This document shows, in pieces, positions 1 through 64,000 of a stretch of 64,000 bases of DNA. Origin of the DNA: Candidatus Dasytiphilus stammeri (lineage in GTDB: Bacteria; Pseudomonadota; Gammaproteobacteria; Enterobacterales; Enterobacteriaceae); NCBI GenBank assembly GCA_041941785.1, contig CP145871.1:198328-262327 (forward strand). The letters are read 5' to 3'. The translations under genes were made by a program, and so were the position numbers. How positions within the stretch are numbered: the first letter of the stretch is position 1; each line of letters opens with the position of its first letter. The notes under the pieces are model-generated. The model did not search any database and was not told where the DNA came from. It saw only the letters and a list, made by a program, of their open reading frames with translations.

Positions 1-1
1 G

Positions 2-1240
2 GTACGCGATAGATTACTAAATCTTCCTATTAAAGATAAAGATTGGATAATTATTGGATCTACACCAGAAGAATTGGTAAAACAAGGATTTAAACCCGTA
101 GGAAAAGATTTCCCAGTTTTTTTACATCCCATTAGCGGGGAAGAATATGCGCTTGCTCGTACAGAAAAAAAATCTGGAAGGGGATATAGAGGATTTACCT
201 GTTATACATCGCCAGATATTACATTAGAACAAGATCTTTACAGAAGAGATCTAACTATTAATGCTATTGCATGCGATGCACAGGGAAAATATTATGATCC
301 ATTTAATGGAAGTCATGATATTTTTCATCGACGACTTCGGCATATTTCAAATGCTTTTAGTGAAGATCCATTACGAGTCTTACGAGTAGCACGTTTTGCC
401 GCCTGTTATGACTATCTTAATTTTAAGATAGCTCCGGAAACACTCACTCTCATGCGTTCTATGTCTGCCAGTGGGGATTTAAATTACTTATCCGCTGAAA
501 GAGTTTGGAAAGAGACAGAAATTTCTTTGCGTTCTCGTAATCCTATTTTATATTTTCAGATCCTTCGAGAATGTCATGCTTTATCCTCTATTTTTCCTGA
601 AATTGATACTTTGTACCAAATCAATATCAATGCCAATCCTGAAAGAAATTTGTTAGATACTAATAATAGTACTTGTCATCCTCTCTTATCATTGTCGCTG
701 GCAGTCAGAATTAGTCACCAATTGGAAGTACGTTTTGCTTCTTTATGCCATGATGTAGGACAACTGGGTGAGTTAAAAAATTCTCTTTTTTCTAATAAGA
801 GAAGTAATTCGTGCCAGTTGCCACACATATCTAACCTAGAAAAAATGCAATTAGTAGAAAAATTCTGTCAGCGTTTACGAGTTCCCAAATGTCTACGAAA
901 TTTTTCTTTACTAGCCAATAAATGGCATTTTTTAGTACATAAAATAGAGGTAGTAGAATCTAATTCTATAATTACATTATTTAATAAAATTGATGCATGG
1001 CGGAAACCTCATCGTCTTAATCAGATTGCAGCGGTAAGTCAAGCGGTAAATGACCAGGGTCAATGTCCTCCTATTTTAGAAGACTATCCACAGGTCAATT
1101 ATCTCCGCAAGATCTTTCTTTTAGCAAGTCAGGTATCTGTAAAAAAAGTGATTCAAGATGGATATCAAGGATATGAGATTCATAAAGAATTAGATCGACG
1201 ACGTTGTGAAGCTATAAAATTTTGGAAAAAATATATATAA
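2..1240 (+). CDS. cca: CCA-adding tRNA nucleotidyltransferase, 5' end outside window
   Basis: Frame 2 is open from the window edge. It reads VRDRLLNLPIKDKDWIIIGSTPEELVKQGFKPVGKDFPVFLHP...EDPLRVLRVARF...IDAWRKP, collinear with E. coli Cca from about residue 9. The TTG at 74 in the ORF track is internal. Confidence 0.9.
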   Translation, partial: VRDRLLNLPIKDKDWIIIGSTPEELVKQGFKPVGKDFPVFLHPISGEEYALARTEKKSGRGYRGFTCYTSPDITLEQDLYRRDLTINAIACDAQGKYYDPFNGSHDIFHRRLRHISNAFSEDPLRVLRVARFAACYDYLNFKIAPETLTLMRSMSASGDLNYLSAERVWKETEISLRSRNPILYFQILRECHALSSIFPEIDTLYQININANPERNLLDTNNSTCHPLLSLSLAVRISHQLEVRFASLCHDVGQLGELKNSLFSNKRSNSCQLPHISNLEKMQLVEKFCQRLRVPKCLRNFSLLANKWHFLVHKIEVVESNSIITLFNKIDAWRKPHRLNQIAAVSQAVNDQGQCPPILEDYPQVNYLRKIFLLASQVSVKKVIQDGYQGYEIHKELDRRRCEAIKFWKKYI

Positions 1241-1270
1241 CCCCTGATCTTTATAAAACGTAATATATTA

Positions 1271-2275
1271 TTAAAATAAATTATTTATTGACCACCGGGG
1301 ATACACATTAATTGTTAACTCTTTATATTGTTCACCATTTTTTAATCTTAGAAATCCTACATAAGCTATCATAGCGCCATTATCGGTACATAATTCAGGA
1401 CGAGCATAAAGTATATTTCTAGAATCAATTAACTTATTAAAACTTAATCTCAACTTCCTATTTGAACTCACACCCCCTACAATTACTAATTGATTGATTT
1501 TAGTGAACTCTAGTGCTCTTTTACTTTTAATTAATAATGAATCTATAACAGCATCTTCAAAAGCACGAGCTATATCTGCTTGTGTTTGCATATCATTATT
1601 TTCTTTTTGAACTAAATTAGCAGTATAAGTTTTTAATCCTGAAAAACTAAAATCTAGGCCAGGACGATTAATCAAAGGACGAGGAAGGGTAAAACGATCC
1701 TTTCTACCCTGATGGGCTAAATGAGATAATTTAGAGCCTCCAGGATATTCTAATCCCAATAAGTGAGCAATTTTATCAAAGGCTTCTCCTACTGCATCAT
1801 CAATTGTTTGTCCTAATAATTGATAGCTGCCTAATTTAATAACATTAACTAATAATGTATGGCTTCCGGAAATTAGTAATGATACAAAAGGAAAAATAGG
1901 ATTATTATTGTCAATAAAAGGCGTAAATATATGTCCTTCAAGATGATTTATGGGTAAGGCGGGAATGTCTAAAGCAAAAGCTAATGAACGTCCAAAACTT
2001 GCACCTACTAATAAAGATCCGGATAAACCAGGTCCGACAGTGTAAGCAATACCATTAATATCTCGTATACTTAATGTGGTCTCTTTTAAGAGAGACTTAA
2101 TTAATGGAACAATTTTTTTAATATGATTCCTAGCCGCTAATTCAGGAACTACACCGCCATAATTTGCATGCAGTAACATTTGGCTATAAACTTTATTAAT
2201 TAATAAACCGTATTTTTCATCATAAATGGATAATCCAGTTTCATCACAGGATGTTTCAATTCCTAGGACACGCAC
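1271..2275 (-). CDS. tsaD: tRNA N6-adenosine threonylcarbamoyltransferase TsaD (YgjD/Gcp)
   Basis: [20 protein letters not shown]...[16 protein letters not shown] matches the E. coli TsaD N-terminus almost residue for residue. It is divergent from rpsU as in E. coli. Confidence 0.95.
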
Positions 2276-2373
2276 AATAATATTGTTACTCCACGAAGCT
2301 TAACTTTACACTTTACATTTCAGGATTTTTTAAGTATAATCATGATTATAGTTCTATGATTTAGGTAGTTAAT

Positions 2374-2586
2374 ATGCCCATTATAATAGTTCGCGATAAT
2401 GAACCATTCGATGTATCGCTTAGACGTTTCAAACGTTCATGCGAAAAAGCCGGAATCTTGGCCGAAGTCCGACGAAGAGAGTTTTATGAAAAACCTACTA
2501 CTCAACGAAAACGTGAAAAAGCATCTGCCATTAAACGACTGGCTAAGAAATTATCCCGGCAACAATCACGACGTATACATAAGTAA
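2374..2586 (+). CDS. rpsU: 30S ribosomal protein S21
   Basis: A 70-aa basic protein, [42 protein letters not shown]. It is the first gene of the rpsU-dnaG-rpoD operon. Confidence 0.95.
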
Positions 2587-2667
2587 AATTAAAATTATAA
2601 TTATTTATATAGAGTTTATCAATAAAAATTAAATCCTAATATTTTTATGAGAGAAGATTAATTCTGA

Positions 2668-4439
2668 ATGAAGAGTCAGTCAATAGGGAGACATATTCCA
2701 TATACATTCATTAAAAATTTAATAACTCATATAGATATAGTAGAACTAATCAAATCTAATTTACCTTTAAAAAAAATAGGAAAAAATTATCGTTCCTGTT
2801 GTCCTTTTCACAATGATCAACATCCTTCTTTCACAGTGAGTAGAGAAAAACAATTATTTTATTGTTTTGGATGTGGCAAGCATGGAAATGTCATTGATTT
2901 TATAATGAATTGGCAAAATTTAAATTTTGTGGAAAGCATTGAAGAATTATCCGCTATGTATGGTTTTAAAATTCCATACGAATCTAGTAATGTTTTATCT
3001 ATTCTTATAATTCAGCGTAGAGAATATTTATTTAACATAATGAAAATAGTATGTAATTTATATCAAAAATATTTATGGGATAAAACTATAAATGCCTTAC
3101 AGGCTAGAGAATATTTAGCTCATAGAGGAATAAATTCTAAAATAATTAAAGAATTTGCTTTAGGTTTTGCTCCCGGTAGAGGAAGTACAGTGAAAGAATA
3201 TTTTGACTATTATTATCCTCAGGATCGAAAGTTATTAAAAGAAATAGGCATATTAGGATTTTATCAGGAAGAAACAAATGATTTTTTTAAAAATCGTATC
3301 ATGTTTCCAATTCGGGATAAAAGAGGTAGAGTTATGGGTTTTGGAGGACGAATTCTGAACTCATCCCATCCTAAGTATTTAAATTCCCCTACTACAAATA
3401 TTTTTAATAAAGGACATCAACTATATGGTCTCTATGAACTACATAAAAAATGTACTAGACCTTTTAAAGTGTTAGTGGTAGAAGGTTATATGGATGTTAT
3501 TTCTTTAGTACAGAATGGAATTGATTATACGGTTTCTTCCTTAGGGACAAGTACATCAATAGATCATATTCAACTTTTATTCCGTAATACTGATAATGTT
3601 ATTTATTGTTATGATGGAGATGATGCGGGTCGTCAAGCAGCTTGGAAAGTACTTAATAAATCCTTAATATATATGTTAGACGGAAGACAATTAAGTTTTA
3701 TGTTTTTACCTGAAGGAGAAGATCCGGATAGTTTAATCCGGAAAGAAGGAAAAATTCTTTTTGAAAAAAGAATATTATGTGCTCTATCTCTATCCGAATT
3801 TATGTTAAAAACTTTCTTAAAACAGGTAGATATTTCTAGCCCTGAAGGAAAAGCTAAACTTCTTACTCTAATAAGACCCTTAATTAATAAGATTCCTAGT
3901 AAAATACTACGTCTTTCTATACGATATACATTATTTCAAAAATTAGGTCTATTAGATTATAGAATATTAAAATTATTATCTCTTCAGAGAGTACCAGTTA
4001 TGAACTCTCTTCGTAGCTTCTATGTCAAAAAAAAAGAAGTAAGATGCGAGTGTTACTCAGTTTATTAGTGCAAAATCCTCATTTTTCATTATTAGTACCA
4101 GAGTTAACCGGGTTAAAGCAGTTAAAACTGAAGGGCTGGAATATTTTTTTAGAATTAGTAGTAAAATGTAAAGCTTATCCGAAAATAAAGACAGGATATT
4201 TACTAGAACAATATAGAGATACAAATTTAATAAAAACTCTTGAAATATTAGCACATTGGAACCACATGATTGATGATGCTCATTTAGAAAAAACGTTTCA
4301 GGATTTACTTACTAGTATATATGAATTAGTTTTAGAACAACGTCAAGAAAGACTTATTGCTTTAGAACGAACTCAAGGGTTGAGTATTGAAGACAAACAT
4401 GAGTTATGGTATTTAAACCAAGCATTAGCAAAAAAATAA
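2668..4439 (+). CDS. dnaG: DNA primase DnaG, reading frame interrupted by a -1 frameshift in an A9 tract (4027-4035)
   Basis: ORF 2668-4068 carries the zinc finger (CCPFHNDQHPSF...CFGCGKHG) and TOPRIM (EGYMDVISL...DGDDAGRQAA). ORF 4044-4439 carries the DnaB-binding C-terminus (LLVQNP...HELWYLNQALAKK). Adding one A to the tract joins the frames. Confidence 0.85.
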
Positions 4440-4611
4440 ATATTAAAAATTTCAGAAGTTTATTGTTTGTTATAGGGAGGCTAAGATGAGATATTATTTT
4501 CTGTAGGAACAAAGGTAAAAATATTTTTTTTATAAAAAAAAGTGATCATTTATCAGTAATATCTTTTTTTTATAGTCACATTTCACTTAACTTTATTATG
4601 GGTATCGTCTT

Positions 4612-6432
4612 ATGGATCAAAATTCGCAGTCACAGATAAAGATTCTTGTGAATCTCGGGAGAGAACAAGGATATTTAACATATGCTGAAGTCAATGACTA
4701 TCTTCTGCAGGAGATTGTAAATGTAGATCAGGTTATAGATGCAGTTAAAATAATCAATGATATGGGTATTCCGGTTATGGAAGAAACCCCTGATGCAGAT
4801 GATCAAATACTGAATTCGGGTACATCAAGGCAAGAAGATGCAGAGGATAACCACCCTACCGACTTAATAATGTCGGGTGGAGGGATGGAAGGTCGTACTA
4901 CCGATCCAGTTCGCATGTATATGCGAGAAATGGGGAATGTAGAATTATTAACACGGCAAGGAGAAGTAGATCTCGCTAAACGTATTGAAGATGGTCTAAA
5001 TCAAGTACAATCTTCAGTAGCTGACTACCCTGGAGCTAGTTCATACATTCTTGACCAATACCATGATCTGAATAGTAGTGGTATTCGTCTTAGTGATTTA
5101 ATTATAGGTTTTGGCAATCCGAAAGCTGGTGAAATAGTAAAATACCATGCAAATATTAGGATTACTACGGATGACTTATCCTCTGAAGAACAAGGGAAAG
5201 AAGATTCCGATAATGAAAATCATATTGACCCCGTAGTGGCATGTAAAAAATTTACCTCCTTAAGGAATCAGTATGAAAAAACTTGCGCTATTATTAATAG
5301 TAAGGGGCGAGATCATCATGATACTGTTCAAGAACTAAAATATCTTTCCCAAATATTTAGGCAATTTAGGTTAATGCCTAAAGTATTTAATAAATTAGTA
5401 GAAAATATGCGCTCCATGATGGAACGATTACGGTTCCAAGAACGGAAAATTATGAAACTTTGTGTAGATCAATGTCATATGCCTAAGAAAATTTTTATTT
5501 CCTTATTTACTGGTAATGAAAGTAATGAAAATTGGTTAAAAAATGCATTGTTAAGAAAGGATCCATGGTCAAAAAATTTACATAAAGTAGTTGGTGAAAT
5601 AGTAAAAAGTCTACGAATTTTAGTAACAATTGAAGAAGAAACAGGTTTAAGTATTGAAAAGATAAAAGAGATCAATCGGAGAATGACTATTGGTGAAGCA
5701 AAAGCCGGAAGAGCAAAGAAAGAAATGATAGAAGCTAATTTGCGTCTAGTAATTTCAATAGCTAAAAAATATACCAATAGAGGACTCCAATTTTTAGATC
5801 TTATTCAGGAAGGCAATATTGGTTTAATGAAAGCAGTAGATAAATTTGAGTATCGACGGGGATATAAATTTTCAACTTATGCTACATGGTGGATTCGACA
5901 AGCTATAACCAGATCTATAGCAGATCAAGCTCGTACTATACGGATTCCAGTACATATGATTGAGACTATCAATAAATTAAATAGAATGTCGCGGAAGATT
6001 TTACAGGAAATAGGTCGAGACCCTACATCGGAAGAATTATCCGATCGAATGTTAATTTCAGAAGATAAAATTCGTAAGGTTTTAAAAATTGCAAAAGAAC
6101 CTATTTCAATGGAAACACCGATTGGTGATGAGCATGATTCTCATTTAGGAGATTTTATTGAAGATACTAATATTAAAATGCCGTTGGAGAGTGCTACATC
6201 GGACAGCTTACGAGATGCTACTCATTACATTTTAGGGGATTTAACATTCCGAGAAGCTAAAGTATTACGGATGCGTTTTGGAATTGATATGAATACAGAA
6301 CATACTTTAGAAGAAGTAGGTAAACAGTTTGATGTTACACGAGAACGTATTCGACAAATAGAGGCAAAAGCATTACGTAAATTGCGTCATCCCAGTAGGG
6401 CAGATGTTCTACGAAGTTTTCTGGATGATTAA
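4612..6432 (+). CDS. rpoD: RNA polymerase sigma-70 factor RpoD
   Basis: 606 aa with conserved regions 2 to 4 ([58 protein letters not shown]; [30 protein letters not shown]). Confidence 0.97.
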
Positions 6433-6468
6433 TTCATCTTAAAATAGAGAGAATATTTCTAATCCTCA

Positions 6469-6541
6469 GGCCCTTTAGCTCAGAGGTAAGAGCAGGCGAC
6501 TCATAATCGCTTGGTCGCAGGTTCAAATCCTGCAAGGGCCA
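6469..6541 (+). tRNA. ileX: tRNA-Ile2 (anticodon CAU, ileX-like; formally could be tRNA-Met); no encoded CCA
   Basis: A 73-nt cloverleaf folded by hand: acceptor GGCCCTT/AAGGGCC, anticodon loop CTCATAA, T-arm GCAGG-TTCAAAT-CCTGC. It is near-identical to E. coli ileX and in the same position downstream of rpoD. The discriminator A is followed by TCA, not CCA. Confidence 0.85.
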
Positions 6542-6664
6542 TCATAGATAAATATGATATGTTTATTTTAGTTTTCTTTTTTCTCAGAGATAAGCTAATT
6601 TTAGCTATCGTATACTGTTGTATACGACATTAAATTAAAATAGGGAATAAATTCGTTTTCGTTA

Positions 6665-6751
6665 TGGTACCGAAGGCCGGATTTGAACCGGCACGCTATT
6701 ATCAGCGGTTGATTTTGAGTCAACTGCGTCTACCTATTTCGCCACTTCGGC
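6665..6751 (-). tRNA. leuX: tRNA-Leu (anticodon CAA), type II with long variable arm, CCA encoded
   Basis: The reverse complement reads GCCGAAGTGGCGAAATAGGTAGACGCAGTTGACTCAAAATCAACCGCTGATAATAGCGTGCCGGTTCAAATCCGGCCTTCGGTACCA, which closely resembles E. coli leuX. Confidence 0.9.
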
Positions 6752-6890
6752 CTATATTAAGAAAATTCAATCCTAGATAAATTTCTCTCAGGGATTTAGT
6801 TAATGTTAGTAGATCTAATTTTCTAATATTAGGGGAATAATATAATATTAATTAGTAATTCAGTTTCTAATTATTAGGAGAAATTAATAC

Positions 6891-8411
6891 ATGGAATTTA
6901 GAGTCCAAAATCAGCATTTAGAACCAGATTATACTGATTGTATTATTAGCGCAGTATTCGAAAATTGTCAATTATCTTCTAGTGCAGAATATGTTGATAG
7001 AATTAGTAAAGGATATATTAGGTCTTTACTAAAAATGAGAGATATCCAAGGGAAAATTGGACAATATTTGTTATTATACCATGTTCCTCAAGTGAGAGCT
7101 GATCGATTATTACTTATTGGATGTGGAAAAGAATCTGATCTTGATGACTATCAGTATCAACAAATCATCAAAAATTCTATTGGAATTATTAAGGAAAGTA
7201 ATTGTAAGGAAGTTTTCTGTTATCTTTTCGAAATTAATATAAAAGATAGAAGTATATATTGGAAAATACGTCGTCTGATTGAAGAAACAGAAAAAAGTTT
7301 ATATAATTTTGATCATTTCAAATCTAATATCAACAAAAAAAGTTTTTATCTTAACAAGATAATCTTGAACATGCCTCCAGAACATAATGAGATGGCAAAA
7401 CTAGCAATTAAACACGGGCAATCTATAGCTAGGGCAGTAAAAATAACTAAAGATCTTAGTAATCTGCCTCCTAATGTATGCAATACATCATATCTAGCTA
7501 ATCAAATTAAATGTTTAGCTAATAGCTATAATAACATTGATGTAAAATTTATTAATGAATTAGAAATGAAAAAATTAGGAATGAATGCTTATCTAGCAGT
7601 AGGTCAAGCTTCAAAAAATGAATCTATAATGTCAATAATAGAATATAAAGGTTGTGCAAATAACTCATCTCCTATTGCCTTAGTAGGTAAGGGAGTAACT
7701 TTCGACTCGGGGGGATTATCGCTTAAACCATCAAGTTCAATGGAAGATATGAAATATGATATGTGTGGAGCAGCTGCGGTATACGGCGTTCTTCAGGCAG
7801 TAGCATCTTTAGATCTTCCTCTCAATATAATTGGTATTATTGCGGGATGCGAAAATATGCCTGGAGGACATGCTTTTCGTCCTGGAGACGTAATAACTAC
7901 TATGTCAGGAATAACAGTAGAAATTTTAAATACTGATGCGGAAGGAAGATTAATATTATGTGATGTCTTAACATATGTAGAAAAATTTAAACCCAAAGTA
8001 GTGATTGACATTGCTACTTTAACTGGAGCTTGTGTGGTGGCACTTGGAACTCATATAACAGGTTTAATATCCAATAATAATGTCTTAGCAAAAGATTTAT
8101 TATCTGCCTCAGAACAATCCGGCGATCATGTATGGCAACTTCCTCTAAAAGAGGAATATAAAAATCAACTAATTTCTAATTGTGCAGATCTAGCAAATGT
8201 AGGTGGATCTAGTGCCGGAGCGATTACAGCTGCTTATTTTTTATCTCAATTTACTCAAAACTATCCCTGGGCTCATCTGGATATTGCAGGTACCGCGTGG
8301 AAAAATGATAATATCGTCGCCGACTGCTCTAGTAGAAGAGGAATTAGCGCTACAGGAAGACCAGTAGAACTACTTGTACAGTACTTATTAAATTACGTTC
8401 TCAAAATATAA
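6891..8411 (+). CDS. pepA: Leucyl aminopeptidase (aminopeptidase A)
   Basis: 506 aa with the M17 signature NTDAEGRLILCD and VGKGVTFDSGGLSLKP. It sits upstream of valS as in E. coli. Confidence 0.95.
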   Translation: MEFRVQNQHLEPDYTDCIISAVFENCQLSSSAEYVDRISKGYIRSLLKMRDIQGKIGQYLLLYHVPQVRADRLLLIGCGKESDLDDYQYQQIIKNSIGIIKESNCKEVFCYLFEINIKDRSIYWKIRRLIEETEKSLYNFDHFKSNINKKSFYLNKIILNMPPEHNEMAKLAIKHGQSIARAVKITKDLSNLPPNVCNTSYLANQIKCLANSYNNIDVKFINELEMKKLGMNAYLAVGQASKNESIMSIIEYKGCANNSSPIALVGKGVTFDSGGLSLKPSSSMEDMKYDMCGAAAVYGVLQAVASLDLPLNIIGIIAGCENMPGGHAFRPGDVITTMSGITVEILNTDAEGRLILCDVLTYVEKFKPKVVIDIATLTGACVVALGTHITGLISNNNVLAKDLLSASEQSGDHVWQLPLKEEYKNQLISNCADLANVGGSSAGAITAAYFLSQFTQNYPWAHLDIAGTAWKNDNIVADCSSRRGISATGRPVELLVQYLLNYVLKI

Positions 8412-8480
8412 AGAGAAAACCGATTAATATTATATTAATAAAAATCCTGAATTACTTCAATAGAAGCGTAAGTCGTCAGC

Positions 8481-11342
8481 ATGAAGAACAAATATTGTCC
8501 CTCTGATATAGAAGGTCCTATATATGAAAAATGGGAAAAACTAGATTGTTTTAAAAAACAGGATACAGATAATCAGGAAAGTTTTTGCATTATGTTACCT
8601 CCTCCAAATATTACTGGTCACTTACATATGGGACATGCTTTTCAACACTCTCTTATAGATACTCTTATTCGTTATCATCGAATGCAAGGAAAAAATACTT
8701 TATGGCAAGTAGGTACTGACCATGCCGGAATTGCTACCCAAATTATTATAGAACAAAATATATTATTAGCCACGGGTAAAAATATAAAAGATTTTAAACG
8801 AAGAGAATTAATAGAGCAGGTTTTGCCATGGAAAAATTCGTTAAATCAACAAATCTTTCAGCAGATGCGGCGATTAGGATGTTCCGCCGATTGGTCCCGA
8901 TCACGTTTTACGATGGATGAAGGTTTTACTAGAGCCGTTAACGAAGGTTTTGTGAAATTATATAAAGATGGTTTAATTTATCGGGGTAAGCGATTAGTTA
9001 ACTGGGATCCAATATTAGAAACAGCAATTTCGGATCTTGAAGTAGAACACATAAAATCTCAAGGATTTATATGGTATATACGATATCCATTAGCAGATGG
9101 AGTGAAAACTTCGGAAGAAAAAGAGTATATGGTAATAGCTACTACAAGACCAGAAACCTTATTAGGTGATACCGGAATAGTAATTAATCCTCTGGATGAA
9201 AGATATAACAAATTAATAGGAAAATTTGTTCTTTTACCTTTTTGTCATCGGCGTCTTCCAATAGTTGCTGATAAAACTATTGATATATCTAAGGGTACGG
9301 GATGTATGAAACTTACTCCGGCTCATGACTTTAAAGATTATGAAATAGCACAAAAATATAAATTACCACTGATAAATATTTTCAATTTAGATGCTACAAT
9401 TCGTACATCTGCTCAAGTATTTAATTATCAAGGTGCCATGAATAATACTTTAAGTACACAAATACCCAAAGAATTTCATGGTTTATCCCGTAAAGAGGCG
9501 AGAAAAAAAATTATCTCCTGTCTGAAAAATATAGGTCTATTGGAAAAAAAAGAATCATATGAATTGGTTCTTCCTTCGGGAGAAAAAAGTAGAGCAATAA
9601 TTGAACCTATGTTAACTGATCAATGGTATCTACGGACTAGAGATCTGGCTCAAACAGCTATAGAGGCTGTAAGAAAAAAAAAAATTCATTTTATTCCCCA
9701 GCAATATGAAAATATGTATTTTTCCTGGATGTCAAAGATTCAGGATTGGTGTTTATCACGTCAGTTATGGTGGGGACATCGAATACCGGCTTGGTATGAT
9801 GAAACAGGTAAAATTTACGTAGGTAGAAATGAACAAGAAGTACGAAGAGCAAATAATCTTCATTCTAAGATCTTCTTAACACAAGATGAGGATGTTTTAG
9901 ATACCTGGTTTTCATCTGGGTTATGGACTTTTGGTACCTTAGGATGGCCCGAAAAAACTGATTTCTTACGACTGTATCATCCGACTAGTGTTCTAGTGAG
10001 TGGTTTCGATATTATTTTTTTTTGGATAGCTCGCATGATCATGCTTTCTATGTATTTTATTAAAGATAAAAATGGCGAGGGTCAGATTCCATTTAAAACA
10101 GTTTATATTACAGGTTTAATTAAGGATGAACAAGGCAATAAAATGTCTAAATCTAAAGGTAATGTAATTGATCCTCTAGATATAATAGATGGAATATCAT
10201 TAGAAGAACTATTAACCAAACGTACTGATCACATGCTGCAACCAAAAATGGCTAATAATATTAAACTACGGACGAAAAAACAATTTCCACAGGGCATCAA
10301 ATCTCATGGTGCCGATGCGCTACGTTTTACTTTAACTTCCTTATCTTGTCCTTCTCGCAATATTAATTTTGATCTAAAACGGTTAGAAGGATATCGAAAT
10401 TTTTGTAATAAATTATGGAATGCAGGTAGATTTGTTCTGCAGAATACGGAACAATCTATTTTCAGATCTGATTTTCATCAAAACAAAAGAACATTAGCAG
10501 ATCGGTGGATTTCAGCGGAATTTAATCGCACAGTTAAAATATATCGTAATGCTCTTGATAATTATCGTTTAGATTTAGCATCTAACGTTCTTTATGAATT
10601 TACTTGGAATAAATTTTGTGATTGGTATTTAGAAATCACAAAAATAGTATTAAAAAGTAATTGTAAATCAAGAAAATGTATATCACGTTATACTTTAATA
10701 AAAGTATTTGAATCATTATTACGCCTAGCTCATCCTATTATACCTTTTATTACTGAATATATTTGGTTACGGCTTAATAAATTAACAAAAAATAATGAAT
10801 CTATTATGATACAGGCAATTCCATTGTATCAATCTTCAGAAGAAGATAATTCTTCCATAAATGATATGGAATTAATAAAAGAAGTTATCGTATATATACG
10901 TAATATTCGTACTCAAATGAATATTAGCGTTACTCATCAAATTGATTTATTGATACGCCTCTGTAATAGCACTAGTGTAAATTATAATATTATCCACGAA
11001 AATTTTGAATTATTACAAAGTCTTGCAAAAGTCAAAAACATGACTATAGTCAGTAATAATGATTATCTACCGATGATTCGAACAACCAAATTAATTGCAG
11101 ACATGGAAATTCATATTCCATTATCGGAGGTGATATCTCAGAAGATGGAATATAAGAGATTGGATAACCTACTTACTAAATTAGTAGAAAGAATCCAGGT
11201 TCTGGAAATACGTTTATCCGATAAAAATTTTTTATCTTATGCTCCAAAAGAAGTAGTATTAAAAACGGTGGAACAGCTCAGAATATTAAGAGATAAAAAG
11301 AAAATACTATTAATTAAACAGAGTATGTTTAAAACTCCTTGA
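8481..11342 (+). CDS. valS: Valine--tRNA ligase
   Basis: 953 aa with class I motifs PPPNITGHLHMGH (HIGH) and KMSKSKGN (KMSKS), plus a C-terminal coiled coil. Confidence 0.97.
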   Translation: MKNKYCPSDIEGPIYEKWEKLDCFKKQDTDNQESFCIMLPPPNITGHLHMGHAFQHSLIDTLIRYHRMQGKNTLWQVGTDHAGIATQIIIEQNILLATGKNIKDFKRRELIEQVLPWKNSLNQQIFQQMRRLGCSADWSRSRFTMDEGFTRAVNEGFVKLYKDGLIYRGKRLVNWDPILETAISDLEVEHIKSQGFIWYIRYPLADGVKTSEEKEYMVIATTRPETLLGDTGIVINPLDERYNKLIGKFVLLPFCHRRLPIVADKTIDISKGTGCMKLTPAHDFKDYEIAQKYKLPLINIFNLDATIRTSAQVFNYQGAMNNTLSTQIPKEFHGLSRKEARKKIISCLKNIGLLEKKESYELVLPSGEKSRAIIEPMLTDQWYLRTRDLAQTAIEAVRKKKIHFIPQQYENMYFSWMSKIQDWCLSRQLWWGHRIPAWYDETGKIYVGRNEQEVRRANNLHSKIFLTQDEDVLDTWFSSGLWTFGTLGWPEKTDFLRLYHPTSVLVSGFDIIFFWIARMIMLSMYFIKDKNGEGQIPFKTVYITGLIKDEQGNKMSKSKGNVIDPLDIIDGISLEELLTKRTDHMLQPKMANNIKLRTKKQFPQGIKSHGADALRFTLTSLSCPSRNINFDLKRLEGYRNFCNKLWNAGRFVLQNTEQSIFRSDFHQNKRTLADRWISAEFNRTVKIYRNALDNYRLDLASNVLYEFTWNKFCDWYLEITKIVLKSNCKSRKCISRYTLIKVFESLLRLAHPIIPFITEYIWLRLNKLTKNNESIMIQAIPLYQSSEEDNSSINDMELIKEVIVYIRNIRTQMNISVTHQIDLLIRLCNSTSVNYNIIHENFELLQSLAKVKNMTIVSNNDYLPMIRTTKLIADMEIHIPLSEVISQKMEYKRLDNLLTKLVERIQVLEIRLSDKNFLSYAPKEVVLKTVEQLRILRDKKKILLIKQSMFKTP

Positions 11343-11389
11343 GTTAATAAAATAAAATTTAGGGAGGAATTATATCACTTAGACCTGAT

Positions 11390-12424
<1,035 letters not shown>

Positions 12425-12565
12425 TTAGTAATGAAATTATGCATTAATCAAAAATAGTATGGATTTATACTATCCTATTGATTTTAAATCATTATGTATG
12501 GAAGACATTGTGCATAAATATGATAGAAATTATTTTTGATTAAAATAATATTTGGGAGCAAACTC

Positions 12566-14371
12566 TCATAAGTTCTGACTATAGTGAATTTGGGTAAGAA
12601 GAGTGTTTACTGTCCAAGAAGTTAATAATGTGGAGATGAAATGTCGTCTAATTTCCGGTTCTAACGCAGAAACAATAAGAGAATTTATTAATTCTGATTT
12701 AAATCCAATATTATCATTAGTAAACCACATTAGGTTCCAGTCTTTTAAGCCGGATAATTCTGCTGCTTTTGATACACCATCATCAAAATCACCTAACTTA
12801 TCAATTAACCCTATTTTTTTAGCATCCATACCAGACCAAATACGTCCTTGTGCAATTTTATCTATTTGAGTATAGGATCTATTTCGATCTTGAGCAACAA
12901 AATTAATAAATTTTCTATAACCATTCTGGATTCTTAGTTGCATTATTTCTTGCACTTCCCTAGGAAGTGCTTTAGAGGATGAGTCATCTGCTAATGGAGA
13001 TGTAAATACTCCATCCGAATATATTCCCAAAGTAGACAGGATATTTTCGAAAGTGATCTTATGACCAAAAATACCTATAGATCCCGTTATAGTGGTAGGT
13101 GCAGCTATAAGATAGTTAGCAGGAGTAGATATCATATATCCTCCCGAAGCAGCATATCCTCCCATAACAACTACAATGGGTTTACCCGAATGACGAGTAG
13201 TTACTATTTCTTCTCGTATAGATTCTGAATCAGACGCACTTCCTCCTGGACTATTAATATATAAAATAATAGCTTTAATATGAGGATTTAAACGGGCATA
13301 ACGTAACTGTTTTTGTATTTTACCGCTACTAATATAGCCGGGTTGTTCATAATTTTCGTTTCCAATTATGCCACTCATACTAATCACCGCTATTTTGTTC
13401 TTTTTAAAGGGTAAATTATTTTTTAAGGTATAATCATACATGCTTATGGCATTATAACTGTTTTTATTTTTATTCCATCCGAGTTTTAAAATCATGTTTT
13501 TCTCAAAACAAGACAGACAAATTAATTGATCTACTAATTTATTATTATAGGCATATTGTGCGCTATCCCCCCCTTCTTGTCTTAACTTCTTTATAATTGT
13601 TGCTACTGCCGGAAAAATTTTCTGTCTAGATACTTTGCGATTATGAGCTATTTGATTAATATATTCATTCCATAACTCATCTATTAAAATAGCGTTTAGT
13701 TTGCGTACGCTAGGTGACATATTATTACGGATAAAAGGCTCTACCGCTGATTTATAATTACCCACTCTAAACATATGATAAGTAATATGTAAATTATCTA
13801 TTAATTTTTTATAATACAATTGCTTAATAGCTAATCCATGTAAATCTACCTCTCCATGAGGAGATAAATAAATTTGATTTGCAAAAGATGCTAGATAATA
13901 CTGTTCTTGAGTATAATATTCAGCAATTGAGAAAATTAATTTTCCACTCCTCCGAAATTCCTCTAGAGCTTTTCCTATATAATGCAACGATGGTTGACTA
14001 GCACGACTAAAGTTTTTTAGATCTAAAATTAGATAATTTATATTACTATCATTTTTAGCTTGTCGAATAATTTCCACTATTTGAAATAAAGAGTTTTGGA
14101 AAAAAAAGTTCTTCTGTATTTTTAAAAAACGCAAAACTTTAGTTCCCATGGAACTACTTACCATAATAGGTTCATCATTGATGTCTCCTTTAATATCTAA
14201 AACTAAAGCATGCGGCGAAGAACTAGTCCCAATAATTGTAGGATATATAAACTTTAGTACTAGAATAGATAGGATCAAAAAAAGACTTTTAATAAAATTA
14301 ACTCGACTCAAATTTAGTGATTTCCATAAAAAGATAAAAAAAATTTTTATCCTCCGCACTATATAATGCAT
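12566..14371 (-). CDS. sppA: Signal peptide peptidase SppA (protease IV, 67K type)
   Basis: 601 aa with an N-terminal membrane anchor and two tandem S49 peptidase domains (INSPGGSASDSE...GYAASGGYMIS). Confidence 0.88.
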   Translation of the reverse strand: MHYIVRRIKIFFIFLWKSLNLSRVNFIKSLFLILSILVLKFIYPTIIGTSSSPHALVLDIKGDINDEPIMVSSSMGTKVLRFLKIQKNFFFQNSLFQIVEIIRQAKNDSNINYLILDLKNFSRASQPSLHYIGKALEEFRRSGKLIFSIAEYYTQEQYYLASFANQIYLSPHGEVDLHGLAIKQLYYKKLIDNLHITYHMFRVGNYKSAVEPFIRNNMSPSVRKLNAILIDELWNEYINQIAHNRKVSRQKIFPAVATIIKKLRQEGGDSAQYAYNNKLVDQLICLSCFEKNMILKLGWNKNKNSYNAISMYDYTLKNNLPFKKNKIAVISMSGIIGNENYEQPGYISSGKIQKQLRYARLNPHIKAIILYINSPGGSASDSESIREEIVTTRHSGKPIVVVMGGYAASGGYMISTPANYLIAAPTTITGSIGIFGHKITFENILSTLGIYSDGVFTSPLADDSSSKALPREVQEIMQLRIQNGYRKFINFVAQDRNRSYTQIDKIAQGRIWSGMDAKKIGLIDKLGDFDDGVSKAAELSGLKDWNLMWFTNDNIGFKSELINSLIVSALEPEIRRHFISTLLTSWTVNTLLTQIHYSQNL

Positions 14372-14690
14372 AATATCTCCGAATTATATATAATTTATCT
14401 CTAATAAATCTAAAAAAGGTTTTTATATTTTTTATATTCTCAATAATAGGGTCATTTTTTAAAAAAAAATGATAGTTATTTTATATAAAATTTTTTCCAG
14501 GTATGTTTATATTAATAAAAGTTTCATATTTGGTTGGGGAAAAAGAAGATATTCCTCTGTTTCATCCTTATTTTTTCTTAAATAAGAAATATTTTTACTC
14601 TAATATCTCTAGAAAAATCCTATTATATCCAATTAAAAAATAACATAGCAAATAAAAATTATTCATAACAAAATATTATAGGATGATTTG

Positions 14691-15374
14691 ATGATTAAAA
14701 AAGATTATTTGCGGGGCATTTCACCTCCCGAAGATGAAAAAACTCTAATAGATAGAGCATATTTACTAGCCGGATATACTTTAAGTGAGTTAGGAGGATC
14801 CAATATACCTATAAAATTGCAATATCATAAGGGATGGGTGGGAATGCTAATGGAAAAATATCTCGGAGCAGATGCCGGTAATCAATCAAAGCCAGACTTT
14901 ACCCGCATAGGGGTAGAATTAAAGACTATTCCTGTAAATTCAAATGGAATACCATTAGAAAATACATTTATTTGTGGAGTATCATTAATCAATACTATTG
15001 GTCTGACCTGGGAGCTATCTTCTGTACGTAAGAAACTTATACGAGTCTTATGGATTCCTATAGAAGGAAGTCGTAAAATACCTCTCTCTAAAAGAAGAAT
15101 AGGTAGCCCATTTTTATGGAGTCCCAGTACACAGCAAGAATTATATTTACGTCGAGATTGGGAAGATTTTATGGATTCAATTACATTTGGTAAAATAGAA
15201 GATATTACTGCCCGTAATGGGGAGTTTCTGCAAATAAAAACTAAATCCTCTTCAAGTAAATGTTTGACTGAAGCATATGATAAATATGCCCACCGTATTC
15301 GTACCCGACCGCGAGGATTTTATTTAAAAAAAAGTTTTACTAATCTTATATTAAAGAGTCAATTTTTTGAGTAA
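14691..15374 (+). CDS. mutH: DNA mismatch repair endonuclease MutH
   Basis: SPPEDEKTLIDRAYLLAGYTLSEL...PDFTRIGVELKTIPVN...RGFYLKKSFT is collinear with E. coli MutH. The ATG at 14691 is preceded by AGGA; the ORF-track start at 14688 is a TTG. Confidence 0.9.
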   Translation: MIKKDYLRGISPPEDEKTLIDRAYLLAGYTLSELGGSNIPIKLQYHKGWVGMLMEKYLGADAGNQSKPDFTRIGVELKTIPVNSNGIPLENTFICGVSLINTIGLTWELSSVRKKLIRVLWIPIEGSRKIPLSKRRIGSPFLWSPSTQQELYLRRDWEDFMDSITFGKIEDITARNGEFLQIKTKSSSSKCLTEAYDKYAHRIRTRPRGFYLKKSFTNLILKSQFFE

Positions 15375-15421
15375 ATTAAAATAATTTACTCTAATTTTTA
15401 GATATAAATTTTTCCATAAAT

Positions 15422-16147
15422 ATGTTTACATCGATAATAGTTCCAAGTACATGGATATCATTACTCACTTTAATGAGCGTAGAAATTATCCTAGGTCTTG
15501 ACAATATTATTTTAATATCTTTCCAAATATCTCATCTTCCTATTAATCAACAAAATACTGCTTTAATGTTTGGGTTAGGAGTATCAATGGTAATACGTAT
15601 TATCTTATTAAGTATTGCTAGTTGGATGCTGAAATTTACTAACCCAATATTTACTCTCTTCTTGCATAATTTTTCATTTCGGGAAGTAATTTTTTTACTT
15701 GGAGGCATATTTTTATTATGGAAATCTTTTAAAGAACTACATCATACAATTTTATTAAATTTTAATACCTCCAGCTTTTTGGCTAGAAAAAAAAATTTTT
15801 TTTCATTTGGAAAAGTAGTTGGAGAGATAATTGTGTTAGATATTCTTTTTAGCATAGATTCAGTACTGACTGCAGTCAGTATCTCTACCAATCAGACAGT
15901 AATGTTTATTGCCTTAATTTTTTCAGCAATTATCCTGTTCTTTTTTTCTAGAAAAATAGCTAAATTTCTGCACTATAACATTTTTATCAAGATATTAACC
16001 TTATCCTTTATAGGTTTATTAGGAATAGTTCTTATGCTAGAAGGAATTTTCATACATATTCCTAGAGGATATCTATATGCATCTTTATGTTTTGCTCTAT
16101 TAGTAGAAGGTTTAAATTTTTTATATAGAAAAAATAATGTTCACTAA
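15422..16147 (+). CDS. ygdQ: TerC-family integral membrane protein (YgdQ-like)
   Basis: 241 aa and polytopic. LLTLMSVEIILGLDNIILIS...LLGGIFLLWKSFKELH...HIPRGYLYASLCFALLVEGLNFLYRKNN parallels E. coli YgdQ. It is adjacent to mutH as in E. coli. Confidence 0.7.
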   Translation: MFTSIIVPSTWISLLTLMSVEIILGLDNIILISFQISHLPINQQNTALMFGLGVSMVIRIILLSIASWMLKFTNPIFTLFLHNFSFREVIFLLGGIFLLWKSFKELHHTILLNFNTSSFLARKKNFFSFGKVVGEIIVLDILFSIDSVLTAVSISTNQTVMFIALIFSAIILFFFSRKIAKFLHYNIFIKILTLSFIGLLGIVLMLEGIFIHIPRGYLYASLCFALLVEGLNFLYRKNNVH

Positions 16148-16402
16148 TAGAATTACTTGAAAGGAAACTTAGTTTCTAATATTTATCTATTGTTGGACAT
16201 CATCTGAGGGTTCGTAGGTGTCCATTATTATCTAATAAAACAGAACAAAAAAGATTATTAGAATTGGATGACATTGAAGATCCGTAGGATACAAACGCAT
16301 TAAATACTAAATAATCTCCTATCGTTAGGAAAATAACTTGATTTCCATTGTATATCAGTTGTGGACATCTTAAAAAGATATTAATCCTATTCTGGATTAG
16401 AG

Positions 16403-17371
16403 TTAATACTCTACTACTATAGAAATAGTATCGGAATAGTTCCCAGCAGTTACATTTGTCTGTTTATTATTAACCGATACTTGATATGTAATTAATTGAG
16501 GACTACCTAAACCTGTAAAACCTAATTTACTATTTTTATTCCAGATAATATTCGTGTCAGGATGATAAATATTATATTGGATATAATGAGCTAGTCCATC
16601 ATTCATTTGTCTCCATCCTCCATGAAAAAAATTACCATCCGTAAACCAAACATTGAAATGTTCTTTTTTAGTGCAGCTTACAGTGATATGAGCAGTTAAT
16701 GGGGTAACTTTATCTAGTGAAGTGGTAGAACCCAAATCAATATCATTGATTGTATTTATTAAACATTCTTTATTTACTGACCCATGTACTTTGACAGTAG
16801 TAAATCCTTTTCCTTTCCAATTAGAAAAACATAGAAATAATGTACCTACTCGACAAATAGAATATTCCCATTTCATTTGAATCTCGTCTTCATAAAGTCC
16901 CGAAGCAACGTTACTACTGGGCTGAGTTTTTATATAGAGAGGAATTTCACTATTATTTGAGGAAAATATTAATGACAGTAAATTTAATTTATCGAAGTCT
17001 ATCTCTTGTCCTACTTTATAAGCATACTGATAATTTTTATCTGGATATATTAGATATGGAATATCTTCTTCTGTTGAAGGATCTTGATTTTTCAGCTTCA
17101 TGTTATTTAAAGTGGAAAGAATCTGCGCTCTAATAGTATTATGAGTTAAAAAGGTAGCATTAAATCCTGAACAAATCATACCTGACTTTCCGGAAGACTG
17201 GATAGATCCGTGAAGTAGACTAAAGGAATTAGTCGATCCTAAACTTACATCGCCATGAGAAAAAGTACAATCTCCTCTGGTTACAGGAAGATAGAAAAGA
17301 GCAATAATAATTGGAAAAATTTTTATATAATTCAAGGGATAATTAAAATTATTATTTTCCTTTACTTGCAT
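16403..17371 (-). CDS. Two-domain SCPU (spore coat protein U-like) pilus tip subunit / putative adhesin (CsuE-like)
   Basis: 322 aa, with a signal-like N-terminus (IKIFPIIIALFYLPVTRG/DC) and several Cys pairs. The C-terminus ends in the SCPU signature AGNYSDTISIVVEY. It is the last gene of the operon and overlaps the usher stop by 10 nt. Confidence 0.7.
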   Translation of the reverse strand: MQVKENNNFNYPLNYIKIFPIIIALFYLPVTRGDCTFSHGDVSLGSTNSFSLLHGSIQSSGKSGMICSGFNATFLTHNTIRAQILSTLNNMKLKNQDPSTEEDIPYLIYPDKNYQYAYKVGQEIDFDKLNLLSLIFSSNNSEIPLYIKTQPSSNVASGLYEDEIQMKWEYSICRVGTLFLCFSNWKGKGFTTVKVHGSVNKECLINTINDIDLGSTTSLDKVTPLTAHITVSCTKKEHFNVWFTDGNFFHGGWRQMNDGLAHYIQYNIYHPDTNIIWNKNSKLGFTGLGSPQLITYQVSVNNKQTNVTAGNYSDTISIVVEY

Positions 17372-19932
17372 AGTAGTTGTAATCCTCGAGTTGATATATC
17401 TTCGGATGGTTGATTAACTACTACTTTACAAGTAGTATTATTGTCAGATCTAGTAATAAGAAGTAGATAATGCTTGTTCTTATTGATATCTTTAATGAAG
17501 ACTTCTCCTTCTAAGCCTGACCAAGTAATCTGGGAAGTACCTATTATCCTCACTAGACTACCTGGAGGTAAAAAGTGACCTTCTTGATCAATCACTGAAA
17601 AAAAAGCGGATTGAGGACTAGATAGATCAAAATTTACTATATAACCACTCCGGTCCTTAAGGATAAATTTTCTAATTGTTGAAGGAATCTCAATTCCCGC
17701 TGAAATATTTTTAGGATCAATGGATATGGTAGCAGGATACCATGATGGTACAGATGAAACTAATAAATATCCCTTACTATCAGTTTTTCCAATAAAGCTG
17801 TTTTCATAAAAAATAGGGATATTTTGATATCCATTAGTTGATATTAGTACGAATCCATCATTAATAGGTGAGGAAAAATTAATATATTTTCCTATAGACA
17901 CTAAGGCACCACTTAATTGCAACCATAGGTTGGAATAATTATTCACTTCATCTAAACCTACTTGAGTAGCAAAATATTGATTTTTCCAAATAATATTAGC
18001 TTGATGTAAGGTATCATCAGTATTTTTTTTAGAAAAAATAACATTCCATCCTATCCCTTCATAATATGGAATACTTCTATTCCATGATTGACTTATGAAG
18101 GAATTATGCTCTTCATCTACGTCAGATACAAAAGATGTATTTCCAAAACTATTTAAAGGTATACTTAACATTAAGTGTGCTTTATACCCTGATTTTATAC
18201 CCGTATATTTATTTATTGAAGTCCATAAATTAATATCCCTTCCTAACGAAGTACTATATGAAATATTTAATTCTTTTAATCTTTTTTTATTTAGGTCTTG
18301 GTTTTCCAGAAAATTTAAACTCACATTGCTAGACTGACTCAAATTCAAGGAACCATTAATTTGAGTAAAATGGTGAACTAAGTCGTTTGATGACTGACTC
18401 GCATAATTTAATAACTCACTATAATTTCCAATTCGGTAGTTATATTGAGCATTGAAATTTAAGAATGTATTCTGGTATGTATATCCTAAGTTTATCTGTT
18501 GTCCTGTATAGTGCCAATTACTGTCATTCCATTTATGAGAATTCATATTAAATTTAAAGAGAGATCTAATATTATTAGTGTCTACAGCAGGAACAGAATA
18601 CACTGGAGTTCTGTTTTCTTTGGTGGCACTACTGATACTCCATGAAATATTTACTATTCCTAAAAGGAAACATTTTATATCACCTCCTAGTCCTATATTA
18701 AAAAAATTTTTAGTACTTTCTACTATTGTATTAACTGTTATCCATGGTGCTAACCCATATCTTATAAATCCCTTTAAAGACATATCCGAATCATAATCAA
18801 AAGATTTTTGTCCGTAATGTCGTCGTAAAGATCCTAATGATAGACTAAAATCAGTGCTACCTACATTAAGGATATTTCTATCTATATAAAAAGGCACTTT
18901 TATTCGTTTAGAGCGACCTAATAAATCGGATGTTAGGATAGTAGCCATATTATAACCATTGAAATATCCTAAATTATTTATCAACTGAAATTTGCCTGCA
19001 CTAATTGGTCTAGATATTATTTTATCATTATTTATATATACATCTAATATACTAGGCATAGTAGCATATCCACTAATGTTAGGTAAGGAATAGGTAATTG
19101 TCTCAGGATGTATATTGAATTGTCGGGATACTTTAATTCCCACCATTCGCACTGGAGAATAGCCAGTAAAAACATCAGTAGTATAATCACCTATTATATA
19201 GTGCAACATATGTTGTTCGCTATTCATACTCCATTGAGTTTCATAACGTATGTAGGATGATTTTTTTATATTTTGATTTAATAAACTGTTAATTCGTAAT
19301 ATTCCCGTATGTGAGAAGACACCTATGCGATTAAATAATCTAATCTCTGACCATAATGAAGATTTAACTTTTTTATTCTTTTTAAGAAAGGTATTTAAAT
19401 ACCAGTCATAGTTTAATATTACTCCGAAAGAACTTTTACCTGCTTCTTTGTTTAGAAGGGGAGAGTTGATCGGCCTAATTTTTTTTTGTGGCCACCAAGA
19501 ATAAGGTACATCTATAAAAAATCTTTGCATATTTGGATCATATTTAGTAATTAAATTACTTACTAAATCTAGAGCTATCTCATTGTGAGAAAAATTGTGT
19601 ACTTTTCCGAAGATTATCTTATCAAAATTAAATCCTATTTGTTTCAATGAGTCTATTGACATATAAAAATGTCTATTTTTATATTTGACGGGAAATATTT
19701 TGTGCGTAACATTGCCATTAATCACTAGTTCTAAATATAACTGACTACTGCTATTAGCTAAAATATTTTGATTAATTTTACCTTCAGCACCAGGGATAAA
19801 AAAGAGGAGTAAAAATAAATAACACTCAATTATTCGGAAAATTCCACTTTTAGTGGCGTCGTAATATATGGACAAATTATTTGTTTTGAACCAAATTAAA
19901 AAAGGGAATAGTTTTAATTTCTGGTCGCTCAT
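17362..19932 (-). CDS. Outer-membrane fimbrial usher (CsuD/FimD/PapC family)
   Basis: 856 aa, the right size and position (after the chaperone) for an usher, rich in aromatic-terminated beta-strand repeats. The N-terminal region has LYLELVINGNV...SLKQIGF. The start is ambiguous: ATG 19932 overlaps the chaperone by 56 nt, whereas TTG 19875 lies 1 nt after the chaperone stop and is followed by a signal-like segment (FRIIECYLFLLLFFIPGAEG). Confidence 0.85.
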   Translation of the reverse strand: MSDQKLKLFPFLIWFKTNNLSIYYDATKSGIFRIIECYLFLLLFFIPGAEGKINQNILANSSSQLYLELVINGNVTHKIFPVKYKNRHFYMSIDSLKQIGFNFDKIIFGKVHNFSHNEIALDLVSNLITKYDPNMQRFFIDVPYSWWPQKKIRPINSPLLNKEAGKSSFGVILNYDWYLNTFLKKNKKVKSSLWSEIRLFNRIGVFSHTGILRINSLLNQNIKKSSYIRYETQWSMNSEQHMLHYIIGDYTTDVFTGYSPVRMVGIKVSRQFNIHPETITYSLPNISGYATMPSILDVYINNDKIISRPISAGKFQLINNLGYFNGYNMATILTSDLLGRSKRIKVPFYIDRNILNVGSTDFSLSLGSLRRHYGQKSFDYDSDMSLKGFIRYGLAPWITVNTIVESTKNFFNIGLGGDIKCFLLGIVNISWSISSATKENRTPVYSVPAVDTNNIRSLFKFNMNSHKWNDSNWHYTGQQINLGYTYQNTFLNFNAQYNYRIGNYSELLNYASQSSNDLVHHFTQINGSLNLSQSSNVSLNFLENQDLNKKRLKELNISYSTSLGRDINLWTSINKYTGIKSGYKAHLMLSIPLNSFGNTSFVSDVDEEHNSFISQSWNRSIPYYEGIGWNVIFSKKNTDDTLHQANIIWKNQYFATQVGLDEVNNYSNLWLQLSGALVSIGKYINFSSPINDGFVLISTNGYQNIPIFYENSFIGKTDSKGYLLVSSVPSWYPATISIDPKNISAGIEIPSTIRKFILKDRSGYIVNFDLSSPQSAFFSVIDQEGHFLPPGSLVRIIGTSQITWSGLEGEVFIKDINKNKHYLLLITRSDNNTTCKVVVNQPSEDISTRGLQLLCK

Positions 19933-20725
19933 TGATCTGAGCTGTTAATATTTTTCTTCCTCTTAACGAGGCATCAATTGGAAAAATTATTTCATTACCT
20001 GGTAGGACATAACCTAGTAATCCATCACTGACCAAATATTTATTTTTATTATCTTCTAAGTATACTTCACTTAGTTTAGCATGTATGGTTCCTTCATTAC
20101 GAATATGTAAGTAATTTTTATCTTTTTCCTTAAGAAGGAAATAATGTAATTTGGGAGTAGAAATAATACAATTCTTATTGAGATGATGTAAAATATCTGA
20201 TGGAGATTTTATGTTAGGACCATACACAAATAATGGGATAGAATAACGCATTTTGAATTTTAATTCGATGTTCTTTTTTGGAACATTATCGTTATAATTA
20301 TTTACGCGAGGAATTTCATCAATGATTATACGATATGCTTTTTCCTCATATTTAGAAGGAGATCTTATCTTAACTAAACGTAGGAGTTGTTTTTGTCCCG
20401 AGGCAATTAATACTATTGGTGGACTAACTACTATATCATTTTGTTTTTCCAGCAGGGATGTATTCTGTTTTTGTTTCCAGCTAAAAATGCGTATTTGTAA
20501 TAAAATATCATTTTTATCCAAATTTTCTAACCATAACAAGGTTGTATTATCATTACATTCAATCATGGGATCAATTGGCCAAATATTTAATGAGGCAGCT
20601 GATACTACTGGAATAGTTCCTATTATTATAGATACAACTATCAACCATCCGCTTAATCTTATTTTGTAATCCATACAATTAGTTTTTCTCCCTATCTTCT
20701 GCTCTTTATTATCTATAGAGATCAT
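19877..20725 (-). CDS. Periplasmic pilus chaperone (PapD-like, CsuC-type)
   Basis: 282 aa with an N-terminal signal/anchor (LSGWLIVVSIIIGTIPVVSA). Typical chaperone strands are LNIWPIDPMI...LLWLENLDKNDILLQIRIFSW and SPPIVLIASGQKQLLRL. Confidence 0.85.
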   Translation of the reverse strand: MISIDNKEQKIGRKTNCMDYKIRLSGWLIVVSIIIGTIPVVSAASLNIWPIDPMIECNDNTTLLWLENLDKNDILLQIRIFSWKQKQNTSLLEKQNDIVVSPPIVLIASGQKQLLRLVKIRSPSKYEEKAYRIIIDEIPRVNNYNDNVPKKNIELKFKMRYSIPLFVYGPNIKSPSDILHHLNKNCIISTPKLHYFLLKEKDKNYLHIRNEGTIHAKLSEVYLEDNKNKYLVSDGLLGYVLPGNEIIFPIDASLRGRKILTAQINERPEIKTIPFFNLVQNK

Positions 20726-20903
20726 TAGGATTTATCTCTAATGTATATACATAAATTTCTTTTGACACTGTGTACTTTTTTTATTATTTAGCCACCTTTT
20801 TTTTAATAAAACTATTAAGATAGTTATCTTAGAGGAAATATTCTTCAATTAAATATAAATTTCTTTCTAAAAAGCAACATTTTTTGTTCTTTTTAAGATT
20901 TAT

Positions 20904-21410
20904 TTACCAGCTAAGGGTAATAGTCAACATATCTAGATATGTGCCCGCACTAGGAACCACTTGTTTGGGTACACGACCGTAAATTATTAAGGGCATATTT
21001 TCTCCATTTGCTTTGTTACTTAATATTTCAGTGCTATTCCATAGTAAGGAATATGTTGCATCTTTATACAGATCATATTTTATAAATTCATTTTTTTCTC
21101 CTTTCATTCTTCTTTGTGTGCCTTCCGGTTGTAATCCATTACTTAGAGTTAGATGATAAGATACTCCTTTTGTACAATTAACACCCAATGTCACATTTAC
21201 TGACTTTGAGTTAGTAGTCGTATCTATTACATTATTAATATTTGGATGTTCTCCGAAATCTAAGCTCCCAAAGTTCAGAGCTTGTCCTCCAGTAATTTCA
21301 CAACCATTACCTATAATCATATGGACTCCAATATTTCCTGATATTTGTCCGGTTGCATAAATGGAAGTGGAGAAAAATAAGCTAGTTATTAACAATAATA
21401 TTTTGTTCAT
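20904..21410 (-). CDS. Major pilin subunit, SCPU (spore coat protein U) domain, CsuA/B-like
   Basis: 168 aa with signal peptide MNKILLLITSLFFSTSIYA/TG. It has two conserved Cys (GNGCEI, GVNCTKG), LNFGSLDFG, and the C-terminal SCPU motif AGTYLDMLTITLSW. It is the first gene of the operon. Confidence 0.8.
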   Translation of the reverse strand: MNKILLLITSLFFSTSIYATGQISGNIGVHMIIGNGCEITGGQALNFGSLDFGEHPNINNVIDTTTNSKSVNVTLGVNCTKGVSYHLTLSNGLQPEGTQRRMKGEKNEFIKYDLYKDATYSLLWNSTEILSNKANGENMPLIIYGRVPKQVVPSAGTYLDMLTITLSW

Positions 21411-21492
21411 AATTTTTCTTCCATATTTAGAAAAAGTAAATATTGAATATTATTCTATTATAACTCTCTTTTTTCAGAGAAAAAAAAATTAT

Positions 21493-22461
21493 TTATTTTT
21501 TTAGCATATATGCTAAAAAAGGATCCTGTTTTCCCCATAAAAAAATATCTTTTTTACTTGAAAATCCCCTTTCATAAGCACGTAAACTTCTCAAAAACGT
21601 ATAAAAATCTAAATCTTGAGAAAAATAGGTAGCATATAATTTTGTTACGATTGCATCTGCTTTCCCTCTAATAATACGAGCTTTTCTTTCTGCTTCCGCT
21701 AATGTACGTGTTACATTATAATCTGATACTGCACGAATTTTTTCAGACTGTTCTTTACCTTGTGATCTGTGATGACGGGCATCGGCCTCTCGTTCGGCAC
21801 GCATTCTGTTATAGATAGCTTCAGATACTTCCGAGGGTAAGCTAATTTGCTTTATTCGTACATCAATAACTTGTATACCTAACCTTGCTACACTGTTCTG
21901 TTGAATATTATCGGAACGAGCTAAAATGGAATTTTTAGATGTTGAAACAACTAAATGATTTTTTTCATCGTCCCAATTATGATTAGTACCGTCATTTAAT
22001 GCTTGGAGAACGGTAGAAGTTAATTTTCCTCTAGAATCCGTTACAATATCTTTAACATTCAAGCGTCCTATCTCGGACCGTAATCTATCACTAAATTTTC
22101 GTTTTAGTAAATTTTCGGCCTGAAAAATATCTCCTCCCCCAGTAGTAGCATAAAAACTGCTAAAATCACTAATTCGCCACTTGATATAAGAATCCACTAT
22201 TAAATCTTTCTTTTCCTTCGTAACAAACCGATCTGCTTGATTAACCATTGTTTGAAGACGAGAATCAAAATATTGAACAGAGTCAATAAAGGGAGTTTTC
22301 ATATGCAATCCCGGCAAAAATAATAACGGATAATGATTATTATCACGAAGTACTTTTCCAAAACGTAACAAAATTCCACGCTGCCCTTCTTCTACTGTAA
22401 ACACAGAAAAATTTAGCAAAAATGCTATTAAACTGACCAAGATAATTAAATATTTACGCAT
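21493..22461 (-). CDS. hflC: FtsH modulator HflC (SPFH/band 7)
   Basis: 322 aa with an N-terminal anchor and an SPFH domain. It immediately follows hflK as in E. coli. Confidence 0.9.
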   Translation of the reverse strand: MRKYLIILVSLIAFLLNFSVFTVEEGQRGILLRFGKVLRDNNHYPLLFLPGLHMKTPFIDSVQYFDSRLQTMVNQADRFVTKEKKDLIVDSYIKWRISDFSSFYATTGGGDIFQAENLLKRKFSDRLRSEIGRLNVKDIVTDSRGKLTSTVLQALNDGTNHNWDDEKNHLVVSTSKNSILARSDNIQQNSVARLGIQVIDVRIKQISLPSEVSEAIYNRMRAEREADARHHRSQGKEQSEKIRAVSDYNVTRTLAEAERKARIIRGKADAIVTKLYATYFSQDLDFYTFLRSLRAYERGFSSKKDIFLWGKQDPFLAYMLKK

Positions 22462-22530
22462 TACTTATTCTCTCTATAATTAACTCTACACCTACTGATT
22501 GCTTTATCCTAGAGTGATGAATGTCAAGAA

Positions 22531-23679
22531 TTAATGTTGTGTTTTATTTACTGGAATTTTGCTATTATAAATCTTTCGTGGAACAGAATAACTGTTATAA
22601 TGAGTCATGTTATTCGTTAAAAATTGTGGTACTGACATAATCACTACAGGATGATTAGTTTCATCATTAAATATAAAATTACGAGTATTTCTTATAATAT
22701 GTTCCATAGTTTCAATATACAAACGTTTTTTAGTTACTTGAGGATACGCTTTATATTGTGATAAAATTTGATTAAATTGCATCACTTCACCTTGTGCTTC
22801 CAGGATAGAACGAATTTTATAAGCATATGCATTTTCAATAATTCGTTGTGCTTGTCCATTTGATTTAGGTTGTACTTCATTGGCATAGGCTTCTGCTTCT
22901 CGTATGTATTGTTGTTCATTTTCTCGCGCAGCTATTGCATCATCAAATGAGGACTTAACTTCTTCAGGGGGACGTGCTGCTTGGAAATTAACATCTAGTA
23001 TCCTTAGTCCCATATCATATGGAAGGATAGTTTTTTCTAATTCTCTTTGAGTATCACTACGTATAATAGTACGACCTTCCGTAAGGATAGTATCCATACT
23101 ATATTTGCTAATTACCCCACGTAATGCACTGTCAGTAGCTTGTCGTAAACTATCATCAGGATTAGCAACGGAAAATAGATATTTACTGGGATTAGCCACC
23201 CGATACTGTATGTTCATTTCCACATGAACTACATTTTCATCCGAAGTCAGCATTATTCCTGATGCTGCTAGTTGTCGGACAGTTTCTACATTAACAGTAT
23301 GAACGTTATCAATAAATTTTAATTTCCAATTTAAACCTGGTTCCACGATATGATTTAATTTACCAAAACGGGTAATAACTCCTCGATCAGTTTCTTGAAT
23401 AGTATAAAAACCACTGATTATCCACATAATTAAAGGAATAATTATTAATAGGACAGATATCAGTTTTTCTAACGAAAAGTTACTGTACGGATGGTTGCTA
23501 GAAATCCTAATTAGATTATTTTGGAATCCTAATTTAGGAAAAACATTATAGAATATATAACGTAATATATTATAATTATTATTACGATAATTTTTGTTAA
23601 TATTTTTCATTTCATTATGATGAACTTTTGTCCAGAAAGTAACCATATCTCGAATCGTTCCTTGAAATCTATACCACAT
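22531..23679 (-). CDS. hflK: FtsH modulator HflK (SPFH/band 7); start codon uncertain
   Basis: SGFYTIQETDRGVITRFGK...LRILDVNFQAARPPEEV matches HflK. The Gly-rich E. coli N-terminus is replaced by an N/Y-rich low-complexity segment, so the true start may be internal. Confidence 0.9.
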   Translation of the reverse strand: MWYRFQGTIRDMVTFWTKVHHNEMKNINKNYRNNNYNILRYIFYNVFPKLGFQNNLIRISSNHPYSNFSLEKLISVLLIIIPLIMWIISGFYTIQETDRGVITRFGKLNHIVEPGLNWKLKFIDNVHTVNVETVRQLAASGIMLTSDENVVHVEMNIQYRVANPSKYLFSVANPDDSLRQATDSALRGVISKYSMDTILTEGRTIIRSDTQRELEKTILPYDMGLRILDVNFQAARPPEEVKSSFDDAIAARENEQQYIREAEAYANEVQPKSNGQAQRIIENAYAYKIRSILEAQGEVMQFNQILSQYKAYPQVTKKRLYIETMEHIIRNTRNFIFNDETNHPVVIMSVPQFLTNNMTHYNSYSVPRKIYNSKIPVNKTQH

Positions 23680-24069
23680 TATTTTTCTGTACTCCAGTAG
23701 GTACTAGTTACTAATATAATATTTTATTTTTGGTAAAAAGAAAAATGTAATATACTTAAAAAGTAAGGACGAAATTTAAGAAATAAGGTTGATTAAATAT
23801 TTTATACAGGAATAATAGTATAATTATATTTTACCTTTTTTTATAAAAAAAAGGTTCTGGAGATCCAGCTCTAATAATAAATATATTTTTGGAAGCTCAA
23901 TAATAATCTTAGAGAGTAATTATTTAGGATCAATATAAATTATTGATTAATTTATCTCTCTAACTACTAGTTAGTAGTATTTATAATTACCCATCTTAAG
24001 AAGATTATAATCAAATGTGGATAAATAACCTTGCGATAATTTAAAGAATTATAATTTTTTCTATAAGAT

Positions 24070-25044
24070 TTACTGAAATAATAATTCTTGGTAATTATTT
24101 TTAATAATATTCAACACTTTATTACAAGCTAAATCTATACTTAGATCATTATTATCTATCCAATAAATATTTTTTCTTTGCCATTTTTTTAACCAAGTGT
24201 ACTGATGTTTAGCTAATTGTCGTGTAGCACAGAGGCCTTGATTAATCATATCTATATAACTTATATTACCTTTAATATAAGACCACATTTGACGATATCC
24301 TACAGTTCGCATAGAAGGCATATCTAAATTTAGATCTCCTCTCTCGATTAATTTTTTAACTTCCAGTTCGAAACCATTATGAATAAAATTAAAAAATCGC
24401 TCTTCGATCCTTCTATATAAATGGTATCTACATGACGGAGCTAGTACAAATTGTACTATCTTATATGGTAAAATTTTTCCAGTTTTTTTCTTCAAGAAAG
24501 TTAAAGTTTTTCCGGACAATAAAAAAACTTCTAGTGCTCGTGATAATCTGTGATAGTCATTAGGATGGATGGATTGAGCAGAGATTGGATCTATAATTGA
24601 TATTTTTTGATAAATATAATTCCAACCTTTTTGATCTGCTTTCTGTTGAATATATTTTCGTGTAATATAATCAGCGGCGGGTAGTAACGGAGATAACCCC
24701 TCCAATAAAGCCTTAAAATAAAGCATACTGCCTCCCACAAGTAAAGGAAAATTACCTTGTTGAGAAATATTTTTCATTTCTGATCTAGCTTCAGAACAAA
24801 AATTAGCTACTGAATAATATTCAGAAGGATCTTTAATATCTACTAAACGATGCGGAGCATAACGCAGCACTTCTGGTGAAGGTTTAGCAGTTCCTATATT
24901 CATCTCACGATATATGAGAGCAGAATCAACACTAATAATTTCCACCGGAAGAAATTTCCGTAAGGCTATAGCTAATTCTGTCTTTCCAGAAGCAGTGGGT
25001 CCCATTAAGAAAATAGCAATTTTGGTTCGGTCGATTTTATGCAT
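24070..25044 (-). CDS. miaA: tRNA dimethylallyltransferase
   Basis: P-loop [32 protein letters not shown]. It lies 3 nt downstream of mutL as in E. coli. Confidence 0.95.
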
Positions 25045-25047
25045 AAG

Positions 25048-26838
25048 TTACTTAAAAACATTAAGTTTTTGGAATATCATTTCTAGATTTAATCGTTGTA
25101 AAAGATTACCAGGAGGATCCTGTACTAAATGAGGGTACAATTTTGCAGTATTCACTAATAAATCAGTAGCTTGTGTAATATTCCATTGATTTTCTTTGGC
25201 TACTACCTGATTTATAATCCATTTAGCAATTTTAATTAGAGAAAATTCGGAGTTATCTGAAATAAAATGTAATAATTCCGGTATCAAGTCACTATGTAAT
25301 TCTGGTTTTAATAATGGTAGTGGCACGGATCGAAGAATTGCACAATCATTATTTAAAAATAAAATAATCCCCAATTTCTTAAATATTGTAGTATTATATA
25401 ACCTTATAATTTCATGAAGATGATTATCTATTTTTAATTGGCATGGAAATATAAGATTTTTGGTCTGAATTGTATTTTTTTCGGGATCTAAATGGTATTG
25501 TAACATCCATTGCTGAGCAATAGATAAGGATATTAGCATAAGTCCATTATTATCTTCTACTAATGCTATGACTTTTTTTAAGATAGTAATAACGCGACCA
25601 AAACTATAAGAACAATTATAATTATTCTTAATAGTCTTGTCGTTCGTATTTTTAGTATTAAAAGGTTTTAAATATAAAGAATTATCTAAAGTTTTTTCCT
25701 TCGGTTGTGAGGATAAATCATCTATTTTTTCTGGAGCATCATCTTGTGAGAGTAATTGTACGGGAGAGGAAAAAGGTAAAATGAATGTATTATTCTGCGA
25801 GGTTATTTTTACATGTTGATGTTGAATGAGAGTATTATTTATTCCTTGGTAAATAACATCATGTACTAAGCGGGCTTTATAAAAGCGAACATCACGTTTA
25901 TTTGGATGAACATTAATATCTACCTCTTCATACTTTATCTCTAGATAAAGTACGAAGGTGATGTTATAGTTTACGCTAATATGATTTTGGTCTTGATTTT
26001 GGTAAGCTTTTCGAATCGCATTATTTATAAGTCTATTTTGTACTATTCGACCATTAACATAAAAATATCTTAACTCCTGAGACTTAGGTAATAGTGATAA
26101 TTTTGTTATCCAACCATATAATTTAAGACCCTCTTCATTAAAATTAACATAAATATTATTAGAAGAAAATTGTCTTCCACAGATAGCGGCTAGTCTTCGA
26201 TCCACTTTAAGATGATCTTTGATCCGATGATAGTAACGAATTAATTTTCCATTATGTACCAGTTTAATAGCAACATCAAAACGAGCTAAAGCCACTCGAC
26301 GCACCACTTCATCGATATAAGCAAATTCTCTAGCTTCAGTTCTGAGTACTCTTCTACGGGCAGGAGTATTATAAAAAAGATCCATAATATCTAATGTAGT
26401 GCCTATAGGATGAGCGGTAGGTATAAGTGGCAGATGAGAATTCGATAGAACGGGATGTCCTTCTACATATGTGTAATATGCTAGGTCATTCTTCTCTATA
26501 CGAGAAGTTAACTGTAATTTAGATACTGAACATAAACTCGCTAAGGCTTCCCCTCTAAAACCAAAACTTTCGATATGATTTAAATCATCTACAGTATAAA
26601 TTTTACTAGTAGCATGATTTACTAAAGCCAATTTAAAGTCTTCTTTATGAAGACCACATCCGTTATCTCGAATTCTAATTAGCTTAGTTCCTCCTTTTTC
26701 AATAAAAATATCTATATTATTAGCACCAGCATCTAAGCTATTTTCTATTAATTCCTTTACCACGGACGCTGGTCTTTCTACTATTTCACCCGCAGCAATT
26801 TGATTAATGACCTGGTTAGATAGTTTGTGTATACGCAT
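25048..26838 (-). CDS. mutL: DNA mismatch repair protein MutL
   Basis: MRIHKLSNQVINQIAAGEIVERPASVVKELIENSLDAGA...IRDNGCG (GHKL ATPase), 596 aa. Confidence 0.95.
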   Translation of the reverse strand: MRIHKLSNQVINQIAAGEIVERPASVVKELIENSLDAGANNIDIFIEKGGTKLIRIRDNGCGLHKEDFKLALVNHATSKIYTVDDLNHIESFGFRGEALASLCSVSKLQLTSRIEKNDLAYYTYVEGHPVLSNSHLPLIPTAHPIGTTLDIMDLFYNTPARRRVLRTEAREFAYIDEVVRRVALARFDVAIKLVHNGKLIRYYHRIKDHLKVDRRLAAICGRQFSSNNIYVNFNEEGLKLYGWITKLSLLPKSQELRYFYVNGRIVQNRLINNAIRKAYQNQDQNHISVNYNITFVLYLEIKYEEVDINVHPNKRDVRFYKARLVHDVIYQGINNTLIQHQHVKITSQNNTFILPFSSPVQLLSQDDAPEKIDDLSSQPKEKTLDNSLYLKPFNTKNTNDKTIKNNYNCSYSFGRVITILKKVIALVEDNNGLMLISLSIAQQWMLQYHLDPEKNTIQTKNLIFPCQLKIDNHLHEIIRLYNTTIFKKLGIILFLNNDCAILRSVPLPLLKPELHSDLIPELLHFISDNSEFSLIKIAKWIINQVVAKENQWNITQATDLLVNTAKLYPHLVQDPPGNLLQRLNLEMIFQKLNVFK

Positions 26839-27775
26839 AGTTTTTATAATAATTAAAAATTTTAGTAACTCAGATTATCTTAGATCTATATATCCTCTTG
26901 AACCTTATTAAACAATAATAGGAGGCTAATAATTAGGATTTTTTTAGTTCTTGATTTTTTTAATAAATTACTGCACAAATTTTAGTCACCTTTGTTTTCA
27001 AGAAAATATCTTACAATTGACTAACTTAAATATTATTGATAACCAATCAGAAGATACCATTACTCTTGTCCCAGAAAATGATATATATCAGCGTACGCAC
27101 CATGTACTATGTATCTTAAGAAATTTTGTTGCCTAACCACTATGAGGAGAAATAATTCTTTCATTCTTCTCTTAGATTAGCTAAAAATTAGATCCTAGGA
27201 ACCCTATAAGCTAGTTTTATGAGATTTTTGTATTCTCCACATGATTTTCACATTTTTATCCTATTTCTTTCCCGATATAGTATTTATGCACTTTATGTAC
27301 TTATCCAAAGTATTCATCCTGTATTCTGGCACCATTAATTCGGGATAATTCAATAATACCAGCATTATAACTTATGAGTTTTTAACTAATCCACCTGATA
27401 TTAATGCTATTTTTTTTAGGGCATAATAATAGCTCCAGCTGTGTCCTATGTCTGCTAGTAATCCCGAAGAAATATCTATTTAAAATATAATCTTGTTTCC
27501 ATTAGAGCCATTTCTACATAAAATTTGACAGGGTCGAGAAGACGACCATAAATTTATAAAGCAGTCTAATGCTTCCTGTCCTGATCGGAGCATTAATTCA
27601 TAAATATGCATTTTTTACTCTCTCAGATTTGAGTACTACAATCTTCTTTGTAGTACAGATATCATATGGTAACTGAGCATGATAATAAATAATCATATCG
27701 AGAGATTACTTTTAAAATTTAAATCAATTAATATGTAAATGTTACTTACTATCATTTTTTAAAATAAAATATTGA

Positions 27776-27851
<76 letters not shown>

Positions 27852-27904
27852 AACGTATAAAAAATAGTTTAGACTAAAAAAACTTTTTCGCAATCTTATT
27901 ATTT

Positions 27905-28453
27905 TTATAACTGAATAAAATGTTCTCGATAGTAGGAAAGTTCCGCTACTGATTCTCGAATATCTTCAAGCGCTTGATGTTTGGATCTTTTCTTGAATCC
28001 CGGTAGAATGTGAGGTTTCCAGCGTTTGACTAATTCTTTTAATGTACTTACATCTAAGTACCGATAATTAAAATAAGTTTCAAGTTCCGGCATATAATGT
28101 AGTAAAAAACGACGATCTTGTCCTATGCTGTTTCCACAAATAGGAGAATAATTTTCTGGCACCCATTCTTTTAAAAATTTTAAGGTAGCTATTTCTGCAT
28201 CACGTTCCTTATATTTACTGACCATAACTCGTTCAATCAATCCACTGGCAGTATGGGTACGCACATTCCAATTATCCATTTGGGAAAGTATTTGCTGTGG
28301 TTGAGAGATAGCTATTACTGGACCTTCAGCTAAAATATTTAGACTAACATCCGTTACTAAAGTAGCTATTTCAATAATTCTATTATTAATGGGATTGAGG
28401 CCGGTCATTTCTAAATCAATCCAAATAAGATTATTATTATGCTTGATACTCAT
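27905..28453 (-). CDS. orn: Oligoribonuclease
   Basis: [14 protein letters not shown]...RIIEIA (DEDD exo I) ...[20 protein letters not shown], 182 aa. Confidence 0.93.
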
Positions 28454-28565
28454 GAAAATCTCTTCTAATCCTTAGCTCATAAATTTATGAGGAGGTTATT
28501 AATCTTACGAAACTATATTTATAGTTATAAATAAATATTACAAATAATGTAAAGATTAATTTATT

Positions 28566-28600
28566 AGCAAAAAAAAGAAAATAATTCTTCTTATAAGAAG
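28566..28600 (-). terminator. Candidate intrinsic terminator after epmA
   Basis: A perfect 14-nt palindrome CTTCTTATAAGAAG (28587-28600) is followed on the minus strand by AATTATTTTCTTTTTTTT. The stem is AT-rich, so the prediction is weak. Confidence 0.3.
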
Positions 28601-28662
28601 CTTTCTTCAAATAATTTTCCAGTCTTTAATATTCCTCTTTGAGGATATAAATACTGAGTAAA

Positions 28663-29646
28663 TTAACACCTATCTACGCTAAAAGCTATTACTTGACTTA
28701 ATTTTTTCATTTTAAGTGCAAGCATAATTAAACGATCTATTCCTAATGATACTCCGGAACAACGTGGTAATCCCTGTTGGATAGCAGTTAGAAACTTATT
28801 ATCAAGTGGTTGTTTATTTTTTCCTATTATAGTACGAATATTATTGTCATATTCAAAACGGCGACGGTGTTCTATACTATCTGTTAATTCATGGAAACCA
28901 TTAGCTAATTCCACTCCTTGGTAATATAGTTCAAACCGTTCTGCTACACGTTCATCATCCAAATTAATAGTAGCCAGTGAGGCTTGTGAAATCGGAAAAT
29001 TATATATGAAGATAGGTTTTTCAAATCCTACTAATGAAGTGACCAGATGAGACAATAATAATTGTAATAATGTATCATAACTTTCGTTTATAAAATTAGA
29101 CGAATCTCCAGGTAGTAATTTTACTATTTGTTTTAATTCTTTTATAGGTATCGACAGAGGATCAATATTTAGGTGTCTAATAAACACATCTTGATAAGAT
29201 ATTTTTTCAGCTTTTCCACAATGAATGATTTTATCTATCAGCTCATTTACTTCATTCATTAATTGATATATATTATATTGTGGACGATACCATTCTAGCA
29301 TAGTAAATTCGGGATTATGAACAGCACCCAGTTCTCTATTACGAAAACAATGACATATTTGATATATAGGTCCTATTCCTGCTACTAATAATCGCTTCAT
29401 GTGATATTCAGGACTTGTTATAAGATATAACTCTTGTTTTTCTGTACTTCCTGGTTTAAAAAATGTAGTTTGAAAAGAATCAATATGCACATCGGGTACT
29501 GTAGCTTGACTAAGCGATGGAGTATCAACTTCTAATATATTACGATCAGCAAAAAATCTTCTTATAGTCGCTATAATAGCCGCCCTGTTAAATAAATTAT
29601 TTATTGATGCATTGGGTTTCCAAGTATTGTCCACTACATATTTCAT
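28663..29646 (-). CDS. epmA: EF-P--(R)-beta-lysine ligase (PoxA/GenX)
   Basis: 327 aa, a LysRS class II catalytic-core paralogue (FRNRELGAVHNPEFTMLEWY...GVSLGIDRLIML) without an anticodon-binding domain. Confidence 0.9.
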   Translation of the reverse strand: MKYVVDNTWKPNASINNLFNRAAIIATIRRFFADRNILEVDTPSLSQATVPDVHIDSFQTTFFKPGSTEKQELYLITSPEYHMKRLLVAGIGPIYQICHCFRNRELGAVHNPEFTMLEWYRPQYNIYQLMNEVNELIDKIIHCGKAEKISYQDVFIRHLNIDPLSIPIKELKQIVKLLPGDSSNFINESYDTLLQLLLSHLVTSLVGFEKPIFIYNFPISQASLATINLDDERVAERFELYYQGVELANGFHELTDSIEHRRRFEYDNNIRTIIGKNKQPLDNKFLTAIQQGLPRCSGVSLGIDRLIMLALKMKKLSQVIAFSVDRC

Positions 29647-29689
29647 AACTTCTCCTCTATTTTATATCAATCTAATTCTTTATAATTAT

Positions 29690-30253
29690 TTACTTAACGC
29701 GGGCAACATATTCCCCACTCCGGGTATTGACTTTAACTATCTCTCCTTCTTGAAAAAAATAGGGAACTTTTATTACTGCGCCCGTACTCAACGTGGCTAA
29801 TTTAGCTCCGGATCCTATAGAATCTCCTCTTAAGGAAGGGGTAGTAGATGTGATTGTCAACTCCACGAAATTAGGAGGAGTTACTCCTATTGGTTTTCCG
29901 TTCCACAAAGTTACTGTGTAATCTATATGATTAGATAGCCATCTAATGGTATCTCCTACTGCTTTTATATCTGCAGCTATTTGTTCAAAAGTATTATTAT
30001 TCATAAAATACCAAAATGTTCCGTCCTTATATAAATAGATCATATTTAGATCTAAAACATCTGCTTTCTCTGCTGTATCCGTAGTTTTAAACGTTTTCTC
30101 AATAAGCTGGCCTGTTAATAAACGACGCATTTTTACACGGACAAAAGATTGTCCTTTTCCAGGTTTGACAAACTCACTAGATTCAATAGAATAAGGTTCT
30201 CCGTCCCAGATAATTTTGAGACCAGAATAAAAATCATTAGGATGATAAATCAT
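29690..30253 (-). CDS. efp: Elongation factor P
   Basis: 187 aa, [21 protein letters not shown], including the modifiable Lys in the PGKGQ loop. Confidence 0.95.
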
Positions 30254-30292
30254 TATAAATACCTATACTTAATTTGGTAAGAGTTTGGTTCG

Positions 30293-31321
30293 ATGAAATA
30301 TTGTATCCCTGGAAGTACATCTTCTCGAGAACTTTGGTTACAACAGCTATCTGATGTTGTTACTGAAACTTCCCAATTATTACAAATGTTAAAACTAAAT
30401 CATGAGAACTTCCTAATATTGAGTGATCAATCACGTCGTAAATTCTTTCCTCTTAGAGTACCACGAACATTTATCGCCCGGATGCGTCACGGTGATCCGT
30501 ACGACCCCTTATTATTGCAAGTATTAATAAACCCGCAAGAATTTATTAAAGTACCTTCCTATTCTAGTGATCCTTTGCAAGAAAGAGATTATATAGTTTG
30601 TCCAGGTTTAATACATAAATATCATAATCGAGCTTTATTATTAGTTAAAGGTAGTTGTGCTGTACATTGTCGATATTGTTTTCGTCGATCTTTTCCTTAT
30701 CAAGAACATTCTTTAAATCAAAAAAATTTTCATTCTATATTAGAATATTTACATAGACACTCCGAAATCGAAGAAATTATTTTTTCTGGGGGTGATCCAC
30801 TGATGGCAAAAGATTATGAATTAAAGAAAATAATTTCTCAATTAGAAAATATTAGGCATTTAAAACGATTAAGAATTCATACCCGTCTACCCGTAGTAAT
30901 TCCATCTCGCATTACTCAAACTTTATGTCACATTCTACATAATACTAAATTTAAAATAATCTTAGTGACTCATATTAATCATCAGCAAGAAATTGATCAT
31001 ACTTTACCCCTCCGTATGGAGGATTTAAAAAAAGCAGGAGTTACTCTTCTTAATCAAAGTGTTTTGCTACGTGGAGTTAATGATAGTAGCAAGAAATTAG
31101 CTGCTCTAAGTAACGCTCTTTTTGATATAGGAATTTTACCCTATTATTTACATATGCTAGATCAAGTAGAAGGAGCTGCTCATTTTTTTGTTTCAGAAGA
31201 AAAGGCACAATCAATTATGCGTAATTTATTTTTTCGGTTATCTGGTTATTTAGTACCAACTCTTATACGAGAAGTTAATGGCAAAAAAAGTAAAATTCCC
31301 GTTGATCTCAATTTTAGATAA
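30293..31321 (+). CDS. epmB: EF-P beta-lysylation protein EpmB (lysine 2,3-aminomutase, YjeK)
   Basis: Radical-SAM cluster CAVHCRYCFRR. 342 aa, divergent from efp as in E. coli. Confidence 0.9.
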   Translation: MKYCIPGSTSSRELWLQQLSDVVTETSQLLQMLKLNHENFLILSDQSRRKFFPLRVPRTFIARMRHGDPYDPLLLQVLINPQEFIKVPSYSSDPLQERDYIVCPGLIHKYHNRALLLVKGSCAVHCRYCFRRSFPYQEHSLNQKNFHSILEYLHRHSEIEEIIFSGGDPLMAKDYELKKIISQLENIRHLKRLRIHTRLPVVIPSRITQTLCHILHNTKFKIILVTHINHQQEIDHTLPLRMEDLKKAGVTLLNQSVLLRGVNDSSKKLAALSNALFDIGILPYYLHMLDQVEGAAHFFVSEEKAQSIMRNLFFRLSGYLVPTLIREVNGKKSKIPVDLNFR

Positions 31322-31328
31322 AACGAAT

Positions 31329-32219
31329 TTATTTATCACGAATAATAATATATTTAGCTACGGCTTGTAATGTTGTGGTATTAAAAGATTTAAGGTGACT
31401 TAGAGCATCTAAAGCTTCGTGATATAAGGAATTTATTTCTTGTTTGGCATTTTTAAGTCCTAAATTAGAAGGATAGGTACTTTTTTTTAAATATTTATCG
31501 GATCCGGGTACTTTACCCATAAGATTTATGTTACCTACTACATTCAAGATATCATCTTGAACTTGAAATGCTAACCCAATAGCCTTAGCATATCTCTCTA
31601 AGGCAGGAAAAACCTCGAAATATTTATCTGAAGTTAATGCTCCTAAACGTATAGCTGCTCTAATAAGGGAACCGGTTTTATGGAGATGTATACGATCTAC
31701 CGACTCTTTAGTTATATCTTTACCGGTGGATGCTAAGTCAAATGCTTGTCCCATACACATACCAGATACTCCACTAGCATTTGATAATTCTTTAATCATT
31801 TCTAGTCGAGTGTCTATACTAACTCCAGGCATGGGACTATTAGATAAAATTGTAAATGCTAAAGTTTGCAGTGCATCCCCAGCCAAAATGGCATTGGCTT
31901 CTCCAAATTTTACATGGCATGTTGCTTGTCCACGCCGTAAGATATCATTATCCATAACTGGTAAGTCATCATGAATTAATGAATAAGCATGAATACATTC
32001 AATAGCAACGGCTGGTACATCTAAACAATCGTTATTGGCCTCTAACATTTCACCAGTAGCATAAACTAAAGTAGGGCGCATTCTCTTTCCCCCTGTTAAC
32101 AGGCCATATTTCATGGCCTCAACTAATTTGGTATTTTGAAAAGGAATATCTTTCATAAAACGACGTAATGCTAGATTACTACGTTGATTATATGATTTTA
32201 ACAATAATGGAACATTCAT
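31329..32219 (-). CDS. ispA: Farnesyl diphosphate synthase
   Basis: Both Asp-rich motifs are present (LIHDDLPVMDNDILRRG; FQVQDDILN). There is a 4-nt overlap with xseB, as in the xseB-ispA operon. Confidence 0.9.
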   Translation of the reverse strand: MNVPLLLKSYNQRSNLALRRFMKDIPFQNTKLVEAMKYGLLTGGKRMRPTLVYATGEMLEANNDCLDVPAVAIECIHAYSLIHDDLPVMDNDILRRGQATCHVKFGEANAILAGDALQTLAFTILSNSPMPGVSIDTRLEMIKELSNASGVSGMCMGQAFDLASTGKDITKESVDRIHLHKTGSLIRAAIRLGALTSDKYFEVFPALERYAKAIGLAFQVQDDILNVVGNINLMGKVPGSDKYLKKSTYPSNLGLKNAKQEINSLYHEALDALSHLKSFNTTTLQAVAKYIIIRDK

Positions 32220-32467
32220 TTTTCTAATTTCTTATCAGGAGTAAAATGTGATAAAATGGGATCATCTTTATTAAGTAAGACTTGAACTCTTTGTTCAGCT
32301 TCTTGTAATGTCTGTTGGCTGATGCGAGCTAATTTTACTCCCTTCTCAAAAGCTGAGATTGCTTCTTCTAGTGGTAATTCTCCATTTTCTAAATATAACA
32401 CTATTTCTTCTAGCTGCTGAATAGCAGCCTCAAAAGTCAGAGACTGATAATTATTCTCTTTATGCAT
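32216..32467 (-). CDS. xseB: Exodeoxyribonuclease VII small subunit
   Basis: An 83-aa helical protein, FEAAIQQLEEIVLYLENGELPLEEAISAFEKGVKLARISQQTLQEAEQRV. Confidence 0.85.
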   Translation of the reverse strand: MHKENNYQSLTFEAAIQQLEEIVLYLENGELPLEEAISAFEKGVKLARISQQTLQEAEQRVQVLLNKDDPILSHFTPDKKLEK

Positions 32468-32554
32468 AATAATAATTTTGTTGAGATGATTTTAATCTAG
32501 ATGAATTTTATTTAGCAATAATTATAAAAGATAGACTAAATATATATATTTTTG

Positions 32555-33916
32555 CTATTTTCCAATACAGAAACTCGAAAATATTTGAGTTAAAAGATCT
32601 TCCGTAGTATATTCTCCTGTAATCTCATTTAATGCTTGATGACACCATCGTAATTCCTCTGCAAGCAATTCTTCACAATGAGTGGTAAAAAAAATTTTTT
32701 TACCGTTTTCTATATAATGAATAGCTTTTTTTAAAGATTCTAAATGTCGTTGGCGAGCGAGAAAATTTCCTTCTCTTATGCTCTTAACTATTAGATTCTG
32801 TTTTATATGATTACATAATAACTTTATTCCGTCTCCTGTGAGGACCGAAATACTGATCACTGTTTGCCCTATAAATTCTGTAATTTGAGCTGGAATGCCT
32901 ATCAAATCAATTTTATTTTTTACTATAGTAACCGGTACATTGTTTGAATACTGATCCAGAAAATTTTCTATTGTTTGTCTACTCTGATCATCATCTCTGC
33001 TATCTACCATAAAAATAATATGATCTGCTATTTTTGTTTGTTCCCAAGCTCGTGCAATACCTATTTGTTCGATAATATTATTCGTTGGATGTATACCTGC
33101 AGTATCAATAATTTGGATTGTTATTCCATCCAGATTGATAATTTCCTGTAACACATCTCTAGTGGTACCTGCAACATCGGTGACAATAGCTGTATCGTGT
33201 CTAGTAAGAACATTAAATAGACTCGATTTTCCCACATTAGGATTACCTAATATTAATACTCGCTTACTATCTCTGATTATACTTCCCTGAAAAGAATTAT
33301 TATGTACTTCATTTAGTTGAATGAGAATATTATTTAACTGATTTTCAATCTCCGTAATATTGACATTATAAACATTTTCATTAGGAAAATCTATGTTAGA
33401 TTCTAATTTTACACGTAAATCAGTTACTACTGCTACTAAGCTAGAGATTAAATTTGAAAATTTTCCTTGTAAAGAATTAAAAGCAGCACGAGCAGTTGCT
33501 TGATTAGTTGCATTAATAAGATCTTCTATAGCTTCAGCTTGTATTAAATCAAGTTTTTTATTAAAAAAAGCCCGCTCAGTAAACTCGCCTGGATTTGCTA
33601 CTCGTACCTGTGAAATAGTAGTTATTCTTTTTAATAATATATCTACTATTATAGGACTACCATGACAATGAAATTCTAATACATCTTCACCTGTAAAAGA
33701 ATGGGGAGCAGGAAACCATAATACGATCCCTTTATCTATAATATTACCTTCTTCATCATAAAACTCTCTATAATTAGCCTTTCTAGATTCTGAAGGTAAT
33801 AATCCTAAAACTTTATGTGCTACTAAAGTGGTGTGTATTCCCGAAACTCGTACTATACTAATACCTCCACGTCCTGGAGGAGTAGCTTGAGATACTATAG
33901 TTTCATTAAATTTCAT
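32555..33916 (-). CDS. mnmE: tRNA modification GTPase MnmE (TrmE)
   Basis: ETIVSQATPPGRGGISIVRVSG, G1 motif GNPNVGKSSLFN, DTAG, NKIDL, and a C-terminal CIGK. Confidence 0.95.
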   Translation of the reverse strand: MKFNETIVSQATPPGRGGISIVRVSGIHTTLVAHKVLGLLPSESRKANYREFYDEEGNIIDKGIVLWFPAPHSFTGEDVLEFHCHGSPIIVDILLKRITTISQVRVANPGEFTERAFFNKKLDLIQAEAIEDLINATNQATARAAFNSLQGKFSNLISSLVAVVTDLRVKLESNIDFPNENVYNVNITEIENQLNNILIQLNEVHNNSFQGSIIRDSKRVLILGNPNVGKSSLFNVLTRHDTAIVTDVAGTTRDVLQEIINLDGITIQIIDTAGIHPTNNIIEQIGIARAWEQTKIADHIIFMVDSRDDDQSRQTIENFLDQYSNNVPVTIVKNKIDLIGIPAQITEFIGQTVISISVLTGDGIKLLCNHIKQNLIVKSIREGNFLARQRHLESLKKAIHYIENGKKIFFTTHCEELLAEELRWCHQALNEITGEYTTEDLLTQIFSSFCIGK

Positions 33917-33944
33917 TTCCTACTCTTGACCTTATAATAATCAA

Positions 33945-35591
33945 TTATTTATATGCATTTTCTTTATTATTTGGGCGCCGATATTGTTTTTGATTGATAC
34001 TATAAGAGATAAGGATCTGCTGTAAGATAGCTAATAAATTACTTACTATATAATATAATACTAATCCGGACGGAAACCAAAAGAAAAAAATGCTAAATAT
34101 AATTGGCATATATGTGAAAATTTTTTGCTGGCTAGGATCAATCATGGTATTGGGAGACATTTTCTGTAGAAAATACATTGTAATACCCATTACTACAGGT
34201 AAAATATAATAAGGATCATGTGCAGAGAGATCATGAATCCATAAGATAAATGGTGCTTGTCGTAGTTCTACTGAATTTATCAACATATAATAAAGGGCAA
34301 GAAAAATAGGCATCTGTATCATCAAAGGTAGACATCCTCCTAAAGGATTTACTTTTTCAGATTGATATAACGCCATTATTTCTTGAGATAAACGATATTT
34401 ATCATCACCCATCCGATCACGGATTGCCTGTATTCTAGGTTGTAGAAGTCTCATTTTTACCATGGATGTATACTGTGCTTTAGTGACAGGATACATAATC
34501 ACTCTAACTAGGAAAGTTATTAAAATAATTGAAAATCCCCAATTTCCTATAATTTTATGGATAAATTTTAATAATTTGAAGAGAGGTTGAGATATAAACC
34601 ATAATAATCCATAATCCACAGTAAGATCTAAATATGGGGCGACTAAAGACATTTGATCTTGGAGTCCAGGTCCTACCCATAGAGTAGCTGATAAAAGTTC
34701 TTTGTGATTAGGATGTATCGTAATAGGAGTCGATTGATAACCTACACTAACTATATTATCTTTTTCTTTCTCAGTATAAAATTTATTTACTCCTCTAGTA
34801 TGTGGAATCCATGCCGTTATGAAATACTGTTGTAACATAGCTATCCAACCTTTAGAGGTTCGAATATCTAAATTGGTATTATTACTTATCTTATTAAATT
34901 TATATTTAACGTATTTTTCTTTATCGGTAGAATATGCTACTCCACGGTAAGTTTGTATATTCAAGTTACCATTATTTTTTGTGCTCTGTGGTAATTGAAT
35001 AGATTGTTTTAGTTGACCGATTAAAGATACTTCTATCGAAGAATTAGAATTGTTAGTGACCAAATAATTAATATCAATCGAATATTGTTTTCGATGTAAA
35101 ACAAAAATTTTGTTATATATAATTCCTTGATTTTCCCAACTTAAGGGAATCTGAATTGTTTGCTGCCCCGGTTTTAAAAAAAAGTTATTAGAAGTAGTCT
35201 TATATAGAGCATTATTTTGATCTATAACTAAATTTTTGGAAAAACTATTTCGGTGTTTAACACCAACTAATAATTTGTTTTGTGCCTGATATAAAAAAGT
35301 AGAGGTAGTATCTAGAAGTTTAAGGGGATTTTTGATCACTAAACTTTCTGGAAATCCCAATAACTTAGCTTGAATTACATTACCTCCCTTAGGAGAAATG
35401 CTTAATTCTAAAACATCTGTTTTTACTGTTATGATTTTTTCTGCTGGCTCGAGATGATGTGCTATCTGTATATTTTGATTATTTTTCCACTGTGGTTGGG
35501 TATGTGCATATTCTACATGCCAAATTTGCCAAATTTTAAAAGAAATAAGCAAAAATGCCATAAAAAATAAATTTCGTTGTAAATCCATCAT
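33945..35591 (-). CDS. yidC: Membrane protein insertase YidC
   Basis: 548 aa, MDLQRNLFFMAFLL... with a large periplasmic domain and a conserved C-terminal core (GGCLPLMIQMPIFLALYYML). The start is one of two tandem ATGs (35591 or 35588). Confidence 0.95.
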   Translation of the reverse strand: MMDLQRNLFFMAFLLISFKIWQIWHVEYAHTQPQWKNNQNIQIAHHLEPAEKIITVKTDVLELSISPKGGNVIQAKLLGFPESLVIKNPLKLLDTTSTFLYQAQNKLLVGVKHRNSFSKNLVIDQNNALYKTTSNNFFLKPGQQTIQIPLSWENQGIIYNKIFVLHRKQYSIDINYLVTNNSNSSIEVSLIGQLKQSIQLPQSTKNNGNLNIQTYRGVAYSTDKEKYVKYKFNKISNNTNLDIRTSKGWIAMLQQYFITAWIPHTRGVNKFYTEKEKDNIVSVGYQSTPITIHPNHKELLSATLWVGPGLQDQMSLVAPYLDLTVDYGLLWFISQPLFKLLKFIHKIIGNWGFSIILITFLVRVIMYPVTKAQYTSMVKMRLLQPRIQAIRDRMGDDKYRLSQEIMALYQSEKVNPLGGCLPLMIQMPIFLALYYMLINSVELRQAPFILWIHDLSAHDPYYILPVVMGITMYFLQKMSPNTMIDPSQQKIFTYMPIIFSIFFFWFPSGLVLYYIVSNLLAILQQILISYSINQKQYRRPNNKENAYK

Positions 35592-35601
35592 TAAAATATC
35601 T

Positions 35602-35844
35602 CTAGTGGTGATTTATTTTAGGTACATCCTTACCACCTGCTGTCAAAGGATGACATCTTAATATACGTTTTACTGTTAACCAACTACCTTTGATTACTCC
35701 TAATTTACTTATAACTTCAATAGCATATTGAGAACAGGTTGGTTCAAAACGACAATTAGGACGTAATAGCACACTAATAAAATATTGATAGTGGTGAATG
35801 ATTGAGATTATCAGTCGTCTTCCAGAATACAAAAATTTTTCCAT
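35602..35844 (-). CDS. yidD: Membrane protein insertion efficiency factor YidD
   Basis: [37 protein letters not shown]. It overlaps the 3' end of rnpA. Confidence 0.85.
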
Positions 35845-36167
35845 AATATTTTTAATATGTTTAGAATTGAATTATTATTTTTTTTAATTAAAGATTTTTT
35901 TATAATTACAATAAAATCTATCGATCTTAGATAATTTTGATGTAAACGAAAACTTTCTCGTATAAGTCTTTTAATTCTATTCCGTTCATGTGCTGGCTTA
36001 ATTACTTTTTTACTTATACATATTCCCACCCGTGGGTATTCTAGAAAATTAGTTCGATAGATGATCGTAATATCTGTGATAAAAAGGGATTTTGAATTTC
36101 GAAAAACATCTCTAAATTTTTTATCATTATCTAACCGCAATATCTTTGGAAATTTATATCTTTCCAT
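35811..36167 (-). CDS. rnpA: RNase P protein component
   Basis: The RNR motif [16 protein letters not shown] is present, 118 aa, downstream of rpmH. Confidence 0.9.
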
Positions 36168-36191
36168 TTTTACTTTTTAAGTAAAATTAAA

Positions 36192-36335
36192 TTATGAATT
36201 AGCAATGCTCAAACAAGATCGTTTTTTAGCACGACGTCGAGCAAAAATCTTACGTCCATTTTTAGTGGACATTCTAATACGAAAACCATGACTACGATGC
36301 CGCTTGATTACGGAAGGTTGAAAAGTACGTTTCAT
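36192..36335 (-). CDS. rpmH: 50S ribosomal protein L34 (below the ORF-track length cutoff)
   Basis: Manual translation gives [47 protein letters not shown] (47 aa), a near match to E. coli L34. Confidence 0.9.
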
Positions 36336-36555
36336 AATTCACTTCTTTTTTTAGATAAAAATATCTAATATTAATAAGGGAGTCAATAAAATTTAAAAAA
36401 AAATTTCTTTTTTCTGACGTCACGATATTATTTTAAATCCACAAGATGTAATTTAATATTAACTGTGATAAAATTCAATATTTAAGCTCCAAATTATAGG
36501 ATTAAAAAACCTGACCCGAAATAACTTATTTATTATAATATTTTAAAAATATTTT

Positions 36556-37659
36556 ATGAAATTTACTATAAAACGTGAACAATTACTAAAACCATTACAA
36601 CAAACTACTAGAACTATTAGTAATAAACCCTTATTGCCTATAATTAATAATATTCTTCTCAAAGTAAGTCAAGGAACATTATGGTTAACTTCTACTGATC
36701 TTGAAATAGAGATGAAAACACATCTTCTTCTAACAGAACCATATGAACCAGGTTTAATTACTGTCCCAGCCAGAAAATTATTAGAAATTTGTAGATGTTT
36801 GCCCGCTAATTGCGACATAAGTGCTTCTCTAAAACAAGAACAAATGTTGTTAACTTCTGGAAATAGTAAGTTTTATTTAGCTACTTTATCAGCAGATAAT
36901 TTTCCAAATTTAGACGACTTTATAAATGAAATCGAGTTTACTATTAACCAAAATATAATGAAACATTTGATAGAAGCTACCGCTTTTTCTATGGCACGAC
37001 AAGATGTACGTTATTACCTTAATGGTCTTTTGTTAGAGGTTAATGGTAGAGAACTGTGTACTGTAGCTACTGATGGACATCGGTTATCTTTTTGTAAGAC
37101 CATTTTAAGTAAAAGTTTTTCTTACACTGCAATTATTATACCAAGAAAGACAGTAATCGAAATTTTAAGGTTATTAGAAAATAATGAACAATTATTAAAA
37201 ATCAAGTTTAGTAAAAATCATATGAGACTATATCTCACTAATTGTATTATTACATCTAGAATTATCGATGGACAGTTTCCTAATTATCGTACAGTATTAC
37301 AAAATAATTATGATAAACTAGTATTAGTAGAAGCAGATTTATTGAGATCTGCTTTATCTCGTGCTTATATTCTGGCTAATGAAAGATTACACGGAGTATG
37401 TTTAGATTTTAAAACCAATAGGTTAAAAATTACTGCTACTAATATGGCACAAGAAAAAGCGGAAGAACTAGTGGATGTTATTTATAAAGGTGAACATTTA
37501 AGTATAATTATTAATGTTAGATACCTCTTAGATGTATTGCAAATTTTAAAAGACGAAAATATTCAGATCTTTCTCATAGATTCAGAATCGAGTATTCAAA
37601 TTAAAAGAGTTACGATTTATTCAGATGATATGTATGTAATAATGCCAATGCAATTATAA
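36556..37659 (+). CDS. dnaN: DNA polymerase III beta sliding clamp
   Basis: MKFTIKREQLLKPLQQ...VATDGHRLS...PMQL, 367 aa. Confidence 0.95.
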   Translation: MKFTIKREQLLKPLQQTTRTISNKPLLPIINNILLKVSQGTLWLTSTDLEIEMKTHLLLTEPYEPGLITVPARKLLEICRCLPANCDISASLKQEQMLLTSGNSKFYLATLSADNFPNLDDFINEIEFTINQNIMKHLIEATAFSMARQDVRYYLNGLLLEVNGRELCTVATDGHRLSFCKTILSKSFSYTAIIIPRKTVIEILRLLENNEQLLKIKFSKNHMRLYLTNCIITSRIIDGQFPNYRTVLQNNYDKLVLVEADLLRSALSRAYILANERLHGVCLDFKTNRLKITATNMAQEKAEELVDVIYKGEHLSIIINVRYLLDVLQILKDENIQIFLIDSESSIQIKRVTIYSDDMYVIMPMQL

Positions 37660-37779
37660 TGTAACTTAAAATATAATTTTATAGTAATAAAAGTTTACCT
37701 GCATCTTTTTCCAAATAATAAATTATTGATATATCCTCCTACTAAGAATTTGTTAACAATTTAATTGTTATATAAGTGA

Positions 37780-40185
<2,406 letters not shown>

Positions 40186-40196
40186 AAAATATATCT

Positions 40197-41729
40197 TTAT
40201 TCCTCCGGACGTAAAGTAGGAAAAAGAATAACATCTCGTATATTAAACTTATTAGTCAATATCATTACTAGGCGATCAATTCCAATGCCTAGACCAGCAG
40301 TAGGTGGCATACCATGTTCTAATGCTCTAATATAATCTTTATCATAGATATTTTCATTATTATATTGATGATTATTATGATCATCGGATTGATAATTACA
40401 TCTTTGTTGTATAAAGCGATTATATTGTTCTTCAGCATCATTTAGCTCCGAAAAACCATTCCCTATCTCATAACCATTAATAAAGAATTCAAATCTTTCG
40501 GATAGAAAGGAATAGTTATCATGACTACGCGCTAAGGGGGAGACTTCAGTAGGATAATCTATAATAAAAGTGGGATATATTAAATGTTTTTCTACCGATA
40601 TATCAAAAATTTCAGTTAGAATACGTCCATGACCCCAATGACTTTTTATATGAATTCCTAAACCTTCCGCAAATTTTGACGTCAGATGAACATCTTCTAA
40701 GATATTTAGATTAATTTCGGGACAATATTTTAATATTGCTTCTTTCATAGAAAGTTTAGTAAAAGATTTATTAAAATCAAACGTGTATTTTCCATACTGG
40801 ATTATGGAAGTACCTAATATTTTTTGTGTTAAGTTTCTTAATAACTTTTCAGTAATTTTAATAAGATCTTTGTAATCAGCATAAGCCATATACAGTTCCA
40901 TCATAGTAAATTCAGGATTATGTCGTGGAGATACTCCCTCATTGCGAAAATTTCGGCTTAATTCAAATATTCTTTCCAAACCACCTATTACCAAGCGTTT
41001 AAGATAAAGTTCGGGAGCAATGCGAAGATATAAGTTGATATCCAGAGCATTATGATGAGTAATAAACGGTTGTGCTCCAGCTCCTCCAGCTATTTTCTGC
41101 ATTATAGGAGTTTCTACTTCTATAAAATTTTCTTTATCCATGAATTTTCTAATGTTAAAGATAATTTTAGAACGTAAAATAAAAGTATCTCGTGACTGAT
41201 CGTTAGTAATAAGATCAAGATAACGTTGTCGATAACAAGTTTCTTTATCTACTAAGCGATGAAATTTATCAGGTAAAGGACGAAGTGCTTTCGTCAAAAG
41301 ACGTATTTTTGTACAAGATATTGAAAGTTCATTAGTGTTAGTTTTAAATAAAATTCCCTGAGCACCAATAATATCTCCTAAATCCCAACTTTTAAATTCG
41401 TTATAATAAAAATTATTATCATAAATATCATATTTGATATATAATTGAATTCTTCCCTCTCTATCTTGGAGAGTAATAAAAGATGATTTACCCATAATAC
41501 GTCGGGTTATAATACGTCCTGCTACTCTAATAACAATATTGAGATTTTTTAAATCAATCTTATTTTTATTACCAAATTTGAAATGTAGTTCACTAGAAAG
41601 ACAAGTAGGACGAAAATCATTTGGAAATGCTATTCCCTGTTTACGTAATTGATGTAATTTTTTTCGTCTATTTTGGAACTCATCATTTAACTCATCTGTA
41701 TTTAGAGATGAATGTGATTTTTTAGACAT
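40197..41729 (-). CDS. lysS: Lysine--tRNA ligase
   Basis: 510 aa, class IIb, with an OB anticodon-binding domain plus [20 protein letters not shown] and [13 protein letters not shown]. It lies downstream of prfB as in E. coli. Confidence 0.95.
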
Positions 41730-41741
41730 TAATATGCCTCA

Positions 41742-42850
41742 TCATCTAGCTTTTAAATTTTCTTCAAGAAATAAGTCTATTTCCCCATTTAAAACCGCTT
41801 GTATATTACGAGTTTCTATACCCGTACGTAAATCCTTAATACGTGAATCATCAAGTACATAAGATCTGATTTGTCTTCCCCATGCAATATCCGGTTTATT
41901 TTTTTCCTGCGTCTGTTTATCTGCATTTCTTTTTTTTAACTCTAGATTATATAATTTAGCTTTCATTTGTTTAATGGCTTGCTCTTTATTTTTATGCTGA
42001 GAACGATTATTTTGACATTGTGTAACTGTTCCAGTAGGAATATGTGTAATGCGTACTGCAGATTCAGTACGATTTACATGTTGTCCCCCTGCACCCGAAG
42101 ATCGATATACATCAATTCGTAAATCGGAAAAATTCAGCTCGATCTCTATATTATCTTTAACTTCTGGATATATAAATGCAGAACTAAAAGAAGTATGTCG
42201 TCTTCCGCCAGAATCAAATGGACTTTTACGAACTAAACGATGAATACCGGTTTCAGTACGTAACCATCCAAATGCATATTCTCCTGAAACACGAATTGTT
42301 GTACATTTTATTCCTGCTTTCTCTCCTAACGATTCGGAAAGAATTTCAGTAATAAATTTCTTTTTTTCAGCCCATCGTAAATACATTCGGCTTAACATAT
42401 AAGCCCAATCTTGAGCTTCTATTCCGCCTGATCCTGCTTGTATATCTAGATAGCAGTTTTCTCGATCTTGTTGTCTATTAAAAAATTTCCTAAATTCTAA
42501 TTCTCTTATCCTGTCTTCTATATTTTTTAGGTCAGTATATATTACTGGTAATATTTCGAGATTATTTTCCTCCGCAGCTAATTCTAGTAAAGTTTTAGCA
42601 TCGTTTAACTCACTGAATAAAGCTTGTAGAGCATTTAAAGTAGCTCCTAGTAAAGAACGCTGCTTATTTAAAGTACTTACTAATGAAATATTTTTCCAGG
42701 TTTGATTTTGGGCCAAAAGAATATTAATTTTTTGGAGGCTTTCTTGAGTAGAGATATAATCAAAGATTCCTCCGTAAGCTCTTACTACGTTTATAAAGTT
42801 GTAGTATCATCTCAGTTAAATAGGAAATATCGAAAACATTTTTTGTCATT
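41742..42850 (-). CDS. prfB: Peptide chain release factor 2, expressed via programmed +1 frameshift
   Basis: The main frame has SPF ([15 protein letters not shown]) and GGQ ([13 protein letters not shown]). An upstream 29-codon frame, [29 protein letters not shown], ends at CTT TGA. A +1 shift continues as [22 protein letters not shown]. Coordinates upstream of about 42660 may be off by 1 (see the rejected notes). Confidence 0.92.
42761..42774 (-). promoter_or_regulatory. prfB +1 frameshift cassette: internal SD-like GGAGG, 3-nt spacer, slippery CTT followed by in-frame TGA
   Basis: The minus strand reads CGG AGG AAT CTT TGA T. The E. coli site is AGG GGG TAT CTT TGA C. Confidence 0.85.
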
Positions 42851-43058
42851 ACAAGCTCAGACTATCTTAATACAACTAGATTATTTCACATGATGTGAAT
42901 ATAAAAGATGAGGATCAAGAATTCAAGTATTTTAAATAATATTCAAAATAATATTAATTATTCAAATATTTTAGTTATTTTTATGTTCTTACAATATTTC
43001 TTGTTTTGTTAAAATAAAAAGTTATATTTATAAAAATTATAAAATAAGTTATTTTTAT

Positions 43059-44042
43059 ATGAAATTGAGAGAGTATTTTACTTTACCTCTTTTATCTAGT
43101 GAATTACCACTGACGTTAATTTCTCTGGAAGAATGGTGTCTTATTACTACTACAGGAATGGATGCTCTAAGTTATATGCAAGGACAGATTACATCTGATA
43201 TTAATCAATTACATGTTAATCATTATTGTCCCAGTGCTCACTGTAATGCTAAAGGAAAAATGTTGACTAACTTATTATTATTTTTTTATAAAGGACATCT
43301 ATCTTGGATAATACGAAATTCAGTACGTGATATTCAAATATCAGCGTTAAAAAAATATGCCATCTTTTCAGATTTTAATGTAACTGCACTGGATAGAACG
43401 GTTATTCTAGGTATTGCAGGACACGAAGCTAAATCTACCCTTAATCAAATATTTCCTGTATTACCTAGTATCCACTGTCCTGTAGTAGAAAATACTAGTA
43501 GTACGCTCTTGCTTTACTTTCCCCTCCCTAAGGATCGCTTTTTAATCATTACTAATTTAACTAGAGCCAGAAAATTACAACAACACCTATCTCAAAGATT
43601 TTTTATTAAATTTAATAATAGTAAACAATGGCTAACTTTAGATATCGAAGCAGGGTATCCTATTATTGATAAGGATAATTCTGGTCAATTTTTTCCACAA
43701 GCGGCAAACTTACATTATATGAAAGCTATTAGTTGGACTAAAGGATGTTATATAGGTCAAGAAATGATATCTCGTGTTCAGTATCGAGGAATAAATAAAC
43801 GCGGTCTTTACATGCTAGTGTTCAAATCACCATATTTGCCTTGTTCTAACGATGTAATAGAAATAAAATGCAGCTTTGATAGCTGGACAAAGTGTGGTAA
43901 AGTTTTGGCTGCTTGTCGTGTACAAAATGGAAAAATATGGATCCAAGCAATTCTAGATTATAATATACCTTCAGGTAGTGAATTACGTATTTCAGGATGT
44001 ACAGATCTTCTATATCTGCAATCTTTTTCTTATAAAGAATAA
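43059..44042 (+). CDS. ygfZ: Folate-binding tRNA-modification / Fe-S cluster repair protein YgfZ
   Basis: LPLTLISLEEWCLITTTGMDALSYMQGQITSDI...KGCYIGQEMISRVQYRG is collinear with E. coli YgfZ, including the KGCY(T/I)GQE motif. Confidence 0.85.
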   Translation: MKLREYFTLPLLSSELPLTLISLEEWCLITTTGMDALSYMQGQITSDINQLHVNHYCPSAHCNAKGKMLTNLLLFFYKGHLSWIIRNSVRDIQISALKKYAIFSDFNVTALDRTVILGIAGHEAKSTLNQIFPVLPSIHCPVVENTSSTLLLYFPLPKDRFLIITNLTRARKLQQHLSQRFFIKFNNSKQWLTLDIEAGYPIIDKDNSGQFFPQAANLHYMKAISWTKGCYIGQEMISRVQYRGINKRGLYMLVFKSPYLPCSNDVIEIKCSFDSWTKCGKVLAACRVQNGKIWIQAILDYNIPSGSELRISGCTDLLYLQSFSYKE

Positions 44043-44094
44043 ATCCATTATTAATTTTTTATGAGTTATTAAATAAGTATCTATACTTTTTTCT

Positions 44095-46956
44095 TTAAGA
44101 AGCAGGAAAATGCGTACAGAGCAGATTTTTGTCTCCAAAGATATCATCTAATCGTTTGACAGGCGGCCAATATTTATTTTCCATTTTTAAGGGAAAAAAT
44201 GCTTGTTTTATACTATACGGATGATTCCATTTTGCTGCTAAATCGGATTGCGTATGTGGTGCATTCACTAGAGGATTATCATCAAGGGGCCAGTATCCTT
44301 TTTCTATTAAATTTATTTCTTCGCGGATAGCTCTCATTGCTTCAATAAAATTATCTATCTCAATTTTATCTTCGGATTCTGTTGGTTCAATCATCATAGT
44401 TCCCGGTACCGGAAATGATATGGTCGGTGCATGAAAGCCATAATCTATAAGACGTTTAGCAATATCTATTTCTCCAATACCTATTTTATATTTTAAGGGC
44501 CGTATATCAATGATACATTCATGTGCTACTAGATTATTTCGTCCTGTGTATAATATAGGATATGTTGTACTTATTCTTTTAGCAATATAATTAGCATTAA
44601 GTATTGCTATTTCACTAGATAATCGTAATCCTTTTGTTCCCATCATTCGAATATACATCCAACATATAGGTAAAAGTGCGGCACTTCCGAAAGGAGCCGC
44701 ACAGACTGGATTCTGAGAATGTATCAGTCCCTTAATTTTTATTATTTTATGTCCTGGTAAAAAATTAGCTAGATGTTTTTTGACACCAATGGGACCTAAT
44801 CCGGGACCTCCTCCACCGTGAGGAATACAAAAAGTTTTATGCAGATTAAGATGAACAACATCTGCACCAATAGTACAGGGATTAGTAATTCCAAGTTGAG
44901 CATTCATATTAGCACCATCTAGATAAACCTGTCCTCCATAGTGATGGATAAGTTTACATATTTCAGTAATTTTTTCCTCGAAAATTCCATAAGTAGACGG
45001 ATAAGTAATCATTAAACAACCTAAATTTTTACCAGCTTGTTCTGCTTTTCGTCGTAAGTCATTTAATTCAATATTCCCCTGATTATCACAGCTAATAGGA
45101 ATGACCTTCATGCCCACCAATTTAGCTGAAGCCGGATTAGTACCATGAGCTGAATTAGGGATAAGACATATATTACGATTATTTTCCTTTCGACTTTCAT
45201 GATATCGTCGAAGGGTGAGAAGACCAGCATACTCTCCTTGTGCGCCAGAATTAGGTTGAAGACTGAATGCTTTATAACCAGTTAGAAGCATAAACCAATT
45301 GGATAACTGATAGATCAATTTTATGTAACCTCTTATTTGATCTAGAGGACAAAACGGATGAATTTCAGTAAATTCCGGCCAACTAAACGGAATCATTTCT
45401 ACAGCCGCATTAAGTTTCATAGTACAGGATCCCAATGGAATCATTGAATAATTTAGAGCAAGATCTTTACATTCTAGTCTATGCAGATATCTCATCATGG
45501 CTGTTTCACTATGAAAACTATTAAAAATAGGATGGGTTAATATCCGTTCAGTACGTAATAAATTTTGAGGTAACGATATACTATCATTATGTTGTTTTAT
45601 ATAATAATCTAATAGTGTAAGATCTAATCCATGTCCGTCTTCTAACAAGATAGAAAATAATGACATTATATCTTGGCTGGTAGTAGTTTCATCTAAAGTT
45701 ATACCTACAGCATTATTTAGGTCATTACGTAAATTTACTCCTAAATTTAGAGCACGTAATAATATTTTTTCCTTATCTTCTACTTCAATAGTTAGAGTAT
45801 CAAACCAAGACTTATTAGATAATTTTAATCCTCCAATTTGCAAACCCATAGCTAAAATATCTGTTAACCGATTGATGCGAGTAGCAATTCTTTTTAATCC
45901 TTCAGGCCCATGATAAACAACATAAAAACCTGCTACTATAGCTAAAAGTGCCTGGGAAGTACAAATATTCGAAGTAGCTTTTTCCCGACGAATATGCTGC
46001 TCGCGAGTTTGAAGAGCCATGCGAAAAGCTCTTTTTCCTGATTGGTCTCGAGAAACTCCTATAATACGACCAGGCATGGAACGTTTATATTCTTCTCTAG
46101 TTGCATAAAAAGCGGCATGAGGACCACCATATCCCATTGGCATGCCAAAACGTTGTGCAGATCCAAAAACTATATCTGCTCCCTGTGTTCCGGGTCCCTT
46201 CAAAAGAACTAAAGACATAATATCGGTAGCTACAGTGATAATCACTTTATTTTTTTTCAGTTCAGATATTAAAGATGAAAAATTATGAATGTTCCCAGTA
46301 GTACCTATATATTGTAATAATATTCCAAAGATATTTTTATAATTAAGAGCATTATCAGGATGATCGATAATAATATCTATTTCTAAAGTACTAGCTCGAG
46401 TTTGGAGAACATCTATAGTTTGGCGATGCACATCATTAGCTATGAAAAATCTATTAGTTTTAATGGAACTAATACGTTTTGCCATAGCCATTGCTTCTGC
46501 AGCGGCAGTAGCTTCATCTAATAAAGACGCAGAAGCTATAGGAAGTCCTGTTAAATCGACAGTAATTTGCTGAAAATTTAGTAATGCTTCTAATCGACCC
46601 TGAGAAATTTCTGGTTGATATGGAGTATAAGAAGTATACCATCCGGGATTTTCTAATACATTACGTAAAATTACTGGAGGTATTATAGTGCCACAATAAC
46701 CCATGCCAATCCAAGATTTAAAAATCTTATTTTTTTTAGCAATATTTTTTAATTCTAATAAAGCTAAATGTTCTGGTACTGCATTACACAGATTAGGAAT
46801 GGTGGATAGCTGTATTTCTGGCGGTAATACTGCCGTAATTAATTCCTTAAGAGATGAAATTCCAATTGTTGAGAGCATAGATTTTTGTTGTTGCCAACAT
46901 GGTCCAATATGTCTCGATATAAATGAATCTTCAAGTTTTTTTAAAGATTTTTTCAT
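44095..46956 (-). CDS. gcvP: Glycine dehydrogenase (decarboxylating), glycine cleavage P protein
   Basis: 953 aa, FISRHIGP..., with the PLP lysine context [18 protein letters not shown]. Confidence 0.97.
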
Positions 46957-46988
46957 ATATAAATAAAATTTATGATAAGTGTTTAAAA

Positions 46989-47378
46989 CTATTTTATAAT
47001 ATTTTGATAATCAACTGCATCTAATAATAATTCTACTTCATAATATTTGAAAGATTCTATTTTGAATATCCATCCCTGGTCATAGGGATGAGTGTTAACT
47101 AATTCAGGAGTGTTATTCAATAACATATTAATTTCTACAATTTTTCCAGTTAGAGGAGCATATATACTACTAGCCGATTTTACTGATTCTGCTACCGCAC
47201 AATCTTCGCCGATATTAAACACGGTACTAATTCGGGGTAATTCAATAAAAACTATATCTCCGATTAAATTTTGTGCATAATCAGTAATTCCCACCATATA
47301 AATATCAGAGTTTATAGAGAGTCGCTTGACCCACTCATGAGTGGATCGGTACTTATAATCGGATATAATTTTAGTCAT
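46989..47378 (-). CDS. gcvH: Glycine cleavage system H protein
   Basis: 129 aa with the lipoyl-lysine context [15 protein letters not shown]. Confidence 0.93.
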
Positions 47379-47397
47379 TTTTTCTACTCTTATCTAA

Positions 47398-48519
47398 TTA
47401 AGAAGTGTTTATTACTGGTAATCCATTACGAACAAAAACAGGATTAGTCACTTCTACAGGAATTATTCTTTGATATTTTAGATTATGATGAGTAAGGTAT
47501 ACTAGAGCTGACTTTCCAATGGTAGATGGTACCCTCGCTAGAGCTATGCTATGACCTAAGGTAGGAGAATAACTACCACTTGTAATTATCCCTATTTGTT
47601 TCTGGCCACTTTTATCCATAAAACTAACCCGAAAATTTTTTCTTAACATGCCTTTTTCTTTCATTAATAATCCTACTAATTTCTTTTTTTTATTATGATC
47701 ATATTTAATTCTTAAAGCATTTCTTCCTATAAAATTTCGGGAATATTTCCAACTAATTGTTCGTTCCATATTGGCTTCTAAAGGAGAAATACTTTCATTC
47801 ATCTCATTTCCATAGAGATTCATACCAGCTTCAATCCGTAAGGTATCTCGTGCTCCTAATCCGACCGGTGTAATTCCTGACGCTATTAATTGATGCCATA
47901 AGTATACCGCTTTTTCTTGCGGAAGAGCAATTTCATAACCTTTTTCTCCGGTATAACCTGTATAAGCAATAAATAATTCATCAATTTGTATGTTCGAAAA
48001 TGGTAATAACTTTTCCACAGTATTTAGTTGTTTTTCACTTAAAATGCTATGCATTTTTTTTTGTGCATTTGGTCCTTGTATAGATAGAAAAGCTAAATCG
48101 TTTCTTATTTTAAGTGTGACATTAAAATTCATAGCATGATAACTAATCCATGCTAAATCTTTACTGCAATTTACGGCATTAACTACTAATCTAAAATAGC
48201 TTTCGCCTATAAAATAGACCATTAAATCGTCAATGACTCCTCCATCTTGATTTAACATTCCAGTATATAAAGATTTTCCGGGATGTAATAATTTAGCTAC
48301 GTCATTAGCTAATAGATACCGTAAAAATTTTCGAGTATTAGAACCCGATAAATCTAAAATTAACATATGAGATATATCAAATATACCTGCATCATTCCGG
48401 ACTGCTTTATGTTCGGTTATTTGAGAACCATAATGAAGAGGCATAATCCAATTATTAAAATGAATCATTGTTGCGCCACATTTTTTGTGCTGATCGAATA
48501 AAATAGTACGCTGTTGCAT
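47398..48519 (-). CDS. gcvT: Aminomethyltransferase, glycine cleavage T protein
   Basis: 373 aa, [29 protein letters not shown]...[13 protein letters not shown]. The gene order is gcvT-H-P. Confidence 0.95.
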
Positions 48520-49144
48520 TTGTATTTAGTTCTTTTTTAAGAAAAAAATGTCTTAGATTACAAATACTTTAATATTACTTTAGTAAAAGTAATGAAAATA
48601 GTATTTTCCTTATTAAATACTCTTTATTCCTCCTCATTATGTTTTCTATTTTAGCTCTTAGGGAAATTCAAATGTTATCTTTAATTATCCAATATCTTGA
48701 GATTAATGGTCACCTTTTAGATAAGGTGATATAGAACCTTATTCTACGGTTAGTACCATTTCTGGTTCAAGGATTATTACTATTATCCCAGATTGTTCTT
48801 CCGATGATTTAATTTTCCCCGTATTTGCTGTACCCATGGTATCCAATCACTAATTTAATTATGAAATATTTTTTTACGCAAAGCTTATCTAGACTAACAT
48901 GGAGGTATATTTCCAACTAAGTTAAAAACTAATATAATTTATAATTCAATATTTTTAATTTTAAGATAGTGATAATATTTCATGGAATAATTGTTCTTAT
49001 AGAGCTAAGAATTATGTTCCCAATAATAATATTCTTCATTTTATGAAGAAATACTCTGAGTAGGTATTTTACCTCTTTGGTAAAGATCAAGCAAAAATGA
49101 ATATATTATAAATAAAGTCATGATTATCCTTAATTCAGGATAAT

Positions 49145-49834
49145 TTAATTTTTTTCTTCTCTAAGTTTTGTGTTCTTATGTAAAACATTTAACCCGTGGA
49201 GACTGCTAATTAAAGCTATGTCGGCACTACGTCGAGCAAATAATCCTACCGTCACAACACCACTTAACATATTAATTTTTTCTTCTATTTCAAGAGGATT
49301 CACTATACATAAATTATATATATCAATAATAATATTTCCGTTCTCTGTAATAATACCGGTACGATATTTAGGCATTCCTCCTAACTTTACTACTTCTCGA
49401 CCAATATATGCACGGGCCATAGGTATAACTTCTATAGGTAAAGGATTTTGTCTACCTAAAATATTCACTAATTTAGCAGTATCAGCAATACAGATAAATT
49501 TTTTCGCTACTGCTGAAATTACTTTTTCTTGAGTTAGGGCACCTCCTCTACCTTTTATTAACTGTAATTGTTTATTAATTTCATCTGCACTATCCACATA
49601 AATAGGAATTGATTCTACATCATTACAACTAAACACGGGAATATTTAAACTTTTAAGTTTAATAGTAGAATCATTTGAACTCGATACAGTTCCTTCTATT
49701 TTATTCTTAATCGTGCTTAAAGCGCTAATAAAGTAACTTACTGTAGTTCCTGAACCTATCCCTACTATTGAACCCGGAGTAACATACTTTAGAGCGGCCC
49801 ATGCTGCGGATTGTTTTAAGTTATAGTTTTTCAT
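49145..49834 (-). CDS. rpiA: Ribose-5-phosphate isomerase A
   Basis: AAWAALKYVTPGSIVGIGSGTTVSYFISAL...DSADEIN...KGRGGALTQEK. Confidence 0.93.
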   Translation of the reverse strand: MKNYNLKQSAAWAALKYVTPGSIVGIGSGTTVSYFISALSTIKNKIEGTVSSSNDSTIKLKSLNIPVFSCNDVESIPIYVDSADEINKQLQLIKGRGGALTQEKVISAVAKKFICIADTAKLVNILGRQNPLPIEVIPMARAYIGREVVKLGGMPKYRTGIITENGNIIIDIYNLCIVNPLEIEEKINMLSGVVTVGLFARRSADIALISSLHGLNVLHKNTKLREEKN

Positions 49835-49867
49835 ACGCTATGATAATACTCCTTCTTGGATCAGACC

Positions 49868-50686
49868 TTAAATAATATTTGATTTATTATTTTGTTCTTT
49901 TCTAAGATTACGTTGAAAAGTCTCTAATAAATCCCAATAAACATTTTGTAAGTCTTGACCTCTACTCCACCATCTTACAATGAAATTTAAAGAATTACTG
50001 TTAATTTCATGTAATCTTATAGTAATTTCACGTTCTTTAATAATTCTGCAGTCTGCGTACACTATATCAGAGATAATTTTTTTGATTTTCTGAATATCTG
50101 AGTCTACAGCTACTCTTATTATCATTTCATATCGTCGTATTGGTTCACGCGAATAGTTAATAATATTACCCGCAATAACTTTTCCATTAGGAACAACAAT
50201 AGTTTTACCATCTGCAGAAAGCAGAGTAGTAGAAAATATTTGAATTTGTTGTACTATTCCGTTAATTCCTCCTAAGTCTACGTATTCTCCTACTCGTAAT
50301 GGTCTAAATATCACTAATAGTACCCCTGCCGCTAAGTTAGAGAGAGATCCTTGTAATGCCAAACCTACTGCTAAACCTGCAGCGCCTAGTACAGCTATAA
50401 TGGAGGCAGTTTGTACACCAACACGATTTAATGCTGCGGTTACGGAAAAAGTAATAATACTATAGCGTAATACCATAGATAAAAAATCTGCTACTGTAAT
50501 ATCTATATGACGAGCTAAAAATATTCGGTTAATACTTTTCGCCAAAGCACTGGCCACTGCCATCCCAATACATATTATTGATATTGCTGATATTACATTA
50601 ATTATGTAACTAAATAATAGTGAATGATTATGCATCATCCAAAATCCGGCATGTTGAATACTTTTTCTTACATCATTATTTTCCAT
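49868..50686 (-). CDS. mscS: Small-conductance mechanosensitive channel MscS
   Basis: [52 protein letters not shown] is nearly identical to the TM3 region of E. coli MscS. Confidence 0.9.
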
Positions 50687-50746
50687 ACTATATATAATAT
50701 CGTGTTAAAATACTATAATAGAAATGTAGTTATACGAAAAAGATAA

Positions 50747-51823
50747 TTAAAAAAGATTAATTGCATTTAAGTTTCTAAATACGGTTTCTAACCGTGTAAT
50801 CATACTGATCTGACCAGCTCTAATCCAATTGCGTGGATCATAAAATTTTTTATTAGGTTGATGCGGACCATTAGGATTACCTAATTGGCTTTGCAAATAT
50901 GCTTTATTTTGCTTATAATAATTCAAGATTCCCTGCCAAGTAGCCCATTGGGTATCTGTATCAATATTAATTTTTACTACTCCATAACTAATAGATTCTT
51001 TGATATCATTCAGAGAGGAACCGGATCCACCATGAAAAACTAAATTTAATGGATTCAGAGGGAGTCCATGTTTTTTACTTACATAATCTTGTGATTTTTT
51101 CAGGATACTAGGTCTTAATTTAACATTTCCTGGTTTATATACGCCATGTATATTCCCAAATGAGGCGGCTATAGTAAAATTAGGACTAATTTTACTAAGT
51201 TTTTCATAAGAAAAGTTAATATCTTCCGGATGAGTATATAATTCTGTATGTACCGAATTATTATCTATTCCAACCTCTTCTCCACCAGTACATCCTAGTT
51301 CAATTTCTAGGGTCATATTGATTTTTGACATTCGAGTGAGATAATGACTACTGATGGCTATATTTTCTTTCAAAGACTCTTGTGAGAGATCAATCATATG
51401 AGAGGAAAATAATGGTTTGCCCGTCTTCTTAAAGTACTCTTCTCCTGCATCTAACATCCCATCAATCCACGAAAGTAAATTTTTGGCACAGTGATCGGTA
51501 TGTAGCATCACTGGCACTCCATAATATTGAGCCATTTGATGAACATGTTGAGCTCCAGAGATAGATCCTTGCACTGATTGTATTTGTACTGGATCTTTTT
51601 TAACTCCTTTTCCAGCGATAAATGATGCTCCATTATTTGAAAATTGAATAATGACGGGCGCTTTTACTCGAGCAGCCGTTTCAAGAACGGCATTAATTGA
51701 ATCAGTGCCAATACAATTTACGGCAGGTAATGCAAATTGATAATTTTTAGCGAGTGCGAATATTTTTTGTACATCACTTCCTGTGATCACACCGGGATTC
51801 ACAAAATCTAATATTTTAGACAT
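50747..51823 (-). CDS. fbaA: Fructose-bisphosphate aldolase, class II
   Basis: MSKILDFVNPGVITGSDVQKIF...HTDHC...HGGSGS, 358 aa. Confidence 0.95.
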   Translation of the reverse strand: MSKILDFVNPGVITGSDVQKIFALAKNYQFALPAVNCIGTDSINAVLETAARVKAPVIIQFSNNGASFIAGKGVKKDPVQIQSVQGSISGAQHVHQMAQYYGVPVMLHTDHCAKNLLSWIDGMLDAGEEYFKKTGKPLFSSHMIDLSQESLKENIAISSHYLTRMSKINMTLEIELGCTGGEEVGIDNNSVHTELYTHPEDINFSYEKLSKISPNFTIAASFGNIHGVYKPGNVKLRPSILKKSQDYVSKKHGLPLNPLNLVFHGGSGSSLNDIKESISYGVVKINIDTDTQWATWQGILNYYKQNKAYLQSQLGNPNGPHQPNKKFYDPRNWIRAGQISMITRLETVFRNLNAINLF

Positions 51824-51898
51824 AAAATCATACCTTATTAAATTCTTAGTATTTTTTATATTTGGTATTTAAAATAAAAAGATTAATATATCGATATT

Positions 51899-53089
51899 TT
51901 ATACTCCTAGAGTATTATTACTAATATAATGTTGAGCACGATCTTCTAGCATCCTAATAGCTGGTAATTTTTTGCCTTCTACAAATGACAAAAAAGCACC
52001 TCCTCCAGTAGAAATATAAGAAATATATTTTTCTACTCCAAATAATTCAATTGCCGCTTGAGTATCTCCTCCTCCCGCAATAGAATAAGCATGGCTTTCT
52101 GTAATAGCCTCTGCTATCATTCTAGTGCCCGTGCTAAAATTCGGAAATTCAAAAACACCGACTGGTCCATTCCAAAGAATAGTTTTAGCTTTTTTTATAA
52201 TGCTAGTCATAATTTGAGTAGTTTTTTCCCCCCAGTCCATAATTTCTTCATCAGAGTCTATTTCCGCAACACTTTTTGATAGTGCTGGTGAGAGTTCAGA
52301 AAATTCAGATCCTACCCGAACATCTATGGGGATAGGTATGTAATAGCTATCTCGTAAGATTTTAGCAGCTTCTACAAAGTCTGGTTCATATAAAGATTCT
52401 CCTACTCGATTCTCAATAGCAACAAAAGTATTAGCAATTCCACCTCCTACAATTACTTTATCCGAAACTTGAGCTAGATAATTTAATATATCAAATTTTG
52501 TAGAAATTTTTGATCCTCCTATTATAGCAACCATAGGTCTCTGCGGTTGTTTTACTGCTTTACTTAAAGCTTCTAATTCAAATTCTAACAGGGGACCCGC
52601 ACAAGCAATAGGTGCAAATTTAATTATACCATATGTTGAAGCATCTTTCCGATGAGCAGATCCAAAAGCATCCATTACAAAAATATCGCATAGTGATGCA
52701 TATTTTTTAGCTAATAATTCATCATTTTTCTTCTCTCCTTTATTGAATCTAACATTTTCTAGAATTACTACCTCATTTTGAGCTAGATCTAATCCTTCTA
52801 AATAATTTTTTTCTAACCGAATGGAACAAGAAATTTTTTTTTTCAATACTTCCACAATAGGCAAAAGAGAAAATGATTTCTGATATTTTCCTTCTACTGG
52901 TCGTCCTAAATGAGAGGTCACCATAATTCTAGCCCCTTTTTTTAGGGCTATTTTAATAGTGGGAATAAATGCGTTTATCCGGGCTTCTGATGTAACTATA
53001 CCCTCTTTATTAAGAGGAACATTTAAATCTGCCCGAATCAAAACTCTTTTTCCTGATAGATTCAAATGTGTCATTTTCATTATAGACAT
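51899..53089 (-). CDS. pgk: Phosphoglycerate kinase
   Basis: [25 protein letters not shown]...[19 protein letters not shown]. Confidence 0.97.
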
Positions 53090-53243
53090 AACCGCTCATC
53101 TCTTAGATAAATAAAAATAAGAATACTGTTCTTTTTACTCTAACGTAGAGTAATTTTGACGTAAAATGTAAATAGAAAAACATATAAAATTTAAATGAAC
53201 TCATTAATAATTTTATTTTTTTTCAACTAACTCAAACAATCTA

Positions 53244-55262
53244 TTACCTTTTGTTCTGAATTAATTTTTTTACTGTTTTAATAACTTCTTGTACTGTCAA
53301 ACTAAAGTGTTGAAAAATTTTTTCTGCCGCTCCAGATTCTCCAAATGAATTAATTCCTAATATTGATCCATGCAACCCTATATATTTATACCAATAATCT
53401 TTAGATCCGGCTTCAATAGCTATACGGAGAATCACTCGGGACGGTAATACCATTTCTCTATAATTCGAATCTTGTTTATCAAAGACATCCGTAGATGGCA
53501 TTGACACGACTCGAACTTTATATCCTTCGTTAGTTAATGAAGAATAAGCAGAAGTAGCTAATTGTACTTCCGACCCGGTAGATATTAAAATAATATCGGG
53601 TAGTTCCATACATGTTTTTAAAACATATGCTCCTTTATTAATGTTCTTTATTTGCTCTGGAGATCTATCTTGATGAGATAATGTTTGACGAGATAATATC
53701 AAGGCCGTAGGACCATTATTACGTTCTATTGCGTATTTCCAAGCCACTGCAGTTTCAACTTGATCACATGGTCTCCATGTACTTAAATTAGGTGTCATAC
53801 GTAAGCTTGCTAATTGTTCTACAGGTTGATGAGTAGGCCCATCTTCTCCAATTCCAATGGAGTCATGAGTATAAATCAATATTTGATGAATTTTCATTAA
53901 TGCTGCCATGCGTACTGCATTACGCGCATATTCTACAAACATGAGAAATGTTGCTGTATAAGGTATAAATCCTTTATGGAGAGCTATTCCATTTGCTATT
54001 GCAGTCATTCCAAATTCACGCACCCCATAATGAATATAATTTCCATTATCATTATTATGAATCGATATAGTACCTGTCCATGAAGTTAGATTACTCGATG
54101 TTAAATCTGCCGATCCTCCTAAAAATTCTGGTAACATTCTTCCTAAGAATTGCAAGCTATTTTGTGAAGATTGTCGACCTGATATATTATCAGGGTGTAG
54201 CTGAAGTTGTTCAATAAAATTTTGAACGTTATTATGCCAATTTGCAGGGAGAATATTATGTTGACGACGTAAAAATTCTGATGCTAACTGAGGAAAACTT
54301 TTTTGATATTTAGTAAATTTCTTATTCCATATTTCTTCCTTTTGTCTACCTGCTTCTTTTGCATCCCAGTGTGAATAAATTTCTGGAGGAATAAAAAAAG
54401 CTGGATAAAACCATTCTAAAGAATGTTTAGTAGCTTCTACTTCATGTGCTCCTAAGCAAGATCCATGAATTTGATGCGTTCCTGCTTTATGCACCGAGCC
54501 AAAACCAATAATAGTTGTACATATAATAAGTGATGGCTTATCAATAAAATTTTGAGCTACTTTAATGGCTTGACTTATAGATAATGAATCATGCCCATCT
54601 ACTTTATCTATTACATGCCAGCCATAAGATTCAAATCTTTTGGCTGTATCATCTGTAAACCACCCCGAAACTTTTCCATCTATAGATATACCATTTTTAT
54701 CGTAGAAAACAATCATCTTTCCTAATTTTAAAGTACCTGCTAAGGAACACACTTCATGTGAAATTCCTTCCATAAGACAACCATCACCTACAAAAACATA
54801 AGTATAATGATCTACTATTATATGTTCTGCTTTATTAAACTGTGCGGCTAAGGTTTTCTCAGCTATAGCCATTCCAACTGCATTTGCTAAACCTTGTCCT
54901 AAAGGACCAGTAGTAGTTTCTACTCCCCTAGTTTGTAAATTTTCTGGATGTCCAGGGGTTTTAGAATATAATTTTCTAAAATTTTTTATTTCTCTTAGTG
55001 GTAAATTATATCCCGTTAAATGAAGAATACTATAAATTAGCATTGAAGCATGTCCATTAGAAAGGACAAACCGGTCTCTATTAAACCACTCAGGATTGTT
55101 AGGATTATGATTTAAATAATCTCTCCATAAAACTTCGGCGATATCTGCCATTCCCATAGGAGCGCCAGGATGTCCTGATTGGGCTATTTCAACAGCATCT
55201 ATAGTTAGGATGCGAATAGCATTAGCAAGCATTTTCCGAGAAGGTATTTTAATTTCTTCCAT
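53244..55262 (-). CDS. tktA: Transketolase
   Basis: [18 protein letters not shown], the ThDP motif [12 protein letters not shown], and [20 protein letters not shown]. 672 aa. Confidence 0.95.
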
Positions 55263-55541
55263 ATAATTTAAATTTCAACCAGAAATGTTCTTATTAAGAA
55301 TTCATTCTAACATCTTAAAAATTTTTTTTTGAGAAAGTCATCACATTTTTAATGATCTATGTACTTAATTTTTATTTAAAATAATCTTACTGTTTAAGAG
55401 AGAAATAATCATAATAATTTCTTATCTTATACAAAAAAGAAAATATTAATTAATAGAAATTTTCAAAATTATTTGATTATGCTGCTTATATCACCAAAAA
55501 GTGCAGAAAACCTAACTTAGATATTTAAGGAAATCATATTC

Positions 55542-56213
55542 ATGATGTCTTCGCGAAGAATTAAAAGTTTTGTACGACGTTCGCGTACCAAAAAAAAATA
55601 TCAACAAGCTATAGCTGATTATTGGACAGATATGGGAATAACCTATAAAAATCAGCTTGGGGTAGCTAATTTTTTTCTTAAGGAACAACAATTATTATTA
55701 GATATTGGATTTGGAATGGGCACGGCATTGGTAACACAAGCTTTAACTAACCCGAGAACTAACTTTCTTGGAGTTGAAGTTTATTTGCCCGGAATAGGAT
55801 CATGTCTAAAATTAGCACATAAATATAGAGTTATGAATTTACGGATTATATGTTATGATGTAATTGATGTACTTGAACGGATGATTCCAGATAACTCTCT
55901 CTTTAGAGTACAGCTTTTTTTTCCCGATCCCTGGAAAAAAAGACGACACTATAAAAGACGTTTACTCCAAAAAGAGTTTGCTGAATTAGTTTTACGCAAG
56001 TTAATTCCACAAGGAATTTTTCATATTGCTACTGATTTTGAATCTTATGCTGATCAAATCATTACCATAATGAATAACATTTCGGGATATAATAATTTAT
56101 CGGTTAATCAAGATTATGTTTCACGACCTTTTCCTAGACCTTTCACTAAATTTGAAATTAGATCCCAGCGTTTAGGTTATATAATAAGAGATATAATGTA
56201 TGAAAAAAATTAA
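55542..56213 (+). CDS. trmB: tRNA (guanine46-N7)-methyltransferase
   Basis: LLDIGFGMG...FLGVEV...FPDPWKKRRHYKRR, 223 aa. Confidence 0.9.
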   Translation: MMSSRRIKSFVRRSRTKKKYQQAIADYWTDMGITYKNQLGVANFFLKEQQLLLDIGFGMGTALVTQALTNPRTNFLGVEVYLPGIGSCLKLAHKYRVMNLRIICYDVIDVLERMIPDNSLFRVQLFFPDPWKKRRHYKRRLLQKEFAELVLRKLIPQGIFHIATDFESYADQIITIMNNISGYNNLSVNQDYVSRPFPRPFTKFEIRSQRLGYIIRDIMYEKN

Positions 56214-56467
56214 TAATTTATCTCTTAGGAATCTAAAATAGATTTAATCTTTTTTTTATCAAAAAGCCTTTTTACTTTATGATAAATATTTTTTTTCTAA
56301 GAATTATAAGATTTTGAGAAAATTACTTTTTTTACTAAAACTTCATTAAGTTGCGCGTCTTAAATAAGGAATTTTTTTTGAATTCCAATATAAACGTATT
56401 TTTAGTCTATATATGAAAACTAGCTCCTATCTAAATTTTATAAATTGAGAAAAACATTTTCCATAAT

Positions 56468-57028
56468 TTATAATACTGGCCATAATTTAGGAAAAATATT
56501 AAGTCCTAAAACATTTAAAAAATGTATCAGTAATACTACTACCAGTGGTGATAAATCAATACATCCTATATTAGGAATATTATTACGTATAGGAGATATA
56601 ATAGGTTCAGTTAATTGCATTAAAATATGATCAAGAGGATGATATCGTGGAGTTATTAACTTTATAATACCTTGAATGAGTATTATCCATAACACTAAAG
56701 ATCCAGCAATTTTAATTAAGCTGATAATACCTATTAGAAAAATATTCATAGATATAAATTCATATTTTTTTCCTAACAGGAAAATCATAGTAATATATTT
56801 TATAAGCGTCAGGAAGAAAGCTATTACAATAGAATTAATTTCTAAAGTTGGATAGGAAGAAGGCACGAAATATTGTAAAGGATGCAATAAGGGTTGGGTA
56901 ATTTTAATAATCAATTTAACCAGTGGATGATAATTATCTTTTAAGACCAAAATTATCCACCACCGAAGTAGTAACATTATTATGTAGAAATCTATAATAT
57001 TTTTAATAATAACAGATACTATAAGCAT
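56468..57028 (-). CDS. yggT: YggT-family integral membrane protein
   Basis: 186 aa with two YGGT repeats (IIMLLLRWWI...NYHPLVKLIIKITQPLLHPLQ; RYHPLDHILMQLTEPIISPIRN...IDLSPLVVVLLI), collinear with E. coli YggT. Confidence 0.8.
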   Translation of the reverse strand: MLIVSVIIKNIIDFYIIMLLLRWWIILVLKDNYHPLVKLIIKITQPLLHPLQYFVPSSYPTLEINSIVIAFFLTLIKYITMIFLLGKKYEFISMNIFLIGIISLIKIAGSLVLWIILIQGIIKLITPRYHPLDHILMQLTEPIISPIRNNIPNIGCIDLSPLVVVLLIHFLNVLGLNIFPKLWPVL

Positions 57029-57754
57029 TTATTTTTAAACCTGAATCCTTTTTCTATGAAAGATAACAACTAAAAGTTAACTTACATCCATGTTAAATCA
57101 CGAAAGTGAAACTACATTGCCCAATCCATAATAGCTTATCCGATAGCTAATCGACTGATTCTATCTCGTCATACACTCACTATCAATTCTATACTTTTTT
57201 TCTATAAATGCCTGCGAAAATTTTTATTATATCTACTTATTTTATTGAGTACGTACTCTAAAGATATTTAATAGTCATTAGTACTAGTGAATTTATTCTA
57301 TAAAAGTAATTTATGAAAAAAACTTATTTAATATTATCTCTCTTTATCTATCTTAATTTGATAAGAAGATAAATATTTGCTAAATATTGGACCAATTATT
57401 AAGAATTGGTAACACTATTTTACATTCAGTTACGGTATGTTAAAATATTTTTGTTGGTTAGTCGAGTATTATGTTTTTTTAGAGTGACCAGAAAAATATA
57501 TTCTGTCAGATCTGTATTTGGGTAACAAATTTTTACTTAAAATGAAGTATTTCGATATCTTGAGGAGATAATATTTTTACTTTATATAAGTTATTTTAAG
57601 AAATTTTATTGATTATTTTAGGTTATTTTGAACATAAAAGTGTAAATTGCTACTAATCTAGTATTAGTAGATATAAACTACTTGGGTACGATTTTGATCC
57701 TTAAAACTATCTAGCGTTGTTTTTTTATGAGATAAAAACTAATATAATAAAAAA

Positions 57755-58213
57755 TTAGGTTGAGGGAGTATAAGTACTATACATATCTTTATTTAGTTTG
57801 ATATTCTCTAAAAAGCTTTCTAAAATTAGTGCCGCAGAAAGCGAATCTATATTATCTTTAGTCAGAGCCTTCCGTCCTCTCCGGAGGAATAATTGTTGAC
57901 GTGCTTCTACGGTGGTTAATCTTTCATCATGGAATTGAATAGGTATTTGAAATCTAATTTTTATTTGATTTGCAAACAACCTGGTATATCGAGTGACTGA
58001 TTGTTCAGTGCCATCCATATTTAATGGAAGTCCTATAATAATAGTATCTGGTTGCCATTGACAGAGATGTATCTTAATTTGCTGCCAATCTGGTCCACGA
58101 TTAATTGTTTTAAGAGATCCTAAAGGAGTGGCAGTATTAGTAATGTTTTGTCCTATGGCTATCCCAATACTTTTAATACCAAAATCAAATGCTAAAATTG
58201 TCTTCAATGTCAT
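57755..58213 (-). CDS. ruvX: Putative pre-16S rRNA nuclease / Holliday junction resolvase-like YqgF
   Basis: ILAFDFGIKSIGIAIGQ...IIIGLPLNMDGTEQ...FHDERLTTVEA. It lies 5 nt downstream of gshB. Confidence 0.9.
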   Translation of the reverse strand: MTLKTILAFDFGIKSIGIAIGQNITNTATPLGSLKTINRGPDWQQIKIHLCQWQPDTIIIGLPLNMDGTEQSVTRYTRLFANQIKIRFQIPIQFHDERLTTVEARQQLFLRRGRKALTKDNIDSLSAALILESFLENIKLNKDMYSTYTPST

Positions 58214-58217
58214 TTTA

Positions 58218-59168
58218 TTATCTCTTATTTATTGTATTTTCTATCATATCCATGATCATTCCGGTGATAGAAAGAGAACATTCGGCTTCAATTTCTTGTA
58301 CTCCAGTTGGACTAGTGATATTAATTTCTGTTAATTTATTTCCAATAATATCTAACCCTACAAATAATAAACCCATTTTTTTGAAAGTATAACTTACGCT
58401 CCTCGCAATATCCCAATCTATTTTTGACAAAGATTGTACTTTCCCATATCCTCCTACTGCTAGATTACCGCGTATTTCACCGACCGGGGGAATTCTGGCT
58501 AAACAATATTGTACTGGCTCTCCATCAACTATAAAGACTCTTTTATCACCTTTTATGATATCAGGAAGAAAAGATTGTACCATACAGTAATTATTACCAT
58601 AATTAGTCATGATTTCAATGATGACTGATATATTAGGATCATTCTTGGTTAACCGAAAAATGGATTCGCCTCCTTTACCATCTAAGGGTTTTAAAACAAT
58701 ATCTCCATGGAGACGACAAAAATTATATATTATTTCTTTATTACTGGTTACTAAACTATCGGGAATAAAATGAGGAAAGCAAGAAGCAAAAATTTTTTCA
58801 TTACAGTCCCGTAAACTACGGGGTTTATTGACTATTAAAGTGCCTGTATTTTCTGCACGTTCTAGAATATGTGTAGCATAAATAAATTCTGAGTCTACCG
58901 GAGGATCTTTACGCATTAAAATAACATTTAGATCGTTAAGATTAATATGATGTTCACGACCAAATGAATAAAAAGGAGATTGATGTTCTACAATAGATAT
59001 TGTTCTGGTTATTGCACAAGCCACTTCATTACATAGATATATGTCATGAAGTTCCATATAAAAAATTTTCCAATTACGTCGTTGAGCTTCTCTCAAAAGA
59101 GCTAAGCTCGTGTCTTTTTTTAAATTGATCTGAGATATAGGATCCATTACAATACCTAGTTTAATCAT
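58218..59168 (-). CDS. gshB: Glutathione synthetase
   Basis: MIKLGIVMDPISQINLKKDTSLALLREAQRRNW...ATP-grasp...GLDIIGNKLTEINITSPTG. Confidence 0.93.
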   Translation of the reverse strand: MIKLGIVMDPISQINLKKDTSLALLREAQRRNWKIFYMELHDIYLCNEVACAITRTISIVEHQSPFYSFGREHHINLNDLNVILMRKDPPVDSEFIYATHILERAENTGTLIVNKPRSLRDCNEKIFASCFPHFIPDSLVTSNKEIIYNFCRLHGDIVLKPLDGKGGESIFRLTKNDPNISVIIEIMTNYGNNYCMVQSFLPDIIKGDKRVFIVDGEPVQYCLARIPPVGEIRGNLAVGGYGKVQSLSKIDWDIARSVSYTFKKMGLLFVGLDIIGNKLTEINITSPTGVQEIEAECSLSITGMIMDMIENTINKR

Positions 59169-59459
59169 TTGTTAGTCTCTAATAAAATTTAGAATATTTA
59201 TTGTATTATGGGATCAAGAATGGATATTCGTCCTATTTTTATGTTGGTTTGATGTATTATTTATAGTTAATCTGGCATAATAACAATTAATATTGTGATT
59301 TGATGATTATAATGGTCACAAATAAAAATATACATGTTTCAATCTTACTCTGAGGTAAATAAAATTATTCTGAAATTAATGCTGTGCGTATATAAATTTC
59401 ACTCGCAAGAAATGGATAACTTTCCCTAATAAAAGAAATAAGTATTGCCACGTATAAAT

Positions 59460-60605
59460 TTAGAATTCTTCCTTTAATAAGGAAATTTTATCTGTTTGTT
59501 CCCATGAAAAATGAGATCTACCAAAATGTCCATAAGAAGCGGTATCGCGATATATGGGTTGTAACAAGTCTAACATACTTATTATACCATATGGTCTTAG
59601 ATCAAAAAATTTTCGTATCAAATAAATTAAGTATTCATTAGATTTTTTACCAGTTCCAAAGGTTTCTACCATAATAGAAGTGGGTTCCGAGATTCCAATA
59701 GCATACGATACTTGGATCTCACAGCGATCAGCTAAACCTGCAGCTACAATATTTTTTGCTACATAACGAGCAGCATATGCTCCAGATCTATCTACTTTGG
59801 AAGGATCTTTTCCAGAAAAGGCTCCGCCCCCATGACGAGCCATGCCACCATAAGTATCTACAATAATTTTTCTACCTGTTAATCCACAGTCTCCCATAGG
59901 ACCACCAATTACAAATCTTCCAGTAGGATTTATAAAATATTTAGTATTATTATTTAACCACTGAGGAGGAAAGACCGGTTTAATAATTTCTTCCATAATT
60001 GCTTCCTGTAGCTGAATATAGGTTATTTCCTCACTATGTTGAGTAGAAAAAACTACTGTATCTACCCCCATAATTTTTCCACTATTATATTTAAAAGTTA
60101 CCTGACTTTTGGCATCAGGACGTAACCAAGGTAGCATTTTCATCTTTCGTAATTCAGATTGTCTTTTTACCAAACGATGAGCGTAAGTTAACGGAGCGGG
60201 CATTAATACATCGGTTTCATTAGTTGCATACCCAAACATGACCCCTTGATCTCCTGCTCCTTGGTCCCACGATTGAGCACGATTAATACCTAAATTAATG
60301 TCGGTAGATTGTTTTCCTATCGCATTGATTACTGCACATGAATTAGCATCAAAACCCATCTCGGAGTTAACATAACCAATTTTACGCACTGTATCACGAA
60401 CAATATCTTCAATATCTACCCACGCAGTAGTAGTAATTTCTCCCCCTACTAATACCATCCCAGTTTTAATGTAAGTTTCACATGCCACACGTGCTCTAAA
60501 ATCTTGCTGTATTATTGCATCTAATATGGCATCAGAAATTTGATCTGCAATTTTGTCAGGATGACCTTCAGATACAGACTCAGAAGTAAAAAAATATTCA
60601 GACAT
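59460..60605 (-). CDS. metK: S-adenosylmethionine synthase
   Basis: [24 protein letters not shown]...[12 protein letters not shown]...[19 protein letters not shown]. Confidence 0.97.
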
Positions 60606-60823
60606 TTTATTGCATTATCCTTATAACATCCATCTTGAAAAGAAAAAAATTGATACGAACAATCCCCTTTATAATCTGACTAAACATAAGTGATAATATT
60701 TAAGCAGATAAAAATATAAAACATTTTTTAATTTTAAAATAAATTAGATATTTTAACAATTGACAAATTTTCTATTAGGAAAAAATAGAAAAAATATAGG
60801 AGGTAAGAAAATTTTTTTCTTGA

Positions 60824-60857
60824 CCCCCTTGATGAGTTAAAAAGGAGCCCCACTTTT
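60824..60857 (+). promoter_or_regulatory. Sigma-32 (RpoH) heat-shock promoter of dnaK
   Basis: CCCCCTTGATGA (-35), a 14-nt spacer, then CCCCACTTT (-10), about 120 nt upstream of the dnaK ATG. The -35 block is identical to my recollection of E. coli dnaK P1 (CCCCCTTGATGA...CCCCATTTA). These G/C-rich blocks stand out in a spacer that is otherwise about 85% AT. Confidence 0.7.
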
Positions 60858-60979
60858 TAAGTATTAAAGTCCTGAACCTATATAAATAAAAAAAATACGG
60901 GCTCTTTAAAAAAGAGAAATTTAGCCCTTATGAAAAGGTTCACAGCTCTGTTGACGACTAAATTAGTGGAGACGTTAAG

Positions 60980-62914
60980 ATGGGTAAAATTATTGGTATT
61001 GACTTAGGAACCACCAATTCTTGTGTGGCAATTATGGAAGGTGGAAAACCTAGAGTATTAGAAAATGCTGAAGGAGATCGTACTACACCTTCAATAATAG
61101 CCTTCACTCAAGACGGAGAAACCCTAGTAGGTCAGCCGGCTAAGCGTCAGGCCGTAACTAATCCACAAAATACGTTATTTGCTATTAAACGGCTGATTGG
61201 ACGAAAATTTAAAGATGAAGAAGTACAACGGGACGTAAATATTATGCCATATAAGATTATAGCTGCTGCTAATGGTGATGCCTGGTTAGATATTAAAGGA
61301 AAAAAAATGGCACCTCCTCAAATTTCTGCCGAAGTTTTAAAAAAAATGAAAAAAACAGCGGAAGATTATTTAGGAGAATCTATTACTGAAGCCGTGATTA
61401 CTGTTCCCGCTTACTTTAATGATGCACAACGTCAAGCCACTAAAGATGCAGGTAGAATTGCTGGTCTGGAGGTTAAGCGTATTATTAATGAACCAACCGC
61501 AGCTGCATTGGCTTATGGGTTAGATAAGACTAAGACTAATCGTACTATTGCTGTCTACGATTTAGGAGGAGGAACTTTTGATATTTCTATTATTGAAATA
61601 GATGATGTAGATGGAGAAAAAACTTTTGAAGTGCTAGCTACTAATGGCGATACCCATCTAGGGGGAGAAGATTTTGATAGTCGTCTTATTAACTATTTAG
61701 TATCAGAATTTAAGAAAGACCAAGGCATTGATTTACGTAATGACCCTCTCGCTATGCAGCGTTTAAAAGAAGCGGCTGAAAAAGCTAAAATTGAACTTTC
61801 GTCTGCACAACAGACAGATGTGAATCTACCATATATAACGGCGGATTCGAGTGGTCCAAAACATTTAAATATTAAAGTGACGCGTGCAAAATTAGAATCT
61901 TTAGTAGAAGATTTAGTCAATCAATCTCTTGAACCAGTCAAAATTGCATTAAAAGATGCCGGATTATCGGTTAGTAATATTGATGATGTAATCTTAGTAG
62001 GAGGACAGACTAGAATGCCAATGGTTCAAGCAAAAGTAGCATCTTTCTTTGGTAAAGAACCACGTAAAGATGTTAATCCTGATGAAGCAGTCGCCGTGGG
62101 GGCCGCAGTTCAAGGAGGGGTCTTAGCAGGTGATGTTAAAGATGTATTGTTATTAGATGTTACTCCTTTGTCATTAGGCATTGAAACGTTAGGAGGAATA
62201 ATGACTTCTCTTATTGCTAAAAATACCACTATTCCTACTAAACATAGTCAAGTATTCTCTACAGCAGAAGATAATCAATCTGCTGTTACTATTCATGTCT
62301 TACAAGGAGAACGTAAGCGTGCGGCAGATAATAAATCTTTAGGTCAATTTAATCTTGATGGCATATATTCAGCTCCCCGAGGAATTCCACAAATTGAAGT
62401 CACCTTTGATATTGATGCTGATGGTATTTTACATGTTTCCGCAAAAGATAAGAAGAGTGGAAAAGAACAGAAAATTATTATTAAAGCATCGTCCGGATTA
62501 AATGAAAAAGAAATTCAAAATATGGTTCGAGACGCTGAATCACATGCTGAAGCAGATCGTAAATTTGAAGAATTAGTACAATTACGCAATCAAGCCGATC
62601 ATTTATCACATAGCACCCGTAAACAACTACAAGAAGTAAGTAGTAAGTTAGCTTCTGATGATAAAAAGAATATTGAAAAAGCATTAGAAGAACTAGATTC
62701 AGTAGTAAAAGGAGAAGATAAAGCTTCAATAGAGGCTAAAATACAATCCTTGATCCAAATCTCAAGTAAATTAATAGATCTTTATAAAACAGAAGAACAA
62801 TCCCAAGATGATTCCGTAACAAGAGGATCATCATCACCGAAGGAAACACGAAAAGATAAAGATGTGGTAGATGCTGAGTTTGAAGAAGTAAAAGAAGATA
62901 AAGATAAAAAATAA
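60980..62914 (+). CDS. dnaK: Molecular chaperone DnaK (Hsp70)
   Basis: [22 protein letters not shown]...[14 protein letters not shown]...644 aa. Confidence 0.98.
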
Positions 62915-63056
62915 AAAAAATATTTACCGTTTTCGATTGATGAAGACGGTATAATGATACAATTGATAATCAGAGTAGAAAGTTTTAGACAGAAGCATCT
63001 AAGGGTATGTAGTTGCAGTACCCTTTAATTATATTAAGGATAGTAGGATTTTCGAA

Positions 63057-64000
63057 ATGGCAAAAAAAGATTATTATGAAATTTTAGGCGTTTCGAAATC
63101 CGCAGATGAACGTGAGATAAAAAAAGCCTATAAACGATTAGCTATGAGATATCATCCGGATCGAAATGCCGGTAATAAAGATGCAGAATCTAAGTTTAAA
63201 GAAGTTAAAGAAGCATATGAAATTCTAATAGATTCTCAAAAAAGATCGGCATATGATCAATATGGACATGCTGCGTTTGAACAAGGTTCAGCCAGTTATG
63301 AAAGTGAATTCAGTAACTCTAGTACTGATTTTAGTGAAATTTTTGGAGAAGTTTTTGGAGATATTTTCGGAAGTAGTCGGCGTAAACATCGACCATCCAG
63401 AGGTTCTGATTTACAATATACCCTAACTCTTACTTTAGAAGAAGCTGTACGCGGGGTAACGAAAGAAATACGTCTTCCCACCCTGGAACGATGTTCTCAT
63501 TGTCAGGGAAAAGGTTGCAAATTAGGTACTTCTCCCATCCAATGTTCGACTTGTCAGGGGAGTGGACAAATTCAATTACGTCAAGGTTTTTTTACCGTCC
63601 AGCAAACTTGTCCTTATTGTCACGGACAGGGGACACTTATTAAAGATCCATGTATATATTGTCGAGGACGAGGAAGAACAGAAAAAAATAAAATTCTATC
63701 CGTAAAAATTCCGGCCGGAGTAGATAATGGAGATCGGATTCGTTTATCAGGAGAAGGAGCAGCAGGAGAGCGTGGATCTTCAGCTGGTGATTTATACGTT
63801 CAAATTGAAGTAAAAAAACATCCCATCTTTGCCCGAGAGAAAAATAATCTATATTGTGAGGTTCCAATTAGTTTTGGAATGGCGGCTCTAGGAGGAGAAA
63901 TAGAAGTACCTACTTTAGGAGGACGTATAAAAATAAAAGTTCCGGCCGAAACTCAAACTGGAAAATTATTTCGTATGCGAGGTAAAGGAGTTAAATCATT
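63057..64000 (+). CDS. dnaJ: Co-chaperone DnaJ, 3' end outside window (not in ORF track because no stop is reached)
   Basis: Manual translation gives [37 protein letters not shown] (J domain with HPD), then a G/F-like region and CxxCxGxG zinc-finger repeats ([32 protein letters not shown]). Confidence 0.95.

Follow-up and report, generated by a model that had tools for sequence, protein, structure and literature searches.

In a Listrus-clade strain of the beetle symbiont 'Candidatus Dasytiphilus stammeri', the primase gene dnaG is divided between an N-terminal and a C-terminal reading frame that overlap across a run of nine A residues at 4027-4035. The sequence comparisons described below show this to be a retained frameshift, from which, probably, a truncated primase would be made by default and a minority of full-length DnaG by slippage in the tract. 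The gene lies in the 64,000-nt stretch of DNA that was analysed (the window), and the features of the locus are as follows.

2374..2586, plus strand: rpsU (ribosomal protein S21), from the ORF list, with PF01165 on the orthologous neighbour in related loci
2668..4035, plus strand: dnaG part 1, residues 1-456, frame 1, including the KKK codons of the tract
4027..4035, plus strand: A9 homopolymer, the putative frameshift (recoding) site, where an extra A in the mRNA or a -1 ribosomal shift would join the frames
4036..4068, plus strand: out-of-frame tail of the predicted default product, EVRCECYSVY, followed by TAG at 4066-4068
4035..4439, plus strand: dnaG part 2, frame 3, R457-S-K-M460 followed by the C-terminal helicase/SSB-binding domain, stop codon included
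4612..6432, plus strand: rpoD (sigma-70), from the ORF list, with Sigma70 Pfam domains on the orthologous neighbours, downstream in the operon context

The locus has the Enterobacterales gene order rpsU-dnaG-rpoD, with rpsU as the first gene in this operon context. The upstream dnaG ORF (2668..4068, frame 1, 466 aa) holds the zinc ribbon and the TOPRIM core, and dnaG part 1 comprises the zinc-binding domain, the RNA-polymerase (TOPRIM) domain and the interdomain linker. This ORF matches TIGR01391 (dnaG) over residues 10-424 with 428.3 bits (cutoff 283.6), which identifies it as a DnaG core, and its translation contains the CHC2 motif CCPFH...CFGCG as well as EGYMD, DGDDAG and EGEDPD. The precomputed domains on P0001 were PF01807, PF08275 and PF13155, and the PDB RPD constructs 1dd9 and 1eqn align to dnaG residues 116-435. 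The downstream ORF (4044..4439, frame 3, 131 aa), in the -1 frame, holds the DnaB-binding domain and matches PF08278 (DnaG_DnaB_bind) over profile positions 1-124 of 124 with 100.6 bits (cutoff 29.1); residues 13-148 of PDB 1t3w and 2haj align to residues 455-590 of the joined protein. An Rfam search of the window at the gathering threshold returned three tRNAs and nothing else, and a promoter and terminator scan of 2200-4700 stayed at background level.

Frame 3 is open from 4017 to 4439, the preceding TAG being at 4014-4016, and contains a candidate internal start, ATG 4044, within dnaG part 2. A -1 shift or an extra A in the mRNA can join the two frames solely within 4017-4068, where the run at 4027-4035, exactly A9 in the context GTC A9 GAAGTAAGATG, is the sole slippery sequence. 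Here '-1' denotes the shift needed by the ribosome; the DNA itself is one A below the in-frame length. ORF layout and translation thus confirmed the original prediction that dnaG is split by a -1 frame change in A9. Read as A10, the gene encodes a 590-aa protein (...FYVKKKRSKMRVLLSLLVQNP...) that is colinear with Pantoea DnaG across the junction (53% identity over 582 residues). The alignment and the domain matches also bore out the view that both halves are undegraded and, with A10, colinear with E. coli DnaG. The window indeed holds no second primase gene, but this says little on the rest of the genome.

If the genome truly carried A10, the A9 would be a sequencing or assembly error, the first of three options offered at the outset, and homopolymers are prone to such errors. 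However, the same break, in the identical frame state, is common to six genomes from different hosts; the source study's assemblies were Illumina shotgun assemblies from different host species; and the Logan re-assemblies of SRR27811461 and SRR27811460 are both 100% identical to the window over 3.0-3.5 kb, A9 included. An error is therefore effectively excluded, and the frameshift is genome-encoded rather than an assembly artefact. The A9 alone is not unusual in this window, which has 12 A/T runs of at least 9, and seven others, of lengths 9-11, are in frame inside long ORFs, again arguing against a miscalled A10; valS, for instance, has an in-frame A11 at 9674-9684. The one discordant assembly, a Logan assembly of the Listrus sp. 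02 symbiont (L013), has a tract of A7, which would be in frame there, and its tract length differs from that of the finished genome of the same strain. Some 100 nt further downstream, L013 also has a T7 shortened to T6, and this disrupts the C-terminal domain. Because both differences are homopolymer contractions, one of them breaking the gene elsewhere, these discrepancies look like long-read errors, the platform being presumed. A genomic A10 is thus extremely improbable. In a six-frame scan of the 64 kb, dnaG was the one place where two long open frames are linked by a frame switch at a homopolymer. The T9/A9 at 21480-21488, considered as a second split gene, proved to be intergenic, between hflC and a pilin gene.

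Five relatives of the window (L001, L002, L003, L004 and L012), which together with it make up six Listrus-clade genomes, have the frame switch at the same tract in a gapless alignment. The tract is A9 or A10 and out of frame in every one of them; in L001 and L004 the base preceding the run has mutated to A, giving A10, and the frame is still not restored. These relatives differ from the window down to 79% nucleotide identity and 72% DnaG identity (dS about 0.5). The out-of-frame tail has 10, 3 or 7 residues in the relatives and is not conserved. The Listrus-clade symbiont genomes are roughly 0.5 Mb in size. Both the break and the tract are absent in three Dasytastes-clade genomes and one Dasytes-clade genome. 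Because DnaG is intact and has no tract at the site in these genomes (Dasytastes clade, P0006-8, 579-582 aa; Psilothrix symbiont, P0254, 580 aa), the break is, judging from them, the derived state. Over 8.4 kb of aligned sequence, a run of at least 8 in some genome occurs at 13 sites, of which just two, the dnaG tract and an A8 in cca, persist in every one of the five genomes. This comparison, of only 13 sites, points to a constraint on the tract; since the tract also encodes the equivalent of E. coli K447, its conservation may in part reflect ordinary constraint on the protein. The genome contig scan used peptide patterns from one protein and gave Listrus-clade loci only, and the Psilothrix-symbiont DnaG was identified by an exhaustive representative search and cluster look-up. 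When further orthologues were sought, Pantoea and Erwinia matches dominated the search with a Dasytiphilus DnaG profile, and a C-domain profile returned short proteins only. DnaG C-domain ORFs of about 131 aa from free-living Enterobacterales were rejected as natural splits; they lay on very short contigs or contained garbled segments resembling assembly errors.

Both halves of the gene are under purifying selection. The ω values were 0.24-0.44 for part 1 and 0.13-0.47 for part 2 (0.21 against L004, bootstrap 0.11-0.37), so that part 2 is constrained like its intact neighbours rpoD (0.29), tsaD (0.25) and pepA (0.36); rpsU gave 0.02-0.08 against the relatives. The lysines that contact DnaB in E. 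coli, K580/K581, lie in the terminal ...LAKK, which is invariant. Because of this motif and of an ω similar to that of intact neighbours, the downstream part appears, on the substitution evidence, to be translated in its own frame. A decaying pseudogene, with the C-terminal domain or the whole of dnaG dispensable, would fit the ongoing genome erosion in these symbionts (PMC11191362). Furthermore, the dnaG ORFs of the Listrus clade were returned from Logan alone and never as NCBI protein entries, so that NCBI seems to treat the gene as a pseudogene. Decay is nevertheless very improbable in view of the low downstream ω, the invariant functional motif and the zero stops or indels found in the 134 codons of part 2 across five genomes, with dS up to 0.57. 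With about 8% stops per random codon, as expected from the base composition, 134 codons would stay open by chance in about 1e-5 of cases per genome, by our estimate.

The position of the break bears on how the downstream part is reached. The residues flanking the break, K456|R457, align with E. coli K447|R448, where the C-terminal domain begins. The K447A substitution in E. coli DnaG abolishes SSB binding (PMC3632105), and a fragment begun at M460 would be without the equivalent lysine. Translation therefore appears, from this alignment, to run through the junction. A true split gene would need no recoding, the 466-aa N-terminal primase and a 131-aa C domain being made as two polypeptides, the latter from ATG 4044 and possibly by termination-reinitiation. 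Such a split explains the selection on the C part equally. ATG 4044 lies 8 nt after the tract and is kept in 6/6 genomes, the N-frame stop follows it by 0-22 nt (overlapping as ATGA in L003), the A-rich unstructured leader could permit Shine-Dalgarno-independent initiation, and NCBI annotates dnaG of Buchnera from Astegopteryx as two proteins. The conservation of ATG 4044 is uninformative, however, because the Met is ancestral (E. coli M451), and the N-frame stop varies in its geometry. Moreover, the C fragment would be without the K447 equivalent needed for SSB binding, and a split leaves the retention of a run of at least 9 A unexplained. Anti-Shine-Dalgarno pairing has a median of -3.1 kcal/mol over 45 gene starts of the window (starts taken as the longest ORF and a canonical anti-Shine-Dalgarno assumed), whereas ATG 4044 reaches -1.3 kcal/mol. 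Pairing there is weaker than at 76% of these starts, while 24% pair more weakly still, and no better than at 45% of all ATGs. Many genuine starts in this genome pair poorly, which limits the test. Separate translation of the C domain from ATG 4044, another of the options first raised, is thus conceivable and gained no positive support, the Shine-Dalgarno pairing being weak and the K447 equivalent missing. The two ORFs almost exactly match the E. coli fragments DnaG-N (p49, 1-433) and DnaG-C (p16, 434-581), but those are laboratory proteolytic products of one polypeptide, whereas the Dasytiphilus halves lie in different reading frames. Tougu and Marians reportedly found that p49 and p16 supplied in trans fail to restore DnaB-coupled priming, which also counts against two separate polypeptides. 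Taken together, we regard a true split gene as quite unlikely. To our knowledge, no in vivo function is known for a primase without its C-terminal domain.

Slippage on the poly(A) run, the remaining option of the original prediction, is the best supported of the three, given the conservation of the tract and frameshift, the selection downstream and the kept K447/R448 equivalents. We infer that full-length protein is produced, and by which route, from the conservation, the selection and the position of the break. The ancestor of the Listrus-clade symbionts would have gained a poly(A) tract in the linker that leads into the C-terminal domain, changing ...K-R-T-T-M... to ...K-K-K-R-S-K-M..., presumably as an in-frame A10, from which one A would then have been lost. 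Standard decoding would now give a 466-aa primase with the zinc-binding and catalytic domains and without the helicase/SSB-binding domain, and a minority of decoding events would regain the frame inside the tract to yield the 590-aa full-length DnaG. The most likely route would be that RNA polymerase re-copies one A, turning A9 into A10 in the mRNA. Little primase is needed per cell, and therefore a low yield of the full-length form would suffice. The frameshift may also serve as an expression attenuator inside the rpsU-dnaG-rpoD operon. The junction peptide KKKRSKMR, proposed earlier as a mass-spectrometry target, is unsuitable, since trypsin would destroy it.

Runs of 9 A/T cause bacterial transcriptional slippage, and 12-50% of transcripts are corrected by slippage in Buchnera and Blochmannia (PMC5009743). 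In A/T runs, the dominant slippage error is a +1 insertion (PMC5574713). This is the direction required at the dnaG A9. In Buchnera LSR1, however, Traverse and Ochman saw no reading frame restored by a transcription error (PMC5574713), which counts against slippage. As an alternative main route, the mRNA could stay A9, and the same VKKKRSKM junction would arise from a -1 shift or a slide of ribosomes carrying tRNA-Lys on GUC-AAA-AAA-AAA. The zero frame does contain the heptamer A-AAA-AAA (X-XXY-YYZ type) within GUC-AAA-AAA-AAA-GAA, iterated AAA codons cause E. coli ribosomes to slide and fall out of frame (PMC4363877), and in chloroplast atpB ribosomal frameshifting is reported to correct a frameshift at a homopolymer (PMC8254509). 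However, in frame the heptamer differs from the efficient form A-AAA-AAG, the folds downstream (4036-4115, z = -1.06) and upstream (3960-4026, z = -0.56) were not significant, and 4005-4026 has no Shine-Dalgarno or GGAG-like element. We therefore consider recoding by the ribosome unlikely as the main route. The two routes can coexist, and a -1 ribosomal slip or slide on A-AAA-AAA, which would give the identical protein, may contribute alongside transcriptional slippage.

Homopolymer frameshifts rescued by slippage are known from ant and aphid symbionts, and by analogy Dasytiphilus dnaG is most likely a further case. The poly(A)/poly(T) frameshifts of Blochmannia and Buchnera (Tamas et al. 2008; Wernegreen et al. 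2010) likewise occur in AT-rich, vertically inherited insect endosymbionts. In all of them a single indel in an A run of 9-11 nt interrupts an otherwise intact gene under purifying selection, and both frameshift and tract are kept across diverged host lineages. In Blochmannia vafer, dnaG, dnaX and pth are frameshifted in homopolymers (Williams and Wernegreen 2010, PMC3017870); dnaG is thus interrupted in both symbionts, but the B. vafer frameshift is specific to one genome, whereas that of Dasytiphilus is fixed in 6/6 sampled Listrus-clade genomes. Dasytiphilus further differs in its beetle host and its separate symbiont lineage. The tau/gamma arrangement of dnaX offers another likeness: a replisome gene with an A-rich slippery site at a domain boundary and both full-length forms and forms lacking a C-terminal interaction domain. 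E. coli dnaX uses a -1 ribosomal frameshift at A-AAA-AAG, while Thermus thermophilus dnaX relies on transcriptional slippage at A9 (PMC5009743), the same run length as in dnaG. In dnaX, however, the zero frame gives the full-length form and recoding the short one, whereas the short form of DnaG would come from the zero frame and the full-length, essential protein would require recoding; no stimulatory elements were found at dnaG.

A comparable break is present in dnaG of Buchnera aphidicola from Astegopteryx bambusae (CP134985.1 and CP134988.1), which is split at the same linker, just before ...I-L-I-G-L-L-V-Q-N-P, and likewise inside poly(A), needing -1 or one extra A. The two sequences differ at about 13% of positions over the 5.4-kb locus and agree in the break. 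This lineage is independent, and its run is A22 as assembled, in contrast to the A9/A10 of Dasytiphilus; because of this length, slippage would be far more promiscuous there. These observations raise the doubtful, and in our view rather improbable, reading that recoding is programmed and selected, setting a fixed ratio of C-domain-less to full-length DnaG, as an inverted counterpart of dnaX tau/gamma, or acting as an attenuator that holds primase down in the rpsU-dnaG-rpoD operon, and convergent in at least two lineages. The lineages in question are Listrus-clade Dasytiphilus and Buchnera of Astegopteryx, with the same interdomain linker, and Blochmannia vafer may be a third. This reading is a lead because a +1 reversion should be mutationally easy, yet 0/6 lineages have reverted. 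That two of these lineages lengthened the run by substitution and are still out of frame also supports it.

Primase is indispensable, and its coupling to the DnaB helicase requires the C-terminal domain. The six sampled genomes of the clade therefore appear to depend on error-prone decoding for a working replisome component, and they provide a natural test case of how far slippage rescue can carry an essential gene. Automated annotation will label such a dnaG as a pseudogene or as two proteins; the table of the source study simply records dnaG as present. Gene-content and pathway reconstructions of reduced genomes should count such loci as functional. Furthermore, with a break at the DnaG-N/DnaG-C boundary here and one in the same linker in Buchnera, it becomes possible to test whether tiny genomes benefit from, or at least tolerate, two primase isoforms or a lowered primase dosage.

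The locus retains the enterobacterial rpsU-dnaG-rpoD arrangement, with dnaG divided between two reading frames:

2374-2586: rpsU
2668-4068: dnaG N ORF, the frame before the break (frame 1, ATG at 2668 to TAG at 4066-4068, 466 aa)
4017-4439: dnaG C ORF, the frame after the break (frame 3, open throughout; 131 aa from an ATG at 4044)
4612-6432: rpoD

Frames 1 and 3 overlap only within 4017-4068, where the sole slippery element is an uninterrupted A9 tract at 4027-4035 (context GTC AAAAAAAAA GAAGTAAGATG). Adding one A to the tract gives a 590-aa DnaG (...FYVKKKRSKMRVLLSLLVQNP...), whose full length can be aligned to Pantoea DnaG at 53% identity over 582 residues, with the junction undisturbed. 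The N ORF retains the zinc-ribbon and TOPRIM motifs and scores above the cutoff of the curated dnaG model TIGR01391 (428 bits, cutoff 283.6), and the C ORF encodes the DnaG_DnaB_bind domain in full (PF08278, 100.6 bits). Based on the frame layout, the alignment of this A10-equivalent product and the two family matches, the original prediction of a dnaG split by a -1 frame change in A9, with both halves collinear with DnaG, was correct as written, and its framing was apt.

The E. coli RNA-polymerase-domain constructs 1dd9 and 1eqn align to residues 116-435 of this DnaG, and the stretch from residue 455 to the C-terminus is matched by the helicase-binding domain structures 1t3w and 2haj, which span E. 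coli residues 434-581. The tract encodes K454-K456, and R457 is the first codon of the new frame; in the pairwise alignment, K456|R457 corresponds to E. coli K447|R448, and M460 to M451. Because of the structure alignments and the K447/R448 equivalence, the frame break is placed in the interdomain linker, just where the functional residues of the C-terminal domain begin. The classical proteolytic fragments of E. coli DnaG are DnaG-N (1-433) and DnaG-C (434-581), and its SSB-binding pocket is ringed by K447, R452 and K518, with K447A abolishing SSB binding (PMC3632105).

The closest genomes are 'Candidatus Dasytiphilus stammeri' MAGs from Listrus beetles (DnaG identity 90-92% for L001-L003 and 72% for L004). 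These MAGs come from Wierz et al. 2024, with one assembly per host species from Illumina shotgun data; Nanopore reads with Illumina polishing were used for Listrus sp. 02 (L003) only (PMC11191362). In a gapless alignment, all four loci switch frame at the same tract, which is A9 in L002 and L003 and A10 in L001 and L004; the A10 results from substitution of the preceding base to A, and the frame is still broken. A sixth distinct genome, L012 (SRR27811466, an independent Logan assembly), is 92.7% identical to the window and has A9 and the split. Across 3.0-3.5 kb, the Logan re-assemblies of SRR27811461 and SRR27811460 match the window at 100% identity, A9 included, and L002 and L004 are likewise recovered without a difference in other Logan contigs. 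The window has seven further A/T runs of 9-11 nt that are in frame within long ORFs (9674-9684, A11 in valS; 10015-10023; 15787-15803; 19479-19487; 48054-48062; 52834-52843, T10; 55590-55598), and therefore the assemblies do not systematically miscount homopolymers. One re-assembly of the Listrus sp. 02 symbiont is discordant (L013, Logan SRR27829359): it has A7 (~238-244) against A9 at L003 5357-5365, which puts it in frame at the tract, and T6 against T7 about 100 nt downstream of the tract (~355-360), which breaks the C-terminal domain. Over 2 kb it differs from the finished genome nowhere else, and since both differences are homopolymer contractions, they are probably long-read errors from Nanopore homopolymer compression. 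Considering the six genomes with the same break, the exact Logan re-assemblies and the in-frame runs elsewhere, a plain assembly error, which had been offered as one explanation of the break, is extremely improbable.

Elsewhere in the window, an archaic (Csu-type) chaperone-usher pilus cluster at 16403-21410 on the minus strand is complete and looks intact:

20904-21410, minus strand: SCPU subunit
19877-20725, minus strand: PapD-like chaperone
17362-19932, minus strand: usher
16403-17371, minus strand: two-SCPU-domain protein

Surface pili are unexpected for a bacteriome-confined, genome-eroded symbiont of about 0.5 Mb.

DnaG is intact in the Dasytastes-clade symbionts (P0006-P0008, 579-582 aa), with TTC AAA CAT ACA ACT ATG (...FKHTTM...) at the site, and in the Psilothrix viridicoerulea symbiont of the Dasytes clade (P0254, CP145869.1, 580 aa), with ATA AAA TTA AAA TAT ACT CCA ATT (...IKLKYTPI...). 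Because the A-tract is absent from the site in both outgroups, this comparison places the origin of the tract and frameshift on the stem lineage of the Listrus clade, with both kept as these symbionts diversified. The words frameshift, pseudogene and dnaG do not appear in the main text of PMC11191362, whose supplementary gene table marks dnaG as present in 20/20 genomes; the split appears to be previously unreported. An NCBI protein of 675 aa on an 8.8-kb contig (P0005) resembles E. coli DnaG but contains two internal duplications, with, for instance, a 47-residue stretch present twice; it probably reflects misassembly and has no connection with the split.

Nei-Gojobori omega was 0.24-0.44 before the tract and 0.13-0.47 after it. 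The most distant genome, L004, served as reference for comparison with neighbouring genes: omega was 0.21 for dnaG after the tract (dN 0.119, dS 0.567; bootstrap 95% interval 0.11-0.37, maximum 0.53 in 300 replicates), 0.29 for rpoD, 0.25 for tsaD and 0.36 for pepA. No stops or indels were found in the 134 downstream dnaG codons in five genomes, and the C-terminal ...LAKK, which holds DnaB-contact lysines in E. coli, is invariant. For these three reasons, the part after the tract is, as judged from the sequences, translated from frame 3 and under the constraint usual for an ordinary gene. This constraint rules out a decaying pseudogene, and both halves are as undegraded as had been claimed. 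In about 8.4 kb of alignment, 13 sites have an A/T run of at least 8 in at least one genome, and only two of them, the dnaG tract and an A8 in cca, are kept in all five genomes. In L004, the linker sequence directly before the tract is one of the most diverged parts of the gene; the tract and the downstream GAAGTAA[G/A]ATG are invariant. In this small sample, the tract fits what is known from Blochmannia as the pattern of a 'frozen slippery tract' (Wernegreen et al. 2010, as cited in PMC3017870 and PMC4389277). Its constraint could partly be plain constraint on the codon of the K447 equivalent.

A functional primase is probably obtained by transcriptional slippage, with or without a ribosomal -1 slip or sliding. 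Insertion of one A by RNA polymerase at the tract would restore the frame and give full-length DnaG, as would a ribosomal -1 slip or sliding on the tract; the two routes predict an identical protein, with VKKKRSKM at the junction. Nine A/T in a row suffice for RNA-polymerase realignment in bacteria, and 12-50% of transcripts of frameshifted Buchnera and Blochmannia genes are corrected (PMC5009743). The dominant transcription errors at A/T runs are single-nucleotide insertions, which rise exponentially with run length, and no frame-restoring transcription event was seen in Buchnera LSR1 (PMC5574713). The change needed at the dnaG tract is an insertion, the same direction as the dominant error. 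No stimulatory structure for a ribosomal slip was found downstream (z = -1.06) or upstream (z = -0.56) of the tract. Slippage of RNA polymerase at the dnaG A9 would predict a comparable out-of-frame transcript fraction for the genes that carry the seven in-frame runs.

Separate translation of the C-terminal domain from ATG 4044 is unlikely to be the only route. Although this ATG is conserved, it corresponds to a methionine that was already there ancestrally (M451). Its upstream anti-SD pairing, at -1.3 kcal/mol, compares with a median of -3.1 over 45 gene starts and is no better than that of 45% of all ATGs. Furthermore, the N-frame stop varies in position relative to the ATG by genome (+22, +13 or ATGA overlap), and the product would lack the K447 equivalent. 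Tougu and Marians reportedly found that E. coli DnaG fragments in trans do not reconstitute DnaB-coupled priming. In L003, the N-frame stop and internal ATG overlap as ATGA (5366-5376, GAAGTAAAATGAGAG), the classic layout for translational coupling; the stop of the other genomes comes 13-22 nt after the ATG. Under every model, the default product is the 466-aa primase without the C-terminal domain. For slippage at the tract, a low recoding yield is plausibly sufficient, because small amounts of primase per cell are enough. Within the operon, the frameshift may serve to attenuate expression.

The dnaG split belongs to the endosymbiont phenomenon of homopolymer frameshift plus slippage rescue and involves no new mechanism. 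A homopolymer frameshift in dnaG has already been reported for Blochmannia vafer, in that one genome only (PMC3017870), whereas the Dasytiphilus break is in 6/6 sampled clade genomes. In Buchnera aphidicola, two genomes of about 412 kb with about 13% divergence across the 5.4-kb locus both have a split dnaG with A22 at 2478-2499 (L006, CP134988.1; L007, CP134985.1, Astegopteryx bambusae), annotated as a 437-aa N ORF 'DNA primase' and a 139-aa C ORF 'hypothetical protein'. The break is in the same linker as in Dasytiphilus, just before ...ILIGLLVQNP, with the same need for -1 or +1A, but the run is A22 as assembled; this case is independent and convergent. Such splits are rare overall: of the representatives of 50%-identity clusters, the 150 that best match the N ORF include only three truncated proteins (the window's own, that of this Buchnera and one unrelated GC-rich protein). 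Formally, the site also resembles that of dnaX tau/gamma, another replisome gene with an A-rich site (A9 in Thermus) at a boundary between domains, although the polarity is inverted in Dasytiphilus dnaG, whose long, essential form is the one that depends on recoding. The six lineages without reversion, the two substitutions that lengthen the run yet leave the frame broken, and the Buchnera parallel suggest, as a doubtful possibility, that selection has favoured the out-of-frame state as a convergently evolved device for setting isoform ratio or dosage. What is new here is the frameshift in all six sampled clade genomes, its position exactly at the DnaG-N/DnaG-C boundary and the convergent Buchnera case.

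Follow-up and report, generated by a model that had tools for sequence, protein, structure and literature searches.

Among the closest known relatives of the locus reported here are two chaperone-usher operons, Csu of A. baumannii (csuA/B-A-B-C-D-E) and CupE of P. aeruginosa (cupE1-E6), the latter belonging to a free-living opportunist and activated by the two-component system PprAB. CupE encodes, in order, its pilins, a chaperone, an usher and a two-domain tip, while functional pili of A. baumannii require CsuA and CsuB as minor subunits (PMC6003481). The locus studied here belongs to "Candidatus Dasytiphilus stammeri", which lives in the bacteriomes of dasytine beetles, supplies these hosts with tyrosine and has genomes of 437-601 kb (PMC11191362). 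This source fits the stripped-down symbiont genome presumed by a first-pass annotation made from the letters alone. Hereafter, the window denotes the whole 64-kb stretch of DNA that was analysed.

Comparison with Csu and CupE supports an archaic chaperone-usher operon

Positions 16403-21410 of the window hold four uninterrupted, co-directional minus-strand genes encoding an SCPU pilin, a CsuC-like chaperone, an usher and a CsuE-like tip (Table 1), exactly where the first-pass annotation had placed four full-length ORFs. The C-termini that it quoted for the pilin (GTYLDMLTITLSW) and the tip (GNYSDTISIVVEY) were both found in the sequence, and the 10-nt overlap between usher and tip follows from the coordinates (17362-17371). 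Both of the chaperone-usher junctions that it had offered can also be seen, namely a 56-nt overlap of the ORFs and an alternative TTG located 1 nt past the chaperone stop, but two of its start codons, those of the chaperone and the usher, appear to lie too far upstream. At full extent, the chaperone ORF would span 19877-20725 (282 aa) and the usher ORF 17362-19932 (ATG at 19932, 856 aa). Instead, the chaperone most likely begins at the ATG at 20674, because this codon (MDYKIRL...) is the sole ATG conserved in the sister strains, and the usher most likely begins at the TTG at 19875, because the NCBI call agrees and, in strain Lsp02, a stop codon precedes the corresponding position.

Table 1. 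Features of the pilus locus in window coordinates, in order of predicted transcription
Feature	Coordinates	Strand	Basis
Candidate -10 box TATAAT, 46 nt upstream of the pilin ATG	21457..21462	-	conserved motif
Major pilin, SCPU domain, 168 aa	20904..21410	-	Pfam SCPU, 1e-29
Pilin-chaperone spacer, site of the second pilin in other clades	20675..20903	-	sister-strain comparison
Periplasmic CsuC-like chaperone, 265 aa from most likely start	19877..20674	-	PapD_N, 8e-16; conserved ATG start
Outer-membrane usher, 837 aa from most likely start (TTG)	17362..19875	-	Pfam Usher, 2e-26
Two-domain tip adhesin (putative), 322 aa	16403..17371	-	SCPU, 4e-32

All four proteins exceeded their Pfam gathering scores (22.4 bits for SCPU), and the SCPU, PapD_N and Usher matches were all significant, with SCPU (PF05229) present in both structural subunits and the usher match (PF00577) covering residues 258-758. 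The pilin has a signal peptide (MNKILLLITSLFFSTSIYA) followed by a donor-strand-like N-terminus that aligned to CupE1, and it has this donor strand and a C-terminal G-TY-D-L-T--W motif in common with CupE; among solved structures, it comes closest to the CupE rod of P. aeruginosa (8CIO, 1e-21) and to CsuA/B (7ZL4, 4e-7). For the chaperone, whose signal peptide ends ...VVSA/AS, CsuC entries were the only sequence matches in the PDB at E <=0.01 (8.6e-36), with both domains aligned and the alignment covering the IWPI-P and MRYSIPLF-YG motifs, which places it with the CsuC type and not with classical PapD/FimC chaperones. The AlphaFold model of the usher (pLDDT 76) matched full-length FimD (3RFZ_B) at 5e-40 over 848 columns, its plug, N- and C-terminal domains being modelled as in FimD, in keeping with a full-length usher built around a plugged 24-strand barrel, and all 17 homologues compared have the C-terminal Cys pair. 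Pfam detected neither PapD_C in the chaperone nor PapC_N and PapC_C in the usher even at E <=10, and the integrity of these three domains is judged from the structural model and alignment.

The tip consists of a CsuE-like N-terminal receptor domain (residues ~34-190) and a C-terminal SCPU pilin domain (~191-322). It matched CsuE (6FJY_B) by sequence over residues 40-322 (7.8e-10), at an identity of only ~18-20%, and CsuE was also the top Foldseek match of its AlphaFold model (pLDDT 73.6; 3.7e-17, TM 0.71). A profile search yielded 2,139 relatives, the best matches being mostly full-length two-domain proteins, and six cysteines are invariant across 12 homologues. Whereas the first-pass annotation had recognized no motif in the receptor domain, alignment to CsuE provides putative counterparts of its fingers 1 and 2. 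Finger 1 (LALA) aligned with FNATFLTH, which is more polar (T, H, N), while finger 2 (IVGIGV) aligned with the shorter hydrophobic loop C173-RVGTLFL-C181, the bracketing cysteines of which are both invariant. Finger 3, which is specific to A. baumannii, has no counterpart. The putative finger segments are kept within clades and are mostly hydrophobic; the tip model has a pLDDT <50 at residues 72-74.

Taken by sequence against CsuC, CupE1, CsuA/B and CsuE and by predicted fold against CsuE and FimD, the Csu-like SCPU identity first proposed for the locus was upheld, and the comparisons support its assignment as a sigma-class archaic (Csu/CupE-type) chaperone-usher operon. The likeness to Csu is found in the chaperone and, over its full length, in the tip, whereas the adaptors CsuA and CsuB have no counterpart in the window. 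CupE has the same gene order but three pilins rather than one, and unlike CupE, which answers to PprAB in a free-living host, the locus has no evident regulator in the window and belongs to a 0.5-Mb endosymbiont. The order pilin, chaperone, usher, tip is common to the window, eight sister strains and operons of Izhakiella, Erwinia and Pseudomonas. The Izhakiella and Erwinia (Erwiniaceae) operons comprise five genes (two pilins, chaperone, usher and tip), as in the Dasytastes and Dasytes clades of the symbiont, and the related Pseudomonas operons have 3-4 pilins. The ushers of these three genera are among the closest free-living relatives found (26-29% identity), but their operons are highly divergent and lie in other genomic neighbourhoods.

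The operon is old, vertically inherited and under purifying selection

The operon lies in the slot hflK-hflC-operon-ygdQ-mutH, where two blocks syntenic with E. coli meet. Several of the gene losses that the first-pass annotation had listed were confirmed, as neither dnaA nor recF is present at rnpA-dnaN-gyrB, neither hfq nor hflX lies between miaA and hflK, yqgE is missing between gshB and ruvX, and there is no ORF where yggS, considered decayed, would lie. All other ORFs scanned in the window are housekeeping genes, leaving the operon as the sole non-housekeeping content among the ORFs covered, and the published gene table likewise has Dasytiphilus without dnaA, hfq, flagella or LPS genes (PMC11191362). 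The operon was found in the same hflC/ygdQ slot and orientation in eight other strains of the Listrus, Dasytastes and Dasytes clades, with uninterrupted orthologues in all eight, and the pilin was intact in 7/7 sister strains with a contig covering the gene. Across strains, sequence identity declines in parallel for the operon and its flanking genes, and the operon has a GC content of 29-33% and a GC3 of 20-24%, compared with window means of 32% and 19.5%. The position at a block junction might raise the suspicion of an assembly chimera or a recent horizontal acquisition, and the closest tip homologues, which occur in Serratia and a metagenome contig rather than in Erwiniaceae, might suggest acquisition. 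We find either scarcely credible, as the native GC and GC3 speak against acquisition and the sequence is identical in an NCBI MAG and two independent Logan assemblies. Acquisition after the common ancestor of the three clades is refuted by the shared slot and orientation and the congruent divergence.

Selection was assessed by NG86 dN/dS in three independent strain pairs with 1,000 bootstraps. The operon genes ranged overall from 0.12 to 0.72, with flanking housekeeping genes in the same range, and, whichever operon gene and pair was taken, no more than 4/1,000 bootstraps reached a dN/dS of 1. Between the window and Lsp01, dN/dS was 0.17 for the pilin (95% CI 0.10-0.29), 0.37 for the tip (0.26-0.52), 0.44 for the usher (0.36-0.54) and 0.39 for the chaperone, compared with 0.25-0.38 for the flanking genes. 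Thus, the values are significantly <1 and comparable to those of the neighbouring housekeeping genes. The pilin (0.12-0.22 within the Listrus clade) and the tip (0.19-0.39) are the best kept, evolution is faster in the chaperone and usher, and conservation is lowest in the usher; the N-terminal domain of the tip is constrained as much as its C-terminal domain. Because the operon combines a shared slot, intact genes, dN/dS <1 and native GC3, we conclude that it is old, vertically inherited and under purifying selection.

It is nevertheless not indispensable, since the supplementary table of the 2024 genome paper lists no operon genes for 3/20 strains (both Danacea nigritarsis and Dasytes lineellus), while Listrus sp. 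07 is credited with no more than a chaperone-like remnant (PMC11191362). Our tip protein clusters contain 16 member sequences, equal to the 16/20 strains with the operon in that table. Either the pilus is dispensable in some hosts or those four assemblies are incomplete. The operon might then be a functionless relic that has yet to erode and is heading for loss, and both its absence or remnant state in these 4/20 strains and the genome erosion ongoing in the lineage (PMC11191362) would agree with this. We regard such a relic as very improbable, as ~5 kb of ~30% GC coding sequence is stop-free in nine strains from clades that differ by 6-10% in 16S and as dN/dS resembles that of the adjoining housekeeping genes, observations that largely refute it. 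Real decay is illustrated by the Csu-type operon of the aphid symbiont Serratia symbiotica (3.05-Mb contig), which has the same layout and the closest named tip protein (40% identical), but is pseudogenised, with the first pilin split, a frameshift and stops in the chaperone, a stop and a break in the usher, and a truncated tip.

A single-pilin operon and its probable product

The pilin-chaperone spacer carries a second SCPU pilin in Dsp01, Dsp02 and Dsem and a divergent one in Daer, and no remnant of it was found in the spacers of the Listrus-clade strains, window included. Beyond the major pilin, there are accordingly no adaptor or minor pilins in the window and the Listrus clade and one extra in the Dasytastes and Dasytes clades. 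The number of minor pilins varies among sigma-class members and is not family-defining. The single pilin of the window strain is a point against a functional pilus.

The machinery that such a pilus would depend upon can be followed in the published supplementary table, which lists bamA, secY and lepB in 20/20 strains and degP in 19/20, has bamD and secA among its entries, and shows dsbA and surA to be missing only from the two Danacea strains, both also without the operon (PMC11191362). Since the table contains neither dsbB nor any lpx, lptD or kds gene (PMC11191362), the outer membrane is atypical and DsbA has no listed re-oxidant, further points against a functional pilus. Another possibility is that the selected product is not a pilus, with the usher serving as a channel in a porin-poor, LPS-free envelope or as a platform for rodless display of the tip. 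The unlisted LPS synthesis genes (PMC11191362), the loss of the second pilin in the Listrus clade and the faster evolution of usher and chaperone relative to pilin and tip all lean this way. However, a channel alone would produce the opposite pattern of conservation to that seen, and the usher model reproduces the plug and the terminal domains of FimD, so we consider a non-pilus product quite improbable. On balance, we favour, with moderate confidence, a functional, streamlined archaic pilus operon, inherited vertically from a free-living enterobacterial ancestor and kept by purifying selection.

By analogy to Csu and CupE, all four proteins would be exported through Sec, and donor-strand complementation would allow the CsuC-like chaperone to capture the pilin and tip in the periplasm. 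Bam and SurA would insert the usher into the outer membrane, where a chaperone-tip complex would prime it to build a thin fibre from the single pilin through donor-strand exchange. Such a fibre would bear the CsuE-like tip, the putative protruding and largely hydrophobic finger loops of which may bind a surface.

A candidate factor for extracellular transmission

Ovaries of the hosts were without symbionts and the gut contained them, and an extracellular route via the gut and egg surface has been proposed (PMC11191362). The main text of the 2024 genome paper never mentions pili, the operon genes appearing in the supplementary table only (PMC11191362). The most likely role of the pilus is adhesion outside the bacteriocyte, during gut and egg-surface transmission, and its target could be the egg surface or, in the young larva, the cuticle-lined gut or the entrance of the bacteriome. 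That the symbiont actually builds archaic pili and uses them out-of-body, on the egg surface and in the larval gut, is a tentative proposal that we hold to be possible. A functional pilus could also bind the bacteria to each other, in the bacteriome lumen or the passed-on inoculum, instead of to a host surface. Csu pili, and CupE pili by modelling, build three-dimensional biofilms via antiparallel pilus-pilus stacking into sheets (PMC12996565), and no other gene of the operon is as conserved as that of the pilin. Still, a rod-only function would require neither a tip receptor domain constrained like the pilin domain nor the putative finger loops that have been kept, making cell-cell binding rather unlikely in our estimation.

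Adhesins are usually lost early in obligate intracellular symbionts, a fate illustrated by the decayed S. symbiotica homologue, whereas most Dasytiphilus lineages have kept a complete pilus machine under constraint similar to that of the adjoining housekeeping genes. Wigglesworthia flagella and Photorhabdus Mad fimbriae are surface appendages kept for transmission, with roles shown experimentally. The logic is the same, in that an otherwise dispensable organelle is retained for passage to the next host generation, but the machinery differs (a flagellum and classical fimbriae), and the role in Dasytiphilus is inferred only. The operon is thus a concrete candidate for a transmission step that was proposed without molecular evidence (PMC11191362). 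If the symbiont does use such pili out-of-body, the operon would be the first molecular determinant described for the extracellular transmission of a bacteriome symbiont, and its absence would mark hosts with a changed transmission route, namely the Danacea clade, Dasytes lineellus and Listrus sp. 07. The Listrus-clade version also represents a natural minimal four-gene archaic pilus operon with one pilin and zero adaptors, which may be of use for studies of fibre assembly.

Sequences flanking the operon

A hairpin 3' of the tip gene was not significant (z = -1.45), and a generic promoter scan, uninformative in such AT-rich DNA, returned 39 sites versus 45.8 expected. The spacer between hflC and the pilin gene is 82 bp and contains the TATAAT listed in Table 1, which we interpret as the -10 box of a putative promoter. 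This motif is kept in 4/4 Listrus-clade strains compared, and a conserved TTGACA-16 nt-TACAAT/TACACT occurs in the corresponding spacer of strains from the Dasytastes and Dasytes clades.

Composition and type of the operon

All four co-directional minus-strand ORFs described in the first-pass annotation were recovered by ORF listing, and each encoded protein exceeded the respective gathering score of its Pfam assignment (SCPU, PapD_N, or Usher), while the NCBIfam matches to fimbrial chaperones and ushers were weak and below threshold. The C-termini previously quoted for the pilin and tip were found in their ORFs, the 10 nt overlap of the usher and tip genes was confirmed, and the chaperone and usher ORFs do overlap by 56 nt, with a TTG located 1 nt past the chaperone stop. 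The pilin and tip gene coordinates were upheld, whereas the other two starts were revised. Comparison with sister strains identified a conserved chaperone start at ATG 20674 (MDYKIRL..., 265 aa). In the sister strain Lsp02, a stop falls between the upstream ATG and the remainder of the usher gene, which cannot begin at that ATG there; therefore, we favor a start at TTG 19875, yielding an 837-aa protein, as in the NCBI call. Such a start would imply translational coupling between the chaperone and usher. Upon inspection, all four proteins appear to have signal-peptide-like N-termini. The usher shares 100% identity with a protein from an NCBI MAG of "Candidatus Dasytiphilus stammeri", and two Logan assemblies contain the operon DNA of the window as well.

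Features of the operon and its flanking genes, with ranges of pairwise Nei-Gojobori dN/dS within the Listrus clade. Coordinates are those of the window, except for the second pilin, which is given for retrieved loci of Dasytastes- and Dasytes-clade strains.
Feature	Coordinates	Strand	Length	Pfam match	dN/dS
Pilin	20904-21410	minus	168 aa	SCPU, 1e-29	0.12-0.22
Chaperone ORF	19877-20725	minus	282 aa	PapD_N, 7.9e-16	0.39-0.72
Usher ORF	17362-19932	minus	856 aa	Usher, 2.1e-26	0.37-0.47
Tip	16403-17371	minus	322 aa	SCPU, 4.2e-32, two stretches	0.19-0.39
hflC (flank)					0.26-0.32
hflK (flank)					0.36-0.46
ygdQ (flank)					0.37-0.57
mutH (flank)					0.20-0.38
Second SCPU pilin	L006 4521-5027; L007 4509-5006; L010 4502-5032; L008 ~4662-5162

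The assignment of the operon to the sigma-class Csu/CupE type is secure. When compared with PDB sequences, the chaperone matched only CsuC (8.6e-36), in an alignment that spans both domains and takes in the donor strand MRYSIPLF-YG as well as the strand IWPI-P. The pilin matched the Pseudomonas aeruginosa CupE rod 8CIO (1e-21) and CsuA/B (4e-7), and the tip matched CsuE (7.8e-10) from residue 40 through its C-terminus, while the same sequence search yielded no match for the usher. An AlphaFold model of the usher (pLDDT 76.3) aligns with full-length FimD and PapC over ~840-850 columns (best 5e-40), and its pair of C-terminal cysteines does not vary across 17 homologues. The tip model (pLDDT 73.6) retrieved CsuE as its top Foldseek match (3.7e-17, TM 0.71), followed by FimH and CfaE-type two-domain adhesins. 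Word-indexed protein searches returned almost exclusively Dasytiphilus orthologues, and beyond these the alignment query for the tip yielded nothing except Serratia symbiotica and a single metagenome protein; since so few homologues turned up, both structure predictions rest on shallow alignments (12 sequences for the tip and 17 for the usher). PapC_N, PapC_C, and PapD_C gave no Pfam match even at E ≤10, which we attribute to sequence divergence, and the corresponding regions were judged instead from the structure model and the CsuC alignment. Searching with a profile built from the tip alignment gave 2,139 relatives at E ≤1e-3 and 75 at ≤1e-30, the best matches being mostly full-length two-domain proteins of 310-350 aa. 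Thus, the receptor domain of the tip, which had initially been thought to lack a recognizable motif, belongs to a large known family.

CsuE binds via three hydrophobic finger loops, L40ALA43, I140VGIGV145, and L157GI159 (Pakharukova et al. 2018, PMC6003481). In the phmmer alignment, finger 1 corresponds to residues 70-77 of the window tip (FNATFLTH), where Dasytiphilus orthologues show no variation at T73, L75, and T76 and almost none at H77. This loop is more polar than its CsuE equivalent and is partly of low confidence in the tip model. Finger 2 corresponds to C173-RVGTLFL-C181, which is probably stapled by a disulfide; both cysteines are invariant in 12/12 homologues, Serratia included. 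The same alignment showed no counterpart of finger 3 in the tip. From the sequence, the finger principle of CsuE appears to be kept, with putatively exposed loops.

Conservation among sister strains

Scanning GTDB species representatives yielded loci from eight other Dasytiphilus strains: Lsp00, Lsp01, Lsp02, and Lsp04 of the Listrus clade, to which the window belongs; Dsp01, Dsp02, and Dsem of the Dasytastes clade; and Daer of the Dasytes clade. The order hflK-hflC-[pilin(s)-chaperone-usher-tip]-ygdQ(TerC)-mutH was found in all eight, and each operon gene is a single unbroken reading frame wherever a sister contig covers it, so the orthologues are present and intact rather than pseudogenized. 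In Dsp01, Dsp02, and Dsem, a second pilin gene follows the first pilin and precedes the chaperone; the copy in Daer is divergent. In the Listrus clade, its place is taken by a spacer of ~180-230 bp with no visible remnant of the gene, which was deleted without a trace; thus, the window carries a minimal four-gene version of the operon. Izhakiella and Erwinia operons consist of two pilins, a chaperone, an usher, and a tip, whereas related Pseudomonas operons contain 3-4 pilins, and we consider the layout with two pilins ancestral. The three clades are 6-10% apart in 16S. The amino acid identities of the operon drop in parallel with those of its flanking genes across clades, and operon GC and GC3 are within the spread of values for the window's 38 other genes, from which we infer that the operon already occupied its current slot in their common ancestor. 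Its antiquity is accordingly well supported.

Within the Listrus clade, pairwise dN/dS values of all operon genes were below 1 and not near it, as judged by the Nei-Gojobori method, which is crude for AT-rich genomes, with the flanking genes serving as an internal control for bias. In codon bootstraps of three independent pairs (window-Lsp01, window-Lsp00, and Dsp02-Dsem), values reached 1 in ≤4/1,000 replicates for any operon gene. For window-Lsp01, dN/dS was 0.17 for the pilin (95% CI 0.10-0.29), 0.37 for the tip (0.26-0.52), and 0.44 for the usher (0.36-0.54). The N-terminal domain of the tip (0.20-0.36) is constrained equally to its C-terminal pilin domain. Purifying selection is a well-supported reading of these values, and neutral persistence of the operon ranks last of the three alternatives we considered to a role in attachment. 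The closest named tip homologue is that of Serratia symbiotica (40% identity), whose Csu-type operon (loci L018 3244-8930 and L019), unlike that of Dasytiphilus, is a row of pseudogenes, with a split first pilin, a chaperone and an usher disrupted by frameshifts or stops, and a tip cut to 291 aa.

Between hflC and the pilin, the spacer of the Listrus clade contains TATAAT (window 21457-21462), and Dasytastes- and Dasytes-clade spacers share a conserved TTGACA-16 nt-TACAAT/TACACT (L006 ~3930-3965 and equivalent positions in L007, L010, and L008). The latter is a near-consensus sigma-70 candidate, and such conservation is unusual for intergenic DNA of these genomes. As an operon promoter, the spacer motif is suggestive only, and transcription via read-through from hflKC is possible. 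A promoter scan of 15300-22600 yielded 39 promoter-like sites versus 45.8 expected, which is uninformative in such AT-rich DNA, and the single terminator-like hit of a scan over the same interval lies on the wrong strand. A hairpin past the tip stop (16382-16399, -7 kcal/mol) is not significant (z = -1.45, with 16 of 200 shuffles folding as well), and we make no claim for it as a terminator.

Published gene content and the probable role of the pilus

Twenty genomes (437-601 kb, 28-34% GC) of this bacteriome symbiont of dasytine beetles have been published, with tyrosine provisioning as its conserved function (Wierz et al. 2024, PMC11191362). The main text of that study nowhere mentions pili, fimbriae, or ushers. 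Its supplementary file 02 enters the operon genes as KEGG cupE, fimC, and fimD orthogroups, and in GenBank they carry generic annotation. This gene table lists the usher and one SCPU orthogroup for 16/20 strains, the chaperone for 17/20 (counting a Listrus sp. 07 remnant without a KO), and a second SCPU orthogroup for 5/20. Loss of the major pilin from most strains, as the last count might suggest, was ruled out by tblastn, which detected this pilin in all strains examined; the 5/20 orthogroup is the second pilin. No operon genes are listed for both Danacea nigritarsis strains and Dasytes lineellus. We are cautious regarding function mainly because the table gives no complete operon for 4/20 strains.

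The table also lists bamA, secY, and lepB for 20/20 strains and degP for 19/20, with no entry for Listrus sp. 01. Within the portion of the table covered here, an OmpA-family porin is entered for at least 19 strains and bamD and secA are also present. dsbA and surA are missing solely from the two Danacea strains, which are likewise operon-less; this co-absence is one evolutionary event and weak evidence. With its components listed there, a Sec-DsbA-chaperone-usher-Bam/SurA route is available in operon-bearing strains. The table has no entry in any of the 20 strains for dsbB, skp, lpx, lptD, kds, flagellar structural genes, dnaA, or hfq. The envelope is atypical, as no LPS genes are listed, which suggests an LPS-free outer membrane that nonetheless houses beta-barrel proteins, the usher included. 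An usher with a role other than in a pilus is the second-ranked of the three alternatives.

The most likely role of the pilus would be attachment, either in transmission or in colonization of the larval gut and bacteriome, since it is the sole surface appendage listed, its tip is adhesin-like, and extracellular passage was proposed independently. That proposal, of transmission by the gut and egg surface, accompanies observations that the symbionts were seen in the gut and not in the ovaries and that the bacteriome-gut connection is female-specific (PMC11191362). The adhesins to which the tip is similar attach to surfaces that are hydrophobic or variable in structure. Pilus-pilus aggregation instead of host attachment (PMC12996565) ranks first among the alternatives. 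In our literature search, we came across no account of chaperone-usher pili in symbionts that live in bacteriomes or have reduced genomes, which does not prove absence, and no paper discussing the Dasytiphilus pilus genes. Membership in this pilus family is itself ordinary; what stands out about the operon is where it has survived and how well it is conserved.

Other features of the window

Most of the gene losses initially proposed for the window agree with its gene spacing. rnpA (minus), dnaN, and gyrB (35811-40185) are separated by gaps of ~390 bp and ~130 bp, which are too small for dnaA and recF; the miaA-hflK gap, the site of both hfq and hflX in E. coli, is ~390 bp (23680-24069); and, at 57029-58217, gshB and ruvX lie 4 nt apart, leaving no yqgE. 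The expected sites of yggS and tsaE, for which decay had been suggested, are poor in coding sequence. In the same interval, the 726-bp ruvX-yggT stretch where yggS would lie, the lowest in GC of the window, has no ORF >39 aa, and ~940 bp upstream of mutL (26839-27778), the amiB/tsaE site in E. coli, has none >61 aa and is probably decayed sequence. An Rfam scan of the window identified three tRNAs and nothing else. A cca-like ORF with a TTG start (74-1240, plus strand) covers the RNA-binding domain but just the final third of the PolyA_pol head domain, so either its start is mis-called or the gene is N-terminally truncated. dnaG (2668-4439, plus strand) consists of two overlapping ORFs, one of 466 aa with the zinc ribbon, catalytic core, Toprim, and DnaB_bind domains and one of 131 aa with the DnaG_DnaB_bind C-terminal domain, which could be a genuine split gene or result from a frameshift or a sequencing error.
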